The notes under the pieces: generated by a model
Databases searched by the model: none
Told to the model about the DNA's origin: nothing
Seen by the model: the letters and a program-made list of their open reading frames with translations, nothing else
Origin: a phage
Length of the DNA: 64,000 nucleotides
Reading direction: 5' to 3' (one strand)
Sequence record: NC_111505.1
In this document: in pieces, positions 1 through 64,000 of the stretch
How the letters are laid out: each line of letters begins with the position of its first letter
Numbering within the stretch: position 1 is the stretch's first letter
Made by a program: the position numbers and the translations under genes

Positions 1-122
1 GTATAAAGGGCAGCATCCAGCATTCTATCTGTGAGTCCATCCATCGGGTGGAGAAACCACCACCCACGCCGGTCAAAGTAACAGCCTGGTGCATCTTCTC
101 TTACACGGATTCGATAAATCAT
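1..122 (-). CDS. hypothetical protein, partial (continues past window start)
   Basis: ATG near 122 on minus strand preceded by AGGAGG about 9 nt upstream; frame stays open to position 1 (MIYRIRVREDAPG...). Confidence 0.3.
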   Translation of the reverse strand, partial: MIYRIRVREDAPGCYFDRRGWWFLHPMDGLTDRMLDAALY

Positions 123-189
123 GGGCAGTGGCCTCCTGTTAGTTATACATCCCAGTTTTCTTCGTTCATCACGTCCTCCCGTTCTATGA

Positions 190-222
190 AGTTATAATTG
201 CACACCTTTCAACCTGTGTCAA
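190..222 (-). promoter_or_regulatory. candidate sigma70-like promoter (TTGACA -35, weak -10)
   Basis: minus-strand TTGACA followed 17-19 nt later by AATTAT/TTATAA, upstream of the partial ORF at 1..122. Confidence 0.25.
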
Positions 223-635
223 CAGAAAACTTCAACAAATTCTTCCACAGTTTTAATGTCGTGGGAAAAAGGTTTACGGCTATAACGGGCAATAGCACTA
301 TCAATCATCGCCCGGTACTCCAAATCTTCAGAATATTTCATGAAGCATTGTAGCGTCTCTGGACAGATAGCTAAATAGCTCCACCACCCCTCTTCAGATT
401 GGTAGTCGAATCCCATACTCTCCAACCATGAAGCATATACACCTGCACCTTCCAGCCAGTGAGTATTTTCATCAAGAAACTTGTTAACAGTCATGTGAGC
501 TTCTAAGCATTTATCCAGCTCTTTTCCGTTAACCAGCCACGCACTGACAGTGGCGCATCCAAAGTCCACAGATTGAGTTGATAGATTGTATTGGTCATAG
601 TTCTCAGGTTTAACAATGATATCTTCTAATGTCAT
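219..635 (-). CDS. hypothetical protein
   Basis: 138-aa ORF from track; no recognisable motif. Confidence 0.5.
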   Translation of the reverse strand: MTLEDIIVKPENYDQYNLSTQSVDFGCATVSAWLVNGKELDKCLEAHMTVNKFLDENTHWLEGAGVYASWLESMGFDYQSEEGWWSYLAICPETLQCFMKYSEDLEYRAMIDSAIARYSRKPFSHDIKTVEEFVEVFC

Positions 636-652
636 TTTTCAGGCCTCTTTAT

Positions 653-682
653 ACAAAAATGCCCCACCCTTTCGGGTAGGGC
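653..682 (-). terminator. rho-independent terminator
   Basis: minus-strand hairpin GCCCTACCC-GAAA-GGGTGGGGC followed by ATTTTTG, just downstream of the SSB-like gene. Confidence 0.55.
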
Positions 683-697
683 TATGTTAACTAGATG

Positions 698-1924
698 TTA
701 AAAAGGTATGTCATCACAGAACTCGTACTGTGCCGGATTCTGATCCATCGGGTCATCTCCGTCATCATCTACAGGAGGGGCGTCTACAGTGTTTTGCTGT
801 GGAGTGACTTCCTGTTTGGCAGCTTGAGGTTCTTGATGCTCAGTAGTCCCAGCACCATTCTTGATCCAATCATACAACGGTTCAGCAAGATTAGTCAAGA
901 CATCTTTTGCCTCTGCAGTAATTGCTGCTGCAAAATCATCAACTTTCGTTTTCTTGTCAATACGGCGACAAGCGTTCAATACCGCATTACCAACACTGGC
1001 ACCTACTTCATCTTCAGTTCGATTGGTGGCTTGAGCGTACTCTTTCTTAAGCTCGATGGTGACCACGTGCAATGTTTTAGCCACATCTAAAGGGCTGTCA
1101 ACCTTGAATCCGCGATCTAGGATGATCTGCAACGCATTAATGCTGTGCCCCGTCTCTACACCAATAGGGTCGTAAGAGGATTTACGCTTTCCACCAGAAC
1201 CTTGAGTACCGTTCTCTGCTTTAGGCGGGTAGGCCTTGAAGCCGCTGATAATATTCCCGGTGTCTTTGTCAACAATAGCTGCAACACGACCGCCAACCAC
1301 CAGGTCTTTAAGCTGCTCATCAGAGACAACCATAGCACCTTCGCCAATCTTGTGGTCATTGACAGTAACCACGTTACCAACAATCTGAGTCACATCCCCA
1401 TAGATGCGTAAAACGTCCTGATTGGCATTCTGCTGGGGTTTCTGCTTCTGGCCTTGTGATTGTGTGCCTTGTTGCTGTTTTTGTTGCTGTGGAGCTGCTG
1501 GAGCCTCTCCTGCCCCCAGCTTAACCATTTTAGCCAATGAGCCTTTGTAGTAGGTCTTACCGTTATGCTCATTTGCCTTTAAAGGAATATTTACGATCCA
1601 TCCTGGCGTTACTGTTTCCCACTTGTCATCAATTTTAACAGAGACGGAATCTTGATGACCAGGTTTGAGCAATTTATCACCCATGCTGATCCAAACTTCT
1701 TCACCACCTTGAAGTAGGTTATCAGAAGAATCCAGTTCAGAAATCAGTAAGGAGATGGTGTGACTGGACTCGATTTTCTTACCTTGCCACACAGTGGTTT
1801 TAATACCTGTTGTAGGATCAGCACCTTTGATAGGTTTGATGCTGACACGTTTAATCATACCGTGAGCCAGTAAAACAGTTTCACGCGGATTCATCGGGTT
1901 GGCAAATTGTTGAATAACGCTCAT
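698..1924 (-). CDS. putative ssDNA-binding protein with E. coli SSB-like acidic C-terminal tip
   Basis: protein ends ...DDDGDDPMDQNPAQYEFCDDIPF (SSB tip is DDDIPF); Q-rich linker; start set at internal ATG 1924 because it overlaps the upstream stop (TAATG) and has AAGGAG upstream; N-terminal OB fold not verified. Confidence 0.5.
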   Translation of the reverse strand: MSVIQQFANPMNPRETVLLAHGMIKRVSIKPIKGADPTTGIKTTVWQGKKIESSHTISLLISELDSSDNLLQGGEEVWISMGDKLLKPGHQDSVSVKIDDKWETVTPGWIVNIPLKANEHNGKTYYKGSLAKMVKLGAGEAPAAPQQQKQQQGTQSQGQKQKPQQNANQDVLRIYGDVTQIVGNVVTVNDHKIGEGAMVVSDEQLKDLVVGGRVAAIVDKDTGNIISGFKAYPPKAENGTQGSGGKRKSSYDPIGVETGHSINALQIILDRGFKVDSPLDVAKTLHVVTIELKKEYAQATNRTEDEVGASVGNAVLNACRRIDKKTKVDDFAAAITAEAKDVLTNLAEPLYDWIKNGAGTTEHQEPQAAKQEVTPQQNTVDAPPVDDDGDDPMDQNPAQYEFCDDIPF

Positions 1925-2289
1925 TATTTGTCTCCTTGTTCTTCGTTGGTGTTTGCTGTGTGTGCAAACCCTGCTTGAATTAATTTGTCTTGCACTTGAG
2001 CCAACAGGCCCATTGCAAAACTTGTCGTCCCAGAAAGGGCCATTAGCATATCTCGTTGCTGAGCTACCCAACCTAAGGCATAATCCAAACGACGATATTT
2101 TTCTTCTTCGCGCAGAGCCTGAAATAATTGTTCAGCCTCTGGTTGTTGTGTGAGCTCCTGAAGTCTCCCCATGAAAGAAGAAAGCACTAGCAGAAGAGAC
2201 ACTTGATCTTTACTTAACCCTAAGAAAAATTCTTGAGGTTGTTCTTGCTCGTTCATCGCAACCGACGTTTGATCGTTCATTTGTTCCAT
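1924..2289 (-). CDS. hypothetical protein (Q/E-rich)
   Basis: 121-aa ORF; stop overlaps the next start. Confidence 0.45.
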   Translation of the reverse strand: MEQMNDQTSVAMNEQEQPQEFFLGLSKDQVSLLLVLSSFMGRLQELTQQPEAEQLFQALREEEKYRRLDYALGWVAQQRDMLMALSGTTSFAMGLLAQVQDKLIQAGFAHTANTNEEQGDK

Positions 2290-2372
2290 TATGGAATCTC
2301 CGATTTTATTTGAACAACATAGAAGGAGACACTATTTTAGCATCTCCTTCTGCAAATTACAATAGGTATTTG

Positions 2373-2618
2373 TTAGCCAATCACTTCAAAAGTTCCCCAA
2401 TTCCCGTCCAGCAGGCAGGTGATCGGATCACCATCATCGTCAATTATTTCAAAGTTTTCAACATCCAGAGTATGGTCATCGAACACAATACTTTTGTCAC
2501 CACCGCCAGAAACAACAGTGTATTCCTTACCTTGAGTCAAGTTTTGACACCCTTTGCCACCAAAACCCACTTCAACACAACGTACTTTCTGTCCTGCGCG
2601 AGCAACTACTTCAGTCAT
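2373..2618 (-). CDS. small hypothetical protein (acidic DDDGD motif)
   Basis: 81-aa ORF; IIDDDGDPITC motif resembles the small paralog family at 3.3-5.1 kb. Confidence 0.45.
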   Translation of the reverse strand: MTEVVARAGQKVRCVEVGFGGKGCQNLTQGKEYTVVSGGGDKSIVFDDHTLDVENFEIIDDDGDPITCLLDGNWGTFEVIG

Positions 2619-2635
2619 CTTAAGGTCTCCTGATA

Positions 2636-2956
2636 TTAATCGTCAAGTTCAAAATAGATTTTAACAGCTTCGTCGAAGATTGGAATCCCGATGTTGTTGA
2701 TAAGCTGCCAAACTACCATATCTTTTCCTGGATCTGGGAGAATGTCAACCTTTCTCCATGCGCTGTAGATCCAGTTTGGACCACCTTCTGCGCTAACTGG
2801 AAGATTTTCACCAGCTTCCTGCAGATACTTATACAGCAAAAGATATTCTGGGTACTCTAGAACACTATCCTCTGTGGTATACAGTAGTTCACGGTATACT
2901 TTCAGGAACCCTTCTGGTGTAATGTTTTCAGTCTTCATTTGCTGCTTCTCCTGCAT
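2636..2956 (-). CDS. hypothetical protein
   Basis: 106-aa ORF; start may be the internal Met near 2938. Confidence 0.4.
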   Translation of the reverse strand: MQEKQQMKTENITPEGFLKVYRELLYTTEDSVLEYPEYLLLYKYLQEAGENLPVSAEGGPNWIYSAWRKVDILPDPGKDMVVWQLINNIGIPIFDEAVKIYFELDD

Positions 2957-3332
2957 TCATCAGATCTGCCATAGCGTCACCCACGAATAGGACAACCACG
3001 TCGTTGACAGCGTCAGCATCATCTTTATTAATGTTGCTGAATTTGGGGCACACTGCAATGACCATATATACCCCGTTGCCCAACTGAACAGTGCGTGTAG
3101 TGCACATCAGTGTGGTGTTTGTGCCTTCTTTAAAGGCAAATCCTTGCAGACGTTCTTCCAGAGAGTCGCCTGTTGATTTCAACAAGGCAAGATCGCCCAA
3201 TGCGTAGGTAGTGTCCTCATAGGTCAGTCCAGAGGTCAGTGTTGCCTTTCCATCAGAAACTATAATAACCCCATCGGCACCGTCAAGCTCGGAGGCTTCA
3301 AAGATATTGATATCCCAAATGTTTTTCATCAC
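2928..3332 (-). CDS. hypothetical protein
   Basis: 134-aa ORF. Confidence 0.45.
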   Translation of the reverse strand: MMKNIWDINIFEASELDGADGVIIVSDGKATLTSGLTYEDTTYALGDLALLKSTGDSLEERLQGFAFKEGTNTTLMCTTRTVQLGNGVYMVIAVCPKFSNINKDDADAVNDVVVLFVGDAMADLMNAGEAANED

Positions 3333-3661
3333 TCTGCCTCATCATCTAAGTAATCATCAAGAGAGGTGAAGATTTCACCGAAGTATTCTAAGATTTCTAG
3401 CTCGCGTGTGGTGCAGCAAACATAATCTCCCTGGTCGTCCTTGATAGTAGCCTCTTTACCCAGCACATCCACTTCAAATTCGTCGTTCAACAGGACGGCC
3501 CCTGTGTAAACTTTGTCAGCTGTGCAGTCCCGAAAAGCAGAGTCCTTTTCCAGATAGTCTGGCTTAACCTTGGCTTTAATTCGTTGATATTGTTTGGTCA
3601 TTGCTGTGGTCCCCTTTCGTTTTGATAGGGCCATTATATTAGGCCCCATCACTGTTGTCAA
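3329..3661 (-). CDS. small paralog family protein
   Basis: 110 aa; shares FRDCT...KDDQGDYVCCT motif with 3665..3919. Confidence 0.5.
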   Translation of the reverse strand: MTTVMGPNIMALSKRKGTTAMTKQYQRIKAKVKPDYLEKDSAFRDCTADKVYTGAVLLNDEFEVDVLGKEATIKDDQGDYVCCTTRELEILEYFGEIFTSLDDYLDDEAE

Positions 3662-3664
3662 GTA

Positions 3665-3919
3665 TTAATGTTCAGGTTTTACAAAAACTACTTCATTAAC
3701 AGTGCACCAGACAGAGTCTCCTTCATCATCTTTAAAGGTAAGGCACTGGGCTGAGTTTTCCAGCTCATCAATCTCTTCTTGTGATAAAGGGGCCCCTTCT
3801 TCCAGAAGGGCTTTTACCAGAGGGTTCTCACAAAACTCTGCTTCATAAATTGCACCGACTGTGCAATCCCTCAAAGCCCGGTCATTTGCAACACATTCTG
3901 GCTTCAAAGTAATTTTCAT
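3665..3919 (-). CDS. small paralog family protein
   Basis: 84 aa; LRDCT...KDDEGDSVWCT. Confidence 0.5.
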   Translation of the reverse strand: MKITLKPECVANDRALRDCTVGAIYEAEFCENPLVKALLEEGAPLSQEEIDELENSAQCLTFKDDEGDSVWCTVNEVVFVKPEH

Positions 3920-3995
3920 CTTGGCAGTCTCCTTAGTTATTTAAAAATCAACGCTCTGTTTGTGTGAAGCATCTTATACCTAATCTTACTTCTTG

Positions 3996-4394
3996 TCAAT
4001 GACTATTTTCAATCATCCACACAGGGTCTAGGTAAATTTGTTGGCGTTTTGCCCAATGACAAACTTCATTGTACATCTGAATCTCTTTGTCCGTCAGTTC
4101 ACGAATAGGCTCATCTATACCCTCATTTTTGTGGTAATCCCATTCGGCATCGATTTCCCACAACCATGACTTACGATCTTCACGTTTACGCACACAGAAG
4201 TCCCCAGGACGGCCTGCCAGTGCATTTAAGAACTCGTTCTCCGCTCGCTCCTGGAGAATACTAAGGAGCAAAACGTTGGAGCATGACCGCAAAATATGCT
4301 TCAGCTCACAATCATCGATCTCAACTTCAATACGTTGCTTGACTGTGTGGGTACCTTTTACTAACATTCTGCCTCCTCTAGACAAACTCTGCAA
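3996..4394 (-). CDS. hypothetical protein
   Basis: 132-aa ORF; true start possibly internal. Confidence 0.4.
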   Translation of the reverse strand: MQSLSRGGRMLVKGTHTVKQRIEVEIDDCELKHILRSCSNVLLLSILQERAENEFLNALAGRPGDFCVRKREDRKSWLWEIDAEWDYHKNEGIDEPIRELTDKEIQMYNEVCHWAKRQQIYLDPVWMIENSH

Positions 4395-4572
4395 GGGTTG
4401 TGTTGTTCACTGCACCGCAGTAGATGGAATACCCCAACCCATTATGGTGCAGAAACCACGGCACACCTTGGTCATCCTTCACGTATACATCTCCATTTTC
4501 CGTAAAGGGCCAATACTCCTCTCCGAGGGTAAAATACCTACTCATACCTTCAGCCAGATACTTTACTTTCAT
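4378..4572 (-). CDS. small paralog family protein
   Basis: 64 aa; KDDQGVPWFLHHNGLGYSIY motif. Confidence 0.45.
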   Translation of the reverse strand: MKVKYLAEGMSRYFTLGEEYWPFTENGDVYVKDDQGVPWFLHHNGLGYSIYCGAVNNTTLAEFV

Positions 4573-4796
4573 AGATCCTCTTCAACAGCTACAAACTTGG
4601 CAAGTAGGGTGGTTCCATAGATATGATACTCACCATTTGCCAGATGGGAGATAAACCAGGCAACACCTTCCTCGTCTTCGATCATATTGTTCCTGCGATC
4701 CTTATCGTAGTAAACCTTGTAGACCTTACCTTCTTCAAAGAATGACAGGTCTGTCATCTTTTCTTCTACAAACGTCGCTTTAACCAAAGTTGTCAT
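4569..4796 (-). CDS. small paralog family protein
   Basis: 75 aa; EDEEGVAWFISHLANGEYHIY motif. Confidence 0.5.
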   Translation of the reverse strand: MTTLVKATFVEEKMTDLSFFEEGKVYKVYYDKDRRNNMIEDEEGVAWFISHLANGEYHIYGTTLLAKFVAVEEDL

Positions 4797-5077
4797 TGAT
4801 CTGCCTCCTTCTTGTTGAGCCGGAACACTGCAATAATAGCATTTCCAAGATGCAGTGTCAAATCATTTCCCAGATACCATAACATTCCACGGTCATCTTT
4901 AATGAAAGGGTAACAATCCGGTGCCTTCCAGACATTATACACTTTGCCGACCTGAAAGAAATCAGGCCCTGTTGGAATTTTAGTACCTGGCCACACTTGA
5001 GACACCTGAACGCACTCTACCTGCATAATAACAGGAATAGTCATGGAGGTAAATGTTTTTGTCGGTTCTACTACCAT
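4793..5077 (-). CDS. small paralog family protein
   Basis: KDDRGMLWYLGNDLTLHLGN motif; start moved to the internal ATG (track start 5167) because GAGGAG lies 6 nt upstream and the longer ORF would overlap polymerase exon 2. Confidence 0.45.
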   Translation of the reverse strand: MVVEPTKTFTSMTIPVIMQVECVQVSQVWPGTKIPTGPDFFQVGKVYNVWKAPDCYPFIKDDRGMLWYLGNDLTLHLGNAIIAVFRLNKKEADQ

Positions 5078-5126
5078 AAAAGTCTCCTCTCTATCTAACA
5101 ACACTTCCGTGTGTTGATAGTTTACA

Positions 5127-5480
5127 TTAGTGACAATCGCCCCAGTTACGACCACACAAGTATTCACCTGTGATCTGGAACGGAACGCCCATCATTTTAG
5201 AAGCTTGCCAGAAGCAATGCACCACCATTTCACCCACAGGGCTCCAGATAAGTTCAAGCTTTCCGTCATCGTTCAGAATAGGATCGTACACCGTGTTTCC
5301 GTCTCTGTCAACCACTTCGTTTCCGTTCTCATCCTTGCGTGCCTTTTTGTACTTATGACCGTCAAACACATGAAGTTTGGCCTCCTGTTCTGCCTTAAAT
5401 GCTTCCAGTTCTTCAATTGTGTCGAAGGTGTACACAGTCTTATACTTAGGCGTGTCAGGGACTTGAAGTTGGTACTCATC
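5127..5480 (-). CDS. DNA polymerase, family A (T7-like), exon 2: motif C DE and C-terminal tail
   Basis: begins DEYQLQV, completing HDE with exon 1; ends ...GRNWGDCH, which I recall resembling the T7 gene 5 C-terminus (...GPNWAICH); the track ORF 5127..5483 is this exon with an artefactual TTG start. Confidence 0.6.
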   Translation of the reverse strand, partial: DEYQLQVPDTPKYKTVYTFDTIEELEAFKAEQEAKLHVFDGHKYKKARKDENGNEVVDRDGNTVYDPILNDDGKLELIWSPVGEMVVHCFWQASKMMGVPFQITGEYLCGRNWGDCH

Positions 5481-5756
5481 CAATAGTTCAGGTAGGTCGT
5501 TAAGCTACCCCGCACCATTACGTGCATAGCCATACGTTTTCACGTAGGATCGGACCATCTCATATTCCTATGATAAGCAACCACAGGAATCCTCCCATTT
5601 CGACCGCACTTGCTGGTCTACTTCCTTTCGGAATGGCCTCTGAGCGTTCGCTCTTTTGAGCGCTTCGTTGCGGATTACCTTGCCATAAGGTTTAGGCTTC
5701 CCGCAGTTAAAGAGGTTATTCGACATAGATTACTCTATGAAGCCACAATGTTATTT
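5481..5756 (-). ncRNA. candidate group I self-splicing intron (276 nt, no ORF) in the DNA polymerase gene
   Basis: exon 1 ends in U (CAU His); in-frame UAA three codons into the intron; guide-like UGUGG can pair with CCAU|A giving a G.U at the splice site; UGCGGGAA (P-like) can pair with AAUCCGCA (Q-like); hairpins with GUAA and GAAA loops; last intron nt is G; splicing rebuilds YYH|DEYQLQV. Confidence 0.6.
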
Positions 5757-8700
5757 ATGGTAATAAATAATACGACGAACACCTTCATCGTACCACCCAC
5801 GCTTCACCATTTGGTGGTGCATGAGTATCCCAACTAAGTCACACAACGATGCACCACCATTTTGTTGGTATGCATTAAGTAAAGAGTGTTTAGATCGAGT
5901 CCAGATGGCATGACCATCAAAAGAGTAGATAAACTTCTTACCTGTTGCTTCCCAGAATTTCTCCAGATCCTCTTTGCGCCCCTTAAGACCAGGGTTGGCA
6001 TCCCAAAGCGCATCGATTACCTTTTGCCCTAACTCTGGGGAGATATCCAGCATGTCTGCAACTTTATCTTTTTGTGCCCCGTACATAACACCGTACGTGA
6101 CAGGCTTACCATCGTTACGGGAAATCTCCTTGCCTGCTACAGAAGAGTAAGCTTTGGCGTTATTACAGTTACCGCACACTGCCACTTTACCATTCCTTCT
6201 CACAATGATTGCTCCAGAAGGGACGGTAACGCAATAAACCAAAGAACCACTCACCTCGACAGACTCTTTAGATAGTGTCAGCAACCCTGCTCTCTGTTTG
6301 CTACCAATCGTGATTCTGTGCTGTACGGAACGACCTTTTTTGTGAATCGCCACCGTATTATTCCGTAAACCACACTGAGTAGCCAGCGCAGACACAACCT
6401 CTACAGATTTCTTCCTGCACTCGGCCTGAGAGTAGTAGGCAACTTTTCCACCTTCGGAAGATACCCACCCGTCCCAGTTAGATAAAGAAGCTATAAACAG
6501 GTTTTTAGATTCTTTATCAAGGTCCATCAGGTTGTAGGTGAAATCCTTATTGCTGTCCAAAAACTCAAATACCCAGGACGGAACGTGGAATTGGAACCTT
6601 CTCGCCAGTAAGCCCCCTTTTGTGGTTTTCCCGCCCTGCTCTACATAACTAAGGCTTAGAGCAGAAAAAGTATCTAAAAGCGTTGCAACTTTTCTGCCCT
6701 TCCCGACCTGAATCCTGCACACGATGCTGCCGTCCTTATTTGTATGCAAGTGTCCATCATCGTGAATAGCAATAAGCAAATTAATCTGGGCAGGAGATAA
6801 GGTTGTATTCCCATAAAACTCTGCCGCATGGATAAACCTTCTTCCTGAATTAGACCCTTTACCTGCTTTCAGGTCTTTTGCCAAATCTTCAAACAATTTA
6901 TTGCTTCTGTGATCCACGGTCAGCATCCTGTGTTGATCTGTAACCATAAAATCCACACCGCTGTTGTGGAAATGATACATATCCCCACAATAACCACGCT
7001 TAACGTAATTTAATGGTGTAACAAGGTTCATCGACGAGGTGTTGTGATCGTACTGGAACACTTGTGTTCCCGGATCAAGATCTTCAAACCTCACCCACCC
7101 TTTCTCCGTGAGAATTTGTGTATCTCCTGAATAACAGTGTGCATCGCCGTTACTTACAACATCATAATACAAGCCGTTGTCGAACTCAAAGGCACCCCAA
7201 GCCCCGATAAGCTGCTCTAAGTTGGACCCGTCAATACCGATCTCAAAGTATCCTGGAGGAACGCCCCACAGACTACGCATCTCTTTACCCATAACCACTT
7301 TAGGAGATGGTTTAGGCATGTTTGCACAAATACTGTGTTTCTGTCTGGAAGTGTTTGTCAATCCAGAACTTTTAGCAGGAAGCTTGTGGTCAATCTTCAG
7401 ACGTGGATGATTAAGAAGACCAGTATCAACCTTATCCTCCTTGATTGGATCAAGTACCGATCTACGGTTTCGCAAGGATAACCACAAGACGATATCTTTA
7501 GCCATCTCTCCGTTCAACTTTTCAAGATTCGGACATAGGTGTCCAAACGTATCTTTCAGTTGCGGAGAAGTAATAAGCGCTCTGGCTTTTCTACGTATCT
7601 TCCCAAACACTTCCTTTTTAATCCTTTCTGAGTTAGGGAAGCTTCGGAACTTGTGCACGGTTGTCTGAAACTTAGCATCAGTTTTGTTCCAGAAGTTGAT
7701 AATTAGGTCACAATACTCTGACTCTAAAAGCTCGTCCATATATGCATATACTCGTGCATCAACATCAGCATCAGGCAGAGCTTTCTTCTTGCTGTCCTTG
7801 GTTACATCTTTAGTTCTCCACATTGTTGGGAGCCAACCAGCGCTGATCAAATATCGCTTAATATCGTCCTGGTTGCTGATCTTCATAGGTATCTTGCAGT
7901 CAGGCATCCGCTTCTGCTGCAGATCACTTATTGCCTGATCCATTAGTTCTTTAGGTAAAGGATGTGGTGTCGAGGTACCTTTAATATACCCCCTTAAGAA
8001 ATCAGCCATCTTATCGGGGTCTTTGCAGCCCATCTCTTCACACCATTTTATCCCCATTTTGCTGACATCTCCTGTGGAGGTAAAGGCTCGCTTAGGTGGG
8101 GCTTTGAATTCTAAAGCACTCATGTCCACAGGATAGCCAAGCTTGTCTTTTAACCATTTCCAACCGTTATTAGAGATTGTCCCATCTTGGTTAAACGGCT
8201 TTTCAGGGAACTTAGGCCGCTGAGACATTGATAGCTCTTTTAGAGGAAGTTGTGGTTCAACACGATCAGCGATCTCTTTCATCCACGCATCGCAGCGGTC
8301 ACGTAAAGCAATAGCCCCATCTATGTCGAAATACACACCCTGTCGAGCCTGCAGCTCCATCAGGAAATGCTGCAGCATGCCTCGGCGTAATGCATTCTTC
8401 CAGGTGATCTTCTTGAAGCCTTTCGGCTTCTCTTTGGCAGGATCGTACATAAAGTTCTGCATGTCAGATTTGCCGTAGAATACACCTTTTGATTCTGCTA
8501 CCAACTCCTTCCAGAGCAACTCCTGGATGATAACGTCCTCGAACACACGATCCACATACTTCCACAGCGGAAGCTCACGCCAGTCATCGATTTGAACTTT
8601 CTGGTTACCAAGGGCATAGCCCCATGCCATAAGGCCATGAGGCCCAACAGGTTGCATTTTCTTGGTAACTGGATTGAATACTGCGTCCGGACAACCTTTT

Positions 8701-9149
8701 GGCAAAGGGCGGTCAGGCCACAAGATTCGACTCATCGCCAACGTATCAAATAGATTAACTTGGTGGTCGTTGATAGTCCCCATGCATTTAGGATCACGGA
8801 ACATATCAAAATGAACACCGGATAATCTTTCCATCAGCATAAAGTCATAGCTGTAGCAGTTATGACAGTTCAAAGCCGTAGGTGACCAGTCTGAATTGCC
8901 TGTAAGCCAGCCTTCCAACTCTGAAAAATCTGCTATGCGAGCCTCAAAATCTTTATAAAGAGTTTTCTTTGCCAGAATAAAGTTCTTAGCCTTTTCTACA
9001 TCCTCTTCAGAGTAGTGTGTGCGGTCATTTAGAGGAAGGAACAGCATAAAACGGTTCTTATTCAGCTCTTTAAACAAACCGCAGTGATAATAAAGATCTG
9101 GATCTTCCAAAAGCCCGGAGGCCTCCAAGTCGAACGACCACATGCTCAT
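5757..9149 (-). CDS. DNA polymerase, family A (T7-like), exon 1 with embedded intein
   Basis: N-terminal exonuclease motif SFDLEASGL...HCG (T7 gp5-like); motif A IDGSNLEQLIGA; motif B RNDGKPVTYGVMYG; AAGGAG 8 nt upstream of ATG 9149; ORF stops 2 codons after the His of motif C. Confidence 0.85.
6168..7136 (-). mobile_element. intein (323 aa) with LAGLIDADG-type homing endonuclease domain, inside DNA polymerase
   Basis: inserted after GDAH between motifs A and B; block A CYSGDTQIL; block B TDQH; LAGLIDADG-like LLIAIHDDGH and FIASLSNWDGW; ends ...VAVCGN followed by Cys+1 (penultimate Gly, not His); flanking extein aligns with T7 NGDIHT. Confidence 0.75.
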
Positions 9150-9207
9150 ATACAGTTCTCCTTAAAGGGGAGGCGGTTGTACTACCCCTCCCACTCTTGG
9201 TTAAACA

Positions 9208-11286
9208 TTAAAAAGGTGTTTCATCATCCTCAAAACCAGGGACCTGGTCAGAGGATGGATCATCGTACTGGAGGTCTTCCTGCGTGTCAACAGGCTTAAC
9301 AGTAGGAGTTACAACCTTATCAGCCACAACCTTGCCCATAGGTGTTTCTACAACTGCATGCTCCTGATCCTCAAACATAGCCTGAGGTCTCCAAACAACC
9401 TCCCCACCTTCTCCGTCTGTAAACATTTGCATTTCTTTGTCCCAGTACCAATTACTGGCATCATGGAACTTACCTGTGTGCGGGTCCATAACCAAAGTGT
9501 CAGCAATACCTAGAGTTTTTGCTGGACGGTTTTTAAGACCTACCAGACGGACACGTCCACGAGAACGATCCACCATTTCTTCGGCCTCGACACCTATGAC
9601 TACCCAACTCAACTGTTCAAGCCCCGCCGATCCTCGCAAATTCTCTTTTCGCACAGGATACCAGAAAGGTAACGGGTTACCATCCTTGTCCTTAGGAGGC
9701 ACAATCTCTGTACGTTTGAGGTGAGCGATCACCAAGATAAACACGTTAAACTGCTTACAAAACGCAGCCAGCTGAGTCATAGCCATGTCCAGTTCTTTTC
9801 GCTCATCCTTAACATTAAGCCCTGAAATTACCATGGACAGGTGATCCAGCACAATATAACGGCAATGGTACAGGCAAACCATTTGCTTAAGCTTGGTAAT
9901 CAACTCATCCACCGGAATAGACCCGAAATGTTTGAACACTTTGATTTTTCCAGCTTTTGCCCATGATTGGTGAATCTCTGCGTGTTCTTGATCAGTTAAA
10001 AACTGGCTAGGATCTTCAACAAACTCTTTAACATCAAACCCTAACTGGTTTGCATACAAGGAGTTAATTGCTTCCTCTGGGTCCTCCTCAAGATGGATCA
10101 TACATAGACGATCATCCTCTTCATAGTCATCAGCCTTCGGGCATGTCGGGTCCATTAGGTATCTTGCAATACAGTGTTCCAGTTTTTTAGCTACGGTTGT
10201 TTTACCACCACCTGATGGACCTGTAAGCATTACTAGTGTCCCTTTGTGCAAGCCTTTTAGCATTTTTTGCAGTTTTGGGAACTCTGCGCTGATATCTACC
10301 CCGTTGGAAGTCTTTTTCCGCAAAGACTCGATAGAGAAGTCTTCTAAATCCGACACCGCATCAGGCACATATTTAACAGGATGCCGGAACATGTTGACAA
10401 TATCTTCCAGCTTTTTAGCCTTCAGCATGTCTCGGATATCTTTTACACCGTCAGGGTCATTTACTTCACCAGGGTATTCTACGTGGTAAACGTTATCAGC
10501 CATCAAAAATGCTGCGATATTGTGCGTGGCCTCAACACCTTTAATGACGTGTTTTTGCTTCTCTACCTCGTTAGCTGCATCGTTATCCATTGCCAGCACA
10601 ACTGTTCCATAGCTACGGATAAACTTCTCATTGTTTGCAAAAGTATCTACTGCGTTTGCACATCCACAGTTAATTCCAACAAAAGGTAGGCAGGGTTTTC
10701 CTGCCAGATCACCACCGTTTATAACTGCGTCGATCCCGTCCTGGACCTCTTTAGCCCACTGCTTCACCTTTGCCGGGGCTTTAGCGTTGGTGAGAATCCC
10801 TTTTACCTGTATCTGATATGCAGCCTGCCATGCTGCAATAACATCGCCTTCCCCCTCACAAACGTTAATTTGCTTACGGTTGTTGGAAGATGCACACAGC
10901 TTTTGCCCAAACATCTGGGAGTTGGCCTTTACTATGCCAACAACGGAGAAATGGCCCCTTTGCTCTTTAGGAATCGTCCAGTCACGCTTTTTGAAACCGG
11001 ACAGATTTCCGTAGCGGTCGTAATATGGGAAATATGTTGCAGTGACTGTCACACCGTCTTCTTGGGATAATGCTGATCGCACACCAAAATATTGTGCAGC
11101 CATCAGACCGATATTTTGTTGTGGGACAGGGACAATTTTAGTATTTTCTAAAACAGTCTCTACAGTTTCAACTTCTTTTTCATCACGATAGTCTCGTTTC
11201 ACACTTCCCCCACTTTTATACTTAGTTGCTTTCGGGTTTGGCTCACCGAAACGGTTGTATGCAGATGCCATGAATTTACTTCCCAT
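9208..11286 (-). CDS. DNA primase-helicase (TOPRIM primase + DnaB/gp4-like helicase)
   Basis: TOPRIM VCEGEGD and LAMDNDAAN; Walker A GPSGGGKTT; Walker B-like IVLDHLSM; 692 aa. Confidence 0.7.
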   Translation of the reverse strand: MGSKFMASAYNRFGEPNPKATKYKSGGSVKRDYRDEKEVETVETVLENTKIVPVPQQNIGLMAAQYFGVRSALSQEDGVTVTATYFPYYDRYGNLSGFKKRDWTIPKEQRGHFSVVGIVKANSQMFGQKLCASSNNRKQINVCEGEGDVIAAWQAAYQIQVKGILTNAKAPAKVKQWAKEVQDGIDAVINGGDLAGKPCLPFVGINCGCANAVDTFANNEKFIRSYGTVVLAMDNDAANEVEKQKHVIKGVEATHNIAAFLMADNVYHVEYPGEVNDPDGVKDIRDMLKAKKLEDIVNMFRHPVKYVPDAVSDLEDFSIESLRKKTSNGVDISAEFPKLQKMLKGLHKGTLVMLTGPSGGGKTTVAKKLEHCIARYLMDPTCPKADDYEEDDRLCMIHLEEDPEEAINSLYANQLGFDVKEFVEDPSQFLTDQEHAEIHQSWAKAGKIKVFKHFGSIPVDELITKLKQMVCLYHCRYIVLDHLSMVISGLNVKDERKELDMAMTQLAAFCKQFNVFILVIAHLKRTEIVPPKDKDGNPLPFWYPVRKENLRGSAGLEQLSWVVIGVEAEEMVDRSRGRVRLVGLKNRPAKTLGIADTLVMDPHTGKFHDASNWYWDKEMQMFTDGEGGEVVWRPQAMFEDQEHAVVETPMGKVVADKVVTPTVKPVDTQEDLQYDDPSSDQVPGFEDDETPF

Positions 11287-12040
11287 TAATTCTGCTCCTT
11301 ACTACAGGCTCGTTTGCTAAGAATACAGCTTTTGCCCAGCCACGTGGTGTGAGGCTTCGAATCATCTTCGTTCTTGCACTCTTTCCACCCAGCTTGGTGT
11401 GTTGCATGGAATACCCGCTAACCACGTCAACTATTTGCGGGACAGGTTTTGTGGCGGGAATTATAAATCCATTACCTATCCAGCCGCAAGTTATTTTTGG
11501 ATAGGCATCACGTGGGGCTATAAATTCAGGAAACCATGGGTTTACATCATCTTCTGGTAAATAACCGCCATAATCCGAAGGATGAAAACGATAATCAGGT
11601 TTACGCCACAGTGTGGACATAACCCCTACAGGGTTCTCTACATGCCACGGGCAATCATAAATCTCTCCCAACTCTTCTGCAACCCGAGCATCTTTTACAG
11701 CATTAATTTGGATCAGAGGATCCTTAGCCAGCTTTTTCTTAAAATGTGCAGCGCCTGATACCGCTAAATGCGTGCACGGAGGAAATGCAAGAATAAAGTC
11801 TGGAGCGGGGTACATGCAAAAAGTTTCCTGAGGGAACCATGGATCAATCCAATAATCCACATAGTGAATATTGGGATGATCGGTTATCACCTCTGCATAG
11901 CTACCGTGGTCAGCACCTTCTGCATTAAAGCACAGGCACAGATATCCAGCTTTTGCCCAGTCAATGACTGCACCACCAGACCCGTCAAATAGACTCCACA
12001 CAACACCTTTGTGGTGGTGTTCTTTGTAGATAAATTTCAA
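11276..12040 (-). CDS. putative DNA (cytosine-5) methyltransferase-like protein, small
   Basis: motif I LFDGSGG, motif IV FPPCTH, motif VI HVENPVG in the canonical order; no obvious target-recognition domain; start placed at TTG with AGGAG upstream (track start 12070 is a GTG inside the terminator hairpin). Confidence 0.4.
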   Translation of the reverse strand: MKFIYKEHHHKGVVWSLFDGSGGAVIDWAKAGYLCLCFNAEGADHGSYAEVITDHPNIHYVDYWIDPWFPQETFCMYPAPDFILAFPPCTHLAVSGAAHFKKKLAKDPLIQINAVKDARVAEELGEIYDCPWHVENPVGVMSTLWRKPDYRFHPSDYGGYLPEDDVNPWFPEFIAPRDAYPKITCGWIGNGFIIPATKPVPQIVDVVSGYSMQHTKLGGKSARTKMIRSLTPRGWAKAVFLANEPVVRSRINGK

Positions 12041-12057
12041 TTTGCTGTCTCCTGATG

Positions 12058-12085
12058 CAAAAAGCCCCACCCTTTCGGGCAGGGC
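12058..12085 (-). terminator. rho-independent terminator
   Basis: minus-strand GCCCTGCCC-GAAA-GGGTGGGGC + UUUUUG; near-copy of the 661..682 hairpin. Confidence 0.5.
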
Positions 12086-12091
12086 CTAGTG

Positions 12092-12574
12092 TTAAACCCG
12101 GATACCTATTGTATACTCGGTAGATACCAATGTCAAATCTAAATTTAAAATTTCTTGCATCTCATAATATGCGTCCAGGGTGAGATACATTTCTCCATCC
12201 TTTTCTACATACTTGTCAAGGTGTTTGAGGCACTTTGGATAGCTATCAAGAGCAGCCTTTAGGCACTCAAACTCTGTGCTGTTGATAAATCCTTCCATCT
12301 TGGCTACCCGTTCTGGAGTAACGATAGCGCTGTAGTGAGATTTAGCTTCCTGAATGCAATGGGTCCAAGCATCGACTTTCTCTTCGAAAAGTCCGAAGAA
12401 CTTCTTCTTGGTGAGCTTCAGATTCTTTAAGTGCTTAAGCACTCGGTTGCCGATCACAGACACATCACGAAACTTAAGGATCACTTTGTCAATATCCTCG
12501 CGGCCTATTTTCACAAAGCAAGCCTCACACATTTCAGGAGAGGCATAGCCTACCTTCCACATAAAATCTGACAT
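12092..12574 (-). CDS. hypothetical protein
   Basis: 160-aa ORF. Confidence 0.5.
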   Translation of the reverse strand: MSDFMWKVGYASPEMCEACFVKIGREDIDKVILKFRDVSVIGNRVLKHLKNLKLTKKKFFGLFEEKVDAWTHCIQEAKSHYSAIVTPERVAKMEGFINSTEFECLKAALDSYPKCLKHLDKYVEKDGEMYLTLDAYYEMQEILNLDLTLVSTEYTIGIRV

Positions 12575-12586
12575 AACACTCTCCCC

Positions 12587-12982
12587 TTATTCCTGAAAAG
12601 CAACGATATCATATGCACTTGCAGACGATCCTGGTGAAGCGTGACTCCAGTCTAGGTCATCAGAGTAGTCAGCATACTGTGCACCGCTACGTAGCTTGTA
12701 TTTTACCCACTTACCTGGTACAGGGTTTTCACCACCTTCCCATGCTTCCCAACACTCTGGCAGGCCATCCTGAGAGTAGTCGTCCACCTCACTAATAATC
12801 TTAGGGTTTGGCACCAAGATTCCTGCTGGTTCTTCCTTCTTAGCAAGTGTCCACACAATGTATGTGTCTGAACAGGAGCATGTCAATAAAGTATACCCGC
12901 TATTCAGAACTTCTGCAAGCTCTTTTTCAGCATCTTCCAATTTGGTTAAGTGGTATTGGATAATCTTCACATCCGTAATCAT
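12587..12982 (-). CDS. hypothetical protein
   Basis: 131-aa ORF. Confidence 0.5.
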   Translation of the reverse strand: MITDVKIIQYHLTKLEDAEKELAEVLNSGYTLLTCSCSDTYIVWTLAKKEEPAGILVPNPKIISEVDDYSQDGLPECWEAWEGGENPVPGKWVKYKLRSGAQYADYSDDLDWSHASPGSSASAYDIVAFQE

Positions 12983-13284
12983 TAGAATCCTCCTACTTCT
13001 TCAGCAAATGCTGCTGCTGTTGTCGCTGCATCCAGATATGATTCTAGTTCACGGGCTGCACGTTTGTAAATAGAGTGTCGCAGATCGTTCGGGAGTTGGT
13101 GAAAGTCCACCTCTTCTCCGTTGTGATAAACATGTAAATCGGTAATCTGTCTAAATCCATAATAATCAACATCAGAATCGCGGCACTCCGGATCTGGCAA
13201 CTGGACAACTGCCTGAGCTTCTACAGTGAGCATATCGTCAAGTTCGAAATCGATTTCAAAAGTGTATGGTTTGTAACGCTTCAT
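12982..13284 (-). CDS. hypothetical protein
   Basis: 100-aa ORF, 1-nt stop/start overlap with the next gene. Confidence 0.45.
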   Translation of the reverse strand: MKRYKPYTFEIDFELDDMLTVEAQAVVQLPDPECRDSDVDYYGFRQITDLHVYHNGEEVDFHQLPNDLRHSIYKRAARELESYLDAATTAAAFAEEVGGF

Positions 13285-13344
13285 CGTTTGGTGCTCTCCT
13301 CAGTTTTGTGGGGAGGAGTTCCTCCCCTTTATGCTCACATCTTA

Positions 13345-13683
13345 CTACTGAAGGTCTTCAGAGTCAAGCTCAAAAAGAATCAAACTGTGCATGTTTGCAG
13401 AGAGCTCAACACACTCCGCAACGACAAGGGTCTGATAGTAAGGTTCAGCACCCTCGATGTCTTCGTTAAAATCCACAACAAGGTAGTCACCTTTGTTAAA
13501 GGTGTATTTGTCAGATGTAAACGCAAACCCTGCCCAGTCCCCTACAGGGTCTTTATCGATCACCTTTGTTAGCAGGAGGTCTTTTTCACGAGATCTTTTA
13601 GTAAAATCGTGAATCACAACAGCCTTCTCTTCAGGATTTGGATTTCCACACACGTAGTTAACTATATTTCTCCACAAACTCAT
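13345..13683 (-). CDS. hypothetical protein
   Basis: 112-aa ORF overlapping the helicase stop by 4 nt. Confidence 0.45.
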   Translation of the reverse strand: MSLWRNIVNYVCGNPNPEEKAVVIHDFTKRSREKDLLLTKVIDKDPVGDWAGFAFTSDKYTFNKGDYLVVDFNEDIEGAEPYYQTLVVAECVELSANMHSLILFELDSEDLQ

Positions 13684-15050
13684 ACGTCCCCCTTTTCTGC
13701 TCTAGTTTCAAAATCTTTCCTGACTTTCTCGTCTAAGCCAGGGAAAGTTGTATTATAAAACTCTACGACTCGCGGGTCAACAATAATATCCACCTCTCTT
13801 AATGGACGCAACAAGTTTATTCCCTGTATCGTCTTAACCCGACTCAAGGCAACATACGTCATTCCTGGAGAGAAAGCTCCGTTCTTTCCAAGGTCCAGGT
13901 TGTAACAATCTAGCGTAAGTCCTTGACTTTTATGCGATGTTACTGCGTACCCCGATTTCAAAGGGAGTTGCTCATAAGACCCGATCACAACCCTCTCTAT
14001 GAACTTCTCCATCTTCCTTTCGGCAATATTGTACCTCTGGGAAGGTTTGTACTCGTTATTCTCCCACAATCTCGGCTCAATTTCAACCTGTGTCCCGTCT
14101 TCTAGCTCAACTACCACGGATTTAGTCTTGAATTTTACCACTGTGGCACGTGTCCCGTTGACATAATACGGAACTTTGTGAGTAGGGTCAACATCGTTTG
14201 AGGTTATCATAACCTTCATCCCTATCTTCAGCCTCATTTCCTGCTCCACAGGCAGTGTGGAAGGGAACTTACCCTTCATTTTACCAATGTAGGTCTTCTC
14301 TGGGGCCTGGATGGCATCATAGAAACGTCTGTTCACCTCCTCTGCTTGCTTATTGGTGGCGCAGATAGTCAAGGCATCTGTTGGGACACCGCCATGATAG
14401 CAACGAGTGTTAAGCTCTGCTACAACCTCTTTTATGCGACGACCTTCACGAACACAGTTCAACATTGTGGCGAAGCGAACAGATTCCTGACGGAACTGGT
14501 CTACTAAGGCTATATTGTGAAGATTAAGATCCTCCCAAGATTCTGTATAGCAACACAAATCTGTGTGGTAGAAGTTGAAGTAGGCTTCTTTCTCCATGGA
14601 AGAGACAACTGGAGGTGCTTGGTAGAAATCTCCAAACAATAACACCTGAATGCCTCCGAAAGGTTTGTCATTTTTCCGAAGAAAGCGGAGTTTTCTGTCC
14701 ATCTCTATGAACTTGTCAGCACGGATCATAGAGATTTCATCGATAATTAGGATGGTAAATGCCTTGCTTTTCAGAGGCTTTGCTGTTTTTGCCCTTATTG
14801 CTGTCCAGTCTGACTCCATGCTCACACCTGCGGCAAGATCGAAAGTTCGGTGTGCTGTTGCTCCATTAACGTTTAAAGCGGCTACCCCTGTCGGGGCAAC
14901 CGTTATGCAAGAGTCTCCATACATGGACTGGATCATGTTGATAAGATATGTCTTCCCGGTTCCACCAGGTCCACTTACGAAGACATTCTCACCACTCATG
15001 ATTGCAACAAGGGCAGCATCTGTGCCTACATCGTACTGCCCTTTCTCCAT
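13680..15050 (-). CDS. SF1 DNA helicase, Dda/RecD/Pif1-like
   Basis: Walker A VSGPGGTGKTY; ITVAPTGVAA; Walker B IIDEISMI; C-terminal TYVALSRVK motif. Confidence 0.75.
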   Translation of the reverse strand: MEKGQYDVGTDAALVAIMSGENVFVSGPGGTGKTYLINMIQSMYGDSCITVAPTGVAALNVNGATAHRTFDLAAGVSMESDWTAIRAKTAKPLKSKAFTILIIDEISMIRADKFIEMDRKLRFLRKNDKPFGGIQVLLFGDFYQAPPVVSSMEKEAYFNFYHTDLCCYTESWEDLNLHNIALVDQFRQESVRFATMLNCVREGRRIKEVVAELNTRCYHGGVPTDALTICATNKQAEEVNRRFYDAIQAPEKTYIGKMKGKFPSTLPVEQEMRLKIGMKVMITSNDVDPTHKVPYYVNGTRATVVKFKTKSVVVELEDGTQVEIEPRLWENNEYKPSQRYNIAERKMEKFIERVVIGSYEQLPLKSGYAVTSHKSQGLTLDCYNLDLGKNGAFSPGMTYVALSRVKTIQGINLLRPLREVDIIVDPRVVEFYNTTFPGLDEKVRKDFETRAEKGDV

Positions 15051-16255
15051 TACGCCTCCTCGTAGATAATGTCGATAGTGTTGCCGTCGCGGTCAACCAC
15101 GTACTCGATTGGGTCCCCATCTTTGCGCGATTCTGGAGCTACTACGATTTCGTAGCGGCATGCACGGCACTTAGCGCTGTTGTGTTGGTAAGGTACACTG
15201 ACTACATCAGCAGGGTCAACCATAACCGTCATCACAGTGCCGTAGCTCTTTGCATACTCTTTGCTGGCACAGTGCAGGCCATAAGAGCATGCAGCTTCCG
15301 GATCATCCTCTACAAAGTTACGAGGCATGGATACAAAAGCGCCCTGGTATTGTGGGACTTTACCACTGTGCCAATCCACCCACTTGTCGCCGTTAAACTG
15401 AACCCCTTTGTAGCAAATGATTCGACCATCTTCTGCAATCTGAATGTCATTTGCCTGCATAAAGTCGTAGAGCATGTTTACAGATTTTGCAGACGGATTG
15501 CGTAACAGGCGAACTAGGAATTTCACATAGCGGTCATCCAGTGTTCCATCTGCATAATCTTTCTCAATTTTCTTTGCAATAGTAGATCGCATCTCCACAC
15601 CGTAGTAGTAGAGCTTACCATCTTTCATGATCAGGTTGTCTGCCAGTGTAGTGAACTCATTCTTGCGTTCCAGCCAGACAAGGATTTCACCAATTGCCTC
15701 GTCATATTCCTGAACAGAGATATGGTCGAAGACTTTCTGGTAAACTTCCTCACTTTCGCTGCGGCGAATTTCAAAAATACCTTCGTTGCAAGTGATCTGC
15801 AAGAGTTCCCCACAAATAACTACCAGAGGCTCGATGCTTCGAGTCTGTTGCTGAGACACACTGCTCACCACCTCCAGAACCGGATCTTTGACTTCTACCG
15901 AAGGCTCTTCTGACTTGATTGCTACTCCAGTGAACCCCACACCGTGAACAACGCACAGCGGGTATACCACTCCCCAGCGTTTAAAGGACTCCTCCCCTAA
16001 ATCCAAGATCATGGCGTACTTGCCGTTGTCTTCCAGCCCATATCGGAATAAACGGGCCTCTTCGCGGGTTTCAAAATCCTCACGGGTGTAACAAACGCTG
16101 TCACGGTCAGGGTCGAACACCTCTGGGGCACCTACTGCCAGTGTCCAGGTTGTGTTACCTTTCTCAATGGCGCATGTGAAACCCTTCTTCTCAAGTTCTG
16201 CACGGCGGTCTCGTGCTTCTTTACGGGTTTTGAAATGTTCGTAGATGAAAATCAT
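15050..16255 (-). CDS. hypothetical protein (401 aa)
   Basis: no motif recognised; sits between the helicase and the GHKL ATPase. Confidence 0.5.
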   Translation of the reverse strand: MIFIYEHFKTRKEARDRRAELEKKGFTCAIEKGNTTWTLAVGAPEVFDPDRDSVCYTREDFETREEARLFRYGLEDNGKYAMILDLGEESFKRWGVVYPLCVVHGVGFTGVAIKSEEPSVEVKDPVLEVVSSVSQQQTRSIEPLVVICGELLQITCNEGIFEIRRSESEEVYQKVFDHISVQEYDEAIGEILVWLERKNEFTTLADNLIMKDGKLYYYGVEMRSTIAKKIEKDYADGTLDDRYVKFLVRLLRNPSAKSVNMLYDFMQANDIQIAEDGRIICYKGVQFNGDKWVDWHSGKVPQYQGAFVSMPRNFVEDDPEAACSYGLHCASKEYAKSYGTVMTVMVDPADVVSVPYQHNSAKCRACRYEIVVAPESRKDGDPIEYVVDRDGNTIDIIYEEA

Positions 16256-16265
16256 CTTGGTCTCC

Positions 16266-18248
16266 TTATTTGATGTTATTCTTTGTATCGATCAGTTCAC
16301 GGTATTCAATCATAGCAGGGGTGTCCCAATATTTCAAGCCTACATGCTTTAAAAGTGGATATTTCTTTTCCAATCTCGCAATATAGGCCTTCCCGCACTT
16401 AACTCGGTTGGCGATTAAGACTTTGGCACGATGATTCAGCTCACCGTACTTCCACGTGGTGCTACCTTCCCACTTGTGGAAATGTGGCCGATAATTTCCA
16501 AAATCCTGCATGGGTATAATTTTACCTAACTGTCTGTACAGGCTGTCATATGAAGTTTCATTTGCTGCGCGAGTCAGTAAGAATTTCCAAGCATCCTCTT
16601 TCAACAAATGTTCCACATTCTTCTCTGTAACATATTGGCAATCAGGATCAGTCCAAAGCAGACGAGATTCCGACACCAGGTACAGATCTTCCCCTTCAGG
16701 AATCTGGAGTGCCGCACGCACACGGTCATAATCTTGCTGGTAGATGTTACTCATCTGCCCTAGCCAACAACTTCCGCGTTGGATATCCCCCTCATACGGT
16801 ATGCAGTGCTTAATCTTCCTGAACTCTGCCTTAGTAATACGCTCACGCCGGAAGTAACCATCCTTCTCAAGTTTTTTAACCCAATAACCGGGCTCATAAC
16901 GAGTTTTTGTTTCACCTTTCTTCACAGGTCGGCGAGGAAGCTCTGATAACAATTTGACCGTATCTGCAAAGAACGGATGGTGTGCCACTTCTTTAAACTC
17001 TTTTACCAGATCCGTGTTCCGGCAATAGAAAACGTTGCGTCCGGTGATCTCGCTTAAGTAGTTACACTTATTTCGGTTATATTTACCGTCTCCGTCGTTA
17101 AATACTAGATAGACTCCTCGTAAGAATTCTACCTTTCCGTAACAAGCGTATCCTATGCGGCTTTTATTTAAGCCGCCTGCGAAGATCTCACAGTCCCCTA
17201 AATTCCCTAGTCCTGTTTCTTCCCACCGGTCATACATAAAATTCTTACCGAAGATGTGCCCGAACACTCCACTGTTCTTCATCATCTCGCGTGCTTCTGA
17301 GGATGTTTTTGCTGTCTCCAGTTCCGCAACAACTTCTGCTCCACGAAGACGGATACCTTCTTTGACAAAAGCTTCCAAACGCTCTTGGAATCCACCATCA
17401 TCGTGACCTTCTATGGTCCATTCACGTCCTGGGTTAATATTGCAGTCTCCGATAGGGATCTCTACACAAATTGCAGGATAATCTGTTAGTGTTTCCAGGA
17501 ACTTAGAACGGTAAGGTTGGTGACCCATTACCACACGACTCTCGTCAGAGCTGGTATAGCCCTTCAGGATGGTCATCTTCCAACCATCTTTTTCATAATA
17601 ATACTGCGCCTCTACTTTGTCTCCCTCCAGCATCTTGCTCGTCATCGGATCGGTGACAGTGAACGGAAATTTTGCATAGCGTAGACATGATGCAATAGCG
17701 GTGCGATATTTCAGAACATGCTCTTTCTTAACATGAAACTGAACTTTTACTCCATTGTGCTCTTCAGTCTTCCGCTCACGGATCTTGGTGACATTTGGGA
17801 TACCCTGGTCCAAGAACAATAGGTATGTGCTTTCCACACCATTGTGCACACTGATTACATCGAAAGTGTCCACCATGCTGAACGGGGCCTTTGAACCAAC
17901 ACCTTTATTGCCTACCAGATCGTTGCTGTTGCGCTTGGTTGACTCGCCGAGGTTCATGAAAGTGTTGCGGACCATCTCTTCTGACATACCGAGGCCAACG
18001 TCCTGCACAAAGAAGTATGGTTCAAGATCTGTAGGGGAGTGAATGATGATCGGAACATCACCACGTCCAGACTCAACATGAGAGTCCACAGCATTGAAGA
18101 TTGGTTCACGGCAGCTTGCCAGCACCTTATCTTCATAAATCCCTTTAATGATTAACCCAAAAGTTTCTTTGTTCAGAGAAATTGATCCCCTTGTTACCTC
18201 CAAATTCCCAGTTAGCACTGCTTTAGTTTCATTACTGTTTACAATCAT
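16266..18248 (-). CDS. GHKL-superfamily ATPase domain protein (MORC/Hsp90-like N-terminus) with uncharacterised C-terminal region
   Basis: N-box EPIFNAVDS; G1 box VQDVGLGM; G2 box GNKGVGSKAPF, in canonical order; about 450 aa of C-terminal sequence unassigned. Confidence 0.6.
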   Translation of the reverse strand: MIVNSNETKAVLTGNLEVTRGSISLNKETFGLIIKGIYEDKVLASCREPIFNAVDSHVESGRGDVPIIIHSPTDLEPYFFVQDVGLGMSEEMVRNTFMNLGESTKRNSNDLVGNKGVGSKAPFSMVDTFDVISVHNGVESTYLLFLDQGIPNVTKIRERKTEEHNGVKVQFHVKKEHVLKYRTAIASCLRYAKFPFTVTDPMTSKMLEGDKVEAQYYYEKDGWKMTILKGYTSSDESRVVMGHQPYRSKFLETLTDYPAICVEIPIGDCNINPGREWTIEGHDDGGFQERLEAFVKEGIRLRGAEVVAELETAKTSSEAREMMKNSGVFGHIFGKNFMYDRWEETGLGNLGDCEIFAGGLNKSRIGYACYGKVEFLRGVYLVFNDGDGKYNRNKCNYLSEITGRNVFYCRNTDLVKEFKEVAHHPFFADTVKLLSELPRRPVKKGETKTRYEPGYWVKKLEKDGYFRRERITKAEFRKIKHCIPYEGDIQRGSCWLGQMSNIYQQDYDRVRAALQIPEGEDLYLVSESRLLWTDPDCQYVTEKNVEHLLKEDAWKFLLTRAANETSYDSLYRQLGKIIPMQDFGNYRPHFHKWEGSTTWKYGELNHRAKVLIANRVKCGKAYIARLEKKYPLLKHVGLKYWDTPAMIEYRELIDTKNNIK

Positions 18249-18745
18249 TTATTGCGCTCCTTGTAGTAGATATGACTCCCGAATTGAGCTGTCCTCTGCA
18301 TCTTTTTTGCCCATTTCGGTCGTACTTTTGTTGTATGATAGTGTGTTGCTCCACCTGTTATATCCATAGCCATGTATGCAACATGGTTGTTATTATAGAC
18401 CTTTAGAAGCATCTTTGCAAGACTTTTAGCGTGATCCCATGAATCTTTTTCTGTCACCTTAAAAGTTTTGCCGTGGTTTGTCCACGAAAACTGGTTAGGT
18501 TGGTAGACAATCTTTCTTATAGTGTCTGGGTACTTAGGGTGAGATTTCCTGTTTAGTGTGGCAAACCCAGATGCCAACATACCCATCGTGCCATCTCCTC
18601 TGGCTTCCCTGTAGATATTGCATGCCAGAATGTTCTCCTTAGTATCCGATGGCTTGCAGGTGTGATATACTTTTTGTTTTGGTGCTGCAACAACAGGCAG
18701 CGATAAAAATGCGCTCAAAATAATAGCAAAGATTTTAATTTTCAC
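18245..18745 (-). CDS. secreted cell wall hydrolase, SleB/CwlJ-like; candidate endolysin
   Basis: N-terminal signal-like MKIKIFAIILSAFLSLPVVAAP; NIYREARGDG...GFATLNRK...YPDTIRKIVYQPNQFSW matches the Hydrolase_2 signature. Confidence 0.6.
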   Translation of the reverse strand: MKIKIFAIILSAFLSLPVVAAPKQKVYHTCKPSDTKENILACNIYREARGDGTMGMLASGFATLNRKSHPKYPDTIRKIVYQPNQFSWTNHGKTFKVTEKDSWDHAKSLAKMLLKVYNNNHVAYMAMDITGGATHYHTTKVRPKWAKKMQRTAQFGSHIYYKERNK

Positions 18746-18763
18746 AATAACTCCAAATAGAAA

Positions 18764-18782
18764 ATCCCCGCCGAAGCGGGGG
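18764..18782 (-). terminator. rho-independent terminator
   Basis: CCCCGC-CGAA-GCGGGG hairpin, followed on minus strand by AUUUUCUAUUU. Confidence 0.5.
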
Positions 18783-18794
18783 TGGTCTTAGAAA

Positions 18795-19175
18795 TTAGTC
18801 GTAGTGTGCCAAAATCTCTCCATCGTTGCAAGTTCCCTCTACGAAGTTGTGAAGATTCATGCACTCGTCTTGGTAGAAGAATTTACCGCTTTTCAGCCGT
18901 AGACCAAACAACTCCGCATCTCCACGATGGCAAGCCTCTACAAGTTCATAGATTTCATACGGTAACTCTCCATCGTCATGGAAGAACCCCGCTTTATCGT
19001 TGACATAGATGAAGAAATAGTCACTGCTGTCGCAAGCGTCTAATATTTTAAACCAGATTTCATCTACATCTTTTTCTCTGATATCGATCACGCAAGTGGA
19101 GCTGCATTCGTACTCCTTCTCCGGCTCCTCGGTCAATACCACCAGGTAGTTTCCCCGCTTACCTACTTTAGCCAT
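18795..19175 (-). CDS. hypothetical protein
   Basis: 126-aa ORF. Confidence 0.5.
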   Translation of the reverse strand: MAKVGKRGNYLVVLTEEPEKEYECSSTCVIDIREKDVDEIWFKILDACDSSDYFFIYVNDKAGFFHDDGELPYEIYELVEACHRGDAELFGLRLKSGKFFYQDECMNLHNFVEGTCNDGEILAHYD

Positions 19176-19184
19176 ACAACCTCC

Positions 19185-20369
19185 TCAAGCTTTAGCTAAA
19201 ATGGCGCTAAACTCTTCACCAAACTCTTTTACAATCTTCATCAGGTTTGGGTATGCTTTGATCAGCTGAGCAACGATCTTGTCCCGGCCTTTACCAATAA
19301 GTAAGGCATTTCCTAGGGCGTTGGGTTTCATCATCGCCATAAAGACTGAGAATACAAAGTCTCGGTTCTCATCCTTGAAATTTTCCCAAAGGAAATCAAG
19401 GAAGTTTGCCACGCAGCTAACAAGATCTTCGTCTGAGACACTTGCATTTTCCATCATATTCCGAATAGCAATACAACCTTCAGACCCAAGAATCCACAAA
19501 ATATCTGGCTGCTTAGGACCTACATACTCTTTGCAACCCCCTGCCATAATCCGACCGATTTCTGGCAAGTTTCGTTTCTTGGTGTGGTAGGTCCAGATTT
19601 CTACCGCTGCAGTGTGACCAATAGCACCTTGCAGAAGAACACGAGCCATAGCGTCAGAAATAATACCGCTGTCAAAATCGTGCAGGATGTCAGATGCAGC
19701 AACCCAAGATCGCGGTGTAGCAAAAGATGGACAATTAATCTCAGCCATAGCCTCATAATTATCGATAGCTGATGGAACTCTTTTCAGATATCCAATTACA
19801 GAGGAATGCACACCATTAAGGAATGCGTAGTCCTCAATAAATACCTCTGCACTGCTTGTAACTTCTACAATGATAAAGCGGTTAGCCAGAGGGGCTTCGA
19901 GCGCTGAAAGAACAGCACCATCCGTAGCACGGTTACCTGCAGCTACAAAAACAGAGCCCTTAGGAAATGCATAGGTGCCGCACTTGTGGTCGAGCATAAT
20001 TTGCATTGCAACCTTCTGCAGGTAGTTATCTGCATGAGTAAGCTCATCCAGAAAGATAATTCCGCTCCAGTCCGAGTCTGCAGGCCAAAATTCTGGAATT
20101 GCAAACACTGTGCGTGTAGTTCCATCTGCCTCTACAGGGATAGGTAGTCCAGACAAGTCAGCAGGATCTTTATCTGACAGCCGCACGTCAACCAGGTTGT
20201 CATCTCGCTCACCGAACATATTATCAGCAATCTGCTTCATCACCTGGCTCTTCCCCACACCCATCGGTCCTAAAATCAGGACAGATCGGTTATGACGCTG
20301 GGCAAATTGAATAATAGCTGGCAACTCGCGGACAGTGATTTGACCACTTTCGAATACGTTTCTTGACAT
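19185..20369 (-). CDS. MoxR-like AAA+ ATPase (CbbQ/CobS-like)
   Basis: Walker A GPMGVGKSQ; Walker B IIFLDELTHA; 394 aa. Confidence 0.7.
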   Translation of the reverse strand: MSRNVFESGQITVRELPAIIQFAQRHNRSVLILGPMGVGKSQVMKQIADNMFGERDDNLVDVRLSDKDPADLSGLPIPVEADGTTRTVFAIPEFWPADSDWSGIIFLDELTHADNYLQKVAMQIMLDHKCGTYAFPKGSVFVAAGNRATDGAVLSALEAPLANRFIIVEVTSSAEVFIEDYAFLNGVHSSVIGYLKRVPSAIDNYEAMAEINCPSFATPRSWVAASDILHDFDSGIISDAMARVLLQGAIGHTAAVEIWTYHTKKRNLPEIGRIMAGGCKEYVGPKQPDILWILGSEGCIAIRNMMENASVSDEDLVSCVANFLDFLWENFKDENRDFVFSVFMAMMKPNALGNALLIGKGRDKIVAQLIKAYPNLMKIVKEFGEEFSAILAKA

Positions 20370-20638
20370 TAGTAAAAGTCCTCTACTTGTGTGTAAGTGT
20401 TTTCAAAGTTTTCCAAAACAGACATCACATCGGATCTGTCAATATCATACGCAACTCTCCAGCCATATGCAACCCTTTCTGCTGTTGCCTCTTCTGGATC
20501 TAGTCGTCTGCTGGCATGAAAGAGTGTTGGAGTACACTTTCTTGCTTGCCCTCTAACTTTCCCATAATAATATCTGTGAATATCTTTGTCAAAATTTAAT
20601 TCTTTTTCTGCACGAAGTTCGTACTGCTGGTATAACAT
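20369..20638 (-). CDS. hypothetical protein
   Basis: 89-aa ORF. Confidence 0.45.
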   Translation of the reverse strand: MLYQQYELRAEKELNFDKDIHRYYYGKVRGQARKCTPTLFHASRRLDPEEATAERVAYGWRVAYDIDRSDVMSVLENFENTYTQVEDFY

Positions 20639-20682
20639 CTCTACTGCTCCTTAAGCAGCATCCTTGCCGCCATCCCTACCCA

Positions 20683-21063
20683 CTAAAATGCAGTCCGAAT
20701 CCAGACAAGGTTCTTATCTGCCCAATCATAAAGGCAAGTCATTGCACTATTGAATTGCTCACACGGAGGGTAATCTTCTTCCATCCGGCGCATAGCGGAT
20801 CCTTGTGGGTATAACTCCAGTGCTGCAAACCACGCATCGTAGTCATCCACGGTGTCGAAGTAGTATACAACATCCTCCAACTCAGGATCGAACTTTGAAC
20901 TATCAGGATCCAGTTGTTCAGGGAACTTGGAGCGTAACTTGCCAGCCACAATACTTGCCAACTCGCTAACATGCTTGTTGTCCCACTCTACCAGTTTCCC
21001 GTCTTCAGTTATGCGTCCTAACCACTGATCATGAAGGTCAACTGTTGTCTTCCACTGGGCCAT
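20683..21063 (-). CDS. hypothetical protein
   Basis: 126-aa ORF. Confidence 0.45.
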   Translation of the reverse strand: MAQWKTTVDLHDQWLGRITEDGKLVEWDNKHVSELASIVAGKLRSKFPEQLDPDSSKFDPELEDVVYYFDTVDDYDAWFAALELYPQGSAMRRMEEDYPPCEQFNSAMTCLYDWADKNLVWIRTAF

Positions 21064-21065
21064 TA

Positions 21066-21323
21066 TCAGTCTACCTCTTCTTCTCGTTGCAGTTCAAGAT
21101 ACCCATAGGTCTGGATATCTTCAAGGGTGTGGAACTCCCCATCTGCAGCTAAGGCACGGACAACCTGGCATAGAGTTTTATAAGGTACTTTCTCCAAACC
21201 CAGATTCAGCGCAGGAAAAACCTTATCTAAGTCAACAAAATATACAAACTGTAGCTCACCAGTTTCAAAAGGCGTATCTTCGATAAACATCTTCTCGGCA
21301 TTAGTCAAGATCTGCACTTTCAT
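21066..21323 (-). CDS. hypothetical protein
   Basis: 85-aa ORF. Confidence 0.45.
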   Translation of the reverse strand: MKVQILTNAEKMFIEDTPFETGELQFVYFVDLDKVFPALNLGLEKVPYKTLCQVVRALAADGEFHTLEDIQTYGYLELQREEEVD

Positions 21324-21553
21324 TCTTCTACCCCCTCTTCTTTTTCTTCAGCATTAGTTTCAGTGCTACCCCACTCTGGAGTTTCCACCTCGACAGTAAA
21401 CTCACGCACTACACGGTAATTGCCCATGAAGCGCTCCACTTCTTCAAGGCTTATGGAGAGGCCATTGGCAACCAAGTCTGCAGCACCCTTCTCTACCAGG
21501 TAGTCCAGATTGGCTTCCAAGGCTTCAGGCTCAAACCCTGTCAATGCAATCAT
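21320..21553 (-). CDS. hypothetical acidic protein
   Basis: start set at internal ATG (MIALTG...) overlapping the stop of the upstream small ORF; track start is TTG. Confidence 0.4.
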   Translation of the reverse strand: MIALTGFEPEALEANLDYLVEKGAADLVANGLSISLEEVERFMGNYRVVREFTVEVETPEWGSTETNAEEKEEGVEE

Positions 21554-21678
21554 ATAACCCTCCCCTTCATCAAGGAGGGCAATACAGCCCAACTGATTTT
21601 CTTTAAAAAGCAGTGACCATCACTATTGATTGGTTGCTCATTGCAGTAAATAGCTGCACGATAAGTAACTTTAGACAT
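21550..21678 (-). CDS. candidate small protein (42 aa), not in ORF track
   Basis: ATG preceded by AAGGAGG with 7-nt spacer; stop overlaps the next start (ATGA); MSKVTYRAAIYCNEQPINSDGHC... Confidence 0.35.
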   Translation of the reverse strand: MSKVTYRAAIYCNEQPINSDGHCFLKKISWAVLPSLMKGRVI

Positions 21679-21690
21679 TGGTAGGCCTCC

Positions 21691-21969
21691 TTAGGCAACT
21701 GTCATTTTACATTCTTGAAATTTTAACACAAGACGGTGATTGTGTCTAGTGTCTAAAAAGATTTTTTCAACCATCAGGCACACGGTATAACCGTCCGTCT
21801 TGTTGACAACAAAATCCCCAGGGTGAGGGAGAATGTCTCTGGGGTTGGGGAAACATAACCCGCTCAAGAAGGCATCATCGGTGGTGGACTTGATGGATTT
21901 CCACACACTATCTGCCTGAACATTCTCACCAACATAATATACACTACCACATACCTTCATCATAGTCAA
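21691..21969 (-). CDS. hypothetical protein
   Basis: 92-aa ORF. Confidence 0.45.
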   Translation of the reverse strand: MTMMKVCGSVYYVGENVQADSVWKSIKSTTDDAFLSGLCFPNPRDILPHPGDFVVNKTDGYTVCLMVEKIFLDTRHNHRLVLKFQECKMTVA

Positions 21970-22865
21970 ATCTCCGCGTAAATTAAACTGGAATCAGTAT
22001 ACTTCTTTAACGGGTAAATATCCTGTCCATAGATGCCGTCATTAAACACCTCATCTACCCAAAGGCTACACTTATATCCCATCATCTCTAAAACACCCAT
22101 CTCTTCTTCGGTAAACTTATCACCGCTCTTGCAAGATGTCAACACCTCATTCTGTACTCTTGCTACCTCGAAGCGGTTATTGGCAATATCACTATTGGCA
22201 ATCAAATACTCACCTAAAGGGTGTGCAGCATTAAAGATGCACAGTGGACGGTTGACGTAATAGTCCCCCGGTGTATAAAAATTGTTGAGATCCTTCACCA
22301 GAACATTCTTATCAGTCACTTCATTTATAACATCATGCATATCACACATCTTTATATGTTTGAGGATTCCATCCCCCATCACAAAATAAAAACTTGCTGA
22401 GACACTCTCGGCATAGATCTTACTAGATCCATTGTAGTTGTATTTTACGCGAATGCTTACAGGGGTTTTGCCTGTCGCGTTAGCCATCATCCAAAGGAAC
22501 GGAAGTTCAAACTTCTCCTCTGAGGAAACAAAAGGTGAAGTTGCCAGAGATCGGAAACCACCAGAGAAGTTGAAAGTTACAGAGCCGCTCCGGCGATATG
22601 ATACCGCATATTCTACTTTTATATCGACATAGCCGTTGGAGTAAGTGTGGCCTCCATTATCCAGATATGTCCACTTATCAGATCCGGATACCAACCTACG
22701 CTCAATCACCTTCATTACTACAGGAATTAGCGGGTTGGTACAAACCGATTTTGAAGTAGCTTTATCATCCAAAGCCTCGTAAATTGCAGAAAGGATATCG
22801 CCTGCTGAGAGATTGGTTGTGATATCTTGTTTCCACCGAGTGCTAAAGCTGTTAAGATTTGCCAT
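21966..22865 (-). CDS. hypothetical protein
   Basis: start at internal ATG (MANLNSF) with AGGAG upstream; first gene of the minus-strand early block. Confidence 0.5.
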   Translation of the reverse strand: MANLNSFSTRWKQDITTNLSAGDILSAIYEALDDKATSKSVCTNPLIPVVMKVIERRLVSGSDKWTYLDNGGHTYSNGYVDIKVEYAVSYRRSGSVTFNFSGGFRSLATSPFVSSEEKFELPFLWMMANATGKTPVSIRVKYNYNGSSKIYAESVSASFYFVMGDGILKHIKMCDMHDVINEVTDKNVLVKDLNNFYTPGDYYVNRPLCIFNAAHPLGEYLIANSDIANNRFEVARVQNEVLTSCKSGDKFTEEEMGVLEMMGYKCSLWVDEVFNDGIYGQDIYPLKKYTDSSLIYAEI

Positions 22866-22905
22866 GATTAAGTGCTCCTGTGTTCGTTTTCTTTCGAATG
22901 GGTGC

Positions 22906-22934
22906 ACTATATCGTGGATTTAGAGTAAAGTCAA
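22906..22934 (-). promoter_or_regulatory. sigma70-like promoter (TTGACT-17-TATAGT)
   Basis: minus-strand -35 and -10 with 17-nt spacer, about 35 nt upstream of ATG 22865, in the divergent intergenic region. Confidence 0.5.
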
Positions 22935-22947
22935 CACGTTTTTGAGG

Positions 22948-22976
22948 TTGACATCTGTTGAGGCACTTGATAAGAT
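22948..22976 (+). promoter_or_regulatory. sigma70-like promoter (TTGACA-17-TAAGAT)
   Basis: perfect -35 hexamer, 17-nt spacer, 4/6 -10; drives the plus-strand island. Confidence 0.5.
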
Positions 22977-23007
22977 TTCTTCACCTACAGAGCACAAGAG
23001 ACAACTC

Positions 23008-23997
23008 ATGAATCTTGAAAAATATTATACACCAGAAGAGTTAGAGCGCCTGCTCAAAAAATACAGACGCAAACAAAATAATGCACGGAAACGAGATATA
23101 GAGTTCAACCTGTCATGGGAAGAATACCTCCTATTTGGTAAAAAACTTTTAGGAGAGGGGGTGTGCGACTATACCCTTATACCTTTCGACATGCACACAG
23201 ATGAAAACGGACTGGGAAATCCTTTCTACCCCTCCCTAGAGCGGATAGATGATGAAGGTCCTTATGCTGTTGATAATTGTTGTGTGGTGGGATTGAGATG
23301 CAACTCTCTAAAGGACTGTCTGGTAGATAAAAAGACCGCAGTCTTGATTAAAGACAAAACTGATCGAAAAATTGTCCAGCAGATGATGCTCCACCTGAGC
23401 GAAGAGCGTATGGAGAAATTGAAAGGTGATTACACTTTTGAAGATTTCATCTTGCAATATGGAACGGAAGAGGATAAACTGGCACTCTTTGACGAAGAAT
23501 GGGAGGAAGATATGTCACCAATGCAGGATTTTAAAAACTTCATGGCTAATCGTGGAGCCAACAAGCACATTTCTGACATCGTAAATGAGCCTGTAACAGA
23601 AGAGATTGAAGAAATGATGCAACAGGATCACGAAGAGGAAAAAGAGCCTCAAAAGGTCGAAGAAGAGCTTACAGAAGAGGTTCCTGCACTGCCTGACGAT
23701 GTTGAGATTGCTAAAGCCTATACTTTCTATTGCCAGACGTTCTACGATGCAGGCATGAAAGTCGATCTGTCATTCAGCCAATTTAAGAGCACGTACATTC
23801 GAAAATGCTGTGCTTTAACTGGCGAGCGTTTCGGGGCCGGACTTAAACCGTTATTAGTGACCGACTGGAATAAAGGTTTCACCAAAGGTAACTTTATGGT
23901 AGTATCTCCGATCATGGAGAAGGCTATGACAGACCTTATGAAGACCACTCGCATGACAATGACCGAGTTGGCTGGTATTTTCAAGCACGTTAAATAA
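23008..23997 (+). CDS. hypothetical protein with internal repeat module and long acidic tract
   Basis: start at ATG 23008 (track start is TTG); two related modules (RKRDIEFNLSWEEY...C.YT and VDLSFSQFKSTYIRKCCALTGERF) flank a D/E-rich stretch; first gene after the promoter. Confidence 0.5.
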   Translation: MNLEKYYTPEELERLLKKYRRKQNNARKRDIEFNLSWEEYLLFGKKLLGEGVCDYTLIPFDMHTDENGLGNPFYPSLERIDDEGPYAVDNCCVVGLRCNSLKDCLVDKKTAVLIKDKTDRKIVQQMMLHLSEERMEKLKGDYTFEDFILQYGTEEDKLALFDEEWEEDMSPMQDFKNFMANRGANKHISDIVNEPVTEEIEEMMQQDHEEEKEPQKVEEELTEEVPALPDDVEIAKAYTFYCQTFYDAGMKVDLSFSQFKSTYIRKCCALTGERFGAGLKPLLVTDWNKGFTKGNFMVVSPIMEKAMTDLMKTTRMTMTELAGIFKHVK

Positions 23998-24001
23998 TGA
24001 C

Positions 24002-24018
24002 AGGGGCCAATGGCCCCT
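24002..24018 (+). promoter_or_regulatory. intergenic hairpin (AGGGGCC-AAT-GGCCCCT)
   Basis: perfect 7-bp inverted repeat right after the stop at 23997; the same stem is reused in the 29.75-kb terminator. Confidence 0.35.
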
Positions 24019-24030
24019 TCTGGAGTTTTA

Positions 24031-25491
24031 ATGGATAGCAGAAGTTCAGAAATCATTGCCGCACAAAAAGATGACGCCTTGCGAATGCTGCAGGCAGCAC
24101 GTATGTATCTTCTTGAAAAACTGCCGTTTTATGGCACACTGTTGTCAGGGTTGCAGTTCGTAGAAAACCACACATGGTGCTCCACCATGGCAACAGATCA
24201 TAAACGCATTTATTACAGTCCTGAGTTCGTTATGGGATTGGCTGATGAGCGCAAAACCATTCTTGAGGCATCTTTAACTGACAAGCAGTTTGAGATGGCT
24301 GAGGTTTTCTATTCCCCCAAATCTGTGAAAGAGGTGGCATTTCTTCTATCACATGAGGTGGGGCATATTATCTGTGATCATCTGGTCCGTGGCAAAAGCT
24401 TTGAGCCGGAACTGTTCAATATTGCCTGTGATCATGTTATCAACACAGGTCTTGTGGTTGACTTTAGCAAGCCCCCTTGTGTTTTCTTCCCGAAGGGGAA
24501 AAGCACTACGTTTGTAAAAGGTAAGCCTTTTGGCTTTTTAGCTAGTTGCTACTGTGACATGAGGTTCCATGGATGGATTGCTGAGAACGTCTATGCTGTT
24601 CTTGATAAGCAAAGAGATCAGAATAGCGGTAAAAGTAAGAACGGTAAAGGCGAGAACTCTCAAGGAGATAAACGACAAACCGATGATCACATGAGTGGTA
24701 ACGGTGGCACTAGTGATGATCTTGGAAAGGCTATGGGGTATGATCAGCCACAGCCAGTGATCAGTCAATCTGATAAAGATCAAGCCATGCAGGACTCTGG
24801 TGACATGTTGGAAGCAGCAATGCAGGCTTCCGGAGGTAGTTGCCCTGAGGCTGTGCGCGAGTTTGTCAAAAACAGAGGTAAGCCTGTAATCAATTATATA
24901 GACATCATTAAGCAACGTATGTTGTCCAAACGAAAGGCTGAACTAACCTACAGAAAACCAGGTCGCCGATCTGGGTCTTTGACCAGCACAATGCGAAAAG
25001 TTGGAGCTATAAACAAGAATCAGCACGTTGTTGTTCCTGGCCGTAATCCGGAAAACACTATAGATATTGTGGTGGCTTTAGACGTTTCTGGGTCGATCTC
25101 GCAAAGAACTTTAAAGAAAATGTTCAATGAGATCACTGGGTTGTGCAATCTGTATAAAGAGTTCAAGGTTACGATGTTCTGTTGGTCAACTGAGGTTGGA
25201 GAGGTTAAAGTATACACTCGCGGGAACATCGACGAGATGATCAACTATGAGGTCCACTCAACATGGGGAACAACAGCCGCTTGCGTGTTCGAGTATCTGG
25301 ACGCTAACATACCAAATGCAAAAGATGTCATCGTCCTGACCGACCTATACTTTGAGCATAACTTTGAACAAAAGGCTGTTGACAACAAGTGGAAAAAGTA
25401 CGATACTTTATGGGTTCTCACCGAAGGGTATAATAAAAATTATATCCCTAGCTTTGGGAAAACTGTAGAATTGATCGAGTACGCTAAATAA
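24031..25491 (+). CDS. VWA-domain protein with N-terminal HExxH metallopeptidase-like domain
   Basis: HEVGHIICDH zinc-binding-like motif; MIDAS-like VVALDVSGSIS; start set at ATG 24031 (GGAG upstream) after the hairpin. Confidence 0.65.
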   Translation: MDSRSSEIIAAQKDDALRMLQAARMYLLEKLPFYGTLLSGLQFVENHTWCSTMATDHKRIYYSPEFVMGLADERKTILEASLTDKQFEMAEVFYSPKSVKEVAFLLSHEVGHIICDHLVRGKSFEPELFNIACDHVINTGLVVDFSKPPCVFFPKGKSTTFVKGKPFGFLASCYCDMRFHGWIAENVYAVLDKQRDQNSGKSKNGKGENSQGDKRQTDDHMSGNGGTSDDLGKAMGYDQPQPVISQSDKDQAMQDSGDMLEAAMQASGGSCPEAVREFVKNRGKPVINYIDIIKQRMLSKRKAELTYRKPGRRSGSLTSTMRKVGAINKNQHVVVPGRNPENTIDIVVALDVSGSISQRTLKKMFNEITGLCNLYKEFKVTMFCWSTEVGEVKVYTRGNIDEMINYEVHSTWGTTAACVFEYLDANIPNAKDVIVLTDLYFEHNFEQKAVDNKWKKYDTLWVLTEGYNKNYIPSFGKTVELIEYAK

Positions 25492-25497
25492 GAGAGG

Positions 25498-25767
25498 ATG
25501 TTATTTATGGCAACAGAAGTAGTAATTAAAGCTGAACGCCCAGTTAAAAAAGCTATCAACACGTTTCCTGTAGGAACTATTGTGAGCATGATTACAGAGT
25601 CAGGTCGTGTATCTACACTGCTAATCGTGAAATCTGCATGCTCATCTTGTGTGTGGGCATATGATCTTGACGAGAAAGAACTGAAAGATTTTGTTGGAGA
25701 GCTGAAAGCAACAGAACTTGACGCTCGTATCGAAGTATTTGGTGAAACTATGGAGGAAGAGCAATGA
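25498..25767 (+). CDS. hypothetical protein
   Basis: 89-aa ORF. Confidence 0.45.
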   Translation: MLFMATEVVIKAERPVKKAINTFPVGTIVSMITESGRVSTLLIVKSACSSCVWAYDLDEKELKDFVGELKATELDARIEVFGETMEEEQ

Positions 25768-26027
25768 CCACAAAAATCACCATTGCAGAACCGAAAGCTA
25801 ACACGCAGCCTATCGAAAAGTTTAAATGCGGTGAGGTGGTAACATTCACACCTGACAATGAAGATGCCAAGATTTTCGCCATGGTTACAGCCGAGTGGAT
25901 GTGTGACAACACCACACAGGTTCTGCGTTTTGACACCTATCTTACAGATGAAATCAGGAACGACAAGATCGTGACTGGTGTAGATACTGAGATTGTTTTC
26001 TACAAGAGCTTCGTGGAGGGTTTCTAA
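25764..26027 (+). CDS. hypothetical protein
   Basis: 87-aa ORF, ATGA overlap with upstream gene. Confidence 0.45.
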   Translation: MTTKITIAEPKANTQPIEKFKCGEVVTFTPDNEDAKIFAMVTAEWMCDNTTQVLRFDTYLTDEIRNDKIVTGVDTEIVFYKSFVEGF

Positions 26028-26028
26028 T

Positions 26029-26265
26029 ATGGCAAGAATTCGTAAATTGTTCAACAATCAAACTGTGAAAGATTTTGAACCCGGAGAGATTCTGTATGTT
26101 CATGATGCAGATGACGAAGGAGAAGATCTTGTTATGCTACTAGGGCATGCTGCTGAGGACGGATGCATCCAGGCTGTTTTTCTTGAAACAGCTATGGTGC
26201 ACTGGATAGAGCTGGACCTGAAAGCACGAAAACCTAAAGCAGAGATCCTGATTTACGAAGATTAA
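26029..26265 (+). CDS. hypothetical protein
   Basis: start at internal ATG (MARIRKLF) with GGAGGG upstream. Confidence 0.45.
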   Translation: MARIRKLFNNQTVKDFEPGEILYVHDADDEGEDLVMLLGHAAEDGCIQAVFLETAMVHWIELDLKARKPKAEILIYED

Positions 26266-26281
26266 CAAAAAGGAGAGAGCA

Positions 26282-26731
26282 GTGTTGAGCAAACGTGAAT
26301 GCGACAGCATTAGCCTAAATTCTTATAAGAAACAATGGTTTGGGGTAGAAGTTTGCCGACTACGGCTCGGCTCCTACCTGAACTTCGTTTATTACGAGAG
26401 TGACAGTCGTATCGTTTCTTATGAAGTGTTTTACACTAAGAACACCTTCGAGCTGCGACGTAAGGTGGATGGCGGGAGAGCTACCACTCAGAATAACTGG
26501 GAAACTATTCTGCCTCCAGATGTTATAGGAAGCCCCCTGAATGTATCTGAAGATGAAAATCTTATGGTTCATGCTATGATGGGACTTGACAGCTTAGAGC
26601 TGGCGATCTATGATATGTCCATCGAAGCGGTTAAGCTGGACTACATCGAAAACACCTTAGAGGAAGGTATCAAGAAGTTTCTCGGTGAGAAATTGAAAGC
26701 CCACTTTCATAAGGAGCTATACCTGTTATGA
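26282..26731 (+). CDS. hypothetical protein
   Basis: 149-aa ORF. Confidence 0.45.
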   Translation: MLSKRECDSISLNSYKKQWFGVEVCRLRLGSYLNFVYYESDSRIVSYEVFYTKNTFELRRKVDGGRATTQNNWETILPPDVIGSPLNVSEDENLMVHAMMGLDSLELAIYDMSIEAVKLDYIENTLEEGIKKFLGEKLKAHFHKELYLL

Positions 26732-26973
26732 AGACCCGTAAAGAACGTAACAAGATTTTACCTTGTGCTCTCGAACACATGATGAAGTGCAGATCTATCT
26801 GGCACTCTGCCAAGGAGGGGCAGCATGTGGTTGTAGTTAGTGATAATGCCAACCCATTCGGTGATTATGTCACCATGATGACTCCATATATCCGCGACGG
26901 TGTTGTGGAAGTGGTTCCTTATAGCGGTCTGCATGAGAGGCATTTTGAAAGCACTTTGTTAGTGGAGCTATAA
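26728..26973 (+). CDS. hypothetical protein
   Basis: 81-aa ORF overlapping the upstream stop. Confidence 0.45.
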   Translation: MKTRKERNKILPCALEHMMKCRSIWHSAKEGQHVVVVSDNANPFGDYVTMMTPYIRDGVVEVVPYSGLHERHFESTLLVEL

Positions 26974-26975
26974 TC

Positions 26976-27542
26976 ATGGCGGTCAATGTGGCTTACAACA
27001 CAGGAAAGCTTGACAGAGATATTGGGTGTCTTGTCCTTTCAGATACAGAAGAGTATTGGGGTTATGGGCTGCTGTCAGACCCACACCCTAGCAACCTTGT
27101 ATCAACAGTGCTATATCGCTACGACCCTGTACCAACGGTGCACGACAAAGATATTCACGACCTTAGGGTAAAGTGTCTGGAAGATCTTCTGAACAATGGC
27201 TGCAACGATCTGCAGGTAGCCAAGGAGAAGCTTACAAACATCCACAAGGAGGAAGTGATGAGCACCCTCAGTAAGAGGTCAGTGCACAAAAAGATGATGC
27301 TGAACTTTGCAATGGGTATCTACATGGACGGATATAAAGGTGGGGATCCGATCCTCAAACTTCGCTGCCCAACACTGTGGGAAAGAGTGGTTGACAGTAA
27401 GGACGGTACTGCTCTTCTTGAGCTCCACACTTCGGGTTGGATATGGAGGTATGTGGACGGATACCCTCTGTGGGCATGTGGGGCTGGGGAGTTTGTTGAC
27501 AGACCTAGCGCGGTGGTGGACTTGCTATTGCAATTTGAATAA
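26976..27542 (+). CDS. hypothetical protein
   Basis: 188-aa ORF. Confidence 0.5.
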   Translation: MAVNVAYNTGKLDRDIGCLVLSDTEEYWGYGLLSDPHPSNLVSTVLYRYDPVPTVHDKDIHDLRVKCLEDLLNNGCNDLQVAKEKLTNIHKEEVMSTLSKRSVHKKMMLNFAMGIYMDGYKGGDPILKLRCPTLWERVVDSKDGTALLELHTSGWIWRYVDGYPLWACGAGEFVDRPSAVVDLLLQFE

Positions 27543-27597
27543 AGAGTTAGTTATAAGGTATTCATGCACCTATCAACAATAAACAGGAGAGACTGAG

Positions 27598-27873
27598 ATG
27601 ACGAAAGAAGAGGCCGACGTATTAGACTTTGCATCAGAAGCCACACAGGAGGCTTTGGTGTTAGCGTGGAAAATGAACCAGCGTGCTGCAGAATGCAACC
27701 GCCGCATCAATGAGATTCTTGGCATGCCTATGTATGATTTCACCATGCATGCCGGAGAGATTCCTGAGCTTACTGCTGAAATGGCGGATCTTGACAACAA
27801 GATCGATATTATCCTGAAGACAGCGGAAACAACTCACCAAACCGCCCGTAAATTTATCAACGAGAAGGTGTGA
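27598..27873 (+). CDS. hypothetical protein
   Basis: 91-aa ORF. Confidence 0.45.
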   Translation: MTKEEADVLDFASEATQEALVLAWKMNQRAAECNRRINEILGMPMYDFTMHAGEIPELTAEMADLDNKIDIILKTAETTHQTARKFINEKV

Positions 27874-28349
27874 ATATGGACTACAGCTACTGCGGGGAAG
27901 AAGTACCTTTTAACTACAGCAATCTTACCACGAGCAATCCATATGAGACTCGCCACGGCACACACATCATTGCTATTGACTTTGATGGAACGTTTAATGC
28001 AAGCCCTTTCATCTTCTCCCGCCTTATCAAGGACCTGAAGAAGGAGGGGTGGACAGTCTATCTTGTGACTTTTCGGTTCATCACTCAAGACAACGTGGAC
28101 ATCGAATACTGGCGCAAGGAGTTAGATGTTGGAGTGTTTTATACTGGAGGTGTTCAGAAGGCCGCTTATCTGGCGCAGTTTGATATCTACCCAGACATCT
28201 GGGTTGATGATTCTCCAGCTTGCATTCCAGCCAAGAATCAGTTAGAGTTTGCAATGAAGGAAATTGAGTATAAGTCTGACGCTAAGCGTAACGGATGGCC
28301 CTTTATTATTGAAGATTACCCAGATCCTGAACCGGAGAAAGAGCCATGA
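27870..28349 (+). CDS. HAD-superfamily phosphatase-like protein
   Basis: motif I IIAIDFDGTF and distal IWVDDSP. Confidence 0.5.
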   Translation: MNMDYSYCGEEVPFNYSNLTTSNPYETRHGTHIIAIDFDGTFNASPFIFSRLIKDLKKEGWTVYLVTFRFITQDNVDIEYWRKELDVGVFYTGGVQKAAYLAQFDIYPDIWVDDSPACIPAKNQLEFAMKEIEYKSDAKRNGWPFIIEDYPDPEPEKEP

Positions 28350-28516
28350 AACGAAGATACCATTACTTGATGTGGAAGTTATACCATGGTGCTGCTAAAG
28401 CTTATCGCGCCGTGTTTGGTAATGACAATCACTACATTATGTTACACCTTACCGCCATTAAGCATCACAATGAGTGGATTCGTGCAATCGTAATAGGTGA
28501 CAAAGACTTTAAGTAA
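28346..28516 (+). CDS. candidate small protein (about 56 aa), not in ORF track
   Basis: ATG overlaps the upstream stop (ATGA); MKRRYHYLMWKLYHG...; coordinates approximate. Confidence 0.35.
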   Translation: MKRRYHYLMWKLYHGAAKAYRAVFGNDNHYIMLHLTAIKHHNEWIRAIVIGDKDFK

Positions 28517-28567
28517 GGTATGCCTCAAAAACGTAATAGTGTGGATTTCTAAATGGAGACTGATTAA

Positions 28568-28948
28568 ATGTGCAAGTGTAAATCCTATAATTGGAAAGTT
28601 AAAGGTGCCAAGCATCCAAATGTTATCGTTGATGTGCCTAAAAAGCTCCGTGACTGCAAAAAACGTGTGTGCCTTGATAAGTGCATGGCTAAGCCTATCA
28701 TGAGTCTATGGGCGGCAGGATTGAAAACTATAAACTGCTGCTGTGGTCATAACAAAGATGCTCCAAGCATCATTATCCCAGAGGATGCAGACCCTAAAGC
28801 TTATGCCAAAATACTGACCCGCTACCCCAGCACCTTTCTGATCGGAAAATGGTGTCACGATGAACTTCAATGGTGGATAGCATACGGCAGCATAGGTACT
28901 GCTGTTGGCTTTCCAGCTTTGTCAGAGCGCTACGTCAAAGTGTCATAA
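28568..28948 (+). CDS. hypothetical Cys-rich protein
   Basis: 126 aa; several Cys clusters (CKCK, INCCCGH) suggest metal binding. Confidence 0.45.
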   Translation: MCKCKSYNWKVKGAKHPNVIVDVPKKLRDCKKRVCLDKCMAKPIMSLWAAGLKTINCCCGHNKDAPSIIIPEDADPKAYAKILTRYPSTFLIGKWCHDELQWWIAYGSIGTAVGFPALSERYVKVS

Positions 28949-29052
28949 TCGATTTTAAGGCCTCAAACGAGGCCTGTGCCTTCATAAACTTCCTACCTAT
29001 GTGCGATTACCCTTCTGAATAAAATACCCTCTCAAATTGCTTAAAATTAAGC

Positions 29053-29081
29053 TTGACACTAACACCAGATTTATATATGAT
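29053..29081 (+). promoter_or_regulatory. sigma70-like promoter (TTGACA-17-TATGAT)
   Basis: consensus -35, 17-nt spacer, 5/6 -10, about 30 nt upstream of GAGGAG and ATG 29112. Confidence 0.5.
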
Positions 29082-29111
29082 TATCTCACCAACCCAACAG
29101 AGGAGATTGTC

Positions 29112-29519
29112 ATGGATAATCTTGCAAGTGTAAACGTAGAAATTGTTAAACTAAAGTTCTTGGGCTTTCGAGACCCTAATTCTCTAACAGCTATACTGAT
29201 GGATACCCACTTCACACCGGGGAAAGAGTACACTGCCTTCCGTTATACTCACGGAGATCACGAATCGGCCTATAGTGTGAATACAAACCTCGGTGAGGGA
29301 TATTTCATCAGAGATATCACAGATCACTTGTGGGGTATGTGGGAATTGGTGGGAGAAGAGAATAAATCCCTTCCCAAAGAGATTTGGGTGCACACCTTCC
29401 ACACAGGGAAGTTTGGTGGAACGGAGCATAAATCTATCCACTATGATGAAGGAAGTGCCATCAAGCAACAAGCTGTGCTTGGCGGATCTGTAGAAAAATT
29501 TGTTAAATGCGAGGACTGA
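29112..29519 (+). CDS. hypothetical protein
   Basis: start at internal ATG (MDNLASV) downstream of the promoter; track ORF begins upstream of it. Confidence 0.45.
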   Translation: MDNLASVNVEIVKLKFLGFRDPNSLTAILMDTHFTPGKEYTAFRYTHGDHESAYSVNTNLGEGYFIRDITDHLWGMWELVGEENKSLPKEIWVHTFHTGKFGGTEHKSIHYDEGSAIKQQAVLGGSVEKFVKCED

Positions 29520-29522
29520 GAA

Positions 29523-29723
29523 ATGGCTGATTTTTGTAAAGATTGCTCTGAAGAGTTGTTTGGCTTTGACTGCAAAGATTTGGAAGGTCTGATCACTGAG
29601 GATCAGTGGAAGGAAGGCTATGCAGCACCTGTTATTTGTGAAGGTTGTGGCTATACCTATGTTGACCATAAAGGTAAGCGCGTCAAGCCGTCTGAAGATG
29701 GGGCATGTTGGGAGTATTACTAA
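29523..29723 (+). CDS. small zinc-ribbon-like protein
   Basis: 66 aa; CKDC...CEGCGY Cys pairs. Confidence 0.45.
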   Translation: MADFCKDCSEELFGFDCKDLEGLITEDQWKEGYAAPVICEGCGYTYVDHKGKRVKPSEDGACWEYY

Positions 29724-29732
29724 CTATAAAAA

Positions 29733-29760
29733 GAAAGGGGCCGTTTGGCCCCTTTTTTAT
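29733..29760. terminator. bidirectional rho-independent terminator between convergent blocks
   Basis: AGGGGCC-GTTT-GGCCCCT flanked by A-run upstream and T-run downstream. Confidence 0.65.
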
Positions 29761-29771
29761 TTACCCCCTTG

Positions 29772-32700
29772 TTAACGAGAAAAGGTTGCGTAGGCTTCTA
29801 GACGATACTGCTGGTCACCAGGGAACATAACACCTATAGAGGCTGTCCCTAGAATCCTGCCTTCCTTTCCAGACTCCATTCTGAACCCTACCCATCCTGA
29901 ACTCCTTGCAGCATCGATGTTGTCTCTATACCCGAAAGTGGCAAGATCGTCAACACCAGCCCCAAACAGCAACTGAAGCTGACTTCTCGGAAGCCCTATA
30001 ATTTCAGGAATATACGCACCAAAGTACACCATCTGCCCTACCTTAGGACCGCTGCCGTACTCCATCGGCTTGCTTGTAGAGAAAGTCTTCATACCAGAAG
30101 TCCCTGCCGGATTAGGATATGCCCCGTTTGTTGCTGTACCTATCCACATTCTCCACTGTGGTGCCATCTGTTTGACAGTAAAAGATGTTGAAGACGTTTT
30201 GCGCCCTGCATCATCTGTAACTACAAACTTTATAGTGACATTCCCAGTAGCTTTAAATGTTACCAGCCCTGTGGTAGCATCCACTGTTGCAATGTTGGTA
30301 TTACTACTTTCCCAAGTCTTTCTGATTCCTGGCACATTGGAAGGGGTAATAGAAGGTTCCTGCATCTGCAGTTTACCACCTACAATCCCTATCCCGTTTC
30401 CTGGATTATACAACGCACCAACCTCGTCTACAATGTTACCTGCCTTGAGGCTGTACTTTTTAGAGAAGTTGTAAGTGCCGTTATATGTGTGTGTCCCTGA
30501 GAAGGTTACATCTGCTTTTCCGTAAGAGATGCAAACCAAAGCATACTTCCTGTCAGGCAACGGTGCCCCAGTTTCTGGGTGAGTTTTACCCACCTGAAAC
30601 ACACTCGGGTCAGTGGAGTCTTGGCTATCACTAACTGAGTTTGGGCCACCCATCAGTTGTGACAAGCAATTCCTTACCCATGTCCAGTTATTATCGCTGG
30701 AGAAGTCCACAGTTAAATCAAACACAACCCACTCATTTGGCTTCCACACAGGTGTTGCAATGGACTTGCCTACACCGCCTCCTTGGAGTGTTGCCGACTG
30801 TTCAGTGATCAGGGCCGCGTAGGCCAGAGTTCCTAAACTCAGAGTTTGGCTTGCTGTCCTCACTACCTTAGAATCAGCATCTGTGAAGTTGTTGATGATC
30901 TGGAATGTGCCATAAGTGTTTTTACAGGTAATTCTGGCGTTCAGCGTGTCAATCTTCCTCACATCTGCCATAGCAGTGTTAGACACAGAGAAGTCAGAAG
31001 CTTTAGCTGAGTTTGCCGCAACAGCAGGATCAACGTTAAGAGTTGCGTTGAACTGACAAGCTGGGGTAACCAGCAGCTTGTTATCACCTATTTGCTTCCA
31101 TGAAACACTTTGAACAGGGAGATTCCATTTAATACCTGAGAAAACTTTAGCAACCCTTGGCCCCAGAGCTCCAGTCCTGGTGTCTTTACAGCACATGGAC
31201 ATGGTGATCGTTGACGGAGTGGCCTGACCAAACAATTGCTGTGCTTTTGCAGAGGACATGGTGTAGAAATTGTCCTTAACAAACTCATCAGCCGCCAATG
31301 ATCCGTCAGATCTCCACCATTGCACCTGGTACCCTGTCTTATCCCAGCCACCGACCTGCTTCAGGTCCTCCCAGGAGATTTCCAGATCCCCAGTGGTAGG
31401 GTTGATTGCAGCAGTTCCTGGTGTTCCAGAGGACCATAATGGGATATCGAACCATGCTGGTTTAACAGATTGTACTGCGTTCGGTCCTATTGCAGCAGCA
31501 AGTTGCTGACCCATCAACACACGAGAATCTTTTACCAAGCCCCATTCAATCATGGACCCAGAGTAGCCTTCTTTCTTATAGGCCGAAGATCCGTTCAAAT
31601 GGATAAGCCTGCTGCAGTCGAAACCATACGCCCCGCCACCGTTAGGATCTGCAAAGTTAGTTATGATTCTATCCCTTATATTTTTCCATGCCCTGCCTCC
31701 AATCTCGTAGTCATGGTCATAACATCTCTGCAGCGTTGTCCAGCAAATGATTGCCATTCTTCTGCCACCAGTAAACCCGAAAGCGCCGTCATTCAACTCT
31801 TTCCACAGATAGCAGTTAGTTGCCCACATAGCTCTGTGGATATTGAACCAGTTTATAGACTTAGCAGAATTGTCCCACTGAGTTCCCGGTAATTCAGGCC
31901 ACACTGCATTAACCAACATGTCTTCTGTTCCTGCATCAACTAAGAACCCTCTCACCTTTTTACCCATACCTGCCCTGTCTTTAGCAATCCAATTGCCAAA
32001 CAGTCTCAGTTTTGGACCATAAACGACATCCTCTGGGTGCTCAAAAGAAACATACTTTAAGTAGATTGTTGGGTCACCGTAGGTGCCATCACAAACACTT
32101 TTGTGCATGTTTTCGCCAAGATCTAGACGAAGCCCTGTCACCACTTTAGACGTGTCGGTGAATTTGTCTGTTAAATCAAATTCATACCACCACCATCCAC
32201 CACCAAGCATAAATTTCTTGCATCGAGCATTGTCTGTATCAGATATTCTCTTATCCCCTGCAAAAGGTGAATCAGCAAACTGATAATGCAGAGCAGTCTC
32301 GAATAAATGTGTTGAGGTTCCGTTTTCTGCAAGAACTTGCTTACCTATTAAGTCGCACTTAATGATCATCACAACACGTTTGTACCCGTTTGTTACTGGA
32401 ACTTGCATAGACATGGATGTCCCATCCATGTTTGATCTCAGCACGGTCATGACGATATAAGGGTCAACGGCATTGCCCAGAGTTTCAGGACCAGGGATTA
32501 TCTTGTACTTCTTAACCTGCCCCATAAACCTGTCACTGGCGTAAGTTGCAGCCTCGAAGCAAGATCCTCCATTAGGTAGTTCGCCAGGACCCCAGAAAAA
32601 TGCGCCATAACAGTTATAAAACCACTTGTTAGGATCGTATTTGTTCTTGAAGGTCTGAACCTCGTTAGCCTGTTTTGTCAAGAAAACCTGAGTATCTGTG

Positions 32701-34442
32701 AAGATTGCAGGATTCACTCTTGCCTGTCGATCAGCATATCCAGGTTGGTTAAACCACTGATTGCAAGAATAGTCCCGCATATAGTCATAATCAGAGTATT
32801 TATTGTTTGCATCCTCGTTCCAACACATATTAAGGTTGGTGCCGCCCATGCACACAATATATTCTTCAACGTATTTATCACTTCGGGTGGGAATACCTAC
32901 GAACCATCTATTAACAGGTTCGTTCCAAGCAGTACGCTCATCCTTAACGCAGATTGCAATCCAGTCATGTGTCCCTGTTTTCTTGCACACATCGCGCTTC
33001 ATACCGTAGTAGAATTCTTTAGTATTTGGCTCAGGTGCACTTATCAGGTAACTCCACGCCTGGTCTGCATATGTTCCGTTGGTGCGAGGGTCATGATCAA
33101 AGGCATACATGATGATTCTTTCTCCACCAAGATGTTCACCAAGGGTGACTTTGATGTTCACATCCCCGTAACCGTTGCGAACAACATCCATATTATCAAT
33201 AGAAATGCCTCTAGGAGTGTAGGCAATTTTCAGTGAGTTATCCTCACTAGTGCCACCAAGGGTGATCCCAATATTGTTTGTCGTCCCGTCAGCATATCTT
33301 ACTGTAGCTTCCCAGCGTATTCCGAAATATCCTACGTCATGGCTGACAATTTTTAATGTACGAGCACCAGAGTTAGGTTTTCCAGGATCAGGCCAAGGGT
33401 TTGGGTGTTCGTGAACCGTCAACGATGTCCCGTTTTGTTCGTTGACCTGCAACATTTTACCACCCCTTCCGTTTGGGTTGAACTCCCATAGGGCCTGTGT
33501 CTGCACCAAGTTATCATAGGTATTCCGTCGCTGACTATAAATCTCTTGGGTAACATCATAAGTTACTGATCCAGCATCCATTCTATGGAGTCTGACCATA
33601 TACGATGTATCCCCTTCTACTGCAGGCTGGGCCGCATTTAGTCCAAAGTATACAGTGTCATTAACATGGAACTGTTTGTTTCTACCGGCAGTATGCCATT
33701 TACCATCAGACGGATACGCCGGAACAATAGTGTTCCAGTTCAAAGTCCTTGTTGTGTGGGTCCTGCCTGTGCCATGTTTGTCATGATAGGTTATTTTTAC
33801 AGAGTACAGACCACGTCTGTTAACATTCCTGTTATACTGGGTAACAATAACTTCGTTGGCCCCACCGTGGTTCCAGTTAGTAGAGAATTGGTAATTCGCA
33901 TCTGTAACAACCGTGCCTGCAGCATTTACCAGTTCAATCTTGTCAATAATGAACGTAGCACCCTCTGGCTGAGGCTTTAATTTCATCTTGACCGTATCAC
34001 CAATGTAAATATTGCTAACGCTGCTAACACCGTTAACGTCGAAAATATCATCAACACCCCAACTGTCTACTGGGACATTTTTATACCAATTCTCAGGGAC
34101 CTCCGTGAACCCTTGGCTATTAAGTCTGCCGCCAAACAGGTTATTAGATCCTGCAAAACTTCCCCTCGGGATGCCTGACCACCAAAGTTTGCCATTAACA
34201 ACAGTAAAGGTTCCTAAAAAAACCTTCTCTGTGAATGCCTTGGAAATAAACACTTTCTGTCCAGCTAACTGGGAGGCGTTGCTCAACGTATTTGGCTGTG
34301 GCAAGAGCTTGATAGTGGATAAAATTGGCCCTAGGGCTATTGTTTGCAGATTGTGCGCCAATATCATTGCAAAGGTTGCGAGAGAATCCACGGTACTGCT
34401 TAGTACCATTGTTGAAGAAAATGCCACTTGTGCCGTACCCAC
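29772..34442 (-). CDS. giant tail-associated protein (1556 aa) with Ig-like (Big_2-type) domain; true 5' end uncertain
   Basis: longest ORF from track; C-terminal NIATVDATTGLVTFKATGNVTIKFVVTDDAG resembles bacterial Ig-like domain; first about 75 codons overlap the upstream ORF in another frame and look low-complexity. Confidence 0.55.
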   Translation of the reverse strand: MGTAQVAFSSTMVLSSTVDSLATFAMILAHNLQTIALGPILSTIKLLPQPNTLSNASQLAGQKVFISKAFTEKVFLGTFTVVNGKLWWSGIPRGSFAGSNNLFGGRLNSQGFTEVPENWYKNVPVDSWGVDDIFDVNGVSSVSNIYIGDTVKMKLKPQPEGATFIIDKIELVNAAGTVVTDANYQFSTNWNHGGANEVIVTQYNRNVNRRGLYSVKITYHDKHGTGRTHTTRTLNWNTIVPAYPSDGKWHTAGRNKQFHVNDTVYFGLNAAQPAVEGDTSYMVRLHRMDAGSVTYDVTQEIYSQRRNTYDNLVQTQALWEFNPNGRGGKMLQVNEQNGTSLTVHEHPNPWPDPGKPNSGARTLKIVSHDVGYFGIRWEATVRYADGTTNNIGITLGGTSEDNSLKIAYTPRGISIDNMDVVRNGYGDVNIKVTLGEHLGGERIIMYAFDHDPRTNGTYADQAWSYLISAPEPNTKEFYYGMKRDVCKKTGTHDWIAICVKDERTAWNEPVNRWFVGIPTRSDKYVEEYIVCMGGTNLNMCWNEDANNKYSDYDYMRDYSCNQWFNQPGYADRQARVNPAIFTDTQVFLTKQANEVQTFKNKYDPNKWFYNCYGAFFWGPGELPNGGSCFEAATYASDRFMGQVKKYKIIPGPETLGNAVDPYIVMTVLRSNMDGTSMSMQVPVTNGYKRVVMIIKCDLIGKQVLAENGTSTHLFETALHYQFADSPFAGDKRISDTDNARCKKFMLGGGWWWYEFDLTDKFTDTSKVVTGLRLDLGENMHKSVCDGTYGDPTIYLKYVSFEHPEDVVYGPKLRLFGNWIAKDRAGMGKKVRGFLVDAGTEDMLVNAVWPELPGTQWDNSAKSINWFNIHRAMWATNCYLWKELNDGAFGFTGGRRMAIICWTTLQRCYDHDYEIGGRAWKNIRDRIITNFADPNGGGAYGFDCSRLIHLNGSSAYKKEGYSGSMIEWGLVKDSRVLMGQQLAAAIGPNAVQSVKPAWFDIPLWSSGTPGTAAINPTTGDLEISWEDLKQVGGWDKTGYQVQWWRSDGSLAADEFVKDNFYTMSSAKAQQLFGQATPSTITMSMCCKDTRTGALGPRVAKVFSGIKWNLPVQSVSWKQIGDNKLLVTPACQFNATLNVDPAVAANSAKASDFSVSNTAMADVRKIDTLNARITCKNTYGTFQIINNFTDADSKVVRTASQTLSLGTLAYAALITEQSATLQGGGVGKSIATPVWKPNEWVVFDLTVDFSSDNNWTWVRNCLSQLMGGPNSVSDSQDSTDPSVFQVGKTHPETGAPLPDRKYALVCISYGKADVTFSGTHTYNGTYNFSKKYSLKAGNIVDEVGALYNPGNGIGIVGGKLQMQEPSITPSNVPGIRKTWESSNTNIATVDATTGLVTFKATGNVTIKFVVTDDAGRKTSSTSFTVKQMAPQWRMWIGTATNGAYPNPAGTSGMKTFSTSKPMEYGSGPKVGQMVYFGAYIPEIIGLPRSQLQLLFGAGVDDLATFGYRDNIDAARSSGWVGFRMESGKEGRILGTASIGVMFPGDQQYRLEAYATFSR

Positions 34443-35409
34443 GAGCCATTATTACCTCATGGGTGTAGGTGATATTCAAGGCACGCCATGTATCATCTCC
34501 CCAAACATCTTGCCCGTAGAATACGTTAACAAGTTGCTGGTCATCAGGTCTGTGCATTCTTTGTGTTACAACCACTGCCCCGTTCGGACCGCACATGAAC
34601 CCTTTCCACTCCTCATCTGTAGGAATGCCCCTCAAATCGTCACGGGTAATCTGAGCGGGGGGCCAAACGAGAGTGTTTCTACTATTGTTTCTCAGAAAGT
34701 CATATCCAGCAATCCAGAAACCTCTAGGACCACCGAAAATAACAGAGTTATCATGCACCTCACAGTTAATGCTTGGGTTTTTCCAAGGACCTGTTTCAGG
34801 ATTTTCCGATGTTTCACCAATCTTTACAGGGGTTGCATGCTGGTTTTTATCCACATGCAAAGACCCGTAGGTGTTGTTACCAGATCCGTACAAGTGTAAA
34901 ATGCCAGTGCCTTCTGCCTCTGCCATAACCCAGACGGTGTTGTTAATACCACCCATCACCTCAACAAGGCGCTCTGGGTGGGTGTCAAGGTGCAATCCTT
35001 TAACGATTTGTTCAGGAAGAGGTGTCCACTCCCTTACACAAACATCATTACCGCCTGCAGCATCAGACCCAATAAGCCCTGCAGTACAGCCGATGTAGAA
35101 AAACTGATTATCAAAAGTTCGGATCACAAACGCACGGTCTGCTCTCCACACATGATCAACGTTCCAGGCAGCCTCATTAGGGTAGTTTATCGTGTCAAGA
35201 TCCCCAGTCCTACACTCCCCGAACCTGTTGTACCCTGTGATATTAAGCTGACCATTGTCAAAAAGTATAGCTAAGCTATTTACATAGGCTACTGTAGTGC
35301 TTGTACCGTCACTGTTGTCTATTGGGTATGACAGAACAGCAAGTTCCTTAACTCCACCCCTCTTATCGAGGAAATGACGACCAAGTTTTAGCAAAGGGAT
35401 TGGAAGCAT
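34195..35409 (-). CDS. beta-propeller-like protein (RCC1-like repeats); possibly the N-terminal part of the downstream giant protein
   Basis: repeated aromatic/Gly motifs (YGSGNNTYGSLHVD, FYIGCTAGLIGSD); C-terminus overlaps the giant ORF by 248 nt. Confidence 0.5.
   Translation of the reverse strand: MLPIPLLKLGRHFLDKRGGVKELAVLSYPIDNSDGTSTTVAYVNSLAILFDNGQLNITGYNRFGECRTGDLDTINYPNEAAWNVDHVWRADRAFVIRTFDNQFFYIGCTAGLIGSDAAGGNDVCVREWTPLPEQIVKGLHLDTHPERLVEVMGGINNTVWVMAEAEGTGILHLYGSGNNTYGSLHVDKNQHATPVKIGETSENPETGPWKNPSINCEVHDNSVIFGGPRGFWIAGYDFLRNNSRNTLVWPPAQITRDDLRGIPTDEEWKGFMCGPNGAVVVTQRMHRPDDQQLVNVFYGQDVWGDDTWRALNITYTHEVIMARGYGTSGIFFNNGTKQYRGFSRNLCNDIGAQSANNSPRANFIHYQALATAKYVEQRLPVSWTESVYFQGIHREGFFRNLYCC
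34216..34222 (-). other. T7 homopolymer at the frame junction between ORF 34195..35409 and ORF 29772..34442
   Basis: minus strand GAAGG-TTTTTTT-AGGAAC about 20 nt before the upstream stop; removing one T joins ...IHREGF to LGTFTVVNGKLWWSG... as one ORF of about 1880 aa. Confidence 0.5.
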
Positions 35410-35430
35410 TGTGTTCTCCAGATAAGAAAA

Positions 35431-35449
35431 CCGCCCCGTCAGGAGCGGT
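35431..35449 (-). terminator. hairpin with U-run (attenuator or terminator)
   Basis: minus strand CCGCUCC-UGAC-GGGGCGG + UUUUCUUAUCU after the fibre gene. Confidence 0.35.
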
Positions 35450-35457
35450 CAGATATA

Positions 35458-37203
35458 TTAACGTTGTGCAATAACCACATCCACAATATCACCAACACCA
35501 CAATATGTCAATTGTAGCAAGGTAACGCTGTTGGCTTTGTTGTTAATGACAGGGGTAGCCGACAGTATGGCATATTTATCGTGCAAAGTCACGTTGTGGC
35601 CTACAGCATCTTGAATGACATAGATGATTGCAGTAAACGGGTAAGGTTTATCTTCAGCCGATGTTCCAGGCCATTGGCCTATTGTAAAATCCCCTTTCGC
35701 GTGGACAACATACATACTGGCCTGCCCGTTAGGTGTCCATGTCCCACTCGATGCTTCAACCTCCTCTAAGTCAAAGTCTACTTTTCCTGCGTGGAAAGTA
35801 GGGGCAGTGATGGTTTTACCAGCCTCAATTCCTTGAGAGGTGGTTATCTTACCGCTGGAGTTAATACCATTACAAACAAAGTTGACATTAGAGAAGTCTG
35901 GTAGCCACCCAGTCACTGTGCCGGATATTTCAAGGTTATGAAGGCGTGTTGTTCCTGTGCCGTTGTCATTTAAGCTAACATCGCCATTTACCTGCAAGTT
36001 CCTGGTAACGTTGCAGTTTTCAGAGTTTGCAGTCGTTGCAGTTAAAGTAGTGGTTGTCAGCTCGGTAATTACACCTTTGTTGGCTGTAAGTCCCTCTCCT
36101 TCAAAAGTTGCACGCTCATTGACTCTTAGGGTATTCAGAGATATGTTTTGGATAGATGCTGTACCTCGAATAACTACAGATCCGCCAACCTCTAAATCGC
36201 CATTGATCAGTGCATCCCCCGTGCTTTCAATATAGCTAGGGTAGATCATGGTGCCATCTACAGAGTAGGTTATCCCTGTAACGGTACCTGTCACCTCAAG
36301 GTTCTTAACCCTGGTGGTCCCAGCAACCTGTAATGTTGGTTCGGTTGCTGCCTTCATGGCATTACCACGGATGTACACGTAGTCAAAAAAGTTATTACCC
36401 AGACCATCAAAATGTACATCGTTATTATTAGCCACCGGTTTCCCAGAAGTTATAGTGTCAGCTATAACCCTGTGGGTGGACACTTCATGGGGTTGCAGCT
36501 CTGTACTTCTCCAGTCTGCATGCTTAGGATCGCTCCACGCAAAAGTAAGTGTAGAAGTATTTGCCGTGAGGATTAGATTCCTAAAGCGTGCAGTAGAATC
36601 TGCTCCATTAACAGGCCCATGTAAGGTGAGTGTGCCCCCAACTATGGTGTTAGCAAGTTCTGTAAGACCTTTTACCACCAAAGACCCTACAGTAACCTTC
36701 ATCCCCTCCATAGCTTTAAATATGCTATCCACATAGTCCACAACAAACTCTGTGTTTGCTATAGACTCGGACTTATCGTCCATTGGAGGTGTAGGTACTC
36801 GCGGGTCACCTTCGAATCTTGGGCTGTTAAGTTTTGCGTAGTATTTTGCCATTACTGCAGAATCGGTATATAATCTCCAGTTCGGAGATTGTGAAGGATC
36901 TGCTGGCATCCTAACCGGGTTAGATTTTGATGCTGCTGGGGCGTACCACCACTGAGGGCCTGTATCCCCTTTAAACTCATACAACTGGTTAAAAACTGTT
37001 GTGGATGCACCATACGCCCAAGGGATTGGTGGCGTTTTAAAATAAAGGGTGTCAAGCATGGCTTTTCGTACCGTAGGGATGGTGGTCCCATCCTCTACGA
37101 CAACTTCATCCACAGCGTTACCGTTGACAATCAGGTGCAAACGTTCAGAATCAACAATTACTTGATCTACCGCCTGCTCAAAGCTTGTCATGTCTTGCGC
37201 CAT
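35458..37203 (-). CDS. tail fibre protein
   Basis: 581 aa; G/T/N/V-rich beta-helix-like repeats (NLEVTGTVTGITYSVDG, NLEISGTVTG). Confidence 0.5.
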   Translation of the reverse strand: MAQDMTSFEQAVDQVIVDSERLHLIVNGNAVDEVVVEDGTTIPTVRKAMLDTLYFKTPPIPWAYGASTTVFNQLYEFKGDTGPQWWYAPAASKSNPVRMPADPSQSPNWRLYTDSAVMAKYYAKLNSPRFEGDPRVPTPPMDDKSESIANTEFVVDYVDSIFKAMEGMKVTVGSLVVKGLTELANTIVGGTLTLHGPVNGADSTARFRNLILTANTSTLTFAWSDPKHADWRSTELQPHEVSTHRVIADTITSGKPVANNNDVHFDGLGNNFFDYVYIRGNAMKAATEPTLQVAGTTRVKNLEVTGTVTGITYSVDGTMIYPSYIESTGDALINGDLEVGGSVVIRGTASIQNISLNTLRVNERATFEGEGLTANKGVITELTTTTLTATTANSENCNVTRNLQVNGDVSLNDNGTGTTRLHNLEISGTVTGWLPDFSNVNFVCNGINSSGKITTSQGIEAGKTITAPTFHAGKVDFDLEEVEASSGTWTPNGQASMYVVHAKGDFTIGQWPGTSAEDKPYPFTAIIYVIQDAVGHNVTLHDKYAILSATPVINNKANSVTLLQLTYCGVGDIVDVVIAQR

Positions 37204-37212
37204 GATTTCTCC

Positions 37213-37479
37213 TTAAGCTTTTTGCTCTTCGTTTTTAACGTGGTCAGGGTGCTGGCAACCCCACCGGAGCGAGATGAATTTGCTAATAAGCTGGGGGCAA
37301 GCTACTGAAGGTGCGTATATCCACGCATACCATTCAGGAAGCGTATCATTGTACCCCATATGAATAAACACCCCAGTCATCACTGCCATGCCTATGTTTG
37401 ACCATAGCTTAGATTGGGACACTTTTGTAGGGTCATCAGATGCTGCAACCAGTCCCCATAAAAACTGAGTTAATTTCAT
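37213..37479 (-). CDS. small membrane protein
   Basis: 88 aa with hydrophobic segment WSNIGMAVMTGVFIHMG. Confidence 0.4.
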   Translation of the reverse strand: MKLTQFLWGLVAASDDPTKVSQSKLWSNIGMAVMTGVFIHMGYNDTLPEWYAWIYAPSVACPQLISKFISLRWGCQHPDHVKNEEQKA

Positions 37480-37488
37480 TTACCCTCT

Positions 37489-38535
37489 TTAAGCATAAGA
37501 TATGGTGATCCATTGACCGTTTACAAATTTTTGAATAGCTCCAGTCCAATAGTCTCCCTGATACGGGTGTTTATATGCGTAATTGCCGGAGCACATTACA
37601 TGCCCGGGGTATACTCTTGACTCTCTGTAGGTGGTTCTGAAACGGTTTGCTATCCTTACATCTTCAACACCCCTACTAGGCATAGGGATAGTAAGGTTAC
37701 CACTACTGTCTGCGCTACTACCATTTACCCTGCGGACCACGTTTCTTCCACCAACTGTTGCATATTGACCTCTGGCGGTTTTATCGTTACAATCTACTCT
37801 TCCACCTATTTGAGCGCTGCCGCAGGATTGTTGCCCATTAACAGTGGATCTGGGTATCGTTACCGCATTAGCATTTGCAGAGGAGCTTTTTGCATCATTG
37901 CATTCAAGATTTCCTTGGATAGCCAGTCTTGCACGGTTGGCAGTTATAGCATTGAGCTTCATAGCCGAAAACACAGGCTGCCCACCAGAAGGTTGAAATC
38001 TCCAACGGAAACCGTCTATTTGGTGAGAGGGATCATCAAGGTCTGTGCCGTCAGCACCACCGATGTTGTCCATAATCCAGAAATCCATCATCGTCTTGTC
38101 TGGAGTTATGGTGGTGTATATCGCCGCACTATCTGTTGACGCGGATGCAAACTCGATTCTTTGAAGACCTAAAGTTTGAGTCTGGATCATTGTGTCTCCA
38201 GCCTTGTCAACATAAAGGTCATCCATTTCTTCAGGCGAGTATACATTAAGAACTTGACGTGCAGCAGCTTTGTCTGGAACGTCTGCCAGATTATTAGTGA
38301 CCCTTAAGAATCTATTATCCCATCCTGGGACAACATCTTCTGTTAAATGCTTTAACCACGCAGAGAGCATATTAAGTTCAAAGTTAACAACTTCACATGC
38401 CACTCTTTGTGTCATATCCCAACCTTTCAATCTCTCTTCTTTTTTTGGTTGGGACTTATTCAATTCTCCCGTATTTTCAAGCACAACATCCTGATTGGCC
38501 CAAATATCAAGAGGGATAACTGGTTTAGTCATCAC
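37489..38535 (-). CDS. tail fibre protein, paralog B
   Basis: 348 aa; shares N-terminal P-L-x-I-W-A and C-terminal K-x-VNGQWIT-x-x-YA with 39548..40588. Confidence 0.6.
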   Translation of the reverse strand: MMTKPVIPLDIWANQDVVLENTGELNKSQPKKEERLKGWDMTQRVACEVVNFELNMLSAWLKHLTEDVVPGWDNRFLRVTNNLADVPDKAAARQVLNVYSPEEMDDLYVDKAGDTMIQTQTLGLQRIEFASASTDSAAIYTTITPDKTMMDFWIMDNIGGADGTDLDDPSHQIDGFRWRFQPSGGQPVFSAMKLNAITANRARLAIQGNLECNDAKSSSANANAVTIPRSTVNGQQSCGSAQIGGRVDCNDKTARGQYATVGGRNVVRRVNGSSADSSGNLTIPMPSRGVEDVRIANRFRTTYRESRVYPGHVMCSGNYAYKHPYQGDYWTGAIQKFVNGQWITISYA

Positions 38536-38622
38536 GTTCTCCTGAGAAAATTCCTTAAGGACTATTTTAACACTTTAGAGAACAAAATGCAAGAACGGCA
38601 TCCTTGCCGTTCTGACCTTTGT

Positions 38623-38937
38623 TTACCTTTTACTATGCTCTACAAGCATGTGTAAAATCTTTTGCACATCGGCTCTGATACCGGAGACATCTGTCCTGAC
38701 ATCTTGCTTAAGGTCGTTAATATCGGCCTCTAGCTTACTTAACCGGGTCTCAATAATGGAATCAAGTCTATCTTTTGTAACCATGCTATTTTTCACTAAA
38801 ATGAGGTCTTTCTCCAGCTCATCCAGCCTCTTGGAAATGCCTTTCCATTTGGTGTGCCACTGGTTGAAAGCCCATACACAGATCGGGACAACGGTACCCA
38901 TGCAGATACCGTACAGTGCCGCCAAATCCAACTCCAC
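38623..38937 (-). CDS. membrane-anchored coiled-coil protein
   Basis: 104 aa; N-terminal hydrophobic segment then heptad-like region (LDELEKDLILVKN...LEADINDLKQDV). Confidence 0.4.
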   Translation of the reverse strand: MELDLAALYGICMGTVVPICVWAFNQWHTKWKGISKRLDELEKDLILVKNSMVTKDRLDSIIETRLSKLEADINDLKQDVRTDVSGIRADVQKILHMLVEHSKR

Positions 38938-38948
38938 AACACCTCCTC

Positions 38949-39533
38949 TTAGAGGGTAGGTCGTTCCGGGAAGAAAATGTCAGGGGCTTTAGATGTATCT
39001 ATGTCAAGAAGTTTTACCCTGTACATTTTCAAATCTCTGATGTTGCGTTTTTGGTCATCAGTGAGATCGTATTCAAGGTCAATCATGTCTTGATAGGCAC
39101 CAATTCTAGCAGTAGCCCAAGCAAGTTCTGTCTCTATGACACCCTCTGCCTGTTGAACAAAGAATTCATTGTCTGTGACAAATTCATCACCAACTAAACG
39201 CAAAGCGTCGTGGTGGAGCATAATGTTTTCTGGTACCTCTTCTTTTTTGGCGATAACCACACGAAGACCTGGAGCAGGCCACAAGGCATCGGGTTCTTCT
39301 GTAGATGTCTTAAGAATACCCTTCTCGTCAACAAGTAGGAAGATACAACCCGGATTTTCTTGTCGTAATGTTCGTGATTGCACATACCAATCGCCATCAT
39401 CATTACGTAAAAAATATCCAGTGTATGCCGTATAATCCTCAACCTCCTGAGGAGTCAGCTCCTTGGTACCTTTGTTGGTGTGGTATTCGCCAGATCCCGG
39501 TTGGTAAAGCTTAAACTCTTGAAGTATTTTCAT
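38949..39533 (-). CDS. tfa: tail fibre assembly protein (lambda Tfa-like)
   Basis: 194 aa; C-terminal YRVKLLDIDTSKAPDIFFPERP resembles my recollection of the lambda Tfa C-terminus ([22 protein letters not shown]); follows a fibre gene. Confidence 0.6.
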   Translation of the reverse strand: MKILQEFKLYQPGSGEYHTNKGTKELTPQEVEDYTAYTGYFLRNDDGDWYVQSRTLRQENPGCIFLLVDEKGILKTSTEEPDALWPAPGLRVVIAKKEEVPENIMLHHDALRLVGDEFVTDNEFFVQQAEGVIETELAWATARIGAYQDMIDLEYDLTDDQKRNIRDLKMYRVKLLDIDTSKAPDIFFPERPTL

Positions 39534-39547
39534 GCTAGTCCTCCGAT

Positions 39548-40588
39548 CTACGCATAATTAACAGTGATCCATTGACCATTTACAAGTTTCTGTAAAGGCC
39601 CTGCCCAGTAGGTTGAACCACGCATCTCTTTTTTATCACCAAAATGCCAACCTGTGACAACGTAGCCGTTGCGAACTGGAGATTCAGAAACACCATCAAC
39701 AAGTCTTGCGCCGATTCTGATATCCTGTACACCTGTCTGCGGGATGGTGATCGTTACATCTCCGTTGCCGTTAGCCGTCACTCCATTCACAGAGCGCACC
39801 ACATTTCTGTTACCGACAACACAATGCTGGCTTCTTACAACCATACTGTCACAACTTGCACCTCCATTGACATATACTGACCCAGCCGTCAACTGACTAG
39901 CTACATTGCAGTTGGTGAATGTTGCTGCGCTGCTAATGGTGAGGCTATTACATCGCATGTTATCAACAACTTCAACATTGCCCACCACTTTCAACAACGC
40001 ACGATTAGCCGTGATCGCGTTCAGGTACATCAGGGTGAACTCTGGGTTAATGTCCGGCTGAGTTGGCTGGAATCTCCAACGGAACGCATCTACTGTGGAG
40101 GTGCCGCCATCATCAAACGCCCCAACATTATCACTTAACCCAAAGTCGAGAGTTGTCTTATCTGGGCCAATAGTTGTCTCTATCCAAGCCTTATCTGTAT
40201 CGGCAGCTTTAAAGTTGATACGTTGCAAACCCAATGGGCCTGTCATTGTATCACCTGTAACTTTCACATACCTGGCGTCTGCCTCTTCCTTAGTAATAAT
40301 ACCAAGGTTTCTACGGGCAACAGGGATGTTCAAAAGATCACTCAAGTTATTATCACGTACCAGATAACGGCCTTCTTGAGCGGGGATCTGCTCGTCAGCA
40401 ATGTATTTTGCCCAAGTCCCGAGCATATTGAAAATATAGTTAAGTTCTTCACAAGATGGCTTTTGACCAAGATCCCAACCTTTTCTCCACAAATCATCAA
40501 TCGGGCGTAGCCTGTTCTGTCTGTGGGTGTTAGGCAGAACCTGATCCTCCTCTGCCCAAATCTCTAATGGAAAACTAGGTTTTGACAT
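39548..40588 (-). CDS. tail fibre protein, paralog A
   Basis: 346 aa; paralog of 37489..38535; followed by the Tfa-like chaperone. Confidence 0.6.
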   Translation of the reverse strand: MSKPSFPLEIWAEEDQVLPNTHRQNRLRPIDDLWRKGWDLGQKPSCEELNYIFNMLGTWAKYIADEQIPAQEGRYLVRDNNLSDLLNIPVARRNLGIITKEEADARYVKVTGDTMTGPLGLQRINFKAADTDKAWIETTIGPDKTTLDFGLSDNVGAFDDGGTSTVDAFRWRFQPTQPDINPEFTLMYLNAITANRALLKVVGNVEVVDNMRCNSLTISSAATFTNCNVASQLTAGSVYVNGGASCDSMVVRSQHCVVGNRNVVRSVNGVTANGNGDVTITIPQTGVQDIRIGARLVDGVSESPVRNGYVVTGWHFGDKKEMRGSTYWAGPLQKLVNGQWITVNYA

Positions 40589-40600
40589 TTTATCTCCTGA

Positions 40601-42673
40601 TTATGAGAAGTCTGGCGGGACAACATCTTCTACATACCCTTTCAGAGCAACCTGCCCCATATGAAGCACGGTAGAATCTCTGGCGGTAACAGTGATGCTG
40701 TCAGACATTACTTGCGGGTATGCCCACACATACTGTTTTACCTCAGGGTATCTATACTCTATGGTTGCCATGTTTCCGCAAATACATCTCCATAAAAATT
40801 CTTGGTAATTCCTGGTTGGGTCGTAGCCATATACCGGAGCAAGCTCTTTGCTAGGAACGAACCCTGCAAGGTATTGTATTTCAGACGGTTGCCAACCTAA
40901 CTTAACGATAGGTATGTTTACAGACTCTTTTGCCTTTTCAATACCACCCTGCATCACCCAATCGTAGCACTCAGTGCAGAAGAAATCAAGAGCACCTGCT
41001 TCCTTTTTATATTGGTCAGCAAGGTTCAGCTTTTGCGTAAGCTCGGTTTCCATAATGGTCGGGAAAAACAGCAAAGCTGTCATCTGAGCCGATGCAGCGT
41101 GTGCTTTTATTGCCTTTGAAATAGCTGCAATACGAGCGCCAAGCTTACCACGACAAAATGCTACATACTTGTCATAAACACCGCCAGTTTTAGGATCGTC
41201 AATAGTCCCAATGTCTAGGGCATATTCACCAGTCTCATCATAAAACGCCTGTTTTGTAGGGTAGTCATAAATACAAGGTCTACGAGTATCGGTATTGTAC
41301 CACCACCACGGTTCACCAACCTGCATAATCACTGGCAGGTTGTTTCTCATAGCGGCTGATGCAAAATTCTTAAATACTGCAGTAAGGAAATTCATACCCT
41401 CTTCAATGGTTGGAGACAGGAGGTAACTACAAGGTGTATATCCTGTTTTAGCGTAGTTATCGTTCCAGTCTCTTTGGGTCCATTCCAACGGACAGGCATC
41501 GCTGAAAAGCTCAAAGCTTACAGACTGCATAACGTCGAAGTCATGTCGTTTGGCATTGTACATAAAGTCATCATGCCATTTATAAGCTGCAGCGTTTAGA
41601 GCCCCTGTTCTGTTTATAGACCATTGAGTTCCGGACCATGTGTAATCATAATAATGGCTCATACCAACATAATGGTTTATGGTTCCGGTATAGCCTAGAC
41701 GCTTGATATTGCTCAACACCCTTAAAGGAGATACGTTCCACATATCGTCATATGCTGTGCAGATCCCAACGTCGTGCTCTTTCACCTGGATATTGTTAAG
41801 TTGCATCATCTTCCAGCCTGTGTCCGGCTGAAGCAGATCTAGACGCAACTCGCACTCTACATTTTCCGTTCTTGGGTCTGTGCTATTACTTACCCAATCT
41901 TTAGGCATAAGTGGTATTAAAATCCTTCTCACCTGCCGAGGATCAACACCCATCATGTTGTTGTTCTGGTCCATCCCGACGCAGTCCTCGAAATCAATAT
42001 GAATTTCTGCAACATTCTTATCCTCTGAGATGCTGACAGCATATTGAGCTAAAGGAACATAGATGATTGTGCCGTCAACAAGGTCTACAGTCATAATCAT
42101 CTTTTCAGGGGTGGAGAAGTTGCTGGCATTAGTTATTGACATTCTGAACCAAAGCTTGGTGTTTCTCATCTCATAGTGATCATCAAATCCAATGCCGAAA
42201 TGGTCATACTTGTCAACTGTTTCCCAAATGCACCCAGCCATGCCGCCATATGTTCTTGACACTAAACGGTTAATACAGCAGTTATTATCCGCAACAATAC
42301 AGGTGCTTTCAGTTTGCTGTGTGGTTGTAACCCAATATCTTGGGTGAAACATTCTCTCCTCAACGGTATCCCAAGATATTCTGTCAAGATTCTCATCTGA
42401 AACTATTGTACATTTCGCTCTTTGTGTTCCAATCATAACCCCTTGGGAGTTTGATGAAAACTCCATAAAGAAGCTTCTTGGCAACCTGTTTGGCAATTTG
42501 TCAACAATTTCTACAGGGATCTCAATACTGGTTGCCCCAACCGGGATAGTTACATCTCCCTCAACATGATCATAATCTCTACCTGGAACTGCAGTATCCT
42601 GAACTGTGCGGTAATGAAACCGTGCAGCCATCGTAGAGTAATCACGGTAAGGTTTAAAAACAGCTGTTGCCAT
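40601..42673 (-). CDS. tail or baseplate-associated protein with Calx-beta-like N-terminal motif
   Basis: 690 aa; DTAVPGRDYDHVEGDVTIPVGATSIEIPVEIVDK resembles Calx-beta; W/Y-rich C-terminal region. Confidence 0.4.
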   Translation of the reverse strand: MATAVFKPYRDYSTMAARFHYRTVQDTAVPGRDYDHVEGDVTIPVGATSIEIPVEIVDKLPNRLPRSFFMEFSSNSQGVMIGTQRAKCTIVSDENLDRISWDTVEERMFHPRYWVTTTQQTESTCIVADNNCCINRLVSRTYGGMAGCIWETVDKYDHFGIGFDDHYEMRNTKLWFRMSITNASNFSTPEKMIMTVDLVDGTIIYVPLAQYAVSISEDKNVAEIHIDFEDCVGMDQNNNMMGVDPRQVRRILIPLMPKDWVSNSTDPRTENVECELRLDLLQPDTGWKMMQLNNIQVKEHDVGICTAYDDMWNVSPLRVLSNIKRLGYTGTINHYVGMSHYYDYTWSGTQWSINRTGALNAAAYKWHDDFMYNAKRHDFDVMQSVSFELFSDACPLEWTQRDWNDNYAKTGYTPCSYLLSPTIEEGMNFLTAVFKNFASAAMRNNLPVIMQVGEPWWWYNTDTRRPCIYDYPTKQAFYDETGEYALDIGTIDDPKTGGVYDKYVAFCRGKLGARIAAISKAIKAHAASAQMTALLFFPTIMETELTQKLNLADQYKKEAGALDFFCTECYDWVMQGGIEKAKESVNIPIVKLGWQPSEIQYLAGFVPSKELAPVYGYDPTRNYQEFLWRCICGNMATIEYRYPEVKQYVWAYPQVMSDSITVTARDSTVLHMGQVALKGYVEDVVPPDFS

Positions 42674-43359
42674 TAACCCTCCTGTCTAGTTGCGTTTACT
42701 GTAATACTTTCACAATAAATGGTTGTGGTGTCCCAATCAGGTCTTACGTCAGGAACATACAACAAAGTAGCCAGCCCACCAACTCCGAATTGGTTTTCTT
42801 CCCACACCGATCCGAAGCCAAGAGCTGTAGAGTCCCCTTCAAAACCAAAAGCTTGCCCTTGAGATTCTGTAAGACGCAAATGACAAGGCAATGGTAGCAT
42901 GTCTAAGATCTGATCAATAGACTGCAATATGTCAAAGCAAGTTTTTCTAATATTTATGTCAAACCTGAAGTTGTCCCCTTTCCACGTATCGAAATTGTCT
43001 CTTCCGAACAATTGTCGCAAGGTTGAGATGACATCTTCACGAGTCCCGCCTCTCGATGCTGCTGCCTGCTGAATAATCAGGGTGGCACGAAAATCAGCAT
43101 CTGAAAGCCCATTCCGAAGAATACCGAGTTGATTACCAACTTCGTCAAGGTATCTTCCGCTGGCATTGTTAAGCAATCTTCCTTCAGCCAAACCTACCAG
43201 CATCTTATCAACATTCTCCAACCTTTTAAGGTACACGGTTAAGAATGTGACTAAATTAACCTTCTCAGCCAGAAAATCTCCAGGCAGGTAGTCAAGACCC
43301 CCCTGAACAAAATCTGGCAGAGTGTGGATGTGGTTAACATCCGACTTAATCCCTGCCAT
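42673..43359 (-). CDS. putative baseplate protein
   Basis: 228 aa; position next to the J-family-like gene. Confidence 0.35.
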   Translation of the reverse strand: MAGIKSDVNHIHTLPDFVQGGLDYLPGDFLAEKVNLVTFLTVYLKRLENVDKMLVGLAEGRLLNNASGRYLDEVGNQLGILRNGLSDADFRATLIIQQAAASRGGTREDVISTLRQLFGRDNFDTWKGDNFRFDINIRKTCFDILQSIDQILDMLPLPCHLRLTESQGQAFGFEGDSTALGFGSVWEENQFGVGGLATLLYVPDVRPDWDTTTIYCESITVNATRQEG

Positions 43360-43370
43360 ATTCCGCCGCC

Positions 43371-44861
43371 TTAAATAGTTTGTTGGAAAGTTATATTACT
43401 TTCATCGAGGTCAAACACCTCGGTCATGTTTGCAACAATATCGTTTGTGGTGTAAGCTTCGTCAGAGGCTCCCACAGGTTTAACTTGAATTACCAATCTG
43501 TTAAATCTGCCTATCGACACAGCAGCTGATGCAGCACCTACCAATTGGATATTGTACAACGTATCGGCGACATCCAAGCCGTTAACAACCTGCAAAAGAG
43601 CCTCTGTAATGGCATCTTTTTCGGTAGTAGAAAGAGCAGCACCTGAGTAGGTAATTATCATATCCAGGCGGTAAGTGTTTGCCTTAGAATAATAAATCCT
43701 TTCAGTCTGACCGTCTGATGTGGTAATATCGTAGAAGATATTCCCATAAGTTCTGTTTGTGCAAGCTATGGTTTGATACAGCGCCTGACAGATATCCTCT
43801 GTTGCACCACCAAACACCACCACTTGAAACTTATAAGGTGGTATACCTTTCGCATCCGTTTTATCGGTGTTGTTAGAGAACACTCTTACTTTCTCAACAC
43901 CTTTCACTTCGCTTACAGCGCTAAGGATTGCAGGGCGGGTAGCTTTAGATGTCAACTGTTTAGTGCTGGAAGCTCTTAGGCGATACTCTGAGTCCTTCTC
44001 AACATCCCTACCCTCATTGAATCTTTCTCGGTTGGTAAGCTTGATAAATCCGCTGGGAGTAGGCGACATTGTTGTTACAGTTTCTGCCTCTCTTGACAGC
44101 TCACCTGCCTCGTTAGCGATAACATCTAGGGTGATAGTTCTTTCACCTACAATCGGGGATACTCTGAAATCTACTCTGCTATTAAGCCCAACTTGATCAA
44201 GATTCGAATTGTATCCTATCCACAACGTTCCTGTCAACATATCTATCTGAATTAAATCGTCGTTCAACAGGGTTGTGTTATCTACAATAAATTGCTTAAT
44301 CTCGCCGTAAAAGCTTGGTAAATCAGAAGAGTCCAGAGACTTATCGGTTAAAACCAGACTTTTTGTTTTGATACTTCCATCTGTCTGGTTGGTAATTTGA
44401 AAGTTGTATTTACCGATTCTTAGATCTGGAGCGTTTATCCTGTGAGCAATAAGATTCCCCGCCACCTGCACGTCACTGCTAAGAACAAAGTTGCCACTAT
44501 CCAGCGTGTAGGTTTTGGAATCATAAATCATATTGTACGGCACAGTTGTGTTAATTGTCAACTGGCAAGTGCCTGATGATTTAGAACGACCTCTCCGGTA
44601 AATACCTTGCCTTCCAAGAAGTTCATCAAGGTAAATACCTTCTGCCCCATACAGCGTCTGGGATGCGTATACAGATGCTGCCATAAGAATAAGTTGATAC
44701 TCTCGCTCGTTGAAGATAGTGGTCAGCTTATCTGCAACGGAGTTACTTTGTACGTTGAAGTTTTCGCCAAAAGCACGGATCAGGCTTTGCTTAGTTTCAA
44801 CGATTAGGTCATTTAGGGTTGGTATAACGAAACCAGCCTCGGTCAATCCATACTTAGCCAC
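43371..44861 (-). CDS. putative baseplate J-family-like protein
   Basis: 496 aa; assignment by N-terminal resemblance and gene context only. Confidence 0.35.
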   Translation of the reverse strand: MAKYGLTEAGFVIPTLNDLIVETKQSLIRAFGENFNVQSNSVADKLTTIFNEREYQLILMAASVYASQTLYGAEGIYLDELLGRQGIYRRGRSKSSGTCQLTINTTVPYNMIYDSKTYTLDSGNFVLSSDVQVAGNLIAHRINAPDLRIGKYNFQITNQTDGSIKTKSLVLTDKSLDSSDLPSFYGEIKQFIVDNTTLLNDDLIQIDMLTGTLWIGYNSNLDQVGLNSRVDFRVSPIVGERTITLDVIANEAGELSREAETVTTMSPTPSGFIKLTNRERFNEGRDVEKDSEYRLRASSTKQLTSKATRPAILSAVSEVKGVEKVRVFSNNTDKTDAKGIPPYKFQVVVFGGATEDICQALYQTIACTNRTYGNIFYDITTSDGQTERIYYSKANTYRLDMIITYSGAALSTTEKDAITEALLQVVNGLDVADTLYNIQLVGAASAAVSIGRFNRLVIQVKPVGASDEAYTTNDIVANMTEVFDLDESNITFQQTI

Positions 44862-44930
44862 GTCACTCCTCCGGTATGAAAATCTCTACAAGGTATTTTA
44901 CCAAATTTTGTAACAATAGTCAATCTGAGC

Positions 44931-44958
44931 ATAAAAATAAACCCCGCCGAAGCGGGGC
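44931..44958 (-). terminator. rho-independent terminator
   Basis: CCCCGC-CGAA-GCGGGG hairpin + minus-strand UUUAUUUUUAU right after the 1279-aa gene. Confidence 0.5.
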
Positions 44959-44966
44959 TTTAAAGG

Positions 44967-47900
44967 TTAGTCGTGAGACTCGTTCCAAGGTCCCTGGAAG
45001 CTAGAGTTTGAACGACTTACTACAACGGTAGGACAGGATATTGTGATGCCTGTCACGTTCCCTGTTGACCACGGCGTGTAAATTTCAACGATAATGTCTA
45101 TGGTTTGTTCTCCAAGGCCTGTTATCCCGATAGCGCACATACCGTCATTGTCGTTTCCGTACTTCTTGCCAGCAAGGAGCTGATGACCAGCTATCCACGC
45201 ATTCAGTTGAGAGTTGGCACGCGTACCGTTCAGTTTAAAGAAGAATGTTACGTTCTTACCTTGGCCTTGTACGTTGTCCACATATCTCCATCTCCAACGG
45301 CAAACCCTTTGCTGGGAGTTATATACTGGAGCACAATCCCCGTAAGTCCTGTGTGCAACAATTGCACCTTCGAACTGGTTAGCGCGGATAACAGAAGCTT
45401 CTACACGACCACGGAAGGTACCTCCGGTTGCATCTATGGTGCCTCTAAAGCTACCATTATTGGCATAAACATCCCCACGGAAGGTACCACTAGTGGCGTT
45501 AACTGCCCCTGTGAAGTTACCAGAACTGGCGTTGATGTTGCCTTTCACCCACACATCCATAAATTGGGCGTGCCCGTTCTTGTTAATATACCAACCGTAT
45601 TTATGGTACCCGTTGCCATCGTAGTTGTTTGACGAAATTTCTTGTGCAATCTTGGCAGAAGAGATCGTCCCGTTCTCTATAAAAGCATCTTTCAAGAACG
45701 CTTGGTTGTTCTTGATTGCGAAAGCAAGGGTTGCTGTTCCATTTCCAGGGTTGTATACCGCAAAGTTGTTTGCACTAACCATGAAGTATGATTGTACTTG
45801 GCCTCCAGAACCTTCCATGCCCAATTGGATACCTGCCACATACTTATTCCCTGCGGAGTCTACCTGTATTTTTGTGCCCCATTGAGCATTTACTTTGCCC
45901 TCTAAGTCGGTCACAGCCTTAGATGTTGTAGCCACTGCAGCTCTTAGCTCTGATACATCCCCAACATCATCAATGATCTCCTGCTTAGCAACAGCAAGTT
46001 CTTGACGAATAGCTGACGCTGTGCCATTAATAAGATCCACGGTTGCTTTGTTGGTATCGGAGATTGTAGCATCTAGAGCTGTTTTTGTGGAGGTCAGTTT
46101 ACCATCCAAATCCGCAATCGCCTGTTTGTTGGTAGAAATCTCCCCACGTGCAGAAGTTATCTGCTCCGACAGTGCGGAGGTTTTCTGATTCAACAAATCT
46201 GTGGTGGCCTTGTTGGTATTGGCAATCAGGGTATTGAGATCAGTTTTTGCGGTAGTTATCTTACCATCAAGGGTGGTATAGTTCTTAGATACTGTCGCGT
46301 TTGTCTGACTGATCTTTTGATCCAGAGTTTCAGAGGTCCTGTTGAGAAGATCCACTGTCGCCTGGTTGGTGCTTAAGATGCTTGCATCAAGTTCCGTTCT
46401 CTGGGTATTGATCTTGCCATCTAGAGTTTTATCTCCAGCAAGGTATCCGCTCTCCACACCACTTATTTGTTCTACCAACTCCCCTTTGGCTGCAACCAAT
46501 TTCTCGTCCAAAGCCTCTGTCTTTTTGTTCAGAAGATCAGTGGTTGCTTTATTGGTTGTCTCAATCAGGGATGCCAATCTTCCACTTTCAGTGTTCAAAT
46601 CGTTGGTGAACTTGTTCTGTGCAGCAACAAGTTTCCTATCCAGCGCTGTGATATTGCCATTGACATCCTCAAACTTCTGAGTTGTCTCTGTAACTACCGC
46701 ACCTATTCTGTCTCCAAGTTGCTGGAATGCCTCATCTACCCTACCATCCATGTACCTGTTAAGTTCTGTGACACGATTTTCAACCTCTTCAATAGAGGAA
46801 TCCAAAGTGCTCATCAACTCTTTATAAGTTTCTGTCTTTTTGAATTCAGCATCTATCTGAGGCATCAAATCCTCAATAGAGGTGTAGCAGCGTGCAGCGC
46901 ATTCTACAAACTGAGAACTGCCAAAAGCGTTTGTGGTCCGAATATACCAATAATAAACCTTATCGTTCTGCAGACCTTCAGATGTCCAAGTTGAACCAAC
47001 ACCCATACGGGTGGCGTTTGAAGTAACGGTTGCATCACTGGTGTCGGGCAACCTTGTCATACCGGATGTCCAAAAGTCATACTGGGTGCTTACACTTGCC
47101 AAATCCCTGCTGTGTGGAATCAAGGTGATAGCAAAGTATCCCTGCTTAACCTCTACAGAAACCGGAGCCTCAGGTGCCTGAATGTTAAACTCGCAGTACG
47201 CTTCTGGAGATACACCACCTTTATAAGATGTTGCAACCACGGTTGCTGTGTATGACCCTTTGGTCAAACCTTCTACTCTGACAAACTGCTCAACTGTCTG
47301 TGCTGTCCAAACAATCTCTCCGTTCTTTCTTACCTGCACAATATTTTGAGCGTAAGTCCCAACGTTGTCCCAAGCTAAAACACCGTGAGTTACTTCTCCA
47401 GCTTGGAGAACGGAATATCTGAAGTTTTGCGGTTGAGCTACACCAGATGGGGATATCGGAATATCTACATCGCCAGAATCCGGAAGTTGCCCTGTGGCAT
47501 CATTCCACTCTTTAGCATCTTGACGAAGTTTTACCTTGACACCGCCCTTTTTGGTGAACTCCCATTCAAGAACCCTCATTTCTTGGCCCACTATACCAAT
47601 ACTTGGGAGGTCCATTGTAACATAACGGCCAGGCTTAAATTTAAAACCTCGCATATTGCAGGTGACTTCAATAATCCTGCCAGCTCTAGCACGTCTTAAG
47701 AAGATTGCAGAAACACGTTGAGCTTGATAAGGACTGGTAACAAAGCGATAGTCTATATCGATTATCTTTCTTTCTCCATCCTTCTCTATCCACTCTGGTA
47801 CAAACACTGATGGGAAATCTGTTTCAGAATACCCTTTGGTCGGACTAGTGAATCTGCCAGTTATTGTGTTAGATCTTTTGTCAAATGAGGCTTCCGGATA

Positions 47901-48806
47901 GATCTTAACCTCACCACAGACACAGTCCTCCCTCAATGTCATTGTTGCCGGACCATAGTATGCACCAACCAGCAAACCATACTTACCAGCAACATAACTA
48001 AGGTCTGCACCGCAAGCTTTCAGCATTTCTGCCATAATACTTGCTGGGGCCTCATCCATGTCAAACTCACCGTTAATGGTGTAACGTCGCTCACTGGTGC
48101 CGTCAGCGTTTTTTACCGCCTCGTCGCATATGTTGGCAGCCTCCCTGAAGGACTCCCAGTTGATGGTTTCGTCAGGACATTTAAGGTATGTTCTTAAATA
48201 GTCCAGAATCACCAAGGCAGCGTTATTGGTATACACCTCTTTACTGGTGCGAGGATCATAGCATTTTTTACCAACCTTAACGAGTGTTACGTTTGGCAAC
48301 CCAAAAGGAAACTTGTTAGGGTCAAACCTAAAGCTGACCCGTAGCCAACTGATCCCTCTGCCTATCATGTCCGGTGACCACGATGGGCAGTGTGTTCCCA
48401 TAAAAGGATCAGAGGTTTTTCTGTCGTTATGTAGCTCCCACGATACCAAATCCCCATACGAAGAAATAGGATTACCGTCGATAAGTATATCTTCTATACC
48501 TTCTAGAGGGTGATTGGCAAGAACAATGGCACAATGGAGGGTTCTGTCTCTATCCTGCTCCAAAAATGCAAGCAATCCAGATGTACGTGTCTTCCCATAT
48601 ACTACAGAACAAGGTGCAGCAGAAGATCTAAGAAGCTTTTGCCTATCTTGCTGACTTCTGTAAGATTTGTTACCCTCGAAAATCTTATCCAGAGTTCTGG
48701 TGGTAACAGTGTTCAGGCTGTCAGCCAGAGCTGCCTTGGATGCGTTCCAGTCATAGCTTGAAGATCTTGCAGAAGCAACGATGTTATCAATCATTGCAAT
48801 TGGCAT
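44967..48806 (-). CDS. central tail fibre / host specificity protein (J-like) with coiled-coil repeats and fibre tip
   Basis: 1279 aa; N-terminal 450 aa resemble the lambda J / GTA g15 tail-protein family; tandem repeats in the middle; C-terminal GxFRG repeats. Confidence 0.5.
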   Translation of the reverse strand: MPIAMIDNIVASARSSSYDWNASKAALADSLNTVTTRTLDKIFEGNKSYRSQQDRQKLLRSSAAPCSVVYGKTRTSGLLAFLEQDRDRTLHCAIVLANHPLEGIEDILIDGNPISSYGDLVSWELHNDRKTSDPFMGTHCPSWSPDMIGRGISWLRVSFRFDPNKFPFGLPNVTLVKVGKKCYDPRTSKEVYTNNAALVILDYLRTYLKCPDETINWESFREAANICDEAVKNADGTSERRYTINGEFDMDEAPASIMAEMLKACGADLSYVAGKYGLLVGAYYGPATMTLREDCVCGEVKIYPEASFDKRSNTITGRFTSPTKGYSETDFPSVFVPEWIEKDGERKIIDIDYRFVTSPYQAQRVSAIFLRRARAGRIIEVTCNMRGFKFKPGRYVTMDLPSIGIVGQEMRVLEWEFTKKGGVKVKLRQDAKEWNDATGQLPDSGDVDIPISPSGVAQPQNFRYSVLQAGEVTHGVLAWDNVGTYAQNIVQVRKNGEIVWTAQTVEQFVRVEGLTKGSYTATVVATSYKGGVSPEAYCEFNIQAPEAPVSVEVKQGYFAITLIPHSRDLASVSTQYDFWTSGMTRLPDTSDATVTSNATRMGVGSTWTSEGLQNDKVYYWYIRTTNAFGSSQFVECAARCYTSIEDLMPQIDAEFKKTETYKELMSTLDSSIEEVENRVTELNRYMDGRVDEAFQQLGDRIGAVVTETTQKFEDVNGNITALDRKLVAAQNKFTNDLNTESGRLASLIETTNKATTDLLNKKTEALDEKLVAAKGELVEQISGVESGYLAGDKTLDGKINTQRTELDASILSTNQATVDLLNRTSETLDQKISQTNATVSKNYTTLDGKITTAKTDLNTLIANTNKATTDLLNQKTSALSEQITSARGEISTNKQAIADLDGKLTSTKTALDATISDTNKATVDLINGTASAIRQELAVAKQEIIDDVGDVSELRAAVATTSKAVTDLEGKVNAQWGTKIQVDSAGNKYVAGIQLGMEGSGGQVQSYFMVSANNFAVYNPGNGTATLAFAIKNNQAFLKDAFIENGTISSAKIAQEISSNNYDGNGYHKYGWYINKNGHAQFMDVWVKGNINASSGNFTGAVNATSGTFRGDVYANNGSFRGTIDATGGTFRGRVEASVIRANQFEGAIVAHRTYGDCAPVYNSQQRVCRWRWRYVDNVQGQGKNVTFFFKLNGTRANSQLNAWIAGHQLLAGKKYGNDNDGMCAIGITGLGEQTIDIIVEIYTPWSTGNVTGITISCPTVVVSRSNSSFQGPWNESHD
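45950..46750 (-). repeat. imperfect tandem repeats encoding coiled-coil modules within the J-like gene
   Basis: four to five units of about 50 aa (TNKATTDLLNKKT, TNQATVDLLNRTS, TNKATTDLLNQKT, TNKATVDLINGTA); DNA units recur at about 160-190 nt; coordinates approximate. Confidence 0.5.
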
Positions 48807-49243
48807 TAATACCTCCAGACATCAACAACGATAGAATCTTTCATATCGAACGTAAAGATCCCTTTATCACCTTTCGCCCAAATCTGGTTGTTCCAGAACA
48901 CACCAGCGGTGAGGCCGTTCAGACCTTCGAAAATAACAATATCACCACGCTGAACCTGTTTAGGAGTATCCAGTCGAGTCAAAAAGAGATCAAAAATAGT
49001 AGGCAGGTGTGTGGTTTTGAAACGGAGCATGCACCATCTCTTGCTTTCCAACTCTGTTTTATACGTTCCTTCAAAGTTAGAAAGAAAATCTGTTCCGTAT
49101 TGGGCATCAACACATTTAGCCGCAAAAGTGCAACAATCGTGGAATCCCCATTCAAACGGGGCGGTGGCTTCTTCGTCAAATACTTTCCACAATTTTTCTT
49201 GCCAGTCTACTAAACGAGGGTGTGTGCTCATTAAACCTCCCAA
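48806..49243 (-). CDS. putative tail tip protein, possible NlpC/P60-like peptidase
   Basis: 145 aa; GFHDCCTF Cys motif; directly upstream of the J-like gene. Confidence 0.3.
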   Translation of the reverse strand: MGGLMSTHPRLVDWQEKLWKVFDEEATAPFEWGFHDCCTFAAKCVDAQYGTDFLSNFEGTYKTELESKRWCMLRFKTTHLPTIFDLFLTRLDTPKQVQRGDIVIFEGLNGLTAGVFWNNQIWAKGDKGIFTFDMKDSIVVDVWRY

Positions 49244-49797
49244 ATGATCGGGCGGCTCGCCACCTGATCCACATATTTAAAAAATCTGTCATTATCGTTT
49301 CTTGAGCTATGGCTTTCCTCTGTGTATCGGTAAGGAAAACCTCTTAACCAGCTGTTGAAGATGGAAGAGATGGATATGGACAAAGCACTATTCTCCCCTG
49401 TCTGAATAGCCATGTCTGTTATAAGGCCGTCAAACAAGCCATTAGTTGTGACAGGTAAACCATTCTCCATAGCGGTGATATATAACGTGGCACGGCAACC
49501 AGAGTACTCCGTCTTCAGCAGATCGCCAACATATTTAGGATCAAACCCGTTCAATGTTGCTACCACAGATCCGAAGTTGGTGGCATCTTTCTCAGACACA
49601 GCAGTCAATGTTGCTGATCCACCTATCCCTATAAAATGTTGCCCCTCAATCACCACAACACCAGTTCCTGAGCACACCCTGACAGTCCCTGTTGGTAGCT
49701 CTAACTTTGCAGCAATTAAGATTTCAACACCATCAAGCTCTAACTTTTCAAGAAATAAATTATCTAATGGCGCTCTTATCATCTTAGAAATCCTCAA
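49231..49797 (-). CDS. putative tail tip/hub protein
   Basis: 188 aa; context upstream of the J-like gene. Confidence 0.3.
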   Translation of the reverse strand: MRISKMIRAPLDNLFLEKLELDGVEILIAAKLELPTGTVRVCSGTGVVVIEGQHFIGIGGSATLTAVSEKDATNFGSVVATLNGFDPKYVGDLLKTEYSGCRATLYITAMENGLPVTTNGLFDGLITDMAIQTGENSALSISISSIFNSWLRGFPYRYTEESHSSRNDNDRFFKYVDQVASRPIIWEV

Positions 49798-50374
49798 AGA
49801 AGTTGATAACTATATTGTCACCTTTCTGCATAGCATCAACCTTTTGCTTAATTTTATAAAGATCCCTGATATGAAATCTACCCTTCGGAGATTGAGTTAT
49901 TATCTTCATGGTATCCCCTGCGGCAATAGGTTTCCTAAGTCTTGGGGATATGTTTATAACAGCGGCCCCAACACCATCACTTCGTACTGATGCTGTCACC
50001 ACTTTCAACTCATCATTGACAGATATTTTATCCCCAGCCCTGGCTATATCCCTGTTGGGCTCCCAACCAACCGTCTTCAAAAAATCGTCGTTACCAGTCG
50101 GTCCGAGAGCGATTGGCTCGTTGGAGGTCACTGAATGCCCATAAGCCTTGATGAGAAAAATGTTTCCATCTTTGTAAACCTGATCAACAAAACTTTTAAG
50201 CTCCAACAACTGAGATTCACTGATATTGGAAACCGTCAAAGTACCTTTCCAGTTAGGTGTGGCATAGGTTACTTTTTGCGTCTTACCTGTAAACGGGCTT
50301 TTAAATGTAACGATGTCTGCCAGTAACTCCAATCTAATATCTGGGAGGTATCTAGGCCTTTCCCATAAAAACAT
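49784..50374 (-). CDS. putative distal tail protein
   Basis: 196 aa; context only. Confidence 0.3.
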   Translation of the reverse strand: MFLWERPRYLPDIRLELLADIVTFKSPFTGKTQKVTYATPNWKGTLTVSNISESQLLELKSFVDQVYKDGNIFLIKAYGHSVTSNEPIALGPTGNDDFLKTVGWEPNRDIARAGDKISVNDELKVVTASVRSDGVGAAVINISPRLRKPIAAGDTMKIITQSPKGRFHIRDLYKIKQKVDAMQKGDNIVINFFEDF

Positions 50375-50439
50375 TGTGCCTCCAGGTTAAACAAATATGA
50401 TAGTTATTTTACCAGATTTTAAGTTAATACGCAATACAA

Positions 50440-50466
50440 ACAAAAAGCCCCCGCCGAAGCGAGGGC
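50440..50466 (-). terminator. rho-independent terminator
   Basis: minus strand GCCCUCGC-UUCG-GCGGGGGC + UUUUUGUUUG after the long fibre gene. Confidence 0.5.
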
Positions 50467-50473
50467 AAAACAG

Positions 50474-53400
50474 TTACTTCAGTTTCTCTTGCAACTCAGT
50501 AACAACCTCCGTCAATTTTTTAACCTGCTCCTCAAGGGCGGTTATTTTATCATCCTGTTCCCTGCAAACCTGGACAAGCAAACCTGTTACAGCTGCGTAG
50601 TCAACGTTATAGAACCTTTCCTCGGTCATCAAAGGAATGCCGTCTTGAGTAGGACCTTCTATTTCCTTCCTTTTCACGAAAGACCCTACTGCCTCTGGCA
50701 ATGCTTCCATAACCTCTTGAGCAATCACGCCTGCATAAGGCATACCATTCTCTTTCAAGGTGTAGGTATAGCCATTCATCTTCCTGATAGCTTCCAGCGC
50801 GTCAGGTATGACCTCTATATTATCCTTCAGATCCCTATCAGAACTTTGACTAACAGTGGTACATACTACCGCACCGTTGACAGCAAAATATCTTGACTTG
50901 GCCTCATCTGCCTTGGCCCCACAGTGGAATACCCAGCTGCCGGTTGTTGAGTTATCACCTATCTGAAACTCCAGCACGTTCTTCCTATCTGCGCCATTGC
51001 CCCAATAGTACAACCTGCCTGTATTAGAAGGCATGTTGGAAGTGTTGGTAACATCCGCTCCACCACCTGTGTGTATTGTAAACTCTGGTTCAAGATTGGA
51101 GCCTTGAGTTTTTAAAGTGATACCCTTACCACCTAGCTGCTGCCAATGGCCCCATGTGAAAACACCACCTATCGTTGTTCCATAACGTAGGAATTTTTCT
51201 CCAAGGTACGATATATATTCCTGTACGCAACTTTCTGGAACGTTGGCGTAGTTCCTGTATACGATAAGCGTACCTGCCTGGGAACATGGGTAGTTTCTAT
51301 CAGGTGTGGCTTGAGCATTGGCCTCCTGATGATAAAAACCCTCCCTATCTCCTTTGTAGTCGTTAAGGTCATTAGTTCCCAACCCTTGACCACGGTGCTG
51401 AATAACTTTGTTCCACGCTCTGTGGTTACCCTGCTCTATGGAACGGGTGTACAGCTGATCTAAACGACCTGCCATCTGGAAAGCATAGTTTCCAGAAAAC
51501 GCCACAGACAACCCGCCAACAACCATTGAACCTTCAGGCCCGTTGACGTTGCCAGCCAGTATTTTGGACGGATTATTATTTCCGAACTGGTTGTTCCAGT
51601 CTGCACCTGTGTGGCATACAAAACCACCAGGGGCCGAGAAAGTACCGTCTTTGTTGAAATTGTAGAATCTGTGAGCGGAACCTACAACATCACGAACAAT
51701 AACTTGACCAGCTTCTGGAGTAGACCTGAACTCTGCTTGACCTTGGAGGCCAGCACCATTACCACATTTAGAGGTAAACGTACCGTTAGTAAGATCATCT
51801 GTCCCATCTGATGCACACTGGAATCCTGCATTAGAGAATAACGCCTTTCTAGGACTGCCGTAGCACAAATAGTCAATACCGTCAGCCCATAGTTCGACTT
51901 TAGGCATGTTCATTTTGCTCATCACCGCATAGCGTTCAGCAGTGCCTATATAGTGCCACTGTGTGCCGCCGCCAGTGTAGAACCCAGAGGTACCTTTGAA
52001 GTCAACAATAGGTCTGGTGTTGGTATTGTTATCTCCAAGAACAGCCAGATTTAAATCTGCTGACTGGAGAGGTGCAACGAACTTAACACCGTCCTGATTG
52101 TTTGTTACAGAGCCGACTTGATAATCTTGCTCTCTGGTAAACACTTCGACAACATTTCTACTTGCGTATATGCTGACAGGGAAAGCACGAGCCTCCGCAT
52201 AGAAAGCAACATACTCTTGTTTACCCCTTGTTGGAGCAACCATCCCAAGAAGTGCTTTTTCATTTTGATAGAAATTCACTACCCCGTAGAAAGAGTCTCC
52301 TCTATCTGTCCAACCACCAGTCCTATAGTGGCACTGTAAGGTGGCGCAGTTCATAGGGTCACCACCGGATGACGATCTGGTGACTAGGGTAATATCAGTG
52401 CCAGTTGCTGGAGCATAGTACGGATCTGTTCTAACGATGATTGGGTAATATTTCCCATCTTCCATACCTGCAGTTCTTGGCAGTGTTAAGAAATCTTTGA
52501 CACCCGCAGCTATAGGAACTTTGAACAGATTCTGAGCATCTGCCAGGGTTGTAGCCCCAGTACCACCCGCTGCCTGAGGTAAAGGTTCCCACTTGGCCTT
52601 CCGGTTGTTATAAACACCCCATTCCAGAGTACCATTACCGGATTCATCCATACCGCCATCCCAGACGACCATCTTAGCGGCTTTCTTGGAACCCCAGAAC
52701 CCTCTTTCTGCCCCTGAACTACGAATCCATTCCCCAAGTCCCCAGTTTGTCAGCTGACCAGTGAGATCCCCGACCTGCATGTACTTAGGACAATCTAATA
52801 CACCATCTTCACGGAATCCTAAATACCGATGAGTTTCAGATCCTTTTGCGCCTTTGTGCAGGTGGACTGTTAACCAAGTCTTATTGTCGTTTCTTACCTC
52901 GGAGTAGATCCTATAACCATGCTCAAGAACACCATCAGCGTCATATTTATCTCCATGGAGAATACCTGAAGCATTTTTAACATCTCCTGAGTATTGAGCT
53001 AAGTAAAGGTGCCCGAAAGCAGGGGAGTTGTTTTTACCAAGGCCGATATGAGATCTGAAGGTGTCATCATTACGAGGTCTGACCATCGGCTGCCATGCAG
53101 TCCACTGGTTTGTGTTGGCCTGATAGGTTCTCAAATACCAAACATCCACGTTAGAGAATGGATAGTATTCCTGACGACAACCTGTACCACCGTTAGCATT
53201 GTTCTGCCAAACAATCAAGTGACCAGCACCAGAACCTGCAGGATAACCATTTGCCTCAGTTGCATTAGCAGTCATCGGCTGATAGTATATGCCGTCCTGA
53301 TTACCAGTCAAGTTATTGATATTGAAATTTGCCTCAAGGGCTGCACGTTGCTTATAGAAAGCACCGATATTGATACGGACTCCAGCGGCATCTCTGGCAC

Positions 53401-54274
53401 CTGTACCACCTTGCTCTATAGCAAGAGGTTGCCACGAGGCTGTTTGCTGGTTCCACATACCCCAACGGCCTGCTGCATCAAGCTGCAAGTACCCTGCCGT
53501 GTTTAAATCATCTCCAGCACGGATAACTGTTCTTGTTGGGTTGTTTGCCTCCAGGCGTTTAAATTCATCACGAAGTGCTATTCTTTTTGTTGTTGCTACA
53601 CCGTTGGTTACTGCAATGGTATACATGGCTCCTGAGGTAGCGCCACGGAAAATACCATCAACAGTTGTAGTATCACGACGAGATACCACACCGTTCAGAA
53701 ATTTTTCACCAGCTGCTTCAGAAGGGTAGTTAGTGGTTCTTCCCTCTTCAATAACTGCAGGGCCAACAAAGTTGACAAGGTGAATGACATCGCCTACAGT
53801 ATGCACAGTACCAAAATCTACCCGCTGTGCAAGCGCTTTAGCATCGTTGGCTGTCTGAACCGTAACATCCATTACATCCTGGACAGACTGCCCTTCAGCT
53901 GTCATGATCATAGATGCGCCAATGGTAGACTCCAGCTCCTCCCTTAAGGACGGGTCTGTATATACCATCCATGCAGCATCGGTAATCCCACCATCAGCGT
54001 ACGGTGAAGACAGTGCAGGAACAGTGTGCGGAAATTCGCCTTTCCAACGCAGGTAGAGGTCTTCCTCTTCGAAGTAGGCAAAATCCATTGGGCCGTTTAA
54101 CTTACCACCTTCCTTAAAGGAGATTACATGAGAAACAGTCCCATCCACATGGACAACATCGCCAATTTTTACACGACGGGTCAGGTCTGGTTGTTGAACA
54201 ACCAGGTAATCATCCTCTGTCACTGCGGTAGTGGCAGGAAGAGATTCAATTCTGACAACTTTAATATCAGCCAT
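50474..54274 (-). CDS. long tail fibre with C-terminal intramolecular chaperone (peptidase S74-like) domain
   Basis: 1266 aa; C-terminal SDRDLKDNIEVIPDALEAIRKMNGYTYTL... matches the endosialidase/T5 pb1-type autoproteolytic chaperone; N-terminus shares an anchor module with 56909..57577. Confidence 0.75.
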   Translation of the reverse strand: MADIKVVRIESLPATTAVTEDDYLVVQQPDLTRRVKIGDVVHVDGTVSHVISFKEGGKLNGPMDFAYFEEEDLYLRWKGEFPHTVPALSSPYADGGITDAAWMVYTDPSLREELESTIGASMIMTAEGQSVQDVMDVTVQTANDAKALAQRVDFGTVHTVGDVIHLVNFVGPAVIEEGRTTNYPSEAAGEKFLNGVVSRRDTTTVDGIFRGATSGAMYTIAVTNGVATTKRIALRDEFKRLEANNPTRTVIRAGDDLNTAGYLQLDAAGRWGMWNQQTASWQPLAIEQGGTGARDAAGVRINIGAFYKQRAALEANFNINNLTGNQDGIYYQPMTANATEANGYPAGSGAGHLIVWQNNANGGTGCRQEYYPFSNVDVWYLRTYQANTNQWTAWQPMVRPRNDDTFRSHIGLGKNNSPAFGHLYLAQYSGDVKNASGILHGDKYDADGVLEHGYRIYSEVRNDNKTWLTVHLHKGAKGSETHRYLGFREDGVLDCPKYMQVGDLTGQLTNWGLGEWIRSSGAERGFWGSKKAAKMVVWDGGMDESGNGTLEWGVYNNRKAKWEPLPQAAGGTGATTLADAQNLFKVPIAAGVKDFLTLPRTAGMEDGKYYPIIVRTDPYYAPATGTDITLVTRSSSGGDPMNCATLQCHYRTGGWTDRGDSFYGVVNFYQNEKALLGMVAPTRGKQEYVAFYAEARAFPVSIYASRNVVEVFTREQDYQVGSVTNNQDGVKFVAPLQSADLNLAVLGDNNTNTRPIVDFKGTSGFYTGGGTQWHYIGTAERYAVMSKMNMPKVELWADGIDYLCYGSPRKALFSNAGFQCASDGTDDLTNGTFTSKCGNGAGLQGQAEFRSTPEAGQVIVRDVVGSAHRFYNFNKDGTFSAPGGFVCHTGADWNNQFGNNNPSKILAGNVNGPEGSMVVGGLSVAFSGNYAFQMAGRLDQLYTRSIEQGNHRAWNKVIQHRGQGLGTNDLNDYKGDREGFYHQEANAQATPDRNYPCSQAGTLIVYRNYANVPESCVQEYISYLGEKFLRYGTTIGGVFTWGHWQQLGGKGITLKTQGSNLEPEFTIHTGGGADVTNTSNMPSNTGRLYYWGNGADRKNVLEFQIGDNSTTGSWVFHCGAKADEAKSRYFAVNGAVVCTTVSQSSDRDLKDNIEVIPDALEAIRKMNGYTYTLKENGMPYAGVIAQEVMEALPEAVGSFVKRKEIEGPTQDGIPLMTEERFYNVDYAAVTGLLVQVCREQDDKITALEEQVKKLTEVVTELQEKLK

Positions 54275-54287
54275 TCTTTCTCCTGAA

Positions 54288-54307
54288 AGGGGGCAAACAG
54301 CCCCCTA
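54288..54307 (-). promoter_or_regulatory. hairpin immediately upstream of the fibre gene RBS
   Basis: AGGGGGC-AAACA-GCCCCCU, then UUUCAGGAGA and ATG 54274. Confidence 0.3.
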
Positions 54308-54309
54308 TG

Positions 54310-56907
54310 TTAAAGGTACAATCCACGGTATTGAGCATAAAGTCCCAGACCGCGAAGGATTTCGCCAGAGTGATAGCCTACCGGATCAGAAACTGCCCAG
54401 CAGCCGTTTAAAACATTATCCCCGTTAATGAAGTGGTGCTTTTGTAGTAACTTCACACAGGCTTCTACAACAATATCTATTTGAGGTATTGTCTCTGAAT
54501 ACCCGCAAAGACCTAGCCAGCAGCAACCTGCAAGCCATTCACCTACCACCCACATCCTGTCCCCTCTGTCTTGATAAGAATATCCACCAGAGGTGTTAAA
54601 GTCTGTAGGGAGATTTCCGGAATGAGATGACTGGAATCTGTTGAGGAACCATGCCCATTTCTGGCAGAACAGGAACAGTCTCTCATCAACAGGTTCTTTA
54701 TGTTTCTTAAGCTCATACAGTGTGCGGCACGCAGCAACAAAGGCTCTTGATTGGAGTTTAGAGTTATCTACCATCTCCCACCAACCAGTCAACCCCTCAT
54801 TACCCCTCTGCCATACGTAGCGGGATGCAACTGGTCCTTCTGTTCTAAATGTGTTATTATACCAAACTTGGGAGTCGTACATAAATCCAATTGTATTTGC
54901 CAATCTTTGACGATCTATGTTTTCCGCACCCATACAGTAGACTACCGGATATTGCATGCCGGGATAGGGCCAATTTGGCCTTTCCTCTAGAAGATAATTC
55001 TCCTTATCTATCACCTTTCCGGCAGGGAACACACCCGGAGTGTGTCTGTATGCGCCTTGCTTGTAGTTTCTGACATAGCAATCACCAACCTTGGCTGTTG
55101 ATTCTGTCTTGCTTGCCATCCATACACTAAACCAGATCATATAAGCATCTCTGTCTGCAACATAAAATTGCGGCAGCGTGTTGACGCAATACAGATCGAA
55201 CAAGCCATTGCCTATCTGCCTGTCGCTCAGGCTGAAATCTACAGAGGTAATTCCTTTAGGGTTAGCAAAGAAAGGTTTAATCTCATCTTCTGTGTGATGA
55301 GGTTGTGTCGGGTCTAGTTTAAAATCCCCTAGGGTAAGAGTTTCTGTTATCCATTGTCCGTTAGTGGCATATAGATCAGCATACCATAACCAACGGTCTT
55401 TGTCAAGAAATTTGACCCTTACCATCTCATCATCTGATCGATAAGTTACTGAGTTTAAAGAGATCTCTCTTCCAAAATTGAAAGTTACCTTGCCTCTTGC
55501 TATGTTGCAACGGGTGAAGTTGTCGGAGTGGTTATAAATGTCGGTATCATACTGCATACTAACACTAGCGCCACCGCTTACGACAATGTTTTCCTCTTTT
55601 GGTAAGAGATACGGGTTACCATCTTTACCAACCACCTCTACGAAATCGGTAACCTTGGCAACTGTCTCTGTTACCTCTGCCCCTCCAAAAGGGACACCTA
55701 TCCTATACTGTTTTTTGTTATTGTTGCCATCATTAAGAATGAAGTGTGGCTGGAACAGAACCCCTTCTCCTCCGAAATTCATAACAATTTCAGCATCTCT
55801 GCCTATCTTGTATGTAGTCCCTTTTTGGATTATTTCGCAAGGTTGGCGTGCGTTCATTCTAAAATTGATATACCCGTCACTGTCCCTGCTCATGACAGGA
55901 ACTGTTCCTGCAACAAGACAAGTACCATCTGTAAACGGTGCCTTAATCAACGTGGTCTTTCTAAACAGTTTGTCGTAGGCATTTATATCACTGAAATTAA
56001 GCAGCTTGTTGTAAGACTGCTTAAACGCAGTGTAATACTTTTCCTCACCTGTCAAGGTGTAGAGTTGATAACAAGCGTCACACCACATTTCTTCCCCGTC
56101 CAACTCTGGGGCTTGATTGTCTGCAACCACATTTATAGGATTTACAATTACAGGGGATCCAGCAGGTATCACCGATCCACCCTGCTCTTGTGGCAATCTC
56201 ACACAGTAGGTTACCTTGTGACTTCCTGTAACACCCTTATCTTGTAATTGGATTGTGCCGAACTCTACAGACGTATGACCACTGTCGGCTATACTACCGT
56301 TAGCCCAATAGCGGTTACCATCCCATGCTATATACCACTCAACCCACCAACTTAATCCGGATGTTGTCCAATCTGGGTTAGCATCTGTGCCACCGTAAAC
56401 ATCGGAGTCTACAGTGTTTCTTCCTAACACACCGTTATACGCTTGGAATGCCTTGTCCAGGTATTCACCCCATGTTGGAGATCCTGCTGGAATTTTTCCT
56501 CTACCATTGGTAAAAGACACCACCACATCTTTAAACCCACCGTGTGATGGAACCCCATCTGTGGATAGAGGGTAGTGGGACAATCTTTGCATTTTACTTT
56601 CTACTGCATATGCACCCAGAAGATGACTATTGTAAGCTTCCCAAGCATCTTTTGCCCTATCCAGATAGAAATCGCTTTTCGATGCCCTATATGCTTCAAT
56701 GTATCCCAGAATCAACACAGCTTGGGACTCATGCATTGCCCAATCATTATTTATCTTATTACCTGCCCACCCTGCAGCTATAAGACCATCAGGGTTTACT
56801 AGCTTATTTTGTGTAGGGGTGTTGGTAATACCTGTGTTGTTATCGAGGCACTTCCTGTGCCCCTCAATCATCTGAAATACGTTATCAATGTTGTGTTGAA
56901 TACGCAT
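54310..56907 (-). CDS. tailspike-like protein, probable enzymatic (depolymerase-type) domain, lacking its own anchor
   Basis: 865 aa, W/Y/G-rich; start overlaps the stop of the 222-aa anchor-module gene. Confidence 0.45.
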   Translation of the reverse strand: MRIQHNIDNVFQMIEGHRKCLDNNTGITNTPTQNKLVNPDGLIAAGWAGNKINNDWAMHESQAVLILGYIEAYRASKSDFYLDRAKDAWEAYNSHLLGAYAVESKMQRLSHYPLSTDGVPSHGGFKDVVVSFTNGRGKIPAGSPTWGEYLDKAFQAYNGVLGRNTVDSDVYGGTDANPDWTTSGLSWWVEWYIAWDGNRYWANGSIADSGHTSVEFGTIQLQDKGVTGSHKVTYCVRLPQEQGGSVIPAGSPVIVNPINVVADNQAPELDGEEMWCDACYQLYTLTGEEKYYTAFKQSYNKLLNFSDINAYDKLFRKTTLIKAPFTDGTCLVAGTVPVMSRDSDGYINFRMNARQPCEIIQKGTTYKIGRDAEIVMNFGGEGVLFQPHFILNDGNNNKKQYRIGVPFGGAEVTETVAKVTDFVEVVGKDGNPYLLPKEENIVVSGGASVSMQYDTDIYNHSDNFTRCNIARGKVTFNFGREISLNSVTYRSDDEMVRVKFLDKDRWLWYADLYATNGQWITETLTLGDFKLDPTQPHHTEDEIKPFFANPKGITSVDFSLSDRQIGNGLFDLYCVNTLPQFYVADRDAYMIWFSVWMASKTESTAKVGDCYVRNYKQGAYRHTPGVFPAGKVIDKENYLLEERPNWPYPGMQYPVVYCMGAENIDRQRLANTIGFMYDSQVWYNNTFRTEGPVASRYVWQRGNEGLTGWWEMVDNSKLQSRAFVAACRTLYELKKHKEPVDERLFLFCQKWAWFLNRFQSSHSGNLPTDFNTSGGYSYQDRGDRMWVVGEWLAGCCWLGLCGYSETIPQIDIVVEACVKLLQKHHFINGDNVLNGCWAVSDPVGYHSGEILRGLGLYAQYRGLYL

Positions 56908-56908
56908 C

Positions 56909-57577
56909 TTAGATAGCTCCTGCGATAATCAGTGCCCCGTACCAAGTTAGCCCGTTGTCGTAGGTTTCCAACTTGAAAATGTCTGTTGCACCAGCTGTAA
57001 ATGTTAGGATAGGATCTCTTCCGTAGGACCATTTAACATTACCAGGCCAATAGACTTTGTTGCCGCCAGAGGTCTGAGTAATGCATACGGTTATGGTTCT
57101 CGCCACCCCTTCAAGACCTTCTGTTTGATTTTCAAAAGAGATTGTGGTATTTGAAGTTAGTCGAACCTTAAAGGTATCCGCAACTTCAAGATCCATATCA
57201 AGCTGACCACCGATAGATCCGTAATCAACTATTCTGCCAGAAGAAGTTGCAGCAAGCTCACCAAAAACAGACCAGGCATTTGCAGACACACCCCCAGCAC
57301 CCTCTACAGTGGAGTCTGGGAGGATTATTTTAGGATAATCCCCGTTCCACGTGTAGTAGCGCTTAGTTTCTGGATCATAAGCAAAGTCCTTCTTGCTCTT
57401 AAGATAACCACCCTCTGTGAAATAGACTATCTTAGTAATGCTAAGATCGTTGACAACATCGTCAATCTTAGCCTTTCTTGTCCCATCAGTCTGGTTGACA
57501 ACCAAGAAGTCATCACTCAGGACTGTTTCTGCATCTTCAAGATCTGGAATTGGTATTGTAGGATAAGCTACAGCCAT
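56909..57577 (-). CDS. tail fibre/tailspike N-terminal anchor-module protein
   Basis: 222 aa; DDFLVVNQTDGTRKAKIDDVV...FTEGGYLKSKKDFAYD parallels the N-terminus of the 1266-aa fibre. Confidence 0.5.
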   Translation of the reverse strand: MAVAYPTIPIPDLEDAETVLSDDFLVVNQTDGTRKAKIDDVVNDLSITKIVYFTEGGYLKSKKDFAYDPETKRYYTWNGDYPKIILPDSTVEGAGGVSANAWSVFGELAATSSGRIVDYGSIGGQLDMDLEVADTFKVRLTSNTTISFENQTEGLEGVARTITVCITQTSGGNKVYWPGNVKWSYGRDPILTFTAGATDIFKLETYDNGLTWYGALIIAGAI

Positions 57578-57586
57578 GATTTCTCC

Positions 57587-58303
57587 TTAGTTAACATCAA
57601 TAGCACGACCAGACTGGTTGGCAATAGCCTCATCATTGGAGGTAGCAATAACACCAGAGTATTCGCGCTCATCTGGAGCAAGCGTCCAGGTATTGCGGTT
57701 AATGGTTTGTTCTGCCTCAGTCATCAGCAGATCTTTATCCTGAGTCAACAGAGAGCCTACAGGGATCGGGTTTTCCATCTCAGGACCAGCATACTGGTTC
57801 CACCATGTGGCATCTCCGGTTCTAGGCAATCTGAAGTTGATCAGATAGTACAGTTTATTAGCCCACTTAATCCAACCCTCATCATCACAAAGAGAGGTTG
57901 TCCCAGAATCAGGCTGTGGGTAGGTGAGCTGATCAAGACCTACGAAGGCCAGCCTTACAATCTCGTTCTCTTTGGTAACAACCTCAAAGAACGCTTGGTA
58001 TGTTCTCGATCTTCGATCCATGGTAGACTGGAAGTTTATGATGTTTAGCACATCCGGCTCTTGTCTTGCCACTTCCATAATCTTGTTATCAAGAACAGTC
58101 TTCATGACCTTCTTACTGAGAAAGTCCATATAAGGGAAGCCAAACAGCTCGTCAAAGTACCAGCTCCCCTTCCACGTATTAAACCTCATCCACAAGCGCT
58201 GGCGCAGACTTACCTGGTTTGAATCTATCAACTCAAGACCTTTGTCTATCGCCAAATCTCCTGTTTGTGGGTCCATCAATATATCACTATAAAGCGTAGC
58301 CAT
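57587..58303 (-). CDS. putative baseplate protein
   Basis: 238 aa; context. Confidence 0.35.
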   Translation of the reverse strand: MATLYSDILMDPQTGDLAIDKGLELIDSNQVSLRQRLWMRFNTWKGSWYFDELFGFPYMDFLSKKVMKTVLDNKIMEVARQEPDVLNIINFQSTMDRRSRTYQAFFEVVTKENEIVRLAFVGLDQLTYPQPDSGTTSLCDDEGWIKWANKLYYLINFRLPRTGDATWWNQYAGPEMENPIPVGSLLTQDKDLLMTEAEQTINRNTWTLAPDEREYSGVIATSNDEAIANQSGRAIDVN

Positions 58304-58315
58304 GAAAGCCCTCTA

Positions 58316-58993
58316 TTAGTGCGGTCCACTTGTCTCGCCATCAGGGCAAGAGTGGGTATGACCTTTATATTCTGCATAGAATGAATCCAAATCCACACCA
58401 GCAGCAGTTATAATTCTACCAGATGGGTCTATTGTGGCACCATTCATTCTGATATTTCCATCCACAGCAGCTCGCAAATTGGCAGCCCCGTTAGTGAAAG
58501 AAAACTCCCCACTGCTGTCGCACCGTAATGTCCCACCCGGTGTTTGAAGCTCAAAATCGCCAGAAGGTGTCAGTTTAAAATAAACCCTATCATTCCATAA
58601 CTCTACGTTATCAGGATCAATTTGTAAAGCGTTCGAGTCTGAATGAACAGAGGTGATTGCCCACCCTGGAAACAGGCCGTGAGTTTGTTGATCGTCGTTA
58701 TTGTTTTCATTCCTCTCTGAAAACTGCAATCCTACAACATCTCCGGCCTTAATAGGGAGTGTTAACCTTGCCTTTCCGCTGTTTGCAGACATCACCTGAA
58801 TCGGAACGTCATAGATAAGAGGGTATCTCTCCACATCTCCGTCATCAAACGTGGTTTCAGCTATTGGCTGCACGGCTGCAGAAGGTATACTGTAGTCAAC
58901 ACTGACAACTCTGGCCCTGATACTGGTGTGGTAGTCCCTCATTATTTTTTCTATAAAGGATCTTACAGCAGCATCTTTCCTATTTATTGCCAT
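58316..58993 (-). CDS. putative baseplate central spike (gpV/gp5-like)
   Basis: 225 aa; C-terminal HTHSCPDGETSGPH apex-like His motif. Confidence 0.4.
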   Translation of the reverse strand: MAINRKDAAVRSFIEKIMRDYHTSIRARVVSVDYSIPSAAVQPIAETTFDDGDVERYPLIYDVPIQVMSANSGKARLTLPIKAGDVVGLQFSERNENNNDDQQTHGLFPGWAITSVHSDSNALQIDPDNVELWNDRVYFKLTPSGDFELQTPGGTLRCDSSGEFSFTNGAANLRAAVDGNIRMNGATIDPSGRIITAAGVDLDSFYAEYKGHTHSCPDGETSGPH

Positions 58994-59997
58994 TATACCT
59001 CCTCAGTTTTGTCAACAACTCCACCTACTGTTTCCCCAAGACCAAGCTCTGTAGTGTAATCACCACCTTCTATGGTGCCCTTATGATGCACCGTGATCAC
59101 CTTATAGAAGCCTGTATATTGATTGCTTTTAAGATAAATAGTGGACTCTGGGAGGATAGCTCCGTTAAGGCATGTGGTTACAGTAAGGCCAACATCCTCT
59201 CTCGGGTTTTTCTTTTTCTTTTTAGATGTCGAACCACCTTTGGCAGCAGCTTTAGCTTTTCGTTTTTTAGCAGGTTCTGGGTTTTTAGGGGTAGGTGATC
59301 CGTGCATCCCAGACTCTGCACTTATTTCAAACACAGAGTCCTTGAACCTTTTTCCAACCTTGGTCCAATATAAAGCACCGTCCTGAACGCTGAATGTTGA
59401 GTTTGTCAGCCTTGCAAACCTGCGGAGGTTTTCTGCGGTGTTTCCGGAGAAAGCCATAGAGTATTGCAAAGTCTGGTTTCCAAAACCAACAACCCTACCT
59501 TTTGGCAAGTTCATATCCTTCAGCAGGTCATTAAGCACAGAGTTCAGAGGTGTGCCTTTCTGATAAGATCTTGTGCTCTGGCACTTAATGATGTTCTCAG
59601 TGCCATCCCCAAAGATGAACTTAGTTTTTCTGGTCGGACCTTCCCACCTGTCTTCAACAAACTCCACAGTTCCGGAGAATATCAACTGGTTCTCATTATC
59701 ATAGCCAGCTTCAAACATAACTGCAAGGGCATCAGCCTGATGCATATCCAGATAGTTAACTGTATCGTCAGACAGGTTGTAAACTGTCACATAGCCTTTG
59801 TTTGGCTCTTTGGTATTATCCTTTTGTATGTCAAACTCTATATTGGCAGCACCAGTGTCCGAGCTAATCTCATAAACTCCGGAATCACTCTCCCCTTTCT
59901 TTTCAACAGATTTTGGGATATTGGTTTTTGATTTGCCGCCATGTTCTACAGGACGACCAAATAGCAATCGCCATGTTCTACGTCTGTACTCTGCCAT
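58993..59997 (-). CDS. putative baseplate hub protein
   Basis: 334 aa; Lys-rich insert AKKRKAKAAAKGGSTSKKKKK; context. Confidence 0.35.
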   Translation of the reverse strand: MAEYRRRTWRLLFGRPVEHGGKSKTNIPKSVEKKGESDSGVYEISSDTGAANIEFDIQKDNTKEPNKGYVTVYNLSDDTVNYLDMHQADALAVMFEAGYDNENQLIFSGTVEFVEDRWEGPTRKTKFIFGDGTENIIKCQSTRSYQKGTPLNSVLNDLLKDMNLPKGRVVGFGNQTLQYSMAFSGNTAENLRRFARLTNSTFSVQDGALYWTKVGKRFKDSVFEISAESGMHGSPTPKNPEPAKKRKAKAAAKGGSTSKKKKKNPREDVGLTVTTCLNGAILPESTIYLKSNQYTGFYKVITVHHKGTIEGGDYTTELGLGETVGGVVDKTEEV

Positions 59998-60377
59998 TAT
60001 TCTAACCCTTGCTGTTCCTTGTAAAGATCAACTGGGGTACCGTATACAAGTTGCAGCTCAGATCTTGCTCCAAGGTTGTATCTTCCAACCCTTCCCCAAT
60101 ATTGATCGTCTTTAAACGACAGCACCATCAATCTACCTTTCGGTAAATCGTCTCTGTAATGCAGTCCGTCTAGAATATCTTGACAAGCTGTTACTTTTCT
60201 GGTTACTAAAGGACTGTCACCTACCGGACCAAGAGATAACCACCAGGACTCATCCCTCTCATTCCATTGCATACGCATTTCATACGTCTCATTGTCTAAA
60301 ACAACACGCATGGTTTGATCAGGAAAGCCGTCAATGTCCCACACAAAGGTGATTATGCACCAATCTTTAAGCTCCAT
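59997..60377 (-). CDS. hypothetical tail protein
   Basis: 126 aa. Confidence 0.4.
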   Translation of the reverse strand: MELKDWCIITFVWDIDGFPDQTMRVVLDNETYEMRMQWNERDESWWLSLGPVGDSPLVTRKVTACQDILDGLHYRDDLPKGRLMVLSFKDDQYWGRVGRYNLGARSELQLVYGTPVDLYKEQQGLE

Positions 60378-60389
60378 TACACGCTCCCC

Positions 60390-61301
60390 TTATTTTCCGT
60401 TAACTTTGTTGTAGTTCCCCTGCTCAGATGGGACTATGGTAGAAGGTCTTCCATATTCCTGATAATACCAATCCGCAGCAGATTGGGTAACACCGTTTTC
60501 ATCCGTCCACATCATAGATTTGTATGGCTGCCACTCTTCTGCAGCATTTGTGGATGCAGTGTCTGCAAATGCCCCTGTGTCCCTCTTGTTACCTACGTTA
60601 CTGCCATTCTTACAGTCGTTGACAGCACCTTTTTGCTGGGTCTTGCCCACTTTCTTAGGGTTGCTGTATACAGTTGCATTAACAACCTTGTTCAAGTAGA
60701 ATGTGCGGAACTCTGTAAGTTCTACATCAAACACCATCGCAGCACCTTCACCAACAGACTTGTTGGCAGAAAGGCTGGTTATGATGTAGTTCTCAAGGAG
60801 TCTCTCCTCGGTAACCAAAGAAACCAACTGGCGCTTATTAATGATCTCAGTCAAAGCCTCCAGTGCAGCGCCCGGTCGCATAGATGCTGCAGGGTTTTTA
60901 GAGTCAGTATTCCTGTCAATGTAGTTTTGCTCATAGATTATATGTGGTGATGTATTTACCCTACCAGTAAAAGAAAATACACCATCTTTAATTACAGCGT
61001 GGTCTGACAGGGTAGATTTATCTTCCACCGCAAAATCAGTCTTATCAACCGTATGTTTGAAAGAGTAGTTCTCAATCTGATCGAAGATGATGGCAAGATC
61101 GTTAGTAAAGTTTTTACCCTTCATCTCCGTATTGCGACCACCATAGTTAAGACCGCTGACAAACATAGTGTATTTTACATCGCTTTCAGTTTGCTGCTCT
61201 GCCTTTTCAGCCTTTGGAGATTTAACCTCTTGAGGCTTGTACAGGTCTTTTTCATCAACTATATTGCTTGGCATAACCTCTCCAGGACACTCCGATACCA
61301 T
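60390..61301 (-). CDS. hypothetical tail protein downstream of the tape measure gene
   Basis: 303 aa. Confidence 0.4.
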   Translation of the reverse strand: MVSECPGEVMPSNIVDEKDLYKPQEVKSPKAEKAEQQTESDVKYTMFVSGLNYGGRNTEMKGKNFTNDLAIIFDQIENYSFKHTVDKTDFAVEDKSTLSDHAVIKDGVFSFTGRVNTSPHIIYEQNYIDRNTDSKNPAASMRPGAALEALTEIINKRQLVSLVTEERLLENYIITSLSANKSVGEGAAMVFDVELTEFRTFYLNKVVNATVYSNPKKVGKTQQKGAVNDCKNGSNVGNKRDTGAFADTASTNAAEEWQPYKSMMWTDENGVTQSAADWYYQEYGRPSTIVPSEQGNYNKVNGK

Positions 61302-61340
61302 CTAAATATTGTATCATAAAATAGCCGTTTTTACAACACC

Positions 61341-61368
61341 GATAAAATAAAGGGGGCCGGAGCCCCCT
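61341..61368 (-). terminator. rho-independent terminator / attenuator
   Basis: AGGGGGC-CGGA-GCCCCCU + minus-strand UUUAUUUUAU after the tape measure gene. Confidence 0.45.
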
Positions 61369-61380
61369 GTGTGCTGTTTA

Positions 61381-63720
61381 TTACCAAAGATCTGTTGACA
61401 TAAAGTTAATATCTTTGTTATTCTCCCACTCAAGTTTTGCATCAAGTATTTTGCTAAACTCACCCTCATCTATTGAAATCGTGATTTTCCCATCGCTGAT
61501 CTCTAAAGGTAGCATTTCCATAGTTCTTAATTGAGAAGCAAAACCAGGACCACCCGGCAACGGAAGAGTTCCTCCCGGCAAGGTGTCCAAAGGATCAACA
61601 AATCCGTTACCTCCCGATATGATATCTTTGCGAATCATATCACTGATAGTATCCAGTTGCTGATTTCTCTCACTTAGCGGGTTGAAACGGTCATTAAATA
61701 ACTCCCCGGCACTTAATATTGTACCGATAATACCAAGCTTCCCAAGCAGGCCAACTCTACCACCAGGTGTCTTGAGGCCACCTCCCCCTTTTCCTGCCGC
61801 ACCACCACCAGATCCTTCTGTGGTAGCTGCACCTGCACCTGCTGCTCCAGCTGCGCCTCTTATAGAACTAAGGAATTTGAAGGTTTTTACAAGCATAGAT
61901 GCCATGACAAAACCTTTTGTCAGGGCGTTCACTACCAGCATGATGGCAGCAGCAAACCCTGCCCATTTAGCATAGCTAAAGGTGTCATTAAGCTCTTCAG
62001 AATATTCCTTCGTCTTAGCTGTTATGAATCCCCATTTAATCCCCCATTCAAGGAAAAACATGCGGATCTTGACTATGGTATTGTTTAGTTCGCCAACTAC
62101 CCAGTTGAGACCTCTCACAAAACCGCTAACAAAATCACCAGAGGCATCCCACACAAATTGCAAAGTCTCACCTGTGCGAATCAGTGTATAATAGAACTCT
62201 GTTAATTCATCAGCCCAACGGGTGAACAGCTTCTGACGAGATAGTTCGATGAAGGTTTTCAGTCTGTTTTCTGCCAGTACGTTAGACTTCTGCATTCTTT
62301 CATAACCAGCTGCAGATGCCTCGTTCATGTACTTAGCTACATACTTCATGATCTTGGCTGTCTTAACCTCACCTTTCTTCATCATGTCCATGAACTGATC
62401 CATGGATAGTTCAGAAAGACCAAAAGCCTCTTTGGTGGCTTTGATAAAAGGTTCGTATGCACCGGGCAATGCTTCAGCAAGTTGTTGCTTCAGTTCTTCG
62501 GACATTACCTGTCCTTTACCAAGCATTTGCTGGATTGCCATAATACCGCGCTGGTATTTTACCTCATCCGCACCATAAGCAGCAGCATACTGTGAGTATG
62601 CAGAGAATAGCTCATGCACTTCCTGATTTGTCATCTGGTTTTTGGCGTTTACCGCCATCTGGGCGTAACCTTGAAGACCAGATTTGAGATCAAAACCAAG
62701 ACGCATAGCCTCTTGCTGGACAAACGCAACCTCACTGTTGGCTTTGTTTGGATCTCCAGTAACAGCAGTAAGAGCAGCACTTGCCCCCTCCATCATGTGA
62801 CCAGATCTGTTCACAGCAGTAAATCCAGAGAAAGCCGTATACGCAGCTGTTGCATTAATAACAGATCTACGTAAGTCTCTCATGGCATCGCCTAGTGTAA
62901 GCGTTTGGCTGGTGGCGCTTTTAAATCCAGACTGCAGAGCTGACAGGTGGGCGTTAAAGGTTGACTTTTTCATCTCTCCGCGAGCAAACCTGGACTCTAA
63001 CTCTGAGTATCCTGGCAAGCTTCCACGGAATCCGGCTCCATACTTGGCAGAAAGTCTTATCGCAGAGTTGTAGAGGTGGGTTCTCCTTGCCTCACGATCA
63101 GACATAAGCTTATTATCCATACCAGCTTTACTGTCTCTTCTTAGCTGTCTATGATAACGATTCATAGCGGCTGTCTGAGCTTTCACAAGGTTAGGGTCGG
63201 AAGCCACACCACCCATATTAGGGTTACCTGGGATATACTTGAAAGATTTGGCATTAGCCAAAACTCTTGCCTTTGGTGCCTTATAACCGCCGTAAGACAC
63301 TGGTGTAGATTTGGCAGCCTTTTTGGCCTCTTTAGCTTGCTGCTGGTAGAACTTACGCATCCTGGCCATTTCTGGATTTTTAGCGGTAAGATTACCTACA
63401 GCCTGTTTACGTCTTGCGTTTTCCCTACGTTCTATTGCAGCCCTTACTGCAGCCTCTTTCTTGGCTTGTGCTACGCTCTCCCTGTGAAGTTTAGCATTTG
63501 CCTGAGATTGCTGTCTGGCAACCCGCTGCATTGTTTGCTGGGTTTTAACAGCCACTGCCTGCCATCTACTCATTGGGTTGGCTGAGTTAAAATCCTCGCC
63601 CAGTTTCCTGAACTCCCTCCCAATACTGCGAATTTTCTCTACAGCTTTTTTGTAGGAGGAGTTCTCTATCTCAAAGCCAATCTTGTTGACTGTTGTGGCA
63701 ACTATTTTGTTTGTAGCCAT
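61381..63720 (-). CDS. tail tape measure protein
   Basis: 779 aa, helical and K/A/Q-rich N-terminus; hydrophobic segments (WAGFAAAIMLVVNALTKGFVMASMLV); Gly-rich tract GAAGAAGAGAATTEGSGGGAAGKGGGG. Confidence 0.65.
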   Translation of the reverse strand: MATNKIVATTVNKIGFEIENSSYKKAVEKIRSIGREFRKLGEDFNSANPMSRWQAVAVKTQQTMQRVARQQSQANAKLHRESVAQAKKEAAVRAAIERRENARRKQAVGNLTAKNPEMARMRKFYQQQAKEAKKAAKSTPVSYGGYKAPKARVLANAKSFKYIPGNPNMGGVASDPNLVKAQTAAMNRYHRQLRRDSKAGMDNKLMSDREARRTHLYNSAIRLSAKYGAGFRGSLPGYSELESRFARGEMKKSTFNAHLSALQSGFKSATSQTLTLGDAMRDLRRSVINATAAYTAFSGFTAVNRSGHMMEGASAALTAVTGDPNKANSEVAFVQQEAMRLGFDLKSGLQGYAQMAVNAKNQMTNQEVHELFSAYSQYAAAYGADEVKYQRGIMAIQQMLGKGQVMSEELKQQLAEALPGAYEPFIKATKEAFGLSELSMDQFMDMMKKGEVKTAKIMKYVAKYMNEASAAGYERMQKSNVLAENRLKTFIELSRQKLFTRWADELTEFYYTLIRTGETLQFVWDASGDFVSGFVRGLNWVVGELNNTIVKIRMFFLEWGIKWGFITAKTKEYSEELNDTFSYAKWAGFAAAIMLVVNALTKGFVMASMLVKTFKFLSSIRGAAGAAGAGAATTEGSGGGAAGKGGGGLKTPGGRVGLLGKLGIIGTILSAGELFNDRFNPLSERNQQLDTISDMIRKDIISGGNGFVDPLDTLPGGTLPLPGGPGFASQLRTMEMLPLEISDGKITISIDEGEFSKILDAKLEWENNKDINFMSTDLW

Positions 63721-63739
63721 GCTTTCCTCATAATAAAAA

Positions 63740-63770
63740 GGGCCAGATCCCAGAAAAGGAATCCGGCCCT
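63740..63770 (-). promoter_or_regulatory. hairpin with U-run between chaperone-like gene and tape measure gene
   Basis: minus strand GGGCCGGAU...AUCUGGCCC with 12-nt loop, then UUUUU; possible attenuator. Confidence 0.3.
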
Positions 63771-63774
63771 TAGA

Positions 63775-64000
63775 TTATCCTCTCCTGCGTTTAGCTTTCG
63801 CAGCAGCTGCGGCAGCCTTCTGCTCCCGCTCCATTTCCCTGTTTTGGACGGTATCTAGGAATTCTTCGATATCAAGATACTCACAGAGCTTCAGGAAATA
63901 CGCCATATCTGCAAGATTTAGCGATTCAAAATTTTCCCCTTTGAAATTCTTGAGCACCCTGCACCAAAGAAAGTCGAACCAGTTGAGTGAACTGTTCTTG
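63775..64000 (-). CDS. putative tail assembly chaperone, 5' truncated by window end
   Basis: frame open from the window edge to stop at 63775; C-terminus ...EQKAAAAAAKAKRRRG; position directly upstream of the tape measure gene; track start 63957 is GTG and probably not the true start. Confidence 0.4.
   Translation of the reverse strand, partial: KNSSLNWFDFLWCRVLKNFKGENFESLNLADMAYFLKLCEYLDIEEFLDTVQNREMEREQKAAAAAAKAKRRRG

Follow-up and report, generated by a model that had tools for sequence, protein, structure and literature searches.

The window, a 64,000-nucleotide stretch of phage DNA (NC_111505.1) taken at its full length, comes from a Vequintavirus, an rV5/FV3-like myovirus of E. coli, with 97% identity to phage FV3 over the first 6 kb. 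These 6 kb are matched by 134 phage records, 110 of the 134 over at least 80% of the stretch. Positions 698..1924 correspond to exactly one open reading frame on the minus strand, whose stop codon occupies 698..700. The translated product (MSVIQQ...NPAQYEFCDDIPF) is 408 aa long and terminates in ...YEFCDDIPF. As regards the start site, the homologs all begin with MSV or MGL at the equivalent position. In the sequence TAATG, the ATG shares bases with the stop codon of the ORF upstream, and the hairpin that follows the gene was rated as strongly terminator-like. The gene and the signals surrounding it are as follows.

698..1924, minus strand: SSB-like coding sequence, 408 aa plus stop, ortholog of FV3_00195, rV5 ORF214 and Bas52_0087
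1931..1937, minus strand: Shine-Dalgarno sequence AAGGAGA, 6 nt 5' of the ATG, read from the sequence
1924..2289, minus strand: upstream ORF of 121 aa, PHROG 7310 (function unknown), translationally coupled to the SSB-like gene
2362..2334 and 2351..2321: promoter-like site and terminator-like hairpin, respectively, just 5' of the 121-aa ORF
661..682, minus strand: intrinsic-terminator-like hairpin GCCCTACCC-GAAA-GGGTGGGGC followed by a T run, 15 nt past the stop codon

The gene is annotated as 'hypothetical protein' in FV3 (FV3_00195), rV5 (ORF214) and nearly all relatives; some GenBank records name homologs SSB, the phi92-like proteins among them. Of the GenBank records that match the first 6 kb, sixteen are entered as 'Campylobacter phage' with C. 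jejuni as the host (MG065646, MG065647, MG065655, MG065659 and others). Among the matches listed, these records are about 93% identical to the window phage, and their host label looks doubtful. The idea that the coupled upstream ORF is a conserved partner of the SSB-like gene was dropped, because the ORF preceding the phi92-like homolog is not similar to it; from lineage to lineage, the upstream ORFs are likewise unlike one another. In a distant relative (L010, 7837..8001), the coupled upstream ORF carries a T7 gp5.9-like domain (PF25708).

The fold of the protein was predicted with AlphaFold2 from a 24-sequence alignment, and the chain can be divided into the following parts.

1508..1924, minus strand: domain 1, residues 1-139, predicted SSB-type OB fold with hairpin extensions, the proposed ssDNA-binding module
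1418..1507, minus strand: Q-rich disordered linker, residues 140-169, pLDDT <50, length differing among homologs
1217..1417, minus strand: domain 2, residues 170-236, predicted small five-stranded barrel, b1-b2-b3-helix-b4-b5 (IF1/S1-like OB)
1178..1216, minus strand: G/K-rich disordered linker, residues 237-249, pLDDT <50
851..1177, minus strand: domain 3, residues 250-358, predicted four-helix bundle, the most conserved folded part
725..850, minus strand: disordered acidic P/Q-rich tail, residues 359-400, delimited by pLDDT <50 and composition
701..724, minus strand: C-terminal tip EFCDDIPF, residues 401-408, SSB-Ct-like

The original prediction of an SSB-like protein had named an OB fold in the N-terminal part as the feature to look for, and an SSB-type OB fold is indeed predicted within residues 1-139. 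This domain is beta-rich in the model (pLDDT 80-90), and its best structural matches are SSBs. The matches that Foldseek returned over 65-71 columns, namely IF1, RPA14 and the proteasome Rpt OB (probability 0.97-1.0), are given to domain 2 by length only; the model residues aligned by structural matches were not reported, and the choice between domain 1 and domain 2 rests on the aligned length. The long additional domain of the original prediction must be revised in one respect. The extra body and the Q-rich linker are present (13 of the 32 residues at 141-172 are Q), but the body comprises two domains, the barrel at 170-236 and the four-helix bundle at 250-358. Domain 2 occurs in only about one quarter of the family representatives (occupancy ~0.25) and is missing from P0056, P0057 and the phi92-like homologs. 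Domain 3 is modelled with pLDDT >90 (91.8 with a pTM of 0.84 when modelled alone), and an informative structural match to the bundle at 250-358 was not found. It contains D252, G255, G259, H260, N263, G308 and G312, with D252 placed where helix 1 begins and Y351 close to the end of helix 4. A metal site in this domain was considered since H260, N263 and H286 are invariant among close homologs, and was rejected: in the wider family only 70-75% of members retain H260 and N263 and <70% retain H286, and the fold offers no support.

The final 50 residues contain 13 acidic residues and 1 basic residue, residues 359-408 have pLDDT <50, and DDIPF stands directly before the stop codon. Over its last eight residues, EFCDDIPF is identical to the E. 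coli SSB-Ct, DFDDDIPF, at six positions. From the amino-acid frequencies of the window, the chance of DDIPF at a given C-terminus is ~4e-7, or ~1e-4 per genome of 250 genes. A PDB sequence search with the family profile returned the E. coli SSB tail as the only significant-looking match. The [IV]PF tip is kept in all 56 full-length close homologs, being terminal in 42 and followed by an extension of 14-16 aa in the remaining 14. More widely, 103 of the 146 representatives (50% identity) end in [IVLM]PF, and in an alignment of 137 of these 146, P407 is kept in 93% and F408 in 95%. Several members end in EPPMDFDDDIPF or in PPMDFDDDIPF, the latter being the last 11 residues of E. coli SSB. Across the 249 clusters of the family, the linkers vary freely and the tail and tip are conserved. 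The claim that the C-terminus matches the SSB tip after an acidic stretch is thus confirmed, and the match extends to the homologs. Because [IVL]PF is kept across the family, the tip is ancestral and not a recent loan from the host. The interpretation offered with the original prediction, a true phage SSB or a protein that borrows the docking peptide of the host, is partly supported.

The family itself is PHROG 4477 (function unknown), which the protein matches over its full length (E 1.1e-171, residues 1-408 against profile positions 1-393 of 393); the phi92-like and two-domain homologs match it as well. An exhaustive profile search of 1.84 billion proteins yielded the 249 clusters (50% identity, E up to 1e-3). 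The family is small, and its members are phage-encoded in every context examined. The commoner and more diverse architecture, to which the phi92-like proteins belong, is ~260-300 aa long and comprises the OB domain, the helical bundle and the tail. The second, of ~350-420 aa, has the extra small barrel; it accounts for about a quarter of the representatives and includes the window protein. Besides the tip, the best-conserved positions are the glycines of the OB domain and D252, G255, G259, H260, N263, G308, G312 and A318 in bundle helices 1 and 3, which carry two GxxxG-like motifs. Such motifs are typically associated with tight helix packing.

Sequence comparison beyond the tip was negative. 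The protein has no match in Pfam (E up to 1) or NCBIfam, and the PDB sequence search found no match for the body, only for the tail. A PF00436 match was not found, and with hhalign domain 1 scored a probability of 13% against the T1-like phage SSB and 0.3% against E. coli SSB. Profile-profile comparison of domain 1 and of domain 2 with the T1-like phage SSB alignment and with E. coli SSB did not reveal homology, the T1-like set being a weak stand-in for canonical SSB, as the 'ssb' of morffagbaw is a divergent T1-like SSB and the set mostly lacks a PF00436 match. A relationship between domains 1 and 2 was not detectable by profile-profile comparison either. A phmmer search with T7 gp2.5 did not match the window protein, and Foldseek gave weak similarity (E 0.08-0.23) to the gp2.5-like DUF2815 structures 4klk and 4jg2.

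The SSB-like gene lies 3.8 kb downstream of the genes for PolA (5751..9149) and a primase/helicase (9208..11286) on the same strand, with small ORFs between. The order primase/helicase, PolA, small ORFs and SSB-like gene recurs around two distant two-domain relatives, both on metagenomic phage contigs (L010, L011), and in a phi92-like phage (L003) the homolog lies ~1.7 kb downstream of the DNA polymerase gene. The whole Bas52 genome, which is carefully annotated, has annotations for polymerase, primase/helicase, helicase, ligase, exonucleases and ribonucleotide reductases, with no SSB among them. When all ORFs of Bas52 and of the window were searched by phmmer with E. coli SSB, T4 gp32, T7 gp2.5 and a T1-like SSB, only the SSB-like gene was hit, via its tail. 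In these searches, no other SSB candidate came up in the genome. The primase/helicase, a protein of 692 aa with a DnaB-type helicase domain, adds one more feature to the replication module.

9208..9234, minus strand: C-terminal tail of the primase/helicase, ...PGFEDDETPF plus stop, a second acidic-PF tip

An acidic tail with a terminal Phe is thus common to the SSB-like protein (...EFCDDIPF) and the primase/helicase (...FEDDETPF) of one phage. The tail of the Bas52 primase/helicase is identical to that of the window, and the primase/helicase of the Seunavirus KE23 ends in ...DMDDDTPF. The PolA gene (5751..9149, minus strand) shows a peculiarity of its own, encoding 1132 aa here vs 809 aa in FV3. 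The difference is an in-frame insert of 323 aa (C672...N994, then C995; window 6168..7136, minus strand) that begins with CYSGDTQILT, has a weak Hint-domain match and is flanked by sequence 95-99% identical to FV3; it probably represents an intein that contains a homing endonuclease.

The tip is also the place at which related phages differ. In 14 of the 56 full-length close homologs and in rV5, 14-16 extra residues of the form APIGLQYGRSRIYAL follow ...IPF, so that the capped tip reads ...DDIPFAPVGLQYGKSRIHAL. The extension of 15 residues is found in rV5, in ~40% of the Vequintavirus records and in every phi92-like homolog sampled. As these phages do without a free C-terminal Phe, it cannot be essential to them. 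Comparison with rV5 shows where the extension comes from: the two sequences stay collinear as far as the Phe codon and are so once more from the terminator on, with ~640 bp inserted in rV5 exactly between these points, the window representing the empty site. Bas51/EmilHeitz is naturally capped like rV5, and Bas52 and FV3 are uncapped. In rV5 the last 29 nt of the extended SSB-like gene overlap the start of ORF213, an 'endonuclease VII' (PHROG 1035). The cassette and its empty counterpart have the following positions.

L005, 2026..2667: cassette in rV5
L006, 1525..1984: cassette
L012, 1525..2005: cassette
Window, 698..700: empty site

The same junction lies after the Phe codon of the T1-like phage SSB and of the Seunavirus primase/helicase. 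The endonuclease of the cassette is free-standing, belongs to PHROG 1035 or 2340 and is annotated as 'endonuclease VII' or, by BASEL, as 'putative homing endonuclease'. To genes ending in ..DDxPF the cassette adds a tail of 15 aa (APIGLQYG...), in which the codons for I-G-L-Q-Y-G, ATAGGAyTGCAATATGG, also supply, in another frame, the ribosome-binding site and start ATG of the endonuclease. These residues are conserved because their codons carry these signals. The extension was also considered as a second docking motif, a reading that was set aside because the extension is better explained as the 5' end of the endonuclease cassette. A tblastn search with tip plus extension found 233 phage records, from Vequintavirinae and phi92-like, T1-like, lambdoid, Vibrio, Pseudomonas and Aeromonas phages, and some of the matches lie under the SSBs of lambdoid and Vibrio phages. 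The rV5-type cassette is present after the SSB-like gene in 52 records, all of which are labelled Escherichia, Shigella or 'Campylobacter'. In the phi92-like phage ESCO32 (L003, 3463..3510), the extension APIGLQYGRNFLHCF follows DDDIPF, and a terminator and a methyltransferase gene come next, without an endonuclease. Judging from this arrangement, the phi92-like extension looks like the footprint of a lost cassette, and the tip there would then be permanently capped. An earlier description of an endonuclease cassette at ssb tips was not found in the literature searched.

The closest characterized relative of the window protein is Bas52_0087 (QXV84166.1) of Escherichia phage RudolfGeigy/Bas52, with 393 of 408 residues identical (96%). 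The two genes have equal length, the same genomic position and the same neighbours. The 15 substitutions fall mostly in the tail, and the tip of Bas52_0087 reads SFDDDIPF vs EFCDDIPF in the window, which has Cys at -6. An April 2026 preprint described Bas52_0087 as the 'SSB-like' trigger of the reverse-transcriptase defence DRT10 (UG17), with two OB folds, a disordered C-terminus and an SSB-like C-tip (bioRxiv 10.64898/2026.04.29.721553). The Bas52 mutants found to escape DRT10 were all missense and carried D252V or Y351C in this protein, wild-type Bas52_0087 supplied in trans strengthened the defence, and the protein expressed alone neither harmed E. coli nor triggered DRT10 (bioRxiv 10.64898/2026.04.29.721553). 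Overexpression of ExoI (SbcB) weakened the defence, and the authors proposed competition with SbcB (bioRxiv 10.64898/2026.04.29.721553). Triggering of DRT10 during infection has been reported for Bas52 only. The window protein has both D252 and Y351, each located in the helical bundle. An SSB-like protein with a host-type tip is thus already published as a prediction for a 96%-identical ortholog; since Bas52_0087 was described in the same terms, the idea is essentially not new, and the window adds an ortholog, not a discovery.

The SSB-like reading is well supported in silico, and the protein is probably the phage's own replicative SSB, drawn from the phage-specific family PHROG 4477. Beside the observed sequence features, predicted folds, gene context, conservation and identity with Bas52_0087, we infer ssDNA binding, oligomerisation and every binding partner in the mechanism proposed here. 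The N-terminal SSB-type OB domain would bind ssDNA exposed by the phage primase/helicase and PolA, and the second small OB of rV5-like phages may add contacts. The four-helix bundle would serve as a module for self-association or for holding a partner, and as the surface on which DRT10 depends. The long disordered acidic tail would display ...DDIPF with a free C-terminal Phe, which could dock in pockets of the SSB-Ct type on host SSB-interacting proteins (e.g. ExoI), on the phage PolA, or on both. Such pockets offer the terminal Phe a hydrophobic cavity, its alpha-carboxyl a basic lip and the Asp residues a basic ridge (PMC10164576).

This organization resembles the bacterial SSB (E. coli, PF00436) in its N-terminal OB fold, disordered P/Q/G-rich linker and acidic tip ending in DDIPF. 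It differs in having no detectable sequence homology beyond the tip, in its length (408 aa vs 178) and in the second small OB and four-helix bundle inserted between OB and tail. E. coli SSB tetramerises via its OB domain; in the window protein, the candidate for self-association is a helical domain apart from the OB. Phage-encoded proteins with a host-type tip are also known from T1-like (Drexlerviridae) and lambdoid phages, whose SSBs end in DFDDDIPF and, in some genomes, have the same endonuclease cassette after the Phe codon. Those SSBs, however, are ~140-165 aa long, with a single OB and no helical domain, and domain 1 is dissimilar to them in sequence. The T1-like SSBs (L006, 1081..1572; P0204-P0323), which end in DFDDDIPF, almost all lack a precomputed Pfam SSB match; they form another divergent group of SSBs with the host-type tip.

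The partner of the tip is a separate question, and it brings T7 into the comparison. Like T7 with gp2.5 and gp4, the phage has its own PolA and primase/helicase, and its SSB-like protein and primase/helicase both end in an acidic run and Phe. It is possible, though we lean against it, that the acidic-PF tip is a T7-style replisome handle that chiefly docks the phage PolA and is common to the SSB-like protein and the primase/helicase, the likeness to host SSB being secondary; the identity of the protein as an SSB is not disputed by this reading. The ETPF and DTPF ends of the primase/helicases in the window, Bas52 and KE23 speak for it, as does a replication module that encodes both PolA and a gp4-like primase/helicase. 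By analogy, T7 gp5, which is of the PolA type, has a basic patch that takes up the acidic Phe-terminated tails of gp2.5 and gp4: PDB 6P7E shows the DTDF peptide of gp4 on gp5, and the tail of gp2.5 attaches to the front basic patch (PMC12339929). However, the tails here copy the bacterial SSB-Ct (..DDxPF) and not the T7 form (..DxDF), similarity to the gp2.5 sequence was not found, and the primase/helicases of the two distant relatives (L010, L011) lack an acidic-PF tail. Many family members moreover copy the E. coli SSB-Ct over 11-12 residues (PPMDFDDDIPF), beyond 'acidic plus Phe', which points to pockets that read the full SSB-Ct. Host SSB-interacting proteins and the phage PolA are not mutually exclusive as partners. 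A tentative joint reading, which we regard as somewhat speculative, would take DD(I/T)PF as a T7-style handle with PolA as a partner beside the host SSB partners, and the DNA encoding the tip as a homing site of free-standing endonucleases. On the same doubtful footing, these endonucleases would insert after the final Phe codon of unrelated genes (the SSB family, T1-like and lambdoid SSBs, primase/helicases) and so cap the tip.

Two further explanations depart from a replicative SSB. The protein might act mainly as a decoy or hijacker, competing with host SSB for ExoI, RecQ, PriA, chi and other SSB-interacting proteins, with ssDNA coating secondary or absent; it would then recruit host SSB partners to phage DNA or exclude them, for instance shielding phage ssDNA ends from ExoI. 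The match of the tip to SSB-Ct, whose recognition needs the terminal Phe, the alpha-carboxyl and the Asp residues (PMC10164576), is consistent with such a role, as is the modulation of the DRT10 response by ExoI (SbcB) dosage, together with the SbcB competition proposed by the preprint authors (bioRxiv 10.64898/2026.04.29.721553). On the other hand, a strong titrator of essential SSB partners would be expected to affect E. coli viability, which Bas52_0087 alone did not, and a pure decoy would need neither a conserved OB domain nor a position in the replication module. We consider the decoy reading unlikely as a main function, and a pure decoy role is less likely because expression is harmless, the DRT10 escape mutations lie in the helical domain and avoid the tip, and natural alleles with a capped tip are common. 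Quite improbable, in our view, is that the protein is no SSB at all but another OB-containing accessory of replication or recombination, such as a helicase loader, a mediator of the RecO/PriB type or an annealing protein, which the tip would seat beside host SSB partners on ssDNA.

The SSB tip is a hub that recruits ~20 host genome-maintenance proteins, and a phage protein carrying this tip could reroute or starve them. Phage SSBs recurrently trigger bacterial immunity, as in Retron-Eco8, Hachiman and now DRT10. To the published description of the ortholog, the present analysis adds a picture of the PHROG 4477 family, with an OB domain, an optional second OB, a conserved helical bundle and an ancestral tip, and further the second tip, at the end of the primase/helicase, and the naturally occurring alleles, capped or uncapped, that a mobile endonuclease has produced. 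If the reading of the cassette is true, nature provides matched phages with free and with capped tips, in which the role of the free SSB tip in the phage and in DRT10 sensing may be tested.

Follow-up and report, generated by a model that had tools for sequence, protein, structure and literature searches.

In this study, we identified six small genes of a coliphage as anciently diverged copies of one phage-specific domain of ~60 residues, in which profile comparisons place A, G, H and I as firm and D and E as probable members. We favour, with somewhat better than even confidence, the reading that they are diverged copies of a barrel domain acting as binding modules against different host or defence proteins. 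By analogy with Gp54 of phage Bas11, a part in counter-defence or host takeover is plausible; no family member matched a known anti-defence protein.

Gene layout and promoters

The window, by which we mean the whole 64-kb stretch of DNA that was analysed, belongs to a Vequintavirus, an rV5-like coliphage that is ~98% identical to phage FV3. Nine small minus-strand genes (A–I; Table 1), corresponding to FV3_00197–00205 and all annotated as "hypothetical", lie between the DNA polymerase gene (5127-9149) and an SSB-like gene, the latter encoding a 408-aa protein with an SSB-type tail (...CDDIPF). The cluster is located in the replication module, and its immediate-early status is putative only. 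All nine genes are real and under purifying selection, since their dN/dS against rV5 and A6-1 is 0.01–0.27, internal stops are absent and the gene order is identical in both phages. The preliminary description of adjacent small ORFs with overlapping stops and starts was accurate, coordinates included: ATGA overlaps are found at I/H and H/G, position 3329 is common to C and D, and B and C overlap by 29 nt.

We place the start of gene D at ATG 3601 (90 aa) and not at those of the 106- or 110-aa forms, because the perfect promoter between E and D (3661–3633) overlaps with the starts annotated for these longer forms. Moreover, ATG 3601 is preceded at 8–9 nt by an AAGGGG, and no other form is as common in the database as the 90-aa one (P0056, 282 member sequences). 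This promoter is the only 12/12 match in the window. In addition, the rV5 annotation carries a sigma-70 promoter, P220, before the E orthologue, at the same relative position as the 10/12 site upstream of E. Strong sigma-70-type promoters within the cluster, together with P220, would fit expression by the host RNA polymerase.

Five of the six family members are strongly acidic (pI 4.2–4.8, net charge -4 to -12), gene I being the near-neutral exception (pI 6.5). Gene I also has an N-terminal extension on the family domain, and gene E a helical insert of ~25 residues. In the Pfam scan, gene B matched PF23885 (DUF7238) at 31 bits (cut-off 27, E 3e-7); besides this, Pfam returned only sub-threshold DUF matches, and the NCBIfam scan gave no match.

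Table 1. Genes and promoter-like sites of the cluster, with hhalign E-values (probability in brackets) against the 19-domain profile built from outside Vequintavirus
Feature	Position	Strand	Length or consensus match	FV3 / rV5	Assignment or context	hhalign vs outside profile
A	2373-2618	minus	81 aa	FV3_00197 / gp211	family member	8e-6 over 52 columns (84%)
B	2636-2956	minus	106 aa		interspersed non-member; Pfam DUF7238	about 0.8 (E 0.81)
C	2928-3329	minus	133 aa		interspersed non-member; PHROG 8284	about 0.08 (E 0.076)
D	3329-3601	minus	90 aa	FV3_00200 / gp214	probable divergent member	1.5e-4 (51%), D/E profile
E	3665-3919	minus	84 aa	FV3_00201 / gp215	probable divergent member	1.5e-4 (51%), D/E profile
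F	3996-4367	minus	123 aa		interspersed non-member; PHROG 6273 (function unknown)	about 0.7 (E 0.68)
G	4378-4572	minus	64 aa	FV3_00203 / gp217	family member	9e-8
H	4569-4796	minus	75 aa	FV3_00204 / gp218	family member, modelled copy	9e-7
I	4793-5077	minus	94 aa from ATG 5077	FV3_00205 / gp219	family member	7e-7 (92%)
G, H, I together						4e-10 (97%)
Perfect sigma-70 consensus promoter	3633..3661	minus	TTGACA-17-TATAAT, 12/12		between E and D	
Promoter-like	4833..4861	minus	TTGACA-17-TATTAT with TG, 11/12		3' part of I, upstream of H; consensus match only	
Promoter-like	3971..3999	minus	TTGACA-17-TAAGAT, 10/12		upstream of E	

Distribution and evolutionary rate

Word-seeded searches of 5.8 billion proteins with G/H/I and A/D/E queries yielded nothing beyond orthologues, all with 67% identity or more, and tblastn of H and E against cultured phages matched no records other than those of Vequintavirus. 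The genes are conserved throughout the genus, and all 115+ Vequintavirus genomes list every member as a "hypothetical protein". We found no paper mentioning the PHROG families concerned or PF25180, and the rV5 genome paper does not mention paralogues. Subfamily HMMs gave no match in the syntenic regions of LNA4, KPP-1, SSE121, CR3 and Av-05. Copy number was compared across related phages, as the preliminary description had proposed: of five other Vequintavirinae checked, KPP-1, CR3, Av-05 and LNA4 have no detectable member downstream of the polymerase, and Salmonella phage SSE121 has one (gp057, detected only by a broader profile). Outside Vequintavirus, the domain occurs singly or as 2–5 tandem copies in phages of both Gram-negative and Gram-positive hosts; cultured examples include SSE121 gp057 and, for the tandem form, gp188 of Enterococcus phage EF24C, which lies amid many consecutive small hypothetical genes.

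Most family members evolve faster than their neighbours. The dN/dS values of A (0.2), D (0.25), E (0.12), G (0.10) and H (0.14) compare with 0.01 for B, 0.02–0.07 for the polymerase and 0.04 for the SSB-like gene. Gene I (0.01–0.02) is constrained like the polymerase, which is unlike the expectation for an arms-race gene.

These data bear on another possible role, that of replisome accessory modules: the barrels would dock on replication proteins of phage or host (polymerase, helicase-primase, the SSB-like protein, nucleotide-metabolism enzymes) and tune DNA synthesis, without being aimed at defences. Such a role is consistent with the position of the cluster between the polymerase and the protein with the SSB-type tail, with the neighbourhood of two tandem-domain genes (P0113 amid DnaB, Toprim primase and RecA genes, P0110 near a Prim-Pol gene) and with the fusion of one family domain to a DUF3310 / gp1.7-like nucleotide-kinase domain. 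However, the four Vequintavirinae in which no member is detectable downstream of the polymerase have the same polymerase and helicase, and the proteins are genus-restricted whereas the subfamily as a whole shares a conserved replisome. Moreover, most members change faster than the polymerase and SSB-like gene, the EF24C protein sits among small hypothetical genes and not replication genes, and Gp54 is dispensable in the laboratory (PMC11578894). Altogether, we consider a replisome role unlikely.

Relationships among the nine genes

Direct sequence comparison supports only two paralogue groups, D–E and G–H–I. The significant blastp pairs were D–E (1e-9), G–H (5e-6) and H–I (3e-5), and hhalign of orthologue profiles recovered the same three (D–E 1e-10, H–I 2e-5, G–H 9e-5). 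All cross-group pairs were non-significant by hhalign of orthologue profiles (E 0.03–0.5), a comparison limited by the low diversity of the orthologues (Neff about 1.3). F had no link to the family by blastp, HMM or hhalign. A, D, E, G, H and I all carry the motif [KEI]D[DE]xG. In a post hoc count over a crude set of 72 ORFs of the window without overlaps (20,514 aa), from which A, G and H were lost, the motif occurs only in D, E, I and once elsewhere. In most G orthologues it is replaced by KDNFG.

The groups are joined by relatives from outside Vequintavirus. Exhaustive profile search led to metagenomic phage proteins with tandem copies of a ~60-aa domain (F/W-T-x-G-K-E-Y … D-D-x-G); four of them (P0110, P0113, P0114 and P0115) carry 2–5 copies each and have no Pfam match above cut-off. 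Single-domain matches of G/H/I to repeat proteins (~23–26 bits) are not significant alone in the 1.84-billion library. Four further candidates of this search, P0108 (ankyrin repeats), P0111, P0112 and P0116 (retrotransposon), were rejected as artefacts of repeat-summed scores.

A bridge profile of 19 domains, all from outside Vequintavirus, was compared with the cluster by hhalign (Table 1). It matched G, H and I together and each alone, as well as A; its weaker alignment with the D/E profile covers both motif segments in the correct order. Seven controls, namely B, C, F and the four plus-strand genes at 25498-25767, 25764-26027, 25993-26265 and 26728-26973, gave no match to this profile (E 0.05–0.8). 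For the four plus-strand genes E was 0.05–0.6; like B, C and F, they had no blastp link and HMM scores that were about 0 or absent, and the kinship proposed for the three at 25.5–26.3 kb is not borne out.

In agreement with this, an HMM built from the outside repeats singled out G, H, I and A among 1840 ORFs. These four scored 16–22 bits (A 16.1 bits, E 1e-3 in 1840 ORFs), values reached by 0/3000 shuffles. D and E scored only 3–4 bits, the match being split by an insert, and shuffles reached the real score in 180/3000 cases for D and 11/3000 for E. C scored 0.5 bits, with 530/3000 shuffles as high. Of the profiles built in this way, only the repeat HMM, the first two rounds of local iteration and the 19-domain profile were relied on; by rounds three and four A itself had entered the profile, which made its scores there circular.

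Third-party PHROG models also bridge the families of A, G and H/I via the repeat proteins. A belongs to phrog_4927 (1e-26) and G to phrog_12802 (5e-48), while H and I match phrog_3523 weakly. PHROG 4927 is matched as well by P0113 (2e-18), P0114 (6e-10) and the protein of L009 2550-3626 (5e-12), and the P0110 repeat protein matches G's own PHROG 12802 at 3.6e-6. PHROGs 4927, 3523, 10169, 3249 and 12802, all labelled "unknown function", are all matched by tandem-repeat proteins. PHROGs splits one domain over many families; the domain has no Pfam model and no earlier description as a single domain.

Altogether, profile evidence makes A, G, H and I firm members and D and E probable ones, while B, C and F are, by the same comparisons, unrelated genes interspersed among them. 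The diversified family proposed in the preliminary description is real, with six members in place of the at least five, possibly seven, paralogues counted there. Statistical support for the shared core is clear for A, G, H and I in the shuffling test and weaker for E and especially D, and it does not extend to direct comparison between the groups.

A sceptical view would recognise only two paralogue sets, D–E and G–H–I, and attribute the motif in A and between the sets to convergence of Asp/Gly-rich beta-hairpin proteins, in which D-D-x-G can follow a G-x-x-Y strand. The cross-group hhalign values, the post hoc definition of a motif that most G orthologues carry as KDNFG, the occasional spuriousness of repeat-summed HMM scores and the model of E, which is SH3-like and not Gp54-like, would all suit convergence. 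Against it, a profile owing nothing to Vequintavirus picks A with G, H and I among 1840 ORFs and above all shuffles, gives A 8e-6 and D/E 1.5e-4 by hhalign where the seven controls remain at 0.05–0.8, and PHROG models tie the families of A and G via the same repeat proteins. Convergence therefore appears to us quite improbable, and common descent, firm for A, G, H and I and probable for D and E, is retained.

Domain organisation and predicted fold

The domain begins with strand 1 (often vG-D-x-l-k-C), followed by a variable loop and by F/W-T-x-G-K-x-Y on strand 2; a tight acidic hairpin (D-D-x-G) joins strands 3 and 4. H is predicted to fold as a Gp54-type barrel: its model (pLDDT 90.8) is a six-stranded small barrel that superposes on 9AXB, the structure of Gp54 of phage Bas11. 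The model of E (pLDDT 76) is SH3-like rather than Gp54-like, and a five-stranded barrel superposing on SH3 domains was found. In BFVD, many phage proteins of 60–80 aa match with TM 0.7–0.8.

The Pfam model PF25180, which scores Gp54-Bas11 itself at 116 bits (gathering score 27 bits), had no match in A–I at E up to 1. A profile of G, H and I aligned with 13 Gp54 homologues at an hhalign E of 0.05, over 52 columns and in full-length register, and the Gp54 set aligned with the outside-only family profile at E 0.3. A search of solved-structure sequences with the G/H/I profile gave no meaningful match, 9AXB being invisible by sequence.

That small barrels of the Sm, KOW, Tudor or Sso7d-like type might bind nucleic acids, and regulate transcription or RNA in the phage programme, is in keeping with genes that adjoin promoters, but is very improbable given the acidity of five of the six proteins, which argues against direct nucleic-acid binding, the lack of matches to DNA- or RNA-binding families in Pfam and NCBIfam, and the protein-binding nature of the closest structure, Gp54 (PMC11578894).

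Proposed role of the family

Returning to the protein-binding modules that we favour, the conserved motif would form a structural skeleton of glycine turns and core aromatic residues, and specificity would reside in the variable loop between strands 1 and 2 and in the C-terminal strands. Such an arrangement would make each paralogue a small protein-binding module for a different host or defence protein, in the service of counter-defence or host takeover. The match of the predicted H fold to Gp54, which is non-essential and binds a defence sensor, would fit an accessory or counter-defence flavour. Gp54 was described as a rare six-stranded barrel, non-essential, and a direct activator of CapRelSJ46 (Zhang et al., Nature 2024, PMC11578894). 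Gp54 contacts the antitoxin domain of CapRelSJ46 with the loop between strands 1 and 2, activation is lost even in homologues differing by one or two residues, and the authors suggested that Gp54 may inhibit another defence (PMC11578894). A Gp54-like module could itself be recognised by a CapRel-type sensor.

More speculatively, the Gp54 barrel, whose topology was reported as very rare, may represent the first structure solved in an extensive and rapidly diverging phage superfamily, which extends from coliphages to Enterococcus phages in single, multi-paralogue and tandem-repeat forms. The barrel would then be a scaffold of general use for binding immune or housekeeping proteins of the host, each of the six rV5-type copies would neutralise its own target, and CapRel-type receptors would sense some of them. 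We offer this larger scheme only tentatively.

Our results give unannotated Vequintavirus genes a domain and a predicted fold, and some of these phages are candidates for therapy or biocontrol. The tie to Gp54-Bas11, the only solved relative, provides a structural handle on the family and leads to a testable idea, namely that members may bind defence or host proteins via the variable strand 1–strand 2 loop. The results also suggest that the "rare" Gp54 barrel is common in phage accessory proteins, tandem-repeat forms included; if so, the CapRel trigger would be one of a large class and no longer an oddity. Of practical use, to a modest degree, are the corrected start of gene D and the delimitation of six genes as one set.

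Comparison with known systems

T7 Ocr-type proteins, an analogy drawn for Gp54 by its authors (PMC11578894), are small, acidic and non-essential and both inhibit and trigger defences. The analogy with the family is purely functional and extends neither to structure nor to sequence; Ocr is a helical protein.

SH3, named by Gp54's authors as the nearest fold (PMC11578894), leads to a second comparison, with SH3-like barrels (eukaryotic SH3, integrase C-terminal domain, YorP, FeoA). H differs from these by an additional sixth strand, and the family shows neither sequence relationship with them nor a proline-peptide-binding signature.

Finally, the closest comparison is with Gp54 itself (PDB 9AXB; PF25180, "Phage antiviral trigger protein Gp54"). 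With 66 aa, against 64–94 aa here, Gp54 is mildly acidic and is encoded, as the family is, among successive small hypothetical genes in a virulent coliphage, and its F-x-x-G and G-x-x-W positions align with those of the family in the hhalign register. It differs by YHSG in place of D-D-x-G and by the lack of significant sequence similarity; moreover, it is single-copy in Drexlerviridae, whereas the Vequintavirus cluster has three to six diverged copies. The analogy would carry over the fold and the binding habit, not the function, and the family is a novel version of the Gp54-like barrel.

Gene content and evolution of the cluster

The region is matched by 117 phage records, the closest being those of the Escherichia phages VB-EcoM-WM (98.7%) and FV3 (98.4%), both Vequintavirus. 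Directly downstream of the DNA polymerase lie nine small minus-strand genes, here called A to I (FV3_00197–00205), every one annotated as "hypothetical". The overlapping stops and starts previously noticed among them are confirmed: I/H and H/G overlap by ATGA, C/D share one base and B/C overlap by 29 nt. Since all the ORFs are intact and in identical order in rV5 and phage A6-1, with dN/dS of 0.01–0.27 across them, A to I are real genes. Individual dN/dS values are higher in A, D, E, G and H than in B, I and the replication genes, indicating faster evolution of the former.

Features of the cluster and its surroundings (dN/dS against rV5 and A6-1; hhalign E value, with probability, against 19 domains from outside Vequintavirus)
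Feature	Position	Strand	dN/dS	hhalign E	Remark
SSB-like gene	698-1924	-	0.04		408 aa, SSB-type acidic tail ...YEFCDDIPF; downstream of cluster
Stem-loop	2321-2351	-			14-bp stem
A	2373-2618	-	0.2	8e-6 (84%)	
B	2636-2956	-	0.01		
C	2928-3329	-			
D	3329-3601	-	0.25	D/E: 1.5e-4 (51%)	
E	3665-3919	-	0.12	as D	
F	3996-4367	-			
G	4378-4572	-	0.10	9e-8	
H	4569-4796	-	0.14	9e-7	
I	4793-5077	-	0.01–0.02	7e-7	
G, H, I combined				4e-10 (97%)	
Seven controls				0.05–0.8	
Promoter match between E and D	3661-3633	-			TTGACA-17-TATAAT, 12/12; sole 12/12 site in window
Promoter-like site preceding E	3999-3971	-			10/12
Promoter-like site preceding H	4861-4833	-			11/12
Polymerase C-terminal fragment	5127-5483	-	0.02–0.07		separate ORF, 118 aa
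DNA polymerase ORF	5751-9149	-			1132 aa
Four plus-strand genes	25498-26973	+			
Gene between plus-strand small genes	26282-26731				PHROG match annotated 'tail protein'
Family-like ORF	29037-29519	+			

Family membership of the small proteins

By direct comparison, two groups only are supported, D–E and G–H–I. Indeed, blastp gave E values of 1e-9 for D–E, 5e-6 for G–H, 3e-5 for H–I and 2e-3 for G–I, and hhalign of orthologue profiles gave 1e-10 for D–E, 2e-5 for H–I and 9e-5 for G–H, with all cross-group pairs at 0.03–0.5. Little is gained from orthologues, since each of the proteins is confined to the genus: nothing below 67% identity came out of two word-seeded searches of 5.8 billion proteins, and tblastn with H and E matched 115 records, all Vequintavirus.

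The link between groups comes from tandem-repeat proteins found elsewhere. Searching 1.84 billion representatives exhaustively with an HMM of the G/H/I alignment returned a G-like (P0107) and an H-like (P0109) orthologue-like protein, together with P0110, P0113, P0114 and P0115, each holding two to five tandem copies of a ~60-aa unit (consensus vG-D-x-l-k-C … F/W-T-x-G-K-E-Y-x-V … l-x-V-x-D-D-x-G-D). P0108 (an ankyrin protein), P0111, P0112 and P0116, also returned, were obvious repeat artefacts. A single-domain match of about 23 bits is, alone, below significance in a library of this size, and the case for the family therefore rests on reciprocal, small-database and PHROG evidence.

An HMM of 13 repeats, with no window sequence in it, was run against 1840 ORFs of the window and of related loci. 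It recovered G, H and I (E about 1e-5), A (1e-3), gp057 of Salmonella phage SSE121 (1e-7) and a neighbouring four-repeat protein (related locus L009, 2550-3626). No other window ORF reached E ≤ 0.01, the next best being 29037-29519 (marginal, E 0.029), and nothing was obtained for B, C, F, the four plus-strand genes or Gp54 of Escherichia phage Bas11. On shuffling, the real score was reached in 0/3000 cases for A, G, H and I, 11/3000 for E and 180/3000 for D. Profile comparison with outside domains, from which P0107 and P0109 were left out as orthologue-like to G and H, gave lower E values for A, D/E, G, H and I than for the controls (see table). In the D/E alignment, which crosses the insert, both segments of the motif are included. 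PHROG models, made by third parties, point the same way: A is in phrog_4927 and G in phrog_12802, H and I touch phrog_3523, and the repeat proteins match phrog_4927 (2e-18, 6e-10, 5e-12), phrog_3523 (down to 4e-54) and phrog_12802 (3.6e-6).

Judged from their sequences, A, G, H and I form a single family and D and E are probably divergent members, while B (Pfam DUF7238), C and F are unrelated to it; the paralogous array proposed in the preliminary description is thus retained in part. Its extension to the plus-strand genes is not: these have no detectable relationship among themselves or to A–I, with hhalign values in the control range and no match to the repeat HMM. Each falls in a PHROG of its own, without assigned function (10698, 12861, 12046, 4868).

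Two further ORFs, both at marginal E values (0.01–0.05 in about 1840 ORFs), carry family-like segments and may be additional very divergent members: 29037-29519 (HFTPGKEYTAFRY…) and, outside the window, FV3_00148 (related locus L010, 2171-2422; GFTIGNTYEAVV…DCDDDGDD). In P0032, an orthologue of I, a stretch of ~11 residues immediately ahead of the D-D-x-G hairpin is duplicated (KAPDCHPFIKE / KAPNCYPFIKD), which illustrates on a small scale that lengths in this family are still changing.

On a metagenomic phage contig of 53 kb, P0113 is flanked by DnaB, Toprim primase and RecA genes. A Prim-Pol gene is found close to P0110 and to the four-repeat paralogue next to it, and in one protein a single copy of the domain is joined to a DUF3310 / gp1.7-like kinase domain. 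By tblastn, P0114 is found in 45 Enterococcus phage records; in EF24C the gene of this type is one of many consecutive small genes annotated as hypothetical. Bas11 has further small motif-bearing proteins (gp41, gp48, gp61, gp71 and gp79, at marginal E values). Five syntenic regions from Vequintavirinae were examined, and a member could be detected only in that of SSE121.

Expression signals and neighbouring genes

The promoter sites listed are consensus matches, not measurements; the one preceding E coincides with promoter P220 annotated by the authors of rV5. Both annotated starts of D (106 aa in FV3, 110 aa in the ORF list) fall inside the perfect sigma-70 promoter. The true start is most likely ATG 3601, which is preceded by AAGGGG and gives the 90-aa product commonest in databases. 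The stem-loop just downstream of the stop codon of A lacks a clear T-tract; if it terminates transcription of the cluster at all, it would do so weakly.

The 408-aa 'hypothetical' protein has a Gln-rich linker and ends in ...DDDGDDPMDQNPAQYEFCDDIPF, similar to the acidic tail at the C-terminus of SSB from E. coli (DDDIPF). Probably it either serves the phage as single-stranded-DNA-binding protein or mimics an SSB tail; no Pfam family matches it, and it belongs to phrog_4477, where no function is assigned. The DNA polymerase ORF is long compared with rV5 and A6-1 (775–925 aa) and probably contains an intein, since its insert has a weak Hint-domain match (residues 672-706, E 1.3e-3, below cut-off); FV3 has instead an HNH endonuclease gene between the polymerase pieces. 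Finally, sixteen 'Campylobacter phage' records (MG0656xx, e.g. MG065655.1; host given as C. jejuni) contain the coliphage region with an identity of about 88–91% and look like rV5-type coliphages, mislabelled or from contamination.

Predicted fold, possible role and comparison with Gp54

The model of H, computed from 28 G/H/I sequences (pLDDT 90.8), consists of six strands, with a short helix linking strands 1 and 2. The structure of Gp54 (PDB 9AXB) became available in 2024 and the modelling was template-free, so this prediction is independent of it. In the models of both H and E, strand 2 carries G-x-x-Y, and the hairpin turn that follows strand 3 is made by D-D-x-G. Foldseek with H against BFVD retrieved many uncharacterised 60–80-aa proteins at TM 0.7–0.8, including some from T1-like phages (four in NBD2 alone), Cronobacter phage CR9, phAPEC8 and Enterococcus phages. 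Altogether, these data show that the small barrels form a family of several diverged copies, one member of which is predicted to fold like Gp54.

Five of the six family members are strongly acidic (pI 4.2–4.8; I, pI 6.5). We propose that the conserved residues are structural, that the variable strand 1–strand 2 loop and the C-terminal strands would set binding specificity, and that the proteins may bind host or defence proteins. Taken as a whole, this account is slightly favoured; our confidence is high for family and fold and low for function. The main rival, a replisome-accessory role, is suggested by the genomic position but appears improbable in view of the genus restriction and the faster evolution. 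Beyond the Gp54 work, none of the papers searched mentions these PHROGs or PF25180, and paralogues go unremarked in the genome paper of rV5.

Binding of host or defence proteins would have a precedent in Gp54, a non-essential protein without an assigned function: by unfolding, and by using the loop between its strands 1 and 2 as a clamp, it binds the pseudo-zinc-finger antitoxin domain of CapRelSJ46, and this binding activates the toxin (PMC11578894). The Pfam model PF25180 scores Gp54 at 116 bits and matches none of A–I in a Pfam scan. Aligned by hhalign with 13 Gp54 homologues, G/H/I gave E 0.05 in a full-length register that places F-x-x-G opposite Gp54 G24 and G-x-x-W opposite W43. The family thus fails the PF25180 sequence test, yet H is predicted to share the fold of Gp54.

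Follow-up and report, generated by a model that had tools for sequence, protein, structure and literature searches.

Results

A DNA polymerase gene interrupted by an intron and an intein

The single DNA polymerase gene in the window, the whole 64,000-nt stretch of NC_111505.1 that was analysed, has very probably been invaded by two mobile self-splicing elements that are independent of each other. The phage is a Vequintavirus, an rV5-like E. coli myophage, and the analysis supports the interpretation that a group I intron splits polymerase motif C and that a LAGLIDADG intein lies between motifs A and B. This two-element reading is based on a covariance-model match, covariation, element-free alleles, a structure model with PI-SceI-type fold matches, and homing signatures; what is observed directly is the anatomy and homology of the elements, the covariation, the polymorphism among alleles and the signatures of co-conversion. 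The parts of the gene are as follows.

5127..9149, minus strand: family A (T7 gp5-like) DNA polymerase gene, including intron and intein; mature product predicted at 925 aa
7137..9149, minus strand: N-extein part of exon 1 (residues 1-671), from alignment with the FV3 and slur16 polymerases and T7
6168..7136, minus strand: intein, 323 aa, made up of a HINT splicing domain plus a LAGLIDADG endonuclease domain
5757..6167, minus strand: C-extein part of exon 1, starting at the +1 Cys (CNNAKAY...), containing motif B (RNDGKPVTYGVMYGAQ) and ending at the motif C His (..IIYYH)
5481..5756, minus strand: group I intron, subgroup IA2, 276 nt, ORF-less, from Rfam RF00028, insertion boundaries, covariation and MFE fold
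5127..5480, minus strand: exon 2, DEYQLQV..., with the motif C Asp-Glu and a 115-aa tail; TAA stop codon at 5127..5129

The N-extein contains the exonuclease domain and motif A (GIDGSNLE) and ends ...SNGDAH, where motif A and the His506 equivalent were assigned from the T7 alignment. Family A polymerases were recognized by motifs A (DxSxLE), B (RxxxKxxxYG) and C (HDE) in this order; once both elements are taken out, the T7 gp5 alignment places GIDGSNLE, RNDGKPVTYGVMYGAQ and YYHDE in the same order. An earlier note, made from the letters of the window, had proposed comparing the spliced, intein-free protein with T7 gp5, and the two align across both junctions over T7 gp5 residues 468-658 (E = 1.6e-13). 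After removal of the intron and the intein, the product has 925 aa, the same length as the uninterrupted slur16 polymerase; the Pfam DNA_pol_A match (E = 7e-7) lies under the Pfam cut-off. Every item described in the earlier note is present at the coordinates given, and the YYH|DEYQLQV junction and the 323-aa intein length are likewise correct.

The group I intron splits motif C

The minus-strand ORF 5751..9149 terminates ...RRIIYYH-K-stop (CAT AAA TAA), and the DEYQLQV... reading picks up at 5480, 276 nt downstream of the motif C His, which is the gap that had earlier been placed just past this His, with the Asp-Glu and the tail in frame about 280 nt on. Aligned at the DNA level with slur16 and JES2013, whose uninterrupted polymerase genes read IIYYHDEYQLQV at this site, the window gene shows one clean 276-nt insertion (5756..5481) that separates the His of motif C from its Asp-Glu. 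The boundaries of the insertion cannot be slid, and alignment with the intron-less alleles fixes its last base as G5481, the terminal G already suspected. Exact removal of the intron restores the frame and gives a predicted junction, IIYYH|DEYQLQV, identical to the uninterrupted sequence of slur16, JES2013 and NHEP1.

A covariance-model search, one of the checks suggested for 5481..5756, matches the group I model RF00028 at 5531..5766 on the minus strand with 64.7 bits (E = 4e-14; full model, 1-253) against a gathering score of 50 bits, and this match is the sole Rfam hit within the 64 kb. The helix at the 5′ splice site is the following.

5743..5760, minus strand: P1 helix, 100% paired in 7 variants

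In P1, the internal guide UUGUGG (5748..5743) binds the last exon bases, CCAU (5760..5757), and the first intron bases, AA (5756..5755), resulting in a U5757.G5746 wobble at the 5′ splice site; the first four bases of exon 2, GAUG (5480..5477), could additionally form P10 with the guide bases CAUU (5750..5747). Three features that the earlier note had picked out find their place in this fold: the exon-terminal U with its G.U-capable guide corresponds to the P1 wobble, the P/Q-like pair UGCGGG/UCCGCA is P4, and the GNRA-capped hairpins are P7.1 and P9. Single-sequence MFE folding reproduces helices P1-P9.2 (z = -2.64). Moreover, P7.1 (UUCC-GAAA-GGAA) is joined by GUA to P7.2 (GACC...GGUC), which is supported by covariation; subgroup IA2 is marked by two additional helices, P7.1 and P7.2, placed between P7 and P3′ and linked through G-U-A (PMC3428280), and the window intron has this arrangement.

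Across a small set of 7 variants from three genera, representing about 4-5 lineages, the 75 intron pairs are 97.3% paired, and 23 of the 75 show a compensatory change. This level of covariation was reached in 0 of 500 shuffles, and slid controls were 37-40% paired. The compensatory changes back P2, P3, P7, P8 and P9; in particular, the P7 pseudoknot shows a C-G to U-A switch, and covariation in the seven sequences keeps the P3-P8 core, including the P3/P7 pseudoknot. Because the full group I core is kept through compensatory changes, selection acts on the RNA fold.

Relatives of the intron

The intron itself was previously known, having been annotated or experimentally supported in close relatives. 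It is 100% identical over 276 nt to the intron at the same site in the polymerase genes of rV5 and RudolfGeigy (Bas52), two viable laboratory phages whose polymerases differ from that of the window in having no intein. The BASEL curators annotated the RudolfGeigy polymerase CDS (MZ501102) as a two-piece join; the rV5 paper described terminase introns only and took the polymerase as a 775-aa protein. Further, the polymerase intron of phage CB7 occupies the identical insertion site, RRIIYYH|DEYQ, and its splicing was demonstrated by RT-PCR and Sanger sequencing (PMC7344957). The 3′ half of the CB7 intron is homologous to the window intron, with about 73% identity across roughly half the length of the latter, but it carries an HNH endonuclease ORF, which the window intron does not. 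CB7 belongs to a different genus from the window phage, has a second polymerase intron in motif B and lacks a polymerase intein.

Group IA2 introns of phages PhiI and W31 lie at E. coli Pol I site 881, between His881 and Asp882 of motif C, according to the account of Bonocora and Shub 2004 given in PMC3428280. By that account, they share with the window intron the family A polymerase, the His|Asp insertion site and the IA2 subgroup; however, they reside in T7-like podophages rather than a 137-kb myophage, and they have an HNH ORF in P6a, as do the sister introns of FV3, Mangalyan and SSE121, whereas the window copy is ORF-less. Sister introns of the window intron occur both with and without an HNH gene. 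Lacking a homing endonuclease gene of its own, the window intron can at present be mobile only through recombination or with the help of endonucleases acting in trans.

These relatives bear on a different account of the gene, in which the 276-nt element is not spliced and exon 1 (ending YYHK-stop) and exon 2 (from a TTG start at 5483) are translated apart and then associate. A mechanically called ORF with a TTG start does begin 3 nt upstream of exon 2, several GenBank records hold two separate CDSs, and the mobE-split NrdA of phage Aeh1 is reportedly a split enzyme. In CB7, one HNH-containing intervening sequence stayed in the RNA, and a split enzyme was suggested for one gene with a non-spliced intervening sequence (PMC7344957). 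However, a split polymerase would have the catalytic Asp-Glu of motif C cut off from the rest of the palm; no Shine-Dalgarno-like sequence was found in the 30 nt before exon 2, a stretch that is paired in P9.2; and the group I core is conserved by compensatory changes. Moreover, in CB7 the homologous intron, inserted at this site too, is spliced in vivo (PMC7344957), and the BASEL curators' annotation is a join. We consider a polymerase made in two pieces exceedingly improbable and retain the reading of a group I intron that splices.

The intein between motifs A and B

The second element is an in-frame insertion of exactly 969 nt (323 codons), 7136..6168, that is absent from the polymerases of FV3, rV5, slur16, JES2013 and RudolfGeigy; intein-less alleles read GDAH|QNNAEAY at the insertion point. 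It is located directly after the residue equivalent to the dNTP-binding His506 of T7. The intein begins with Cys1, has Thr66 and His69 in block B and VYCVTVP (Cys302) in block F, and ends Cys321-Gly322-Asn323, followed by a +1 Cys. The earlier proposal of a 323-aa LAGLIDADG intein between motifs A and B, made from Cys1, a TxxH block B and a terminal Asn with Cys at +1, is borne out by this comparison with intein-less alleles. The endonuclease motifs are listed below.

6750..6779, minus strand: first LAGLIDADG motif, LLIAIHDDGH (LLIAIHDDG), predicted catalytic Asp127; Asp in 136 of 142 relatives
6465..6500, minus strand: second LAGLIDADG motif, LFIASLSNWDGW (SLSNWDG), predicted catalytic Asp222; Asp in 138 of 142 relatives

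All 7482 homologs of the intein are embedded in larger proteins. Among the 141 full-length matches, Cys1 and a +1 Cys, Ser or Thr are each present in 141; in the top 142 relatives, Cys1, a block B Thr or Ser and the block F:4 Cys are each found in 142 of 142, and the block B His is invariant. The window intein retains all of the family-invariant residues (Cys1, His69, Asp127, Lys149, Trp221-Asp222, Cys302 and the terminal Asn). It has Cys, not the canonical Asp, at block F position 4, and the penultimate His (block G:6) is absent, with Gly322 in its place. By sequence, the intein falls in a large family of phage inteins whose penultimate residue is typically Gly; this Gly had been called unusual, a description that does not hold, as it occurs in 131 of the 142 relatives and in the Bethlehem RDF intein, which was shown to splice.

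The AlphaFold2 model of the intein has a pLDDT of 93.5, and its top Foldseek matches are PI-SceI, TliVMA, PI-PfuI and I-DmoI, with 6ZGQ also matched; the central domain matches I-DmoI and I-SceI. A LAGLIDADG endonuclease was recognized by an alpha-beta-beta-alpha-beta-beta-alpha pseudo-dimer in which both LAGLIDADG helices bear a catalytic acidic residue; the conserved Asp127 and Asp222 and the fold matches of the central domain agree with this. PI-SceI, PI-PfuI and TliVMA share the two-domain HINT and LAGLIDADG fold of the window intein (E about 1e-13, query-normalised TM 0.62-0.72), but are 12-14% identical to it and differ in their extra DNA-recognition regions, His-Asn ends and host genes. 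The Pfam search of the window intein gave a sub-threshold Hint_2 match alone and detected no LAGLIDADG domain; its relatives match Pfam Intein_splicing and LAGLIDADG_3, the latter in 6 of 26 relatives.

The sub-threshold Pfam result and the missing penultimate His both favor a decayed intein, in which the 323-aa insert would not be spliced and would either be retained as an internal polymerase domain or inactivate the gene. We find this very unlikely, as the family-invariant residues are all intact and Gly-Asn is the family norm. The Bethlehem RDF intein, which also ends Gly-Asn, splices completely, with Gly preferred over His and His slowing the reaction (PMC5050341), which indicates that the penultimate His is dispensable in the Gly clade. 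A 36-kDa insert beside the dNTP-binding His would also be expected to disrupt the fingers, yet six propagating isolates carry it; in all six, the host gene is the phage's only polymerase. Finally, the +1 residue is Cys solely in intein-bearing alleles and Gln in intein-less ones. The preferred reading is an intein that excises itself; in GenBank, six phages carry this intein, and it is annotated in 0 of the 6.

Splicing class of the intein

The Bethlehem RDF (phosphoesterase) intein, which aligns from end to end with that of the window, likewise has Cys1 and a block F Cys (VWC/VYC), ends Gly-Asn followed by a nucleophile (Ser), and contains a LAGLIDADG-type insert; it differs in having about 22% identity, another host gene and another (mycobacteriophage) lineage. 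The nearest solved sequence relative of the splicing domain is the AceL NrdHF split intein (PDB 6ZGQ), which the family profile matches with E = 1.5e-13. Both have Met at B:12 and Cys at F:4 and lack the penultimate His; however, AceL NrdHF belongs to class 3, has Ala as its first residue, is naturally split and lacks an endonuclease, whereas in the window intein Cys1 is invariant and a LAGLIDADG domain is present.

Two features define class 3 inteins, namely the absence of a nucleophile at position 1 and the B:12 Trp of the WCT triplet (PMC4031507, PMC7664689). The window intein departs from both: Cys1 is invariant in its family, and B:12 is Met71, with Trp in 0 of 142 relatives. At F:4, the class 3 branch-point position, it has Cys302, which is invariant (142/142). 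A route other than plain class 1 could therefore be envisaged, where Cys302 would act as the branch-point nucleophile, in a class 3-like manner or through a Cys1 -> Cys302 -> Cys+1 relay. The joint invariance of Cys1 and the F:4 Cys in 142/142 relatives, the missing block G His, and the B:12 Met shared with the atypical class 3 AceL NrdHF intein all point to it; against it, the class 3 definition fails on both counts, and Kelley et al. took the penultimate-Gly phage inteins, Bethlehem RDF included, as class 1. On balance, we regard the departure from class 1 as unlikely and keep the plain class 1 route as the more probable one.

The same question arises for the clade, sampled here as the top 142 relatives and including the Bethlehem RDF intein among its members. 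An alternative route is proposed for it because Cys1 and the F:4 Cys are invariant, Gly stands where the block G His would be, and the solved structure closest to it is of class 3; it is doubtful, though conceivable, that this large, mostly phage-borne clade splices via an intermediate branched at block F or via a thioester relay, Cys1 -> Cys F:4 -> Cys+1. Class 1 and class 3 inteins have been argued to have separate origins (PMC7664689), and, if the relay were true, the clade would provide a mechanistic and evolutionary bridge between them.

Allele states and homing signatures

Among phages that are about 93-97% identical in the polymerase gene, four allele states are present: neither element, the intron only, the intein only, and both. 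The differences that are fixed between these states are confined to the following tracts, together with two positions upstream of the intein.

6101..6167, minus strand: post-intein tract, holding 20 of 22 fixed intein-plus/intein-minus differences (11 alleles)
5469..5478, minus strand: intron-linked fixed differences at four synonymous third positions, 5478, 5475, 5472 and 5469 (11 alleles)

The remaining two of the 22 intein-linked differences are at 7143 and 7146, and the 22 extend no further than 10 nt on the upstream side of the insertion and 67 nt on its downstream side. The 6101..6167 tract is interpreted as a trace of co-conversion or of target immunity. For the intron, the four synonymous positions are the only fixed differences between alleles with and without it. 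Such a restriction of fixed differences to short tracts beside each insertion is what homing with co-conversion predicts.

Proposed mechanism

We infer that RNA splicing, protein splicing and endonuclease activity take place in the window phage, and the following series of steps is proposed. The polymerase transcript would fold into a group I core, and a guanosine would attack after U5757, held in P1 by the U.G wobble; in the second step, a 4-bp P10 would position exon 2, and the released exon 1 would attack just past the terminal G5481. The spliced mRNA (...IIYYH-DEYQLQV...) would be translated to a 1248-aa precursor, from which the 323-aa intein would excise itself via Cys1, the block B Thr and His, Asn323 and the +1 Cys, leaving a mature polymerase of 925 aa that has Cys where intein-less alleles have Gln. 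In co-infections, the LAGLIDADG domain of the intein and the HNH genes in P6 of the sister introns would act as homing endonucleases that invade empty alleles, and homing would drag short flanking tracts along into the recipient alleles.

Discussion

The novelty of a polymerase gene with both an intron and an intein is modest. Both elements are of known mobile types, making the case fairly ordinary for phages, and it does not overturn current understanding. The earlier note had found two self-splicing elements in one essential gene notable; both elements are indeed present, but the emphasis was overstated, as NrdA and NrdB of CB7, a phage of the same subfamily, each contain both a group I intron and an intein (Table 3, PMC7344957). 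These are essential genes of nucleotide metabolism, rather than a polymerase, and no description of an intron combined with an intein in a Vequintavirus DNA polymerase was found in the literature searched.

For annotation, the consequences are direct. In several of the GenBank records examined, the polymerase is mis-annotated: it is divided into two genes, called a hypothetical protein, or given spurious small ORFs within its intron, where the predicted true product is a single 925-aa enzyme. Further, the four allele states, the sister introns with and without HNH genes, and the short flanking tracts make up a compact natural system in culturable E. coli phages, which could be used to measure homing, co-conversion and the loss of endonuclease genes. 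The intein may also interest intein engineers, being small, positioned at the active-site His of a well-understood polymerase, and of the fast-splicing penultimate-Gly phage type.

The polymerase gene and its locus

By megablast, the region 5100..9200 matched 133 phage records, almost all from Vequintavirus, the rV5-like E. coli myophages of about 137 kb, with Escherichia phage EPFV3-03/2025 (EPFV3) as the top match at 97.4% identity. Once both insertions are removed from the polymerase, its C-terminal 342 residues align with residues 468-658 of T7 DNA polymerase (E = 1.6e-13). In particular, motif A (GIDGSNLE), the NGDxH element, motif B (RNDGKPVTYGVMYGAQ) and motif C (YHDE) are in register with T7, and the alignment is continuous across the intron junction and the intein junction. 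The earlier note had called the product a T7-like polymerase and had proposed comparing the spliced, intein-free protein with T7 gp5; this comparison runs through both junctions, and the description as a T7-like family A polymerase is therefore correct. The locus and its neighbourhood contain the following features.

9208..11286, minus strand: T7 gp4-like primase-helicase, with the polymerase gene directly downstream
5127..9149, minus strand: polymerase gene
6168..7136, minus strand: intein coding region
5481..5756, minus strand: group I intron
5127..5480, minus strand: exon 2
3329..5167, minus strand: series of small ORFs of 64-124 aa immediately after the polymerase gene, in two groups of weak tandem paralogs with a common K/IDD-x-G-x-x-W/V motif; relatives annotate them without a function
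3329..3661 and 3665..3919, minus strand: one paralog group
4378..4572, 4569..4796 and 4793..5167, minus strand: the other paralog group
13680..18248, minus strand: further genes of the replication module, including a PIF1-like helicase at 13680..15050 and, at 16266..18248, a protein of 660 aa whose ATPase domain is of the GHKL type (HATPase_c_3)

Annotation of the locus is inconsistent across public records. The RefSeq record of rV5 (NC_011041, 3982..4606) has two "DNA polymerase" CDSs and small hypothetical ORFs inside the intron, and in EPFV3 (1552..5574) both polymerase pieces are labelled "hypothetical protein". Further, more than a dozen MG0656xx "Campylobacter phage" records, with C. jejuni as the stated host, are about 94-95% identical to the window's polymerase locus, some with a 100% identical intron; their host label looks doubtful.

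A group I intron at motif C

The long ORF 5751..9149(-) terminates in RRIIYYH-K-stop, and DEYQLQV... starts at 5480. When the gene is aligned as DNA with those of phages slur16 and JES2013, the sole 276-nt gap is 5756..5481, exactly the intron coordinates that the earlier note had proposed; it is flanked by ...TATTACCAT and GATGAGTAC..., and its boundaries cannot be slid. Moreover, a tblastn search of Vequintavirus genomes with a 208-aa query spanning the spliced junction found a match in one uninterrupted piece, at 99-99.5% identity, in JES2013, slur16, naswa and A12a. The covariance-model search that had been suggested for a group I intron supports the same reading, with the Rfam group I model matching 5531..5766(-) at 64.7 bits (E = 4e-14; gathering score 50). 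An Rfam scan of the whole 64 kb yielded no other family match and no second intron.

The splice-site pairings and core helices could be assigned individually. P1 pairs exon CCAU and intron AA (5760..5755) with UUGUGG (5748..5743), a register that places U5757 opposite G5746, and the final intron base is G5481; the exon-terminal U with a G.U-capable guide and the terminal G had both been noticed from the sequence. P10 is possible between GAUG of exon 2 and CAUU of the guide. The P/Q-like pair of the earlier note, UGCGGG/UCCGCA, is present and corresponds to P4. Between P7 and the P3 3' strand there are two additional hairpins, UUCC-GAAA-GGAA and GACC...GGUC, with GUA as the linker; this arrangement is the signature of subgroup IA2 (PMC3428280). 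The Rfam match ends at P9, and the last 50 nt form two more hairpins (P9.1 and P9.2). A single-sequence minimum free energy fold recovered P1 to P9.2 (z = -2.64).

Covariation was scored on seven intron variants with their ORFs cut out, a small sample of about 4-5 lineages. Across 75 pairs in 11 helices, standard pairs occupied 97.3% of cells, compared to only 37-40% when partners were slid by 1-3 columns as a control. Both sides had changed in 23 pairs, a number reached by none of 500 shuffles; compensatory changes occurred in P2 and P8 (five pairs each), P9 (four), P3 and P9.2 (two each), and the P7 pseudoknot contains a C-G to U-A switch. RNAalifold paired the P7 3' strand with the region of the 3' splice site (columns 290-296 with 362-368); this helix was dropped as an artefact of folding without pseudoknots, in favor of P7, which has the compensatory change. 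Even in a sample of this size, the covariation signal is consistent, and it agrees with the independent Rfam model.

Sister introns in other phages occupy the same codon boundary.

Sister introns of the window intron (phage; group; length; ORF)
JEP1, SYGMH1; Vequintavirus; 328 nt; no ORF
24-2-1; Avunavirus; 317 nt; no ORF
FV3, Mangalyan; Vequintavirus; 842/843 nt; 168-aa HNH ORF in the P6 loop
SSE121, K54_rec1; Seunavirus-like; 771 nt; 163-aa HNH ORF in the P6 loop

The 328-nt form of JEP1 and SYGMH1 looks like the FV3 form minus its ORF. A simple deletion from the 842-nt FV3-type intron is ruled out as the origin of the 276-nt intron, as P5, P6, P7.1 and P8 differ substantially; its P7.1 and P9 resemble those of the SSE121 intron, not the FV3 type.

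The 276-nt intron is 100% identical in rV5, RudolfGeigy, LL12 and others. The rV5 genome paper described introns in the terminase only and took the polymerase as 775 aa; the RudolfGeigy record of the BASEL collection gives the polymerase as a CDS joined from two pieces, and its authors state that intron boundaries were mapped by comparison. Pectobacterium phage CB7, of the same subfamily, has an intron with the HNH gene CB7_50 at the identical site (RRIIYYH/DEYQLEV), which has sequence in common with the 3' half of the window intron and splices according to RT-PCR and Sanger sequencing (PMC7344957). The T7-like phages PhiI and W31 have subgroup IA2 introns at E. coli Pol I site 881 (His881/Asp882), each with an HNH ORF in P6a (PMC3428280); the window intron is at the same His/Asp junction and is ORF-less. 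Thus, the intron is of a known kind at a known, classic site, already annotated or experimentally supported in relatives.

That the homologous CB7 intron splices also argues against a split polymerase, in which the two reading frames would be made as separate polypeptides. This arrangement is unlikely: the stretch ahead of exon 2 is base-paired and has no Shine-Dalgarno-like sequence, separate synthesis would part the catalytic Asp-Glu from the palm, and purifying selection acts on the structure of the RNA core.

CB7 has a second polymerase intron (HNH gene CB7_52; KY514263, 919..1633), which interrupts motif B after ...GKGVTYG and before (V)MYGAQ; the corresponding site in the window gene is uninterrupted. 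Intron relatives also occur in phage Av-05, in the terminase large subunit gene, and in the marine Vibrio phages 424E50-1 and K460, within the polymerase gene or next to it (67% identity over 94% of the intron), which suggests that the ribozyme moves between genes and phage groups.

An intein between motifs A and B

The window protein is near-identical to the FV3 polymerase apart from a block of 323 residues that separates ...VVSNGDAH from NNA[K/E]AY, a clean 969-nt insert (codons 672-994, window 7136..6168). All the intein features listed in the earlier note are present: the block starts with Cys1 (CYSGDTQILT), contains block B (VTDQHRM, with Thr66 and His69), two LAGLIDADG-type motifs (LLIAIHDDG and SLSNWDG) and block F (LVYCVTVPSG), and ends in VAVCGN followed by Cys. 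The insertion is directly after the equivalent of T7 His506, one of the triphosphate-contacting residues in the T7 replication-complex structure; such active-site positions are typical for inteins. Intein-less alleles have Gln at the +1 extein position, the site in slur16 and rV5 reading ...GGGGACGCACACCAAAACAATGCTGAGG...; the window has Cys there, and the position tolerates a nucleophile because T7 and CB7 have Thr.

A word-indexed protein search with the intein returned zero matches, a failure of sensitivity and not an absence of relatives, since exhaustive HMMER matched 7482 proteins (E <= 1e-3). These matches span nearly always the full 323 residues and lie within larger proteins of many kinds, including family A polymerases and RNR small subunits; in seven other phage-type polymerases (P0002, P0007, P0010, P0018, P0020, P0021 and P0027) a related intein occupies the same site after D-x-H. 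All 141 full-length segments have Cys at residue 1 and Cys, Ser or Thr at +1, with a highly variable -1 residue; 118 of them end in Gly-Asn and 11 in Gly-Gln. With the window intein as the sole query, Pfam showed just a sub-threshold match to Hint_2 and none to LAGLIDADG, and membership was therefore established through relatives, profile and fold. Among 26 alignment members, 7 matched Intein_splicing and 6 matched LAGLIDADG_3. An AlphaFold2 model from this 26-sequence alignment reached a pLDDT of 93.5 and a pTM of 0.90 (a single-sequence run, pLDDT 35, was discarded); its top Foldseek matches were PI-SceI, the TliVMA intein and PI-PfuI (E about 1e-13, TM 0.62-0.72), and its central domain matched I-DmoI, I-SceI and other LAGLIDADG enzymes. 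The acidic LAGLIDADG residues Asp127 and Asp222, and Lys149, are conserved in the family, so the endonuclease is plausibly active. A profile scan of all six window frames found no second intein of this family.

The nearest solved relative, the AceL NrdHF intein (6ZGQ; family profile E = 1.5e-13), is an atypical class 3 intein in which residue 1 is Ala, the triplet is Met-Cys-Thr and the penultimate His is missing. The window intein shares its Met at B:12, Cys at F:4 and lack of a block G His, but has Cys1, which is invariant in the family. Class 3 is defined by the lack of a position-1 nucleophile together with Trp at B:12 (PMC4031507, PMC7664689, PMC5050341); with Cys1 present and no Trp at B:12, the class 3 assignment prompted by the 6ZGQ match was set aside, and so the intein is filed as a predicted class 1 member. 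This filing agrees with experiments on the Bethlehem RDF intein (Cys1, VWC in block F, Thr-Gly-Asn/Ser end), which aligns with the window intein over its full length; Kelley et al. regarded it as a class 1 intein and found that it splices completely, and that changing the Gly to His slows splicing (PMC5050341). The penultimate Gly, described earlier as unusual, is therefore normal for the clade, replacing the block G His in 131 of 142 relatives; Cys302 (F:4) is invariant in all 142.

Separately, a 2020-aa metagenomic UDG-fused family A polymerase (P0003) contains two inteins of the same family (399-732 and 979-1300) as well as a third, HNH-containing intein region (about 1437-1834); repeated invasion by inteins is extreme in this one polymerase.

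Alleles and mobility

Polymerase genes about 93-97% identical to that of the window occur in all four intron and intein states.

Allelic states of the polymerase gene
Neither element: slur16, JES2013 (2778-nt gene, 925 aa)
Intron only: rV5, RudolfGeigy, FV3
Intein only: NHEP1 (single 1248-aa CDS)
Both elements: window, EPFV3, JEP1, Mangalyan, 241Ecol014PP (inspected); VB-EcoM-WM (coverage only)

The intron is present at this site in roughly 65-70 of about 116 Vequintavirus-type records, an estimate from identity bands and not a count. The close intein is found in six phage records only, all in Vequintavirus polymerases and annotated in none; beyond these, identity falls to 31% or less and the relatives lie in other genes. 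The intein adds a new and so far unannotated member to a known type of phage intein. A dead intein retained in the polymerase is unlikely, given that every family-invariant residue is intact and that six propagating phages depend on the same gene.

Across 11 aligned alleles (about 2.7 kb), the fixed differences between intein-plus and intein-minus genes are 7146, 7143 and 20 sites in 6167..6101, and nothing else. Those between intron-plus and intron-minus genes are only 5478, 5475, 5472 and 5469, all synonymous third positions, one of which (GAU versus GAC) improves P10. Homing that co-converts short flanks would be expected to produce this pattern, as would selection for immunity of the target site. 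Overall, the population evidence indicates that both elements are mobile and independent.

Every structural detail and interpretation of the earlier note thus stood, but it overrated their significance: two elements in one essential gene have precedents in the same subfamily, as CB7 NrdA and NrdB are already documented with an intron and an intein in one gene (PMC7344957). What stays of interest is the clean polymorphism of four states, together with its putative co-conversion tracts, and the dual-cysteine signature that the intein clade shows.

Some relatives also have a free-standing HNH endonuclease gene beside the polymerase gene, a further layer of mobile-element polymorphism at the locus; the window has neither of the following.

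5595..6242 in 241Ecol014PP: free-standing HNH gene, downstream of the polymerase
619..1353 in JES2013: free-standing HNH gene, between helicase and polymerase

Follow-up and report, generated by a model that had tools for sequence, protein, structure and literature searches.

The window analyzed in this study, i.e., the whole 64,000-nucleotide stretch of phage DNA (sequence record NC_111505.1), comes from a Vequintavirus (rV5/FV3-like) of E. coli. On its minus strand lies a small gene for a protein resembling DNA cytosine-5 methyltransferases (C5-MTases), here referred to as the MTase, the 3′ end of which overlaps the start of a primase-helicase gene. The elements of the locus, from 5′ to 3′ on that strand, are as follows.

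12108 to 12136, minus strand: predicted sigma-70-like promoter, TTGACA-17-TACAAT (11/12 match, from a consensus scan only)
12058 to 12087, minus strand: 11-bp GC-rich hairpin (12087-12062) followed by a U-run, resembling an intrinsic terminator
12049 to 12053, minus strand: conserved Shine-Dalgarno (SD) sequence AGGAG, 8 nt 5′ of the TTG start; a ribosome-binding site (RBS) is annotated there in phage Murica
11276 to 12040, minus strand: compact C5-MTase coding sequence (CDS), 254 aa, TTG start, TAA stop
11299 to 11295, minus strand: AGGAG SD of the primase-helicase gene, inside the MTase coding end; RBS annotated in Murica
11276 to 11286, minus strand: 11-nt overlap between the MTase 3′ end and the primase-helicase start (ATGGGAAGTAA)
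9208 to 11286, minus strand: primase-helicase gene, 692 aa, 3′ of the MTase gene (PHROG 239, E = 6.6e-160)

The open reading frame (ORF) is real, and the TTG form proposed for it in an earlier note on this DNA (11276 to 12040, minus strand) is the same 765-nt CDS as in the annotations of phages DrSchubert and Murica. The longest form of the ORF extends on the minus strand from a GTG start to give a 264-aa product (11276 to 12070). We rejected the GTG at 12070 as a start, since it falls within the conserved hairpin and has no SD, and since the annotated orthologues all begin at the TTG at 12040. We also confirmed the overlap between the MTase gene and the primase-helicase start pointed out in the earlier note, the MTase stop codon TAA lying at 11278-11276 and the primase-helicase ATG at 11286-11284. 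Upstream, the terminator-like hairpin (−23.2 kcal/mol, z = −2.4) separates a 160-aa ORF from the MTase gene; its sequence is identical in DrSchubert and Murica, in the latter of which a terminator is annotated. Just 5′ of the hairpin, both hexamers of the putative promoter are likewise unchanged in these two phages. The replication module opens with the MTase gene, followed downstream by the primase-helicase and DNA polymerase genes; the neighbors of the MTase gene are replication genes and small ORFs without a known function. This leading position and the overlap with the primase-helicase start suggest that the MTase is probably produced alongside the replication proteins. Translation of the primase-helicase is probably coupled to that of the MTase.

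The MTase carries the following sequence elements.

11972 to 11989, minus strand: motif I, F18-D-G-S-G-G23, the SAM-binding loop after strand 1
11774 to 11782, minus strand: motif IV, P87-P88-C89, with the codon of the nucleophile Cys89 at 11776-11774
11630 to 11638, minus strand: motif VI, E135-N136-P137, of the ENV type, the Glu of which contacts the target cytosine
11369 to 11473, minus strand: variable segment of ~35 residues (residues ~190-224) containing the GYSMQHTKLGGKS loop
11339 to 11359, minus strand: motif IX-like R228-S-L-T-P-R-G234, invariant in close relatives

FDGSGG (residues 18-23), PPC (87-89), and ENP (135-137) were found where the earlier note had placed them. In motif I, which aligns with the corresponding motif of DNMT3B and M.HaeIII, F18, G20, S21, and G22 each show at least 90% conservation among close relatives. 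C89 does not vary among the 41 close and 61 diverse relatives; the same is true of E135 and P137, with N136 reaching at least 90% conservation in these close and diverse relatives. Together with G96, the residues C89, E135, and P137 are shared by all 61 representatives, which are 32 to 54% identical to the query. Toward the C terminus, T224, K225, I227, R228, S229, L230, P232, and R233 are invariant in close relatives, and the stretch corresponding to motif VIII has conserved R177, D178, Y180, K182, T184, and W187; the QRR (QxRxR) signature of motif VIII was not recognizable in the MTase family alignments. Nothing resembling motif X (GN[AS]V) was found after motif IX in the MTase or in the family alignments, most family members stopping 5 to 12 residues past the motif IX helix.

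In a profile search, the protein matched PHROG 757, "DNA methyltransferase," at E = 9.5e-87 (291 bits), with residues 10-261 of the 264-aa form aligned to profile positions 3-226 of 247. This match, together with homologues in 1503 phage records, indicates that the ORF is not a chance one. The HMM search that had been proposed as a check came out mixed: for the MTase itself no match to PF00145 or any other methylase family was obtained in Pfam, even at E ≤ 10, nor any methylase match in NCBIfam, but PHROG 757 was reached, as was PF00145 by 26 of the 41 close relatives at E ≤ 1 (best E = 1.3e-6). Against PDB sequences, phmmer matched only M.HaeIII, over 26 residues at motif I (E = 1.2), and the family profiles gave no significant match (DNMT3B, E = 0.36; DNMT2, E = 0.63). 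An hhalign comparison of the family with M.HhaI placed motifs IV and VI correctly, though at a nonsignificant probability of only 0.3%, for which reason we do not count it as evidence.

The AlphaFold2 model (mean pLDDT 90.5, pTM 0.89) has the C5-MTase fold. Foldseek searches of the PDB returned the methyltransferase domains of DNMT3A/3B as top matches (E about 1e-6), and those of BFVD returned compact phage "DNA-cytosine methylases" of ~225 aa (TM 0.8 to 0.9), the identity in structural alignments to canonical C5-MTases/DNMT3 being only 12 to 18%. The earlier description of a miniature C5-methyltransferase-like protein is thus borne out by PHROG 757, the PF00145-reaching relatives, and the structure comparison. 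Because the link is visible only by these routes, the proposal to regard the reading as refuted if no methylase-family HMM hit was obtained would misfire here; likewise, a "no HMM hit" rule applied automatically would lead to the mistaken removal of the MTase gene, which goes undetected in standard Pfam and NCBIfam scans.

All 116 near-identical phage records contain the gene, unlike a neighboring adenine methyltransferase gene, which is dispensable in these related genomes. The Vequintavirus orthologues are 765-nt CDSs likewise situated before the primase-helicase gene, with 96 to 97% nucleotide and 97 to 99% protein identity; they differ by few amino acids, the DrSchubert orthologue showing five nonsynonymous differences from the MTase, and dN/dS across three Vequintaviruses is 0.035 to 0.042. 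DrSchubert bas50_0075 (QXV77541.1), Murica YP_009594049.1, and the "DNA cytosine methyltransferase" of HMD-6 are this same gene, for the orthologues of which our literature search found no experimental test. Several of the 116 records annotate a "Dcm-like C5 cytosine methyltransferase" or "DNA cytosine methyltransferase," while many still say "hypothetical protein." The gene is an already known one, a real but ordinary gene for a small cytosine-methylating enzyme of rV5-like E. coli phages.

Two relatives have experimental support. The Dcm protein of phage KarlJaspers (Bas06), a phage used here as a proxy for the 95.4%-identical K42, is 53% identical to the MTase over 235 residues (E = 1e-85). 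K42 Dcm reportedly raised 5-methylcytosine (5mC) in the msDNA of retron Ec86, as determined by LC-MS, and triggered Ec86 (Eco1); the quadruple mutant C82A/E128A/K175A/K176A (Dcm-mut) was inactive, and C82 and E128 of the K42/KarlJaspers Dcm align with C89 and E135 of the MTase. The second relative, gp52 of Pantoea phage AAS23, is 52 to 54% identical to the MTase, and AAS23 DNA was reported to be Dcm methylated on the basis of restriction analysis. Host Dcm could explain why AAS23 and KP36 DNA is resistant to EcoRII.

Overall, these data suggest that the product of the ORF is a SAM-dependent DNA C5-MTase that is active, stands alone ("orphan"), and belongs to a very compact phage-borne family, a reading to which we assign a probability of about 0.85. 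The earlier note had offered two alternatives, a DNA-modification enzyme and a degenerate, noncatalytic relic. The first is favored by the invariant Cys and Glu, the low dN/dS, the retention of the gene in 116 of 116 genomes, and the reported activity of the 53%-identical homologue. A relic would fit the missing Pfam and NCBIfam matches and the lack of both motif X and a separate recognition domain, but would be hard to reconcile with catalytic residues that do not vary across the family, a dN/dS of ~0.04, a gene retained where the adjacent adenine methyltransferase is dispensable, and the activity reported for K42 Dcm, an equally short homologue of like architecture; we therefore regard it as most improbable. 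Equally improbable is RNA (e.g., tRNA) as the physiological substrate, as for Dnmt2, given that DNA methyltransferases score higher in the structure comparison, that the tested homologue K42 Dcm methylated the DNA part of msDNA, and that the gene is embedded in a DNA replication module.

The group transferred might also be other than methyl. An example would be a cytosine C5-carboxymethyltransferase resembling CmoX, with carboxy-SAM as its donor, a compound produced in E. coli by CmoA. PPC is common in ordinary C5-MTases too. CmoX itself (a phage DNA cytosine C5-carboxymethyltransferase, PDB 8yf3), which employs carboxy-SAM via Arg350 and is usually accompanied by CmoA and a ligase, is defined by SPPC plus this Arg (R350) in place of the motif X Asn of M.HhaI. 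The MTase, in contrast, has FPPC and no motif X segment to bear the Arg, and no methyltransferase-, CmoA-, or ligase-like gene was seen among the neighbors examined; moreover, the product of the 53%-identical K42 Dcm was 5mC by LC-MS. Transfer of a nonmethyl group thus appears very unlikely.

As to specificity, the earlier note saw no evident target-recognition domain. This stands insofar as there is no separate small domain, but the variable ~35-residue segment fills that place, lying between the motif VIII-like strand and motif IX, i.e., in the position of the target-recognition domain. It also coincides with the lowest-confidence part of the otherwise confident model (blocks 201-230, pLDDT 73 to 84). 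The GYSMQHTKLGGKS loop (GYSMQHTK type) within it differs from the NPGW-type loop found in both KarlJaspers Dcm and AAS23 gp52, exceeding it by four residues, and the two loop types, GYSxQH and NPGW, both occur among otherwise similar proteins. Adjoining the loop is a conserved GGKSxRTKxIRSLTPRG segment common to the MTase and its CCWGG-linked relatives. From these relatives, CCWGG is the leading guess for the MTase target, with a chance that we would put at just short of even; the assignment for K42 Dcm was itself based on msDNA site mutants, not on mapping of the methylated base, and since the recognition loop differs from those of both experimentally supported relatives, CCWGG specificity is not confidently transferable. 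The 64-kb window contains 94 CCWGG sites, against 87 (zero-order) and 145 (Markov) expected, counts that give no clear avoidance signal and nothing decisive on specificity; with 94 sites, the phage DNA would have something to protect.

An active DNA C5-MTase with a target other than CCWGG, in which the short loop of the subgroup reads a different, possibly shorter motif, is a serious contender, though we would not expect it to prevail. It would account for the distinct and longer GYSMQHTKLGGKS loop and for the coexistence of both loop types in similar proteins, and the recognition element is small in the nearest structural matches, the DNMT3 enzymes. Outside the loop, however, the protein, including GGKSxRTKxIRSLTPRG, is 53 to 55% identical to the CCWGG-linked relatives, and literature searches found neither methylome data for members with the GYSxQH loop nor 5mC-related methylome or restriction data on rV5-like phages. 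More speculative, and in our view rather unlikely, is that the GYSxQH subgroup represents a minimal natural DNA C5-MTase (~230 to 250 aa, without motif X or a separate recognition domain) that combines a non-CCWGG target with a role in Vequintaviruses as a candidate trigger of retron-type or methylation-dependent defenses or as a factor for evading them.

If the MTase is an active DNA C5-MTase, it would be expected to bind SAM through the motif I loop (F18-G23), as in canonical C5-MTases, with Cys89 of PPC attacking C6 of the flipped-out cytosine, Glu135 of ENP contacting the base, and C5 receiving the methyl group. A short DNA motif would be read by the ~35-residue loop before motif IX, not by a separate domain. 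The enzyme would mark newly replicated phage DNA, the likely benefit being site-specific protection from 5mC-sensitive restriction enzymes and the likely cost a methylation that host retron defenses may sense. Such protection would be narrow, as exceptional sensitivity to the restriction-modification systems tested has been reported for the Vequintavirinae. The MTase is the sole methyltransferase kept by every phage of the genus, and its family includes an enzyme reportedly sensed by retron Ec86/Eco1; knowledge of its target site would aid in predicting the restriction and retron systems that these therapeutic-candidate phages evade or set off. The family also illustrates how far a C5-MTase can be trimmed, a point already implicit in the published work on the K42 enzyme.

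Compared with the canonical bacterial C5-MTases, such as M.HhaI and M.HaeIII, which are ~75 to 100 residues longer, the MTase lacks the separate recognition domain, motif X, and a recognizable QRR motif VIII, and its sequence similarity to the PF00145 C5-MTases falls below the Pfam threshold. The K42/KarlJaspers Dcm (Drexlerviridae) is the closer counterpart, alike in length class (236 versus 254 aa), catalytic Cys and Glu, and motif IX segment. The two differ in that K176 of K42 Dcm is replaced by Ile in the MTase, which also has a 10-residue N-terminal extension relative to KarlJaspers Dcm and a loop of the GYSMQHTK instead of the NPGW type. Their genomic contexts are also different, the KarlJaspers dcm gene adjoining a helicase gene in a 51-kb siphovirus.

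The MTase, the compact cytosine-5 DNA methyltransferase ORF next to the primase-helicase gene, can be read in two forms. The shorter one, to which the residue numbers used here refer, starts at TTG behind a Shine-Dalgarno sequence, while the GTG start of the longer one falls within a conserved, GC-rich hairpin of 11 bp with a U-run after it.

Features of the MTase locus
11276-12070, minus strand: longest ORF form, 264 aa, GTG start (ORF listing)
11276-12040, minus strand: TTG form, 765 nt, 254 aa; CDS annotated in the Vequintaviruses DrSchubert and Murica
12053-12049, minus strand: Shine-Dalgarno AGGAG, 8 nt before the TTG at 12040; RBS annotated at the same place in Murica
11278-11276, minus strand: MTase stop TAA, 11 nt inside the primase-helicase ORF
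11286, minus strand: ATG of the primase-helicase ORF, 692 aa
11299-11295, minus strand: AGGAG for primase-helicase
12136-12108, minus strand: sigma-70 promoter match close to consensus, TTGACA-17-TACAAT, lying about 20 nt before the hairpin
within 12058-12136, minus strand: strong terminator-like hairpin, 11 bp, GC-rich, U-run after; annotated as terminator in Murica

An earlier note, made from the sequence alone, had proposed a miniature C5-methyltransferase-like protein overlapping the primase-helicase start. The overlap is confirmed, the TAA lying inside the ORF that opens with the ATG at 11286, and so are the motifs, found at residues 18-23 (FDGSGG), 87-89 (PPC) and 135-137 (ENP). The methylase-family match that the note had suggested looking for was obtained with the PHROG 757 "DNA methyltransferase" profile (E=9.5e-87) but not in Pfam or NCBIfam scans of the protein; PF00145 was touched by 26 of 41 close relatives (best E=1.3e-6). 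Sequence searches of the MTase and its family against solved structures returned nothing significant. An AlphaFold2 model built from the family alignment was confident (pLDDT 90.5, pTM 0.89), DNMT3A/3B catalytic domains ranked first in a Foldseek search, and the BFVD search returned compact phage "DNA-cytosine methylases" of ~225 aa. By fold and catalytic motifs, the MTase belongs to the C5-methyltransferase superfamily. Homologues are present in 1503 phage records, the family comprising over 3540 clusters at the 90% identity level and 1009 at 50% identity with E<=0.001, and it is uniformly small, almost all of the matches listed having 200-260 aa.

"Miniature" is an accurate label. The order of motifs I, IV, VI and IX is canonical, no motif VIII QRR signature is recognisable, and motif X is absent, most family members stopping a few residues past the motif IX helix. 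A variable stretch of ~35 residues (about 190-224) lies ahead of motif IX, after a motif VIII-like strand (184-189), in place of a separate recognition domain; model confidence is lowest there. The earlier "no evident TRD" is correct as to a separate domain but is better stated as a TRD reduced to a loop. Among uncultured Caudovirales, the BFVD hits A0A6J5SE15_1 (1397 aa) and A0A6J5NPY6_2 (1126 aa) carry the compact fold as a domain of very long proteins (TM about 0.6, 24-26% identity), one of them named "Helicase/UvrB, N-terminal", which suggests that methyltransferase-helicase fusions exist.

Of the two alternatives left by the earlier note, a DNA-modification enzyme or a relic, the data favor the former. 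Across 61 representatives only 32-54% identical to the query, the catalytic C89 and E135, together with G96 and P137, were invariant (61/61), and F86, P87, T90, N136, K182, T184, R228, S229 and P232 were at least 90% conserved. Among three Vequintaviruses, dN/dS was 0.035-0.042 (24-34 synonymous versus 4-5 non-synonymous changes). The gene is kept in all 116 related genomes, in contrast to the adenine methyltransferase three genes away, which is missing from 28 of the 116 records, the window included, and would be dispensable. These sequence data argue for an active enzyme.

Relatives with experimental support point the same way. The MTase is 53% identical (E=1e-85) to Dcm of phage KarlJaspers, which is 95.4% identical to phage K42. 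All K42 escape mutants from retron Ec86 had the 711-bp dcm gene disrupted, and K42 Dcm was toxic only with Ec86 present and raised 5mC in msDNA (LC-MS), whereas a C82A/E128A/K175A/K176A mutant did not; in the alignment, C82 and E128 fall opposite C89 and E135 of the MTase. Pantoea phage AAS23, the DNA of which was reported to be Dcm-methylated (restriction analysis), encodes gp52, 52-54% identical to the MTase. Family conservation and the activity reported in relatives therefore make a relic very unlikely. A Dnmt2-like RNA substrate is also disfavored, since the K42 homologue acts on DNA and the genomic context speaks against it.

Along the minus strand, the conserved promoter match, hairpin, Shine-Dalgarno and TTG start are followed by the primase-helicase and DNA polymerase genes, so the MTase is probably made together with the replication proteins and would methylate replicating phage DNA. 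A transcript from the promoter match at 12136-12108 would open with the terminator-like hairpin. The 116 nt upstream of the MTase are 99% identical in DrSchubert and Murica versus about 96% for the coding region; the 12058-12136 element could reflect attenuation, 5' stabilisation or coincidence. In the BASEL study, Vequintavirinae were exceptionally sensitive to six tested RM systems; the MTase is therefore no broad shield, which fits a site-specific methylase.

Further differences from DrSchubert lie nearby.

Neighbouring features
~13281-13290: junction at which the adenine methyltransferase gene is absent, between ORFs 12982-13284 and 13345-13683
~6140-7137, minus strand: in-frame insert (~1 kb, ~332 aa, relative to DrSchubert) in polymerase ORF 5751-9149
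5531-5766, minus strand: group I intron, Rfam RF00028, 64.7 bits (gathering score 50), E=5e-16, full model length

The N6-adenine methyltransferase gene (1.3 kb) that DrSchubert, Murica and most Vequintaviruses have at the junction had no tblastn match in the whole window; the phage Bas51 enzyme reportedly sets off retrons Asa1 and Squ1. The DNA polymerase gene, uninterrupted in DrSchubert, is split by the intron into exon 1 (9149-~5767) and exon 2 (~5530-5127, minus strand), the upstream ORF matching positions 49-185 of the polymerase PHROG phrog_8888 and the 118-aa ORF 5127-5483 its C-terminal part (positions 185-295). The insert, which begins ...CYSGDTQILTEKGW and finishes ...VAVCGN/C, gave a weak, below-threshold Hint-domain match (PF13403, E=0.0013) and probably represents an intein whose middle part resembles a homing endonuclease. 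Coverage of at least 80% of the intron-plus-insert region is limited to 6 of 131 related phage records, some relatives having an HNH endonuclease there instead.

Bases 11000-12400 of the window are matched at 90-99% identity by the 116 phage records, nearly all from rV5-like Escherichia myoviruses (Vequintavirus) with genomes of about 135-140 kb; for nearby stretches the closest relative is phage EPFV3-03/2025. Sixteen unannotated GenBank records (MG0656xx) labelled "Campylobacter phage", with Campylobacter jejuni given as host, share 96% identity with this E. coli Vequintavirus and look like mislabelled entries or coliphage contaminants. The gene is variously named "DNA cytosine methyltransferase", "Dcm-like C5 cytosine methyltransferase", "putative site specific DNA methylase", "DNA methyltransferase" or merely "hypothetical protein".

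The "Dcm-like" name suggests CCWGG, of which the window has 94 sites, as the target. In relatives, this site is based on msDNA site mutants and on EcoRII resistance of phage DNA, for which host Dcm is a possible alternative cause. Because this evidence is indirect and the MTase has GYSMQHTKLGGKS in place of the NPGW-type loop of KarlJaspers Dcm and AAS23 gp52, CCWGG is the leading guess only. Compared with PF00145-type C5-methyltransferases, the MTase falls below the Pfam threshold and is without motif X. It is the Vequintavirus orthologue, annotated before, in a phage family with one functionally tested member.
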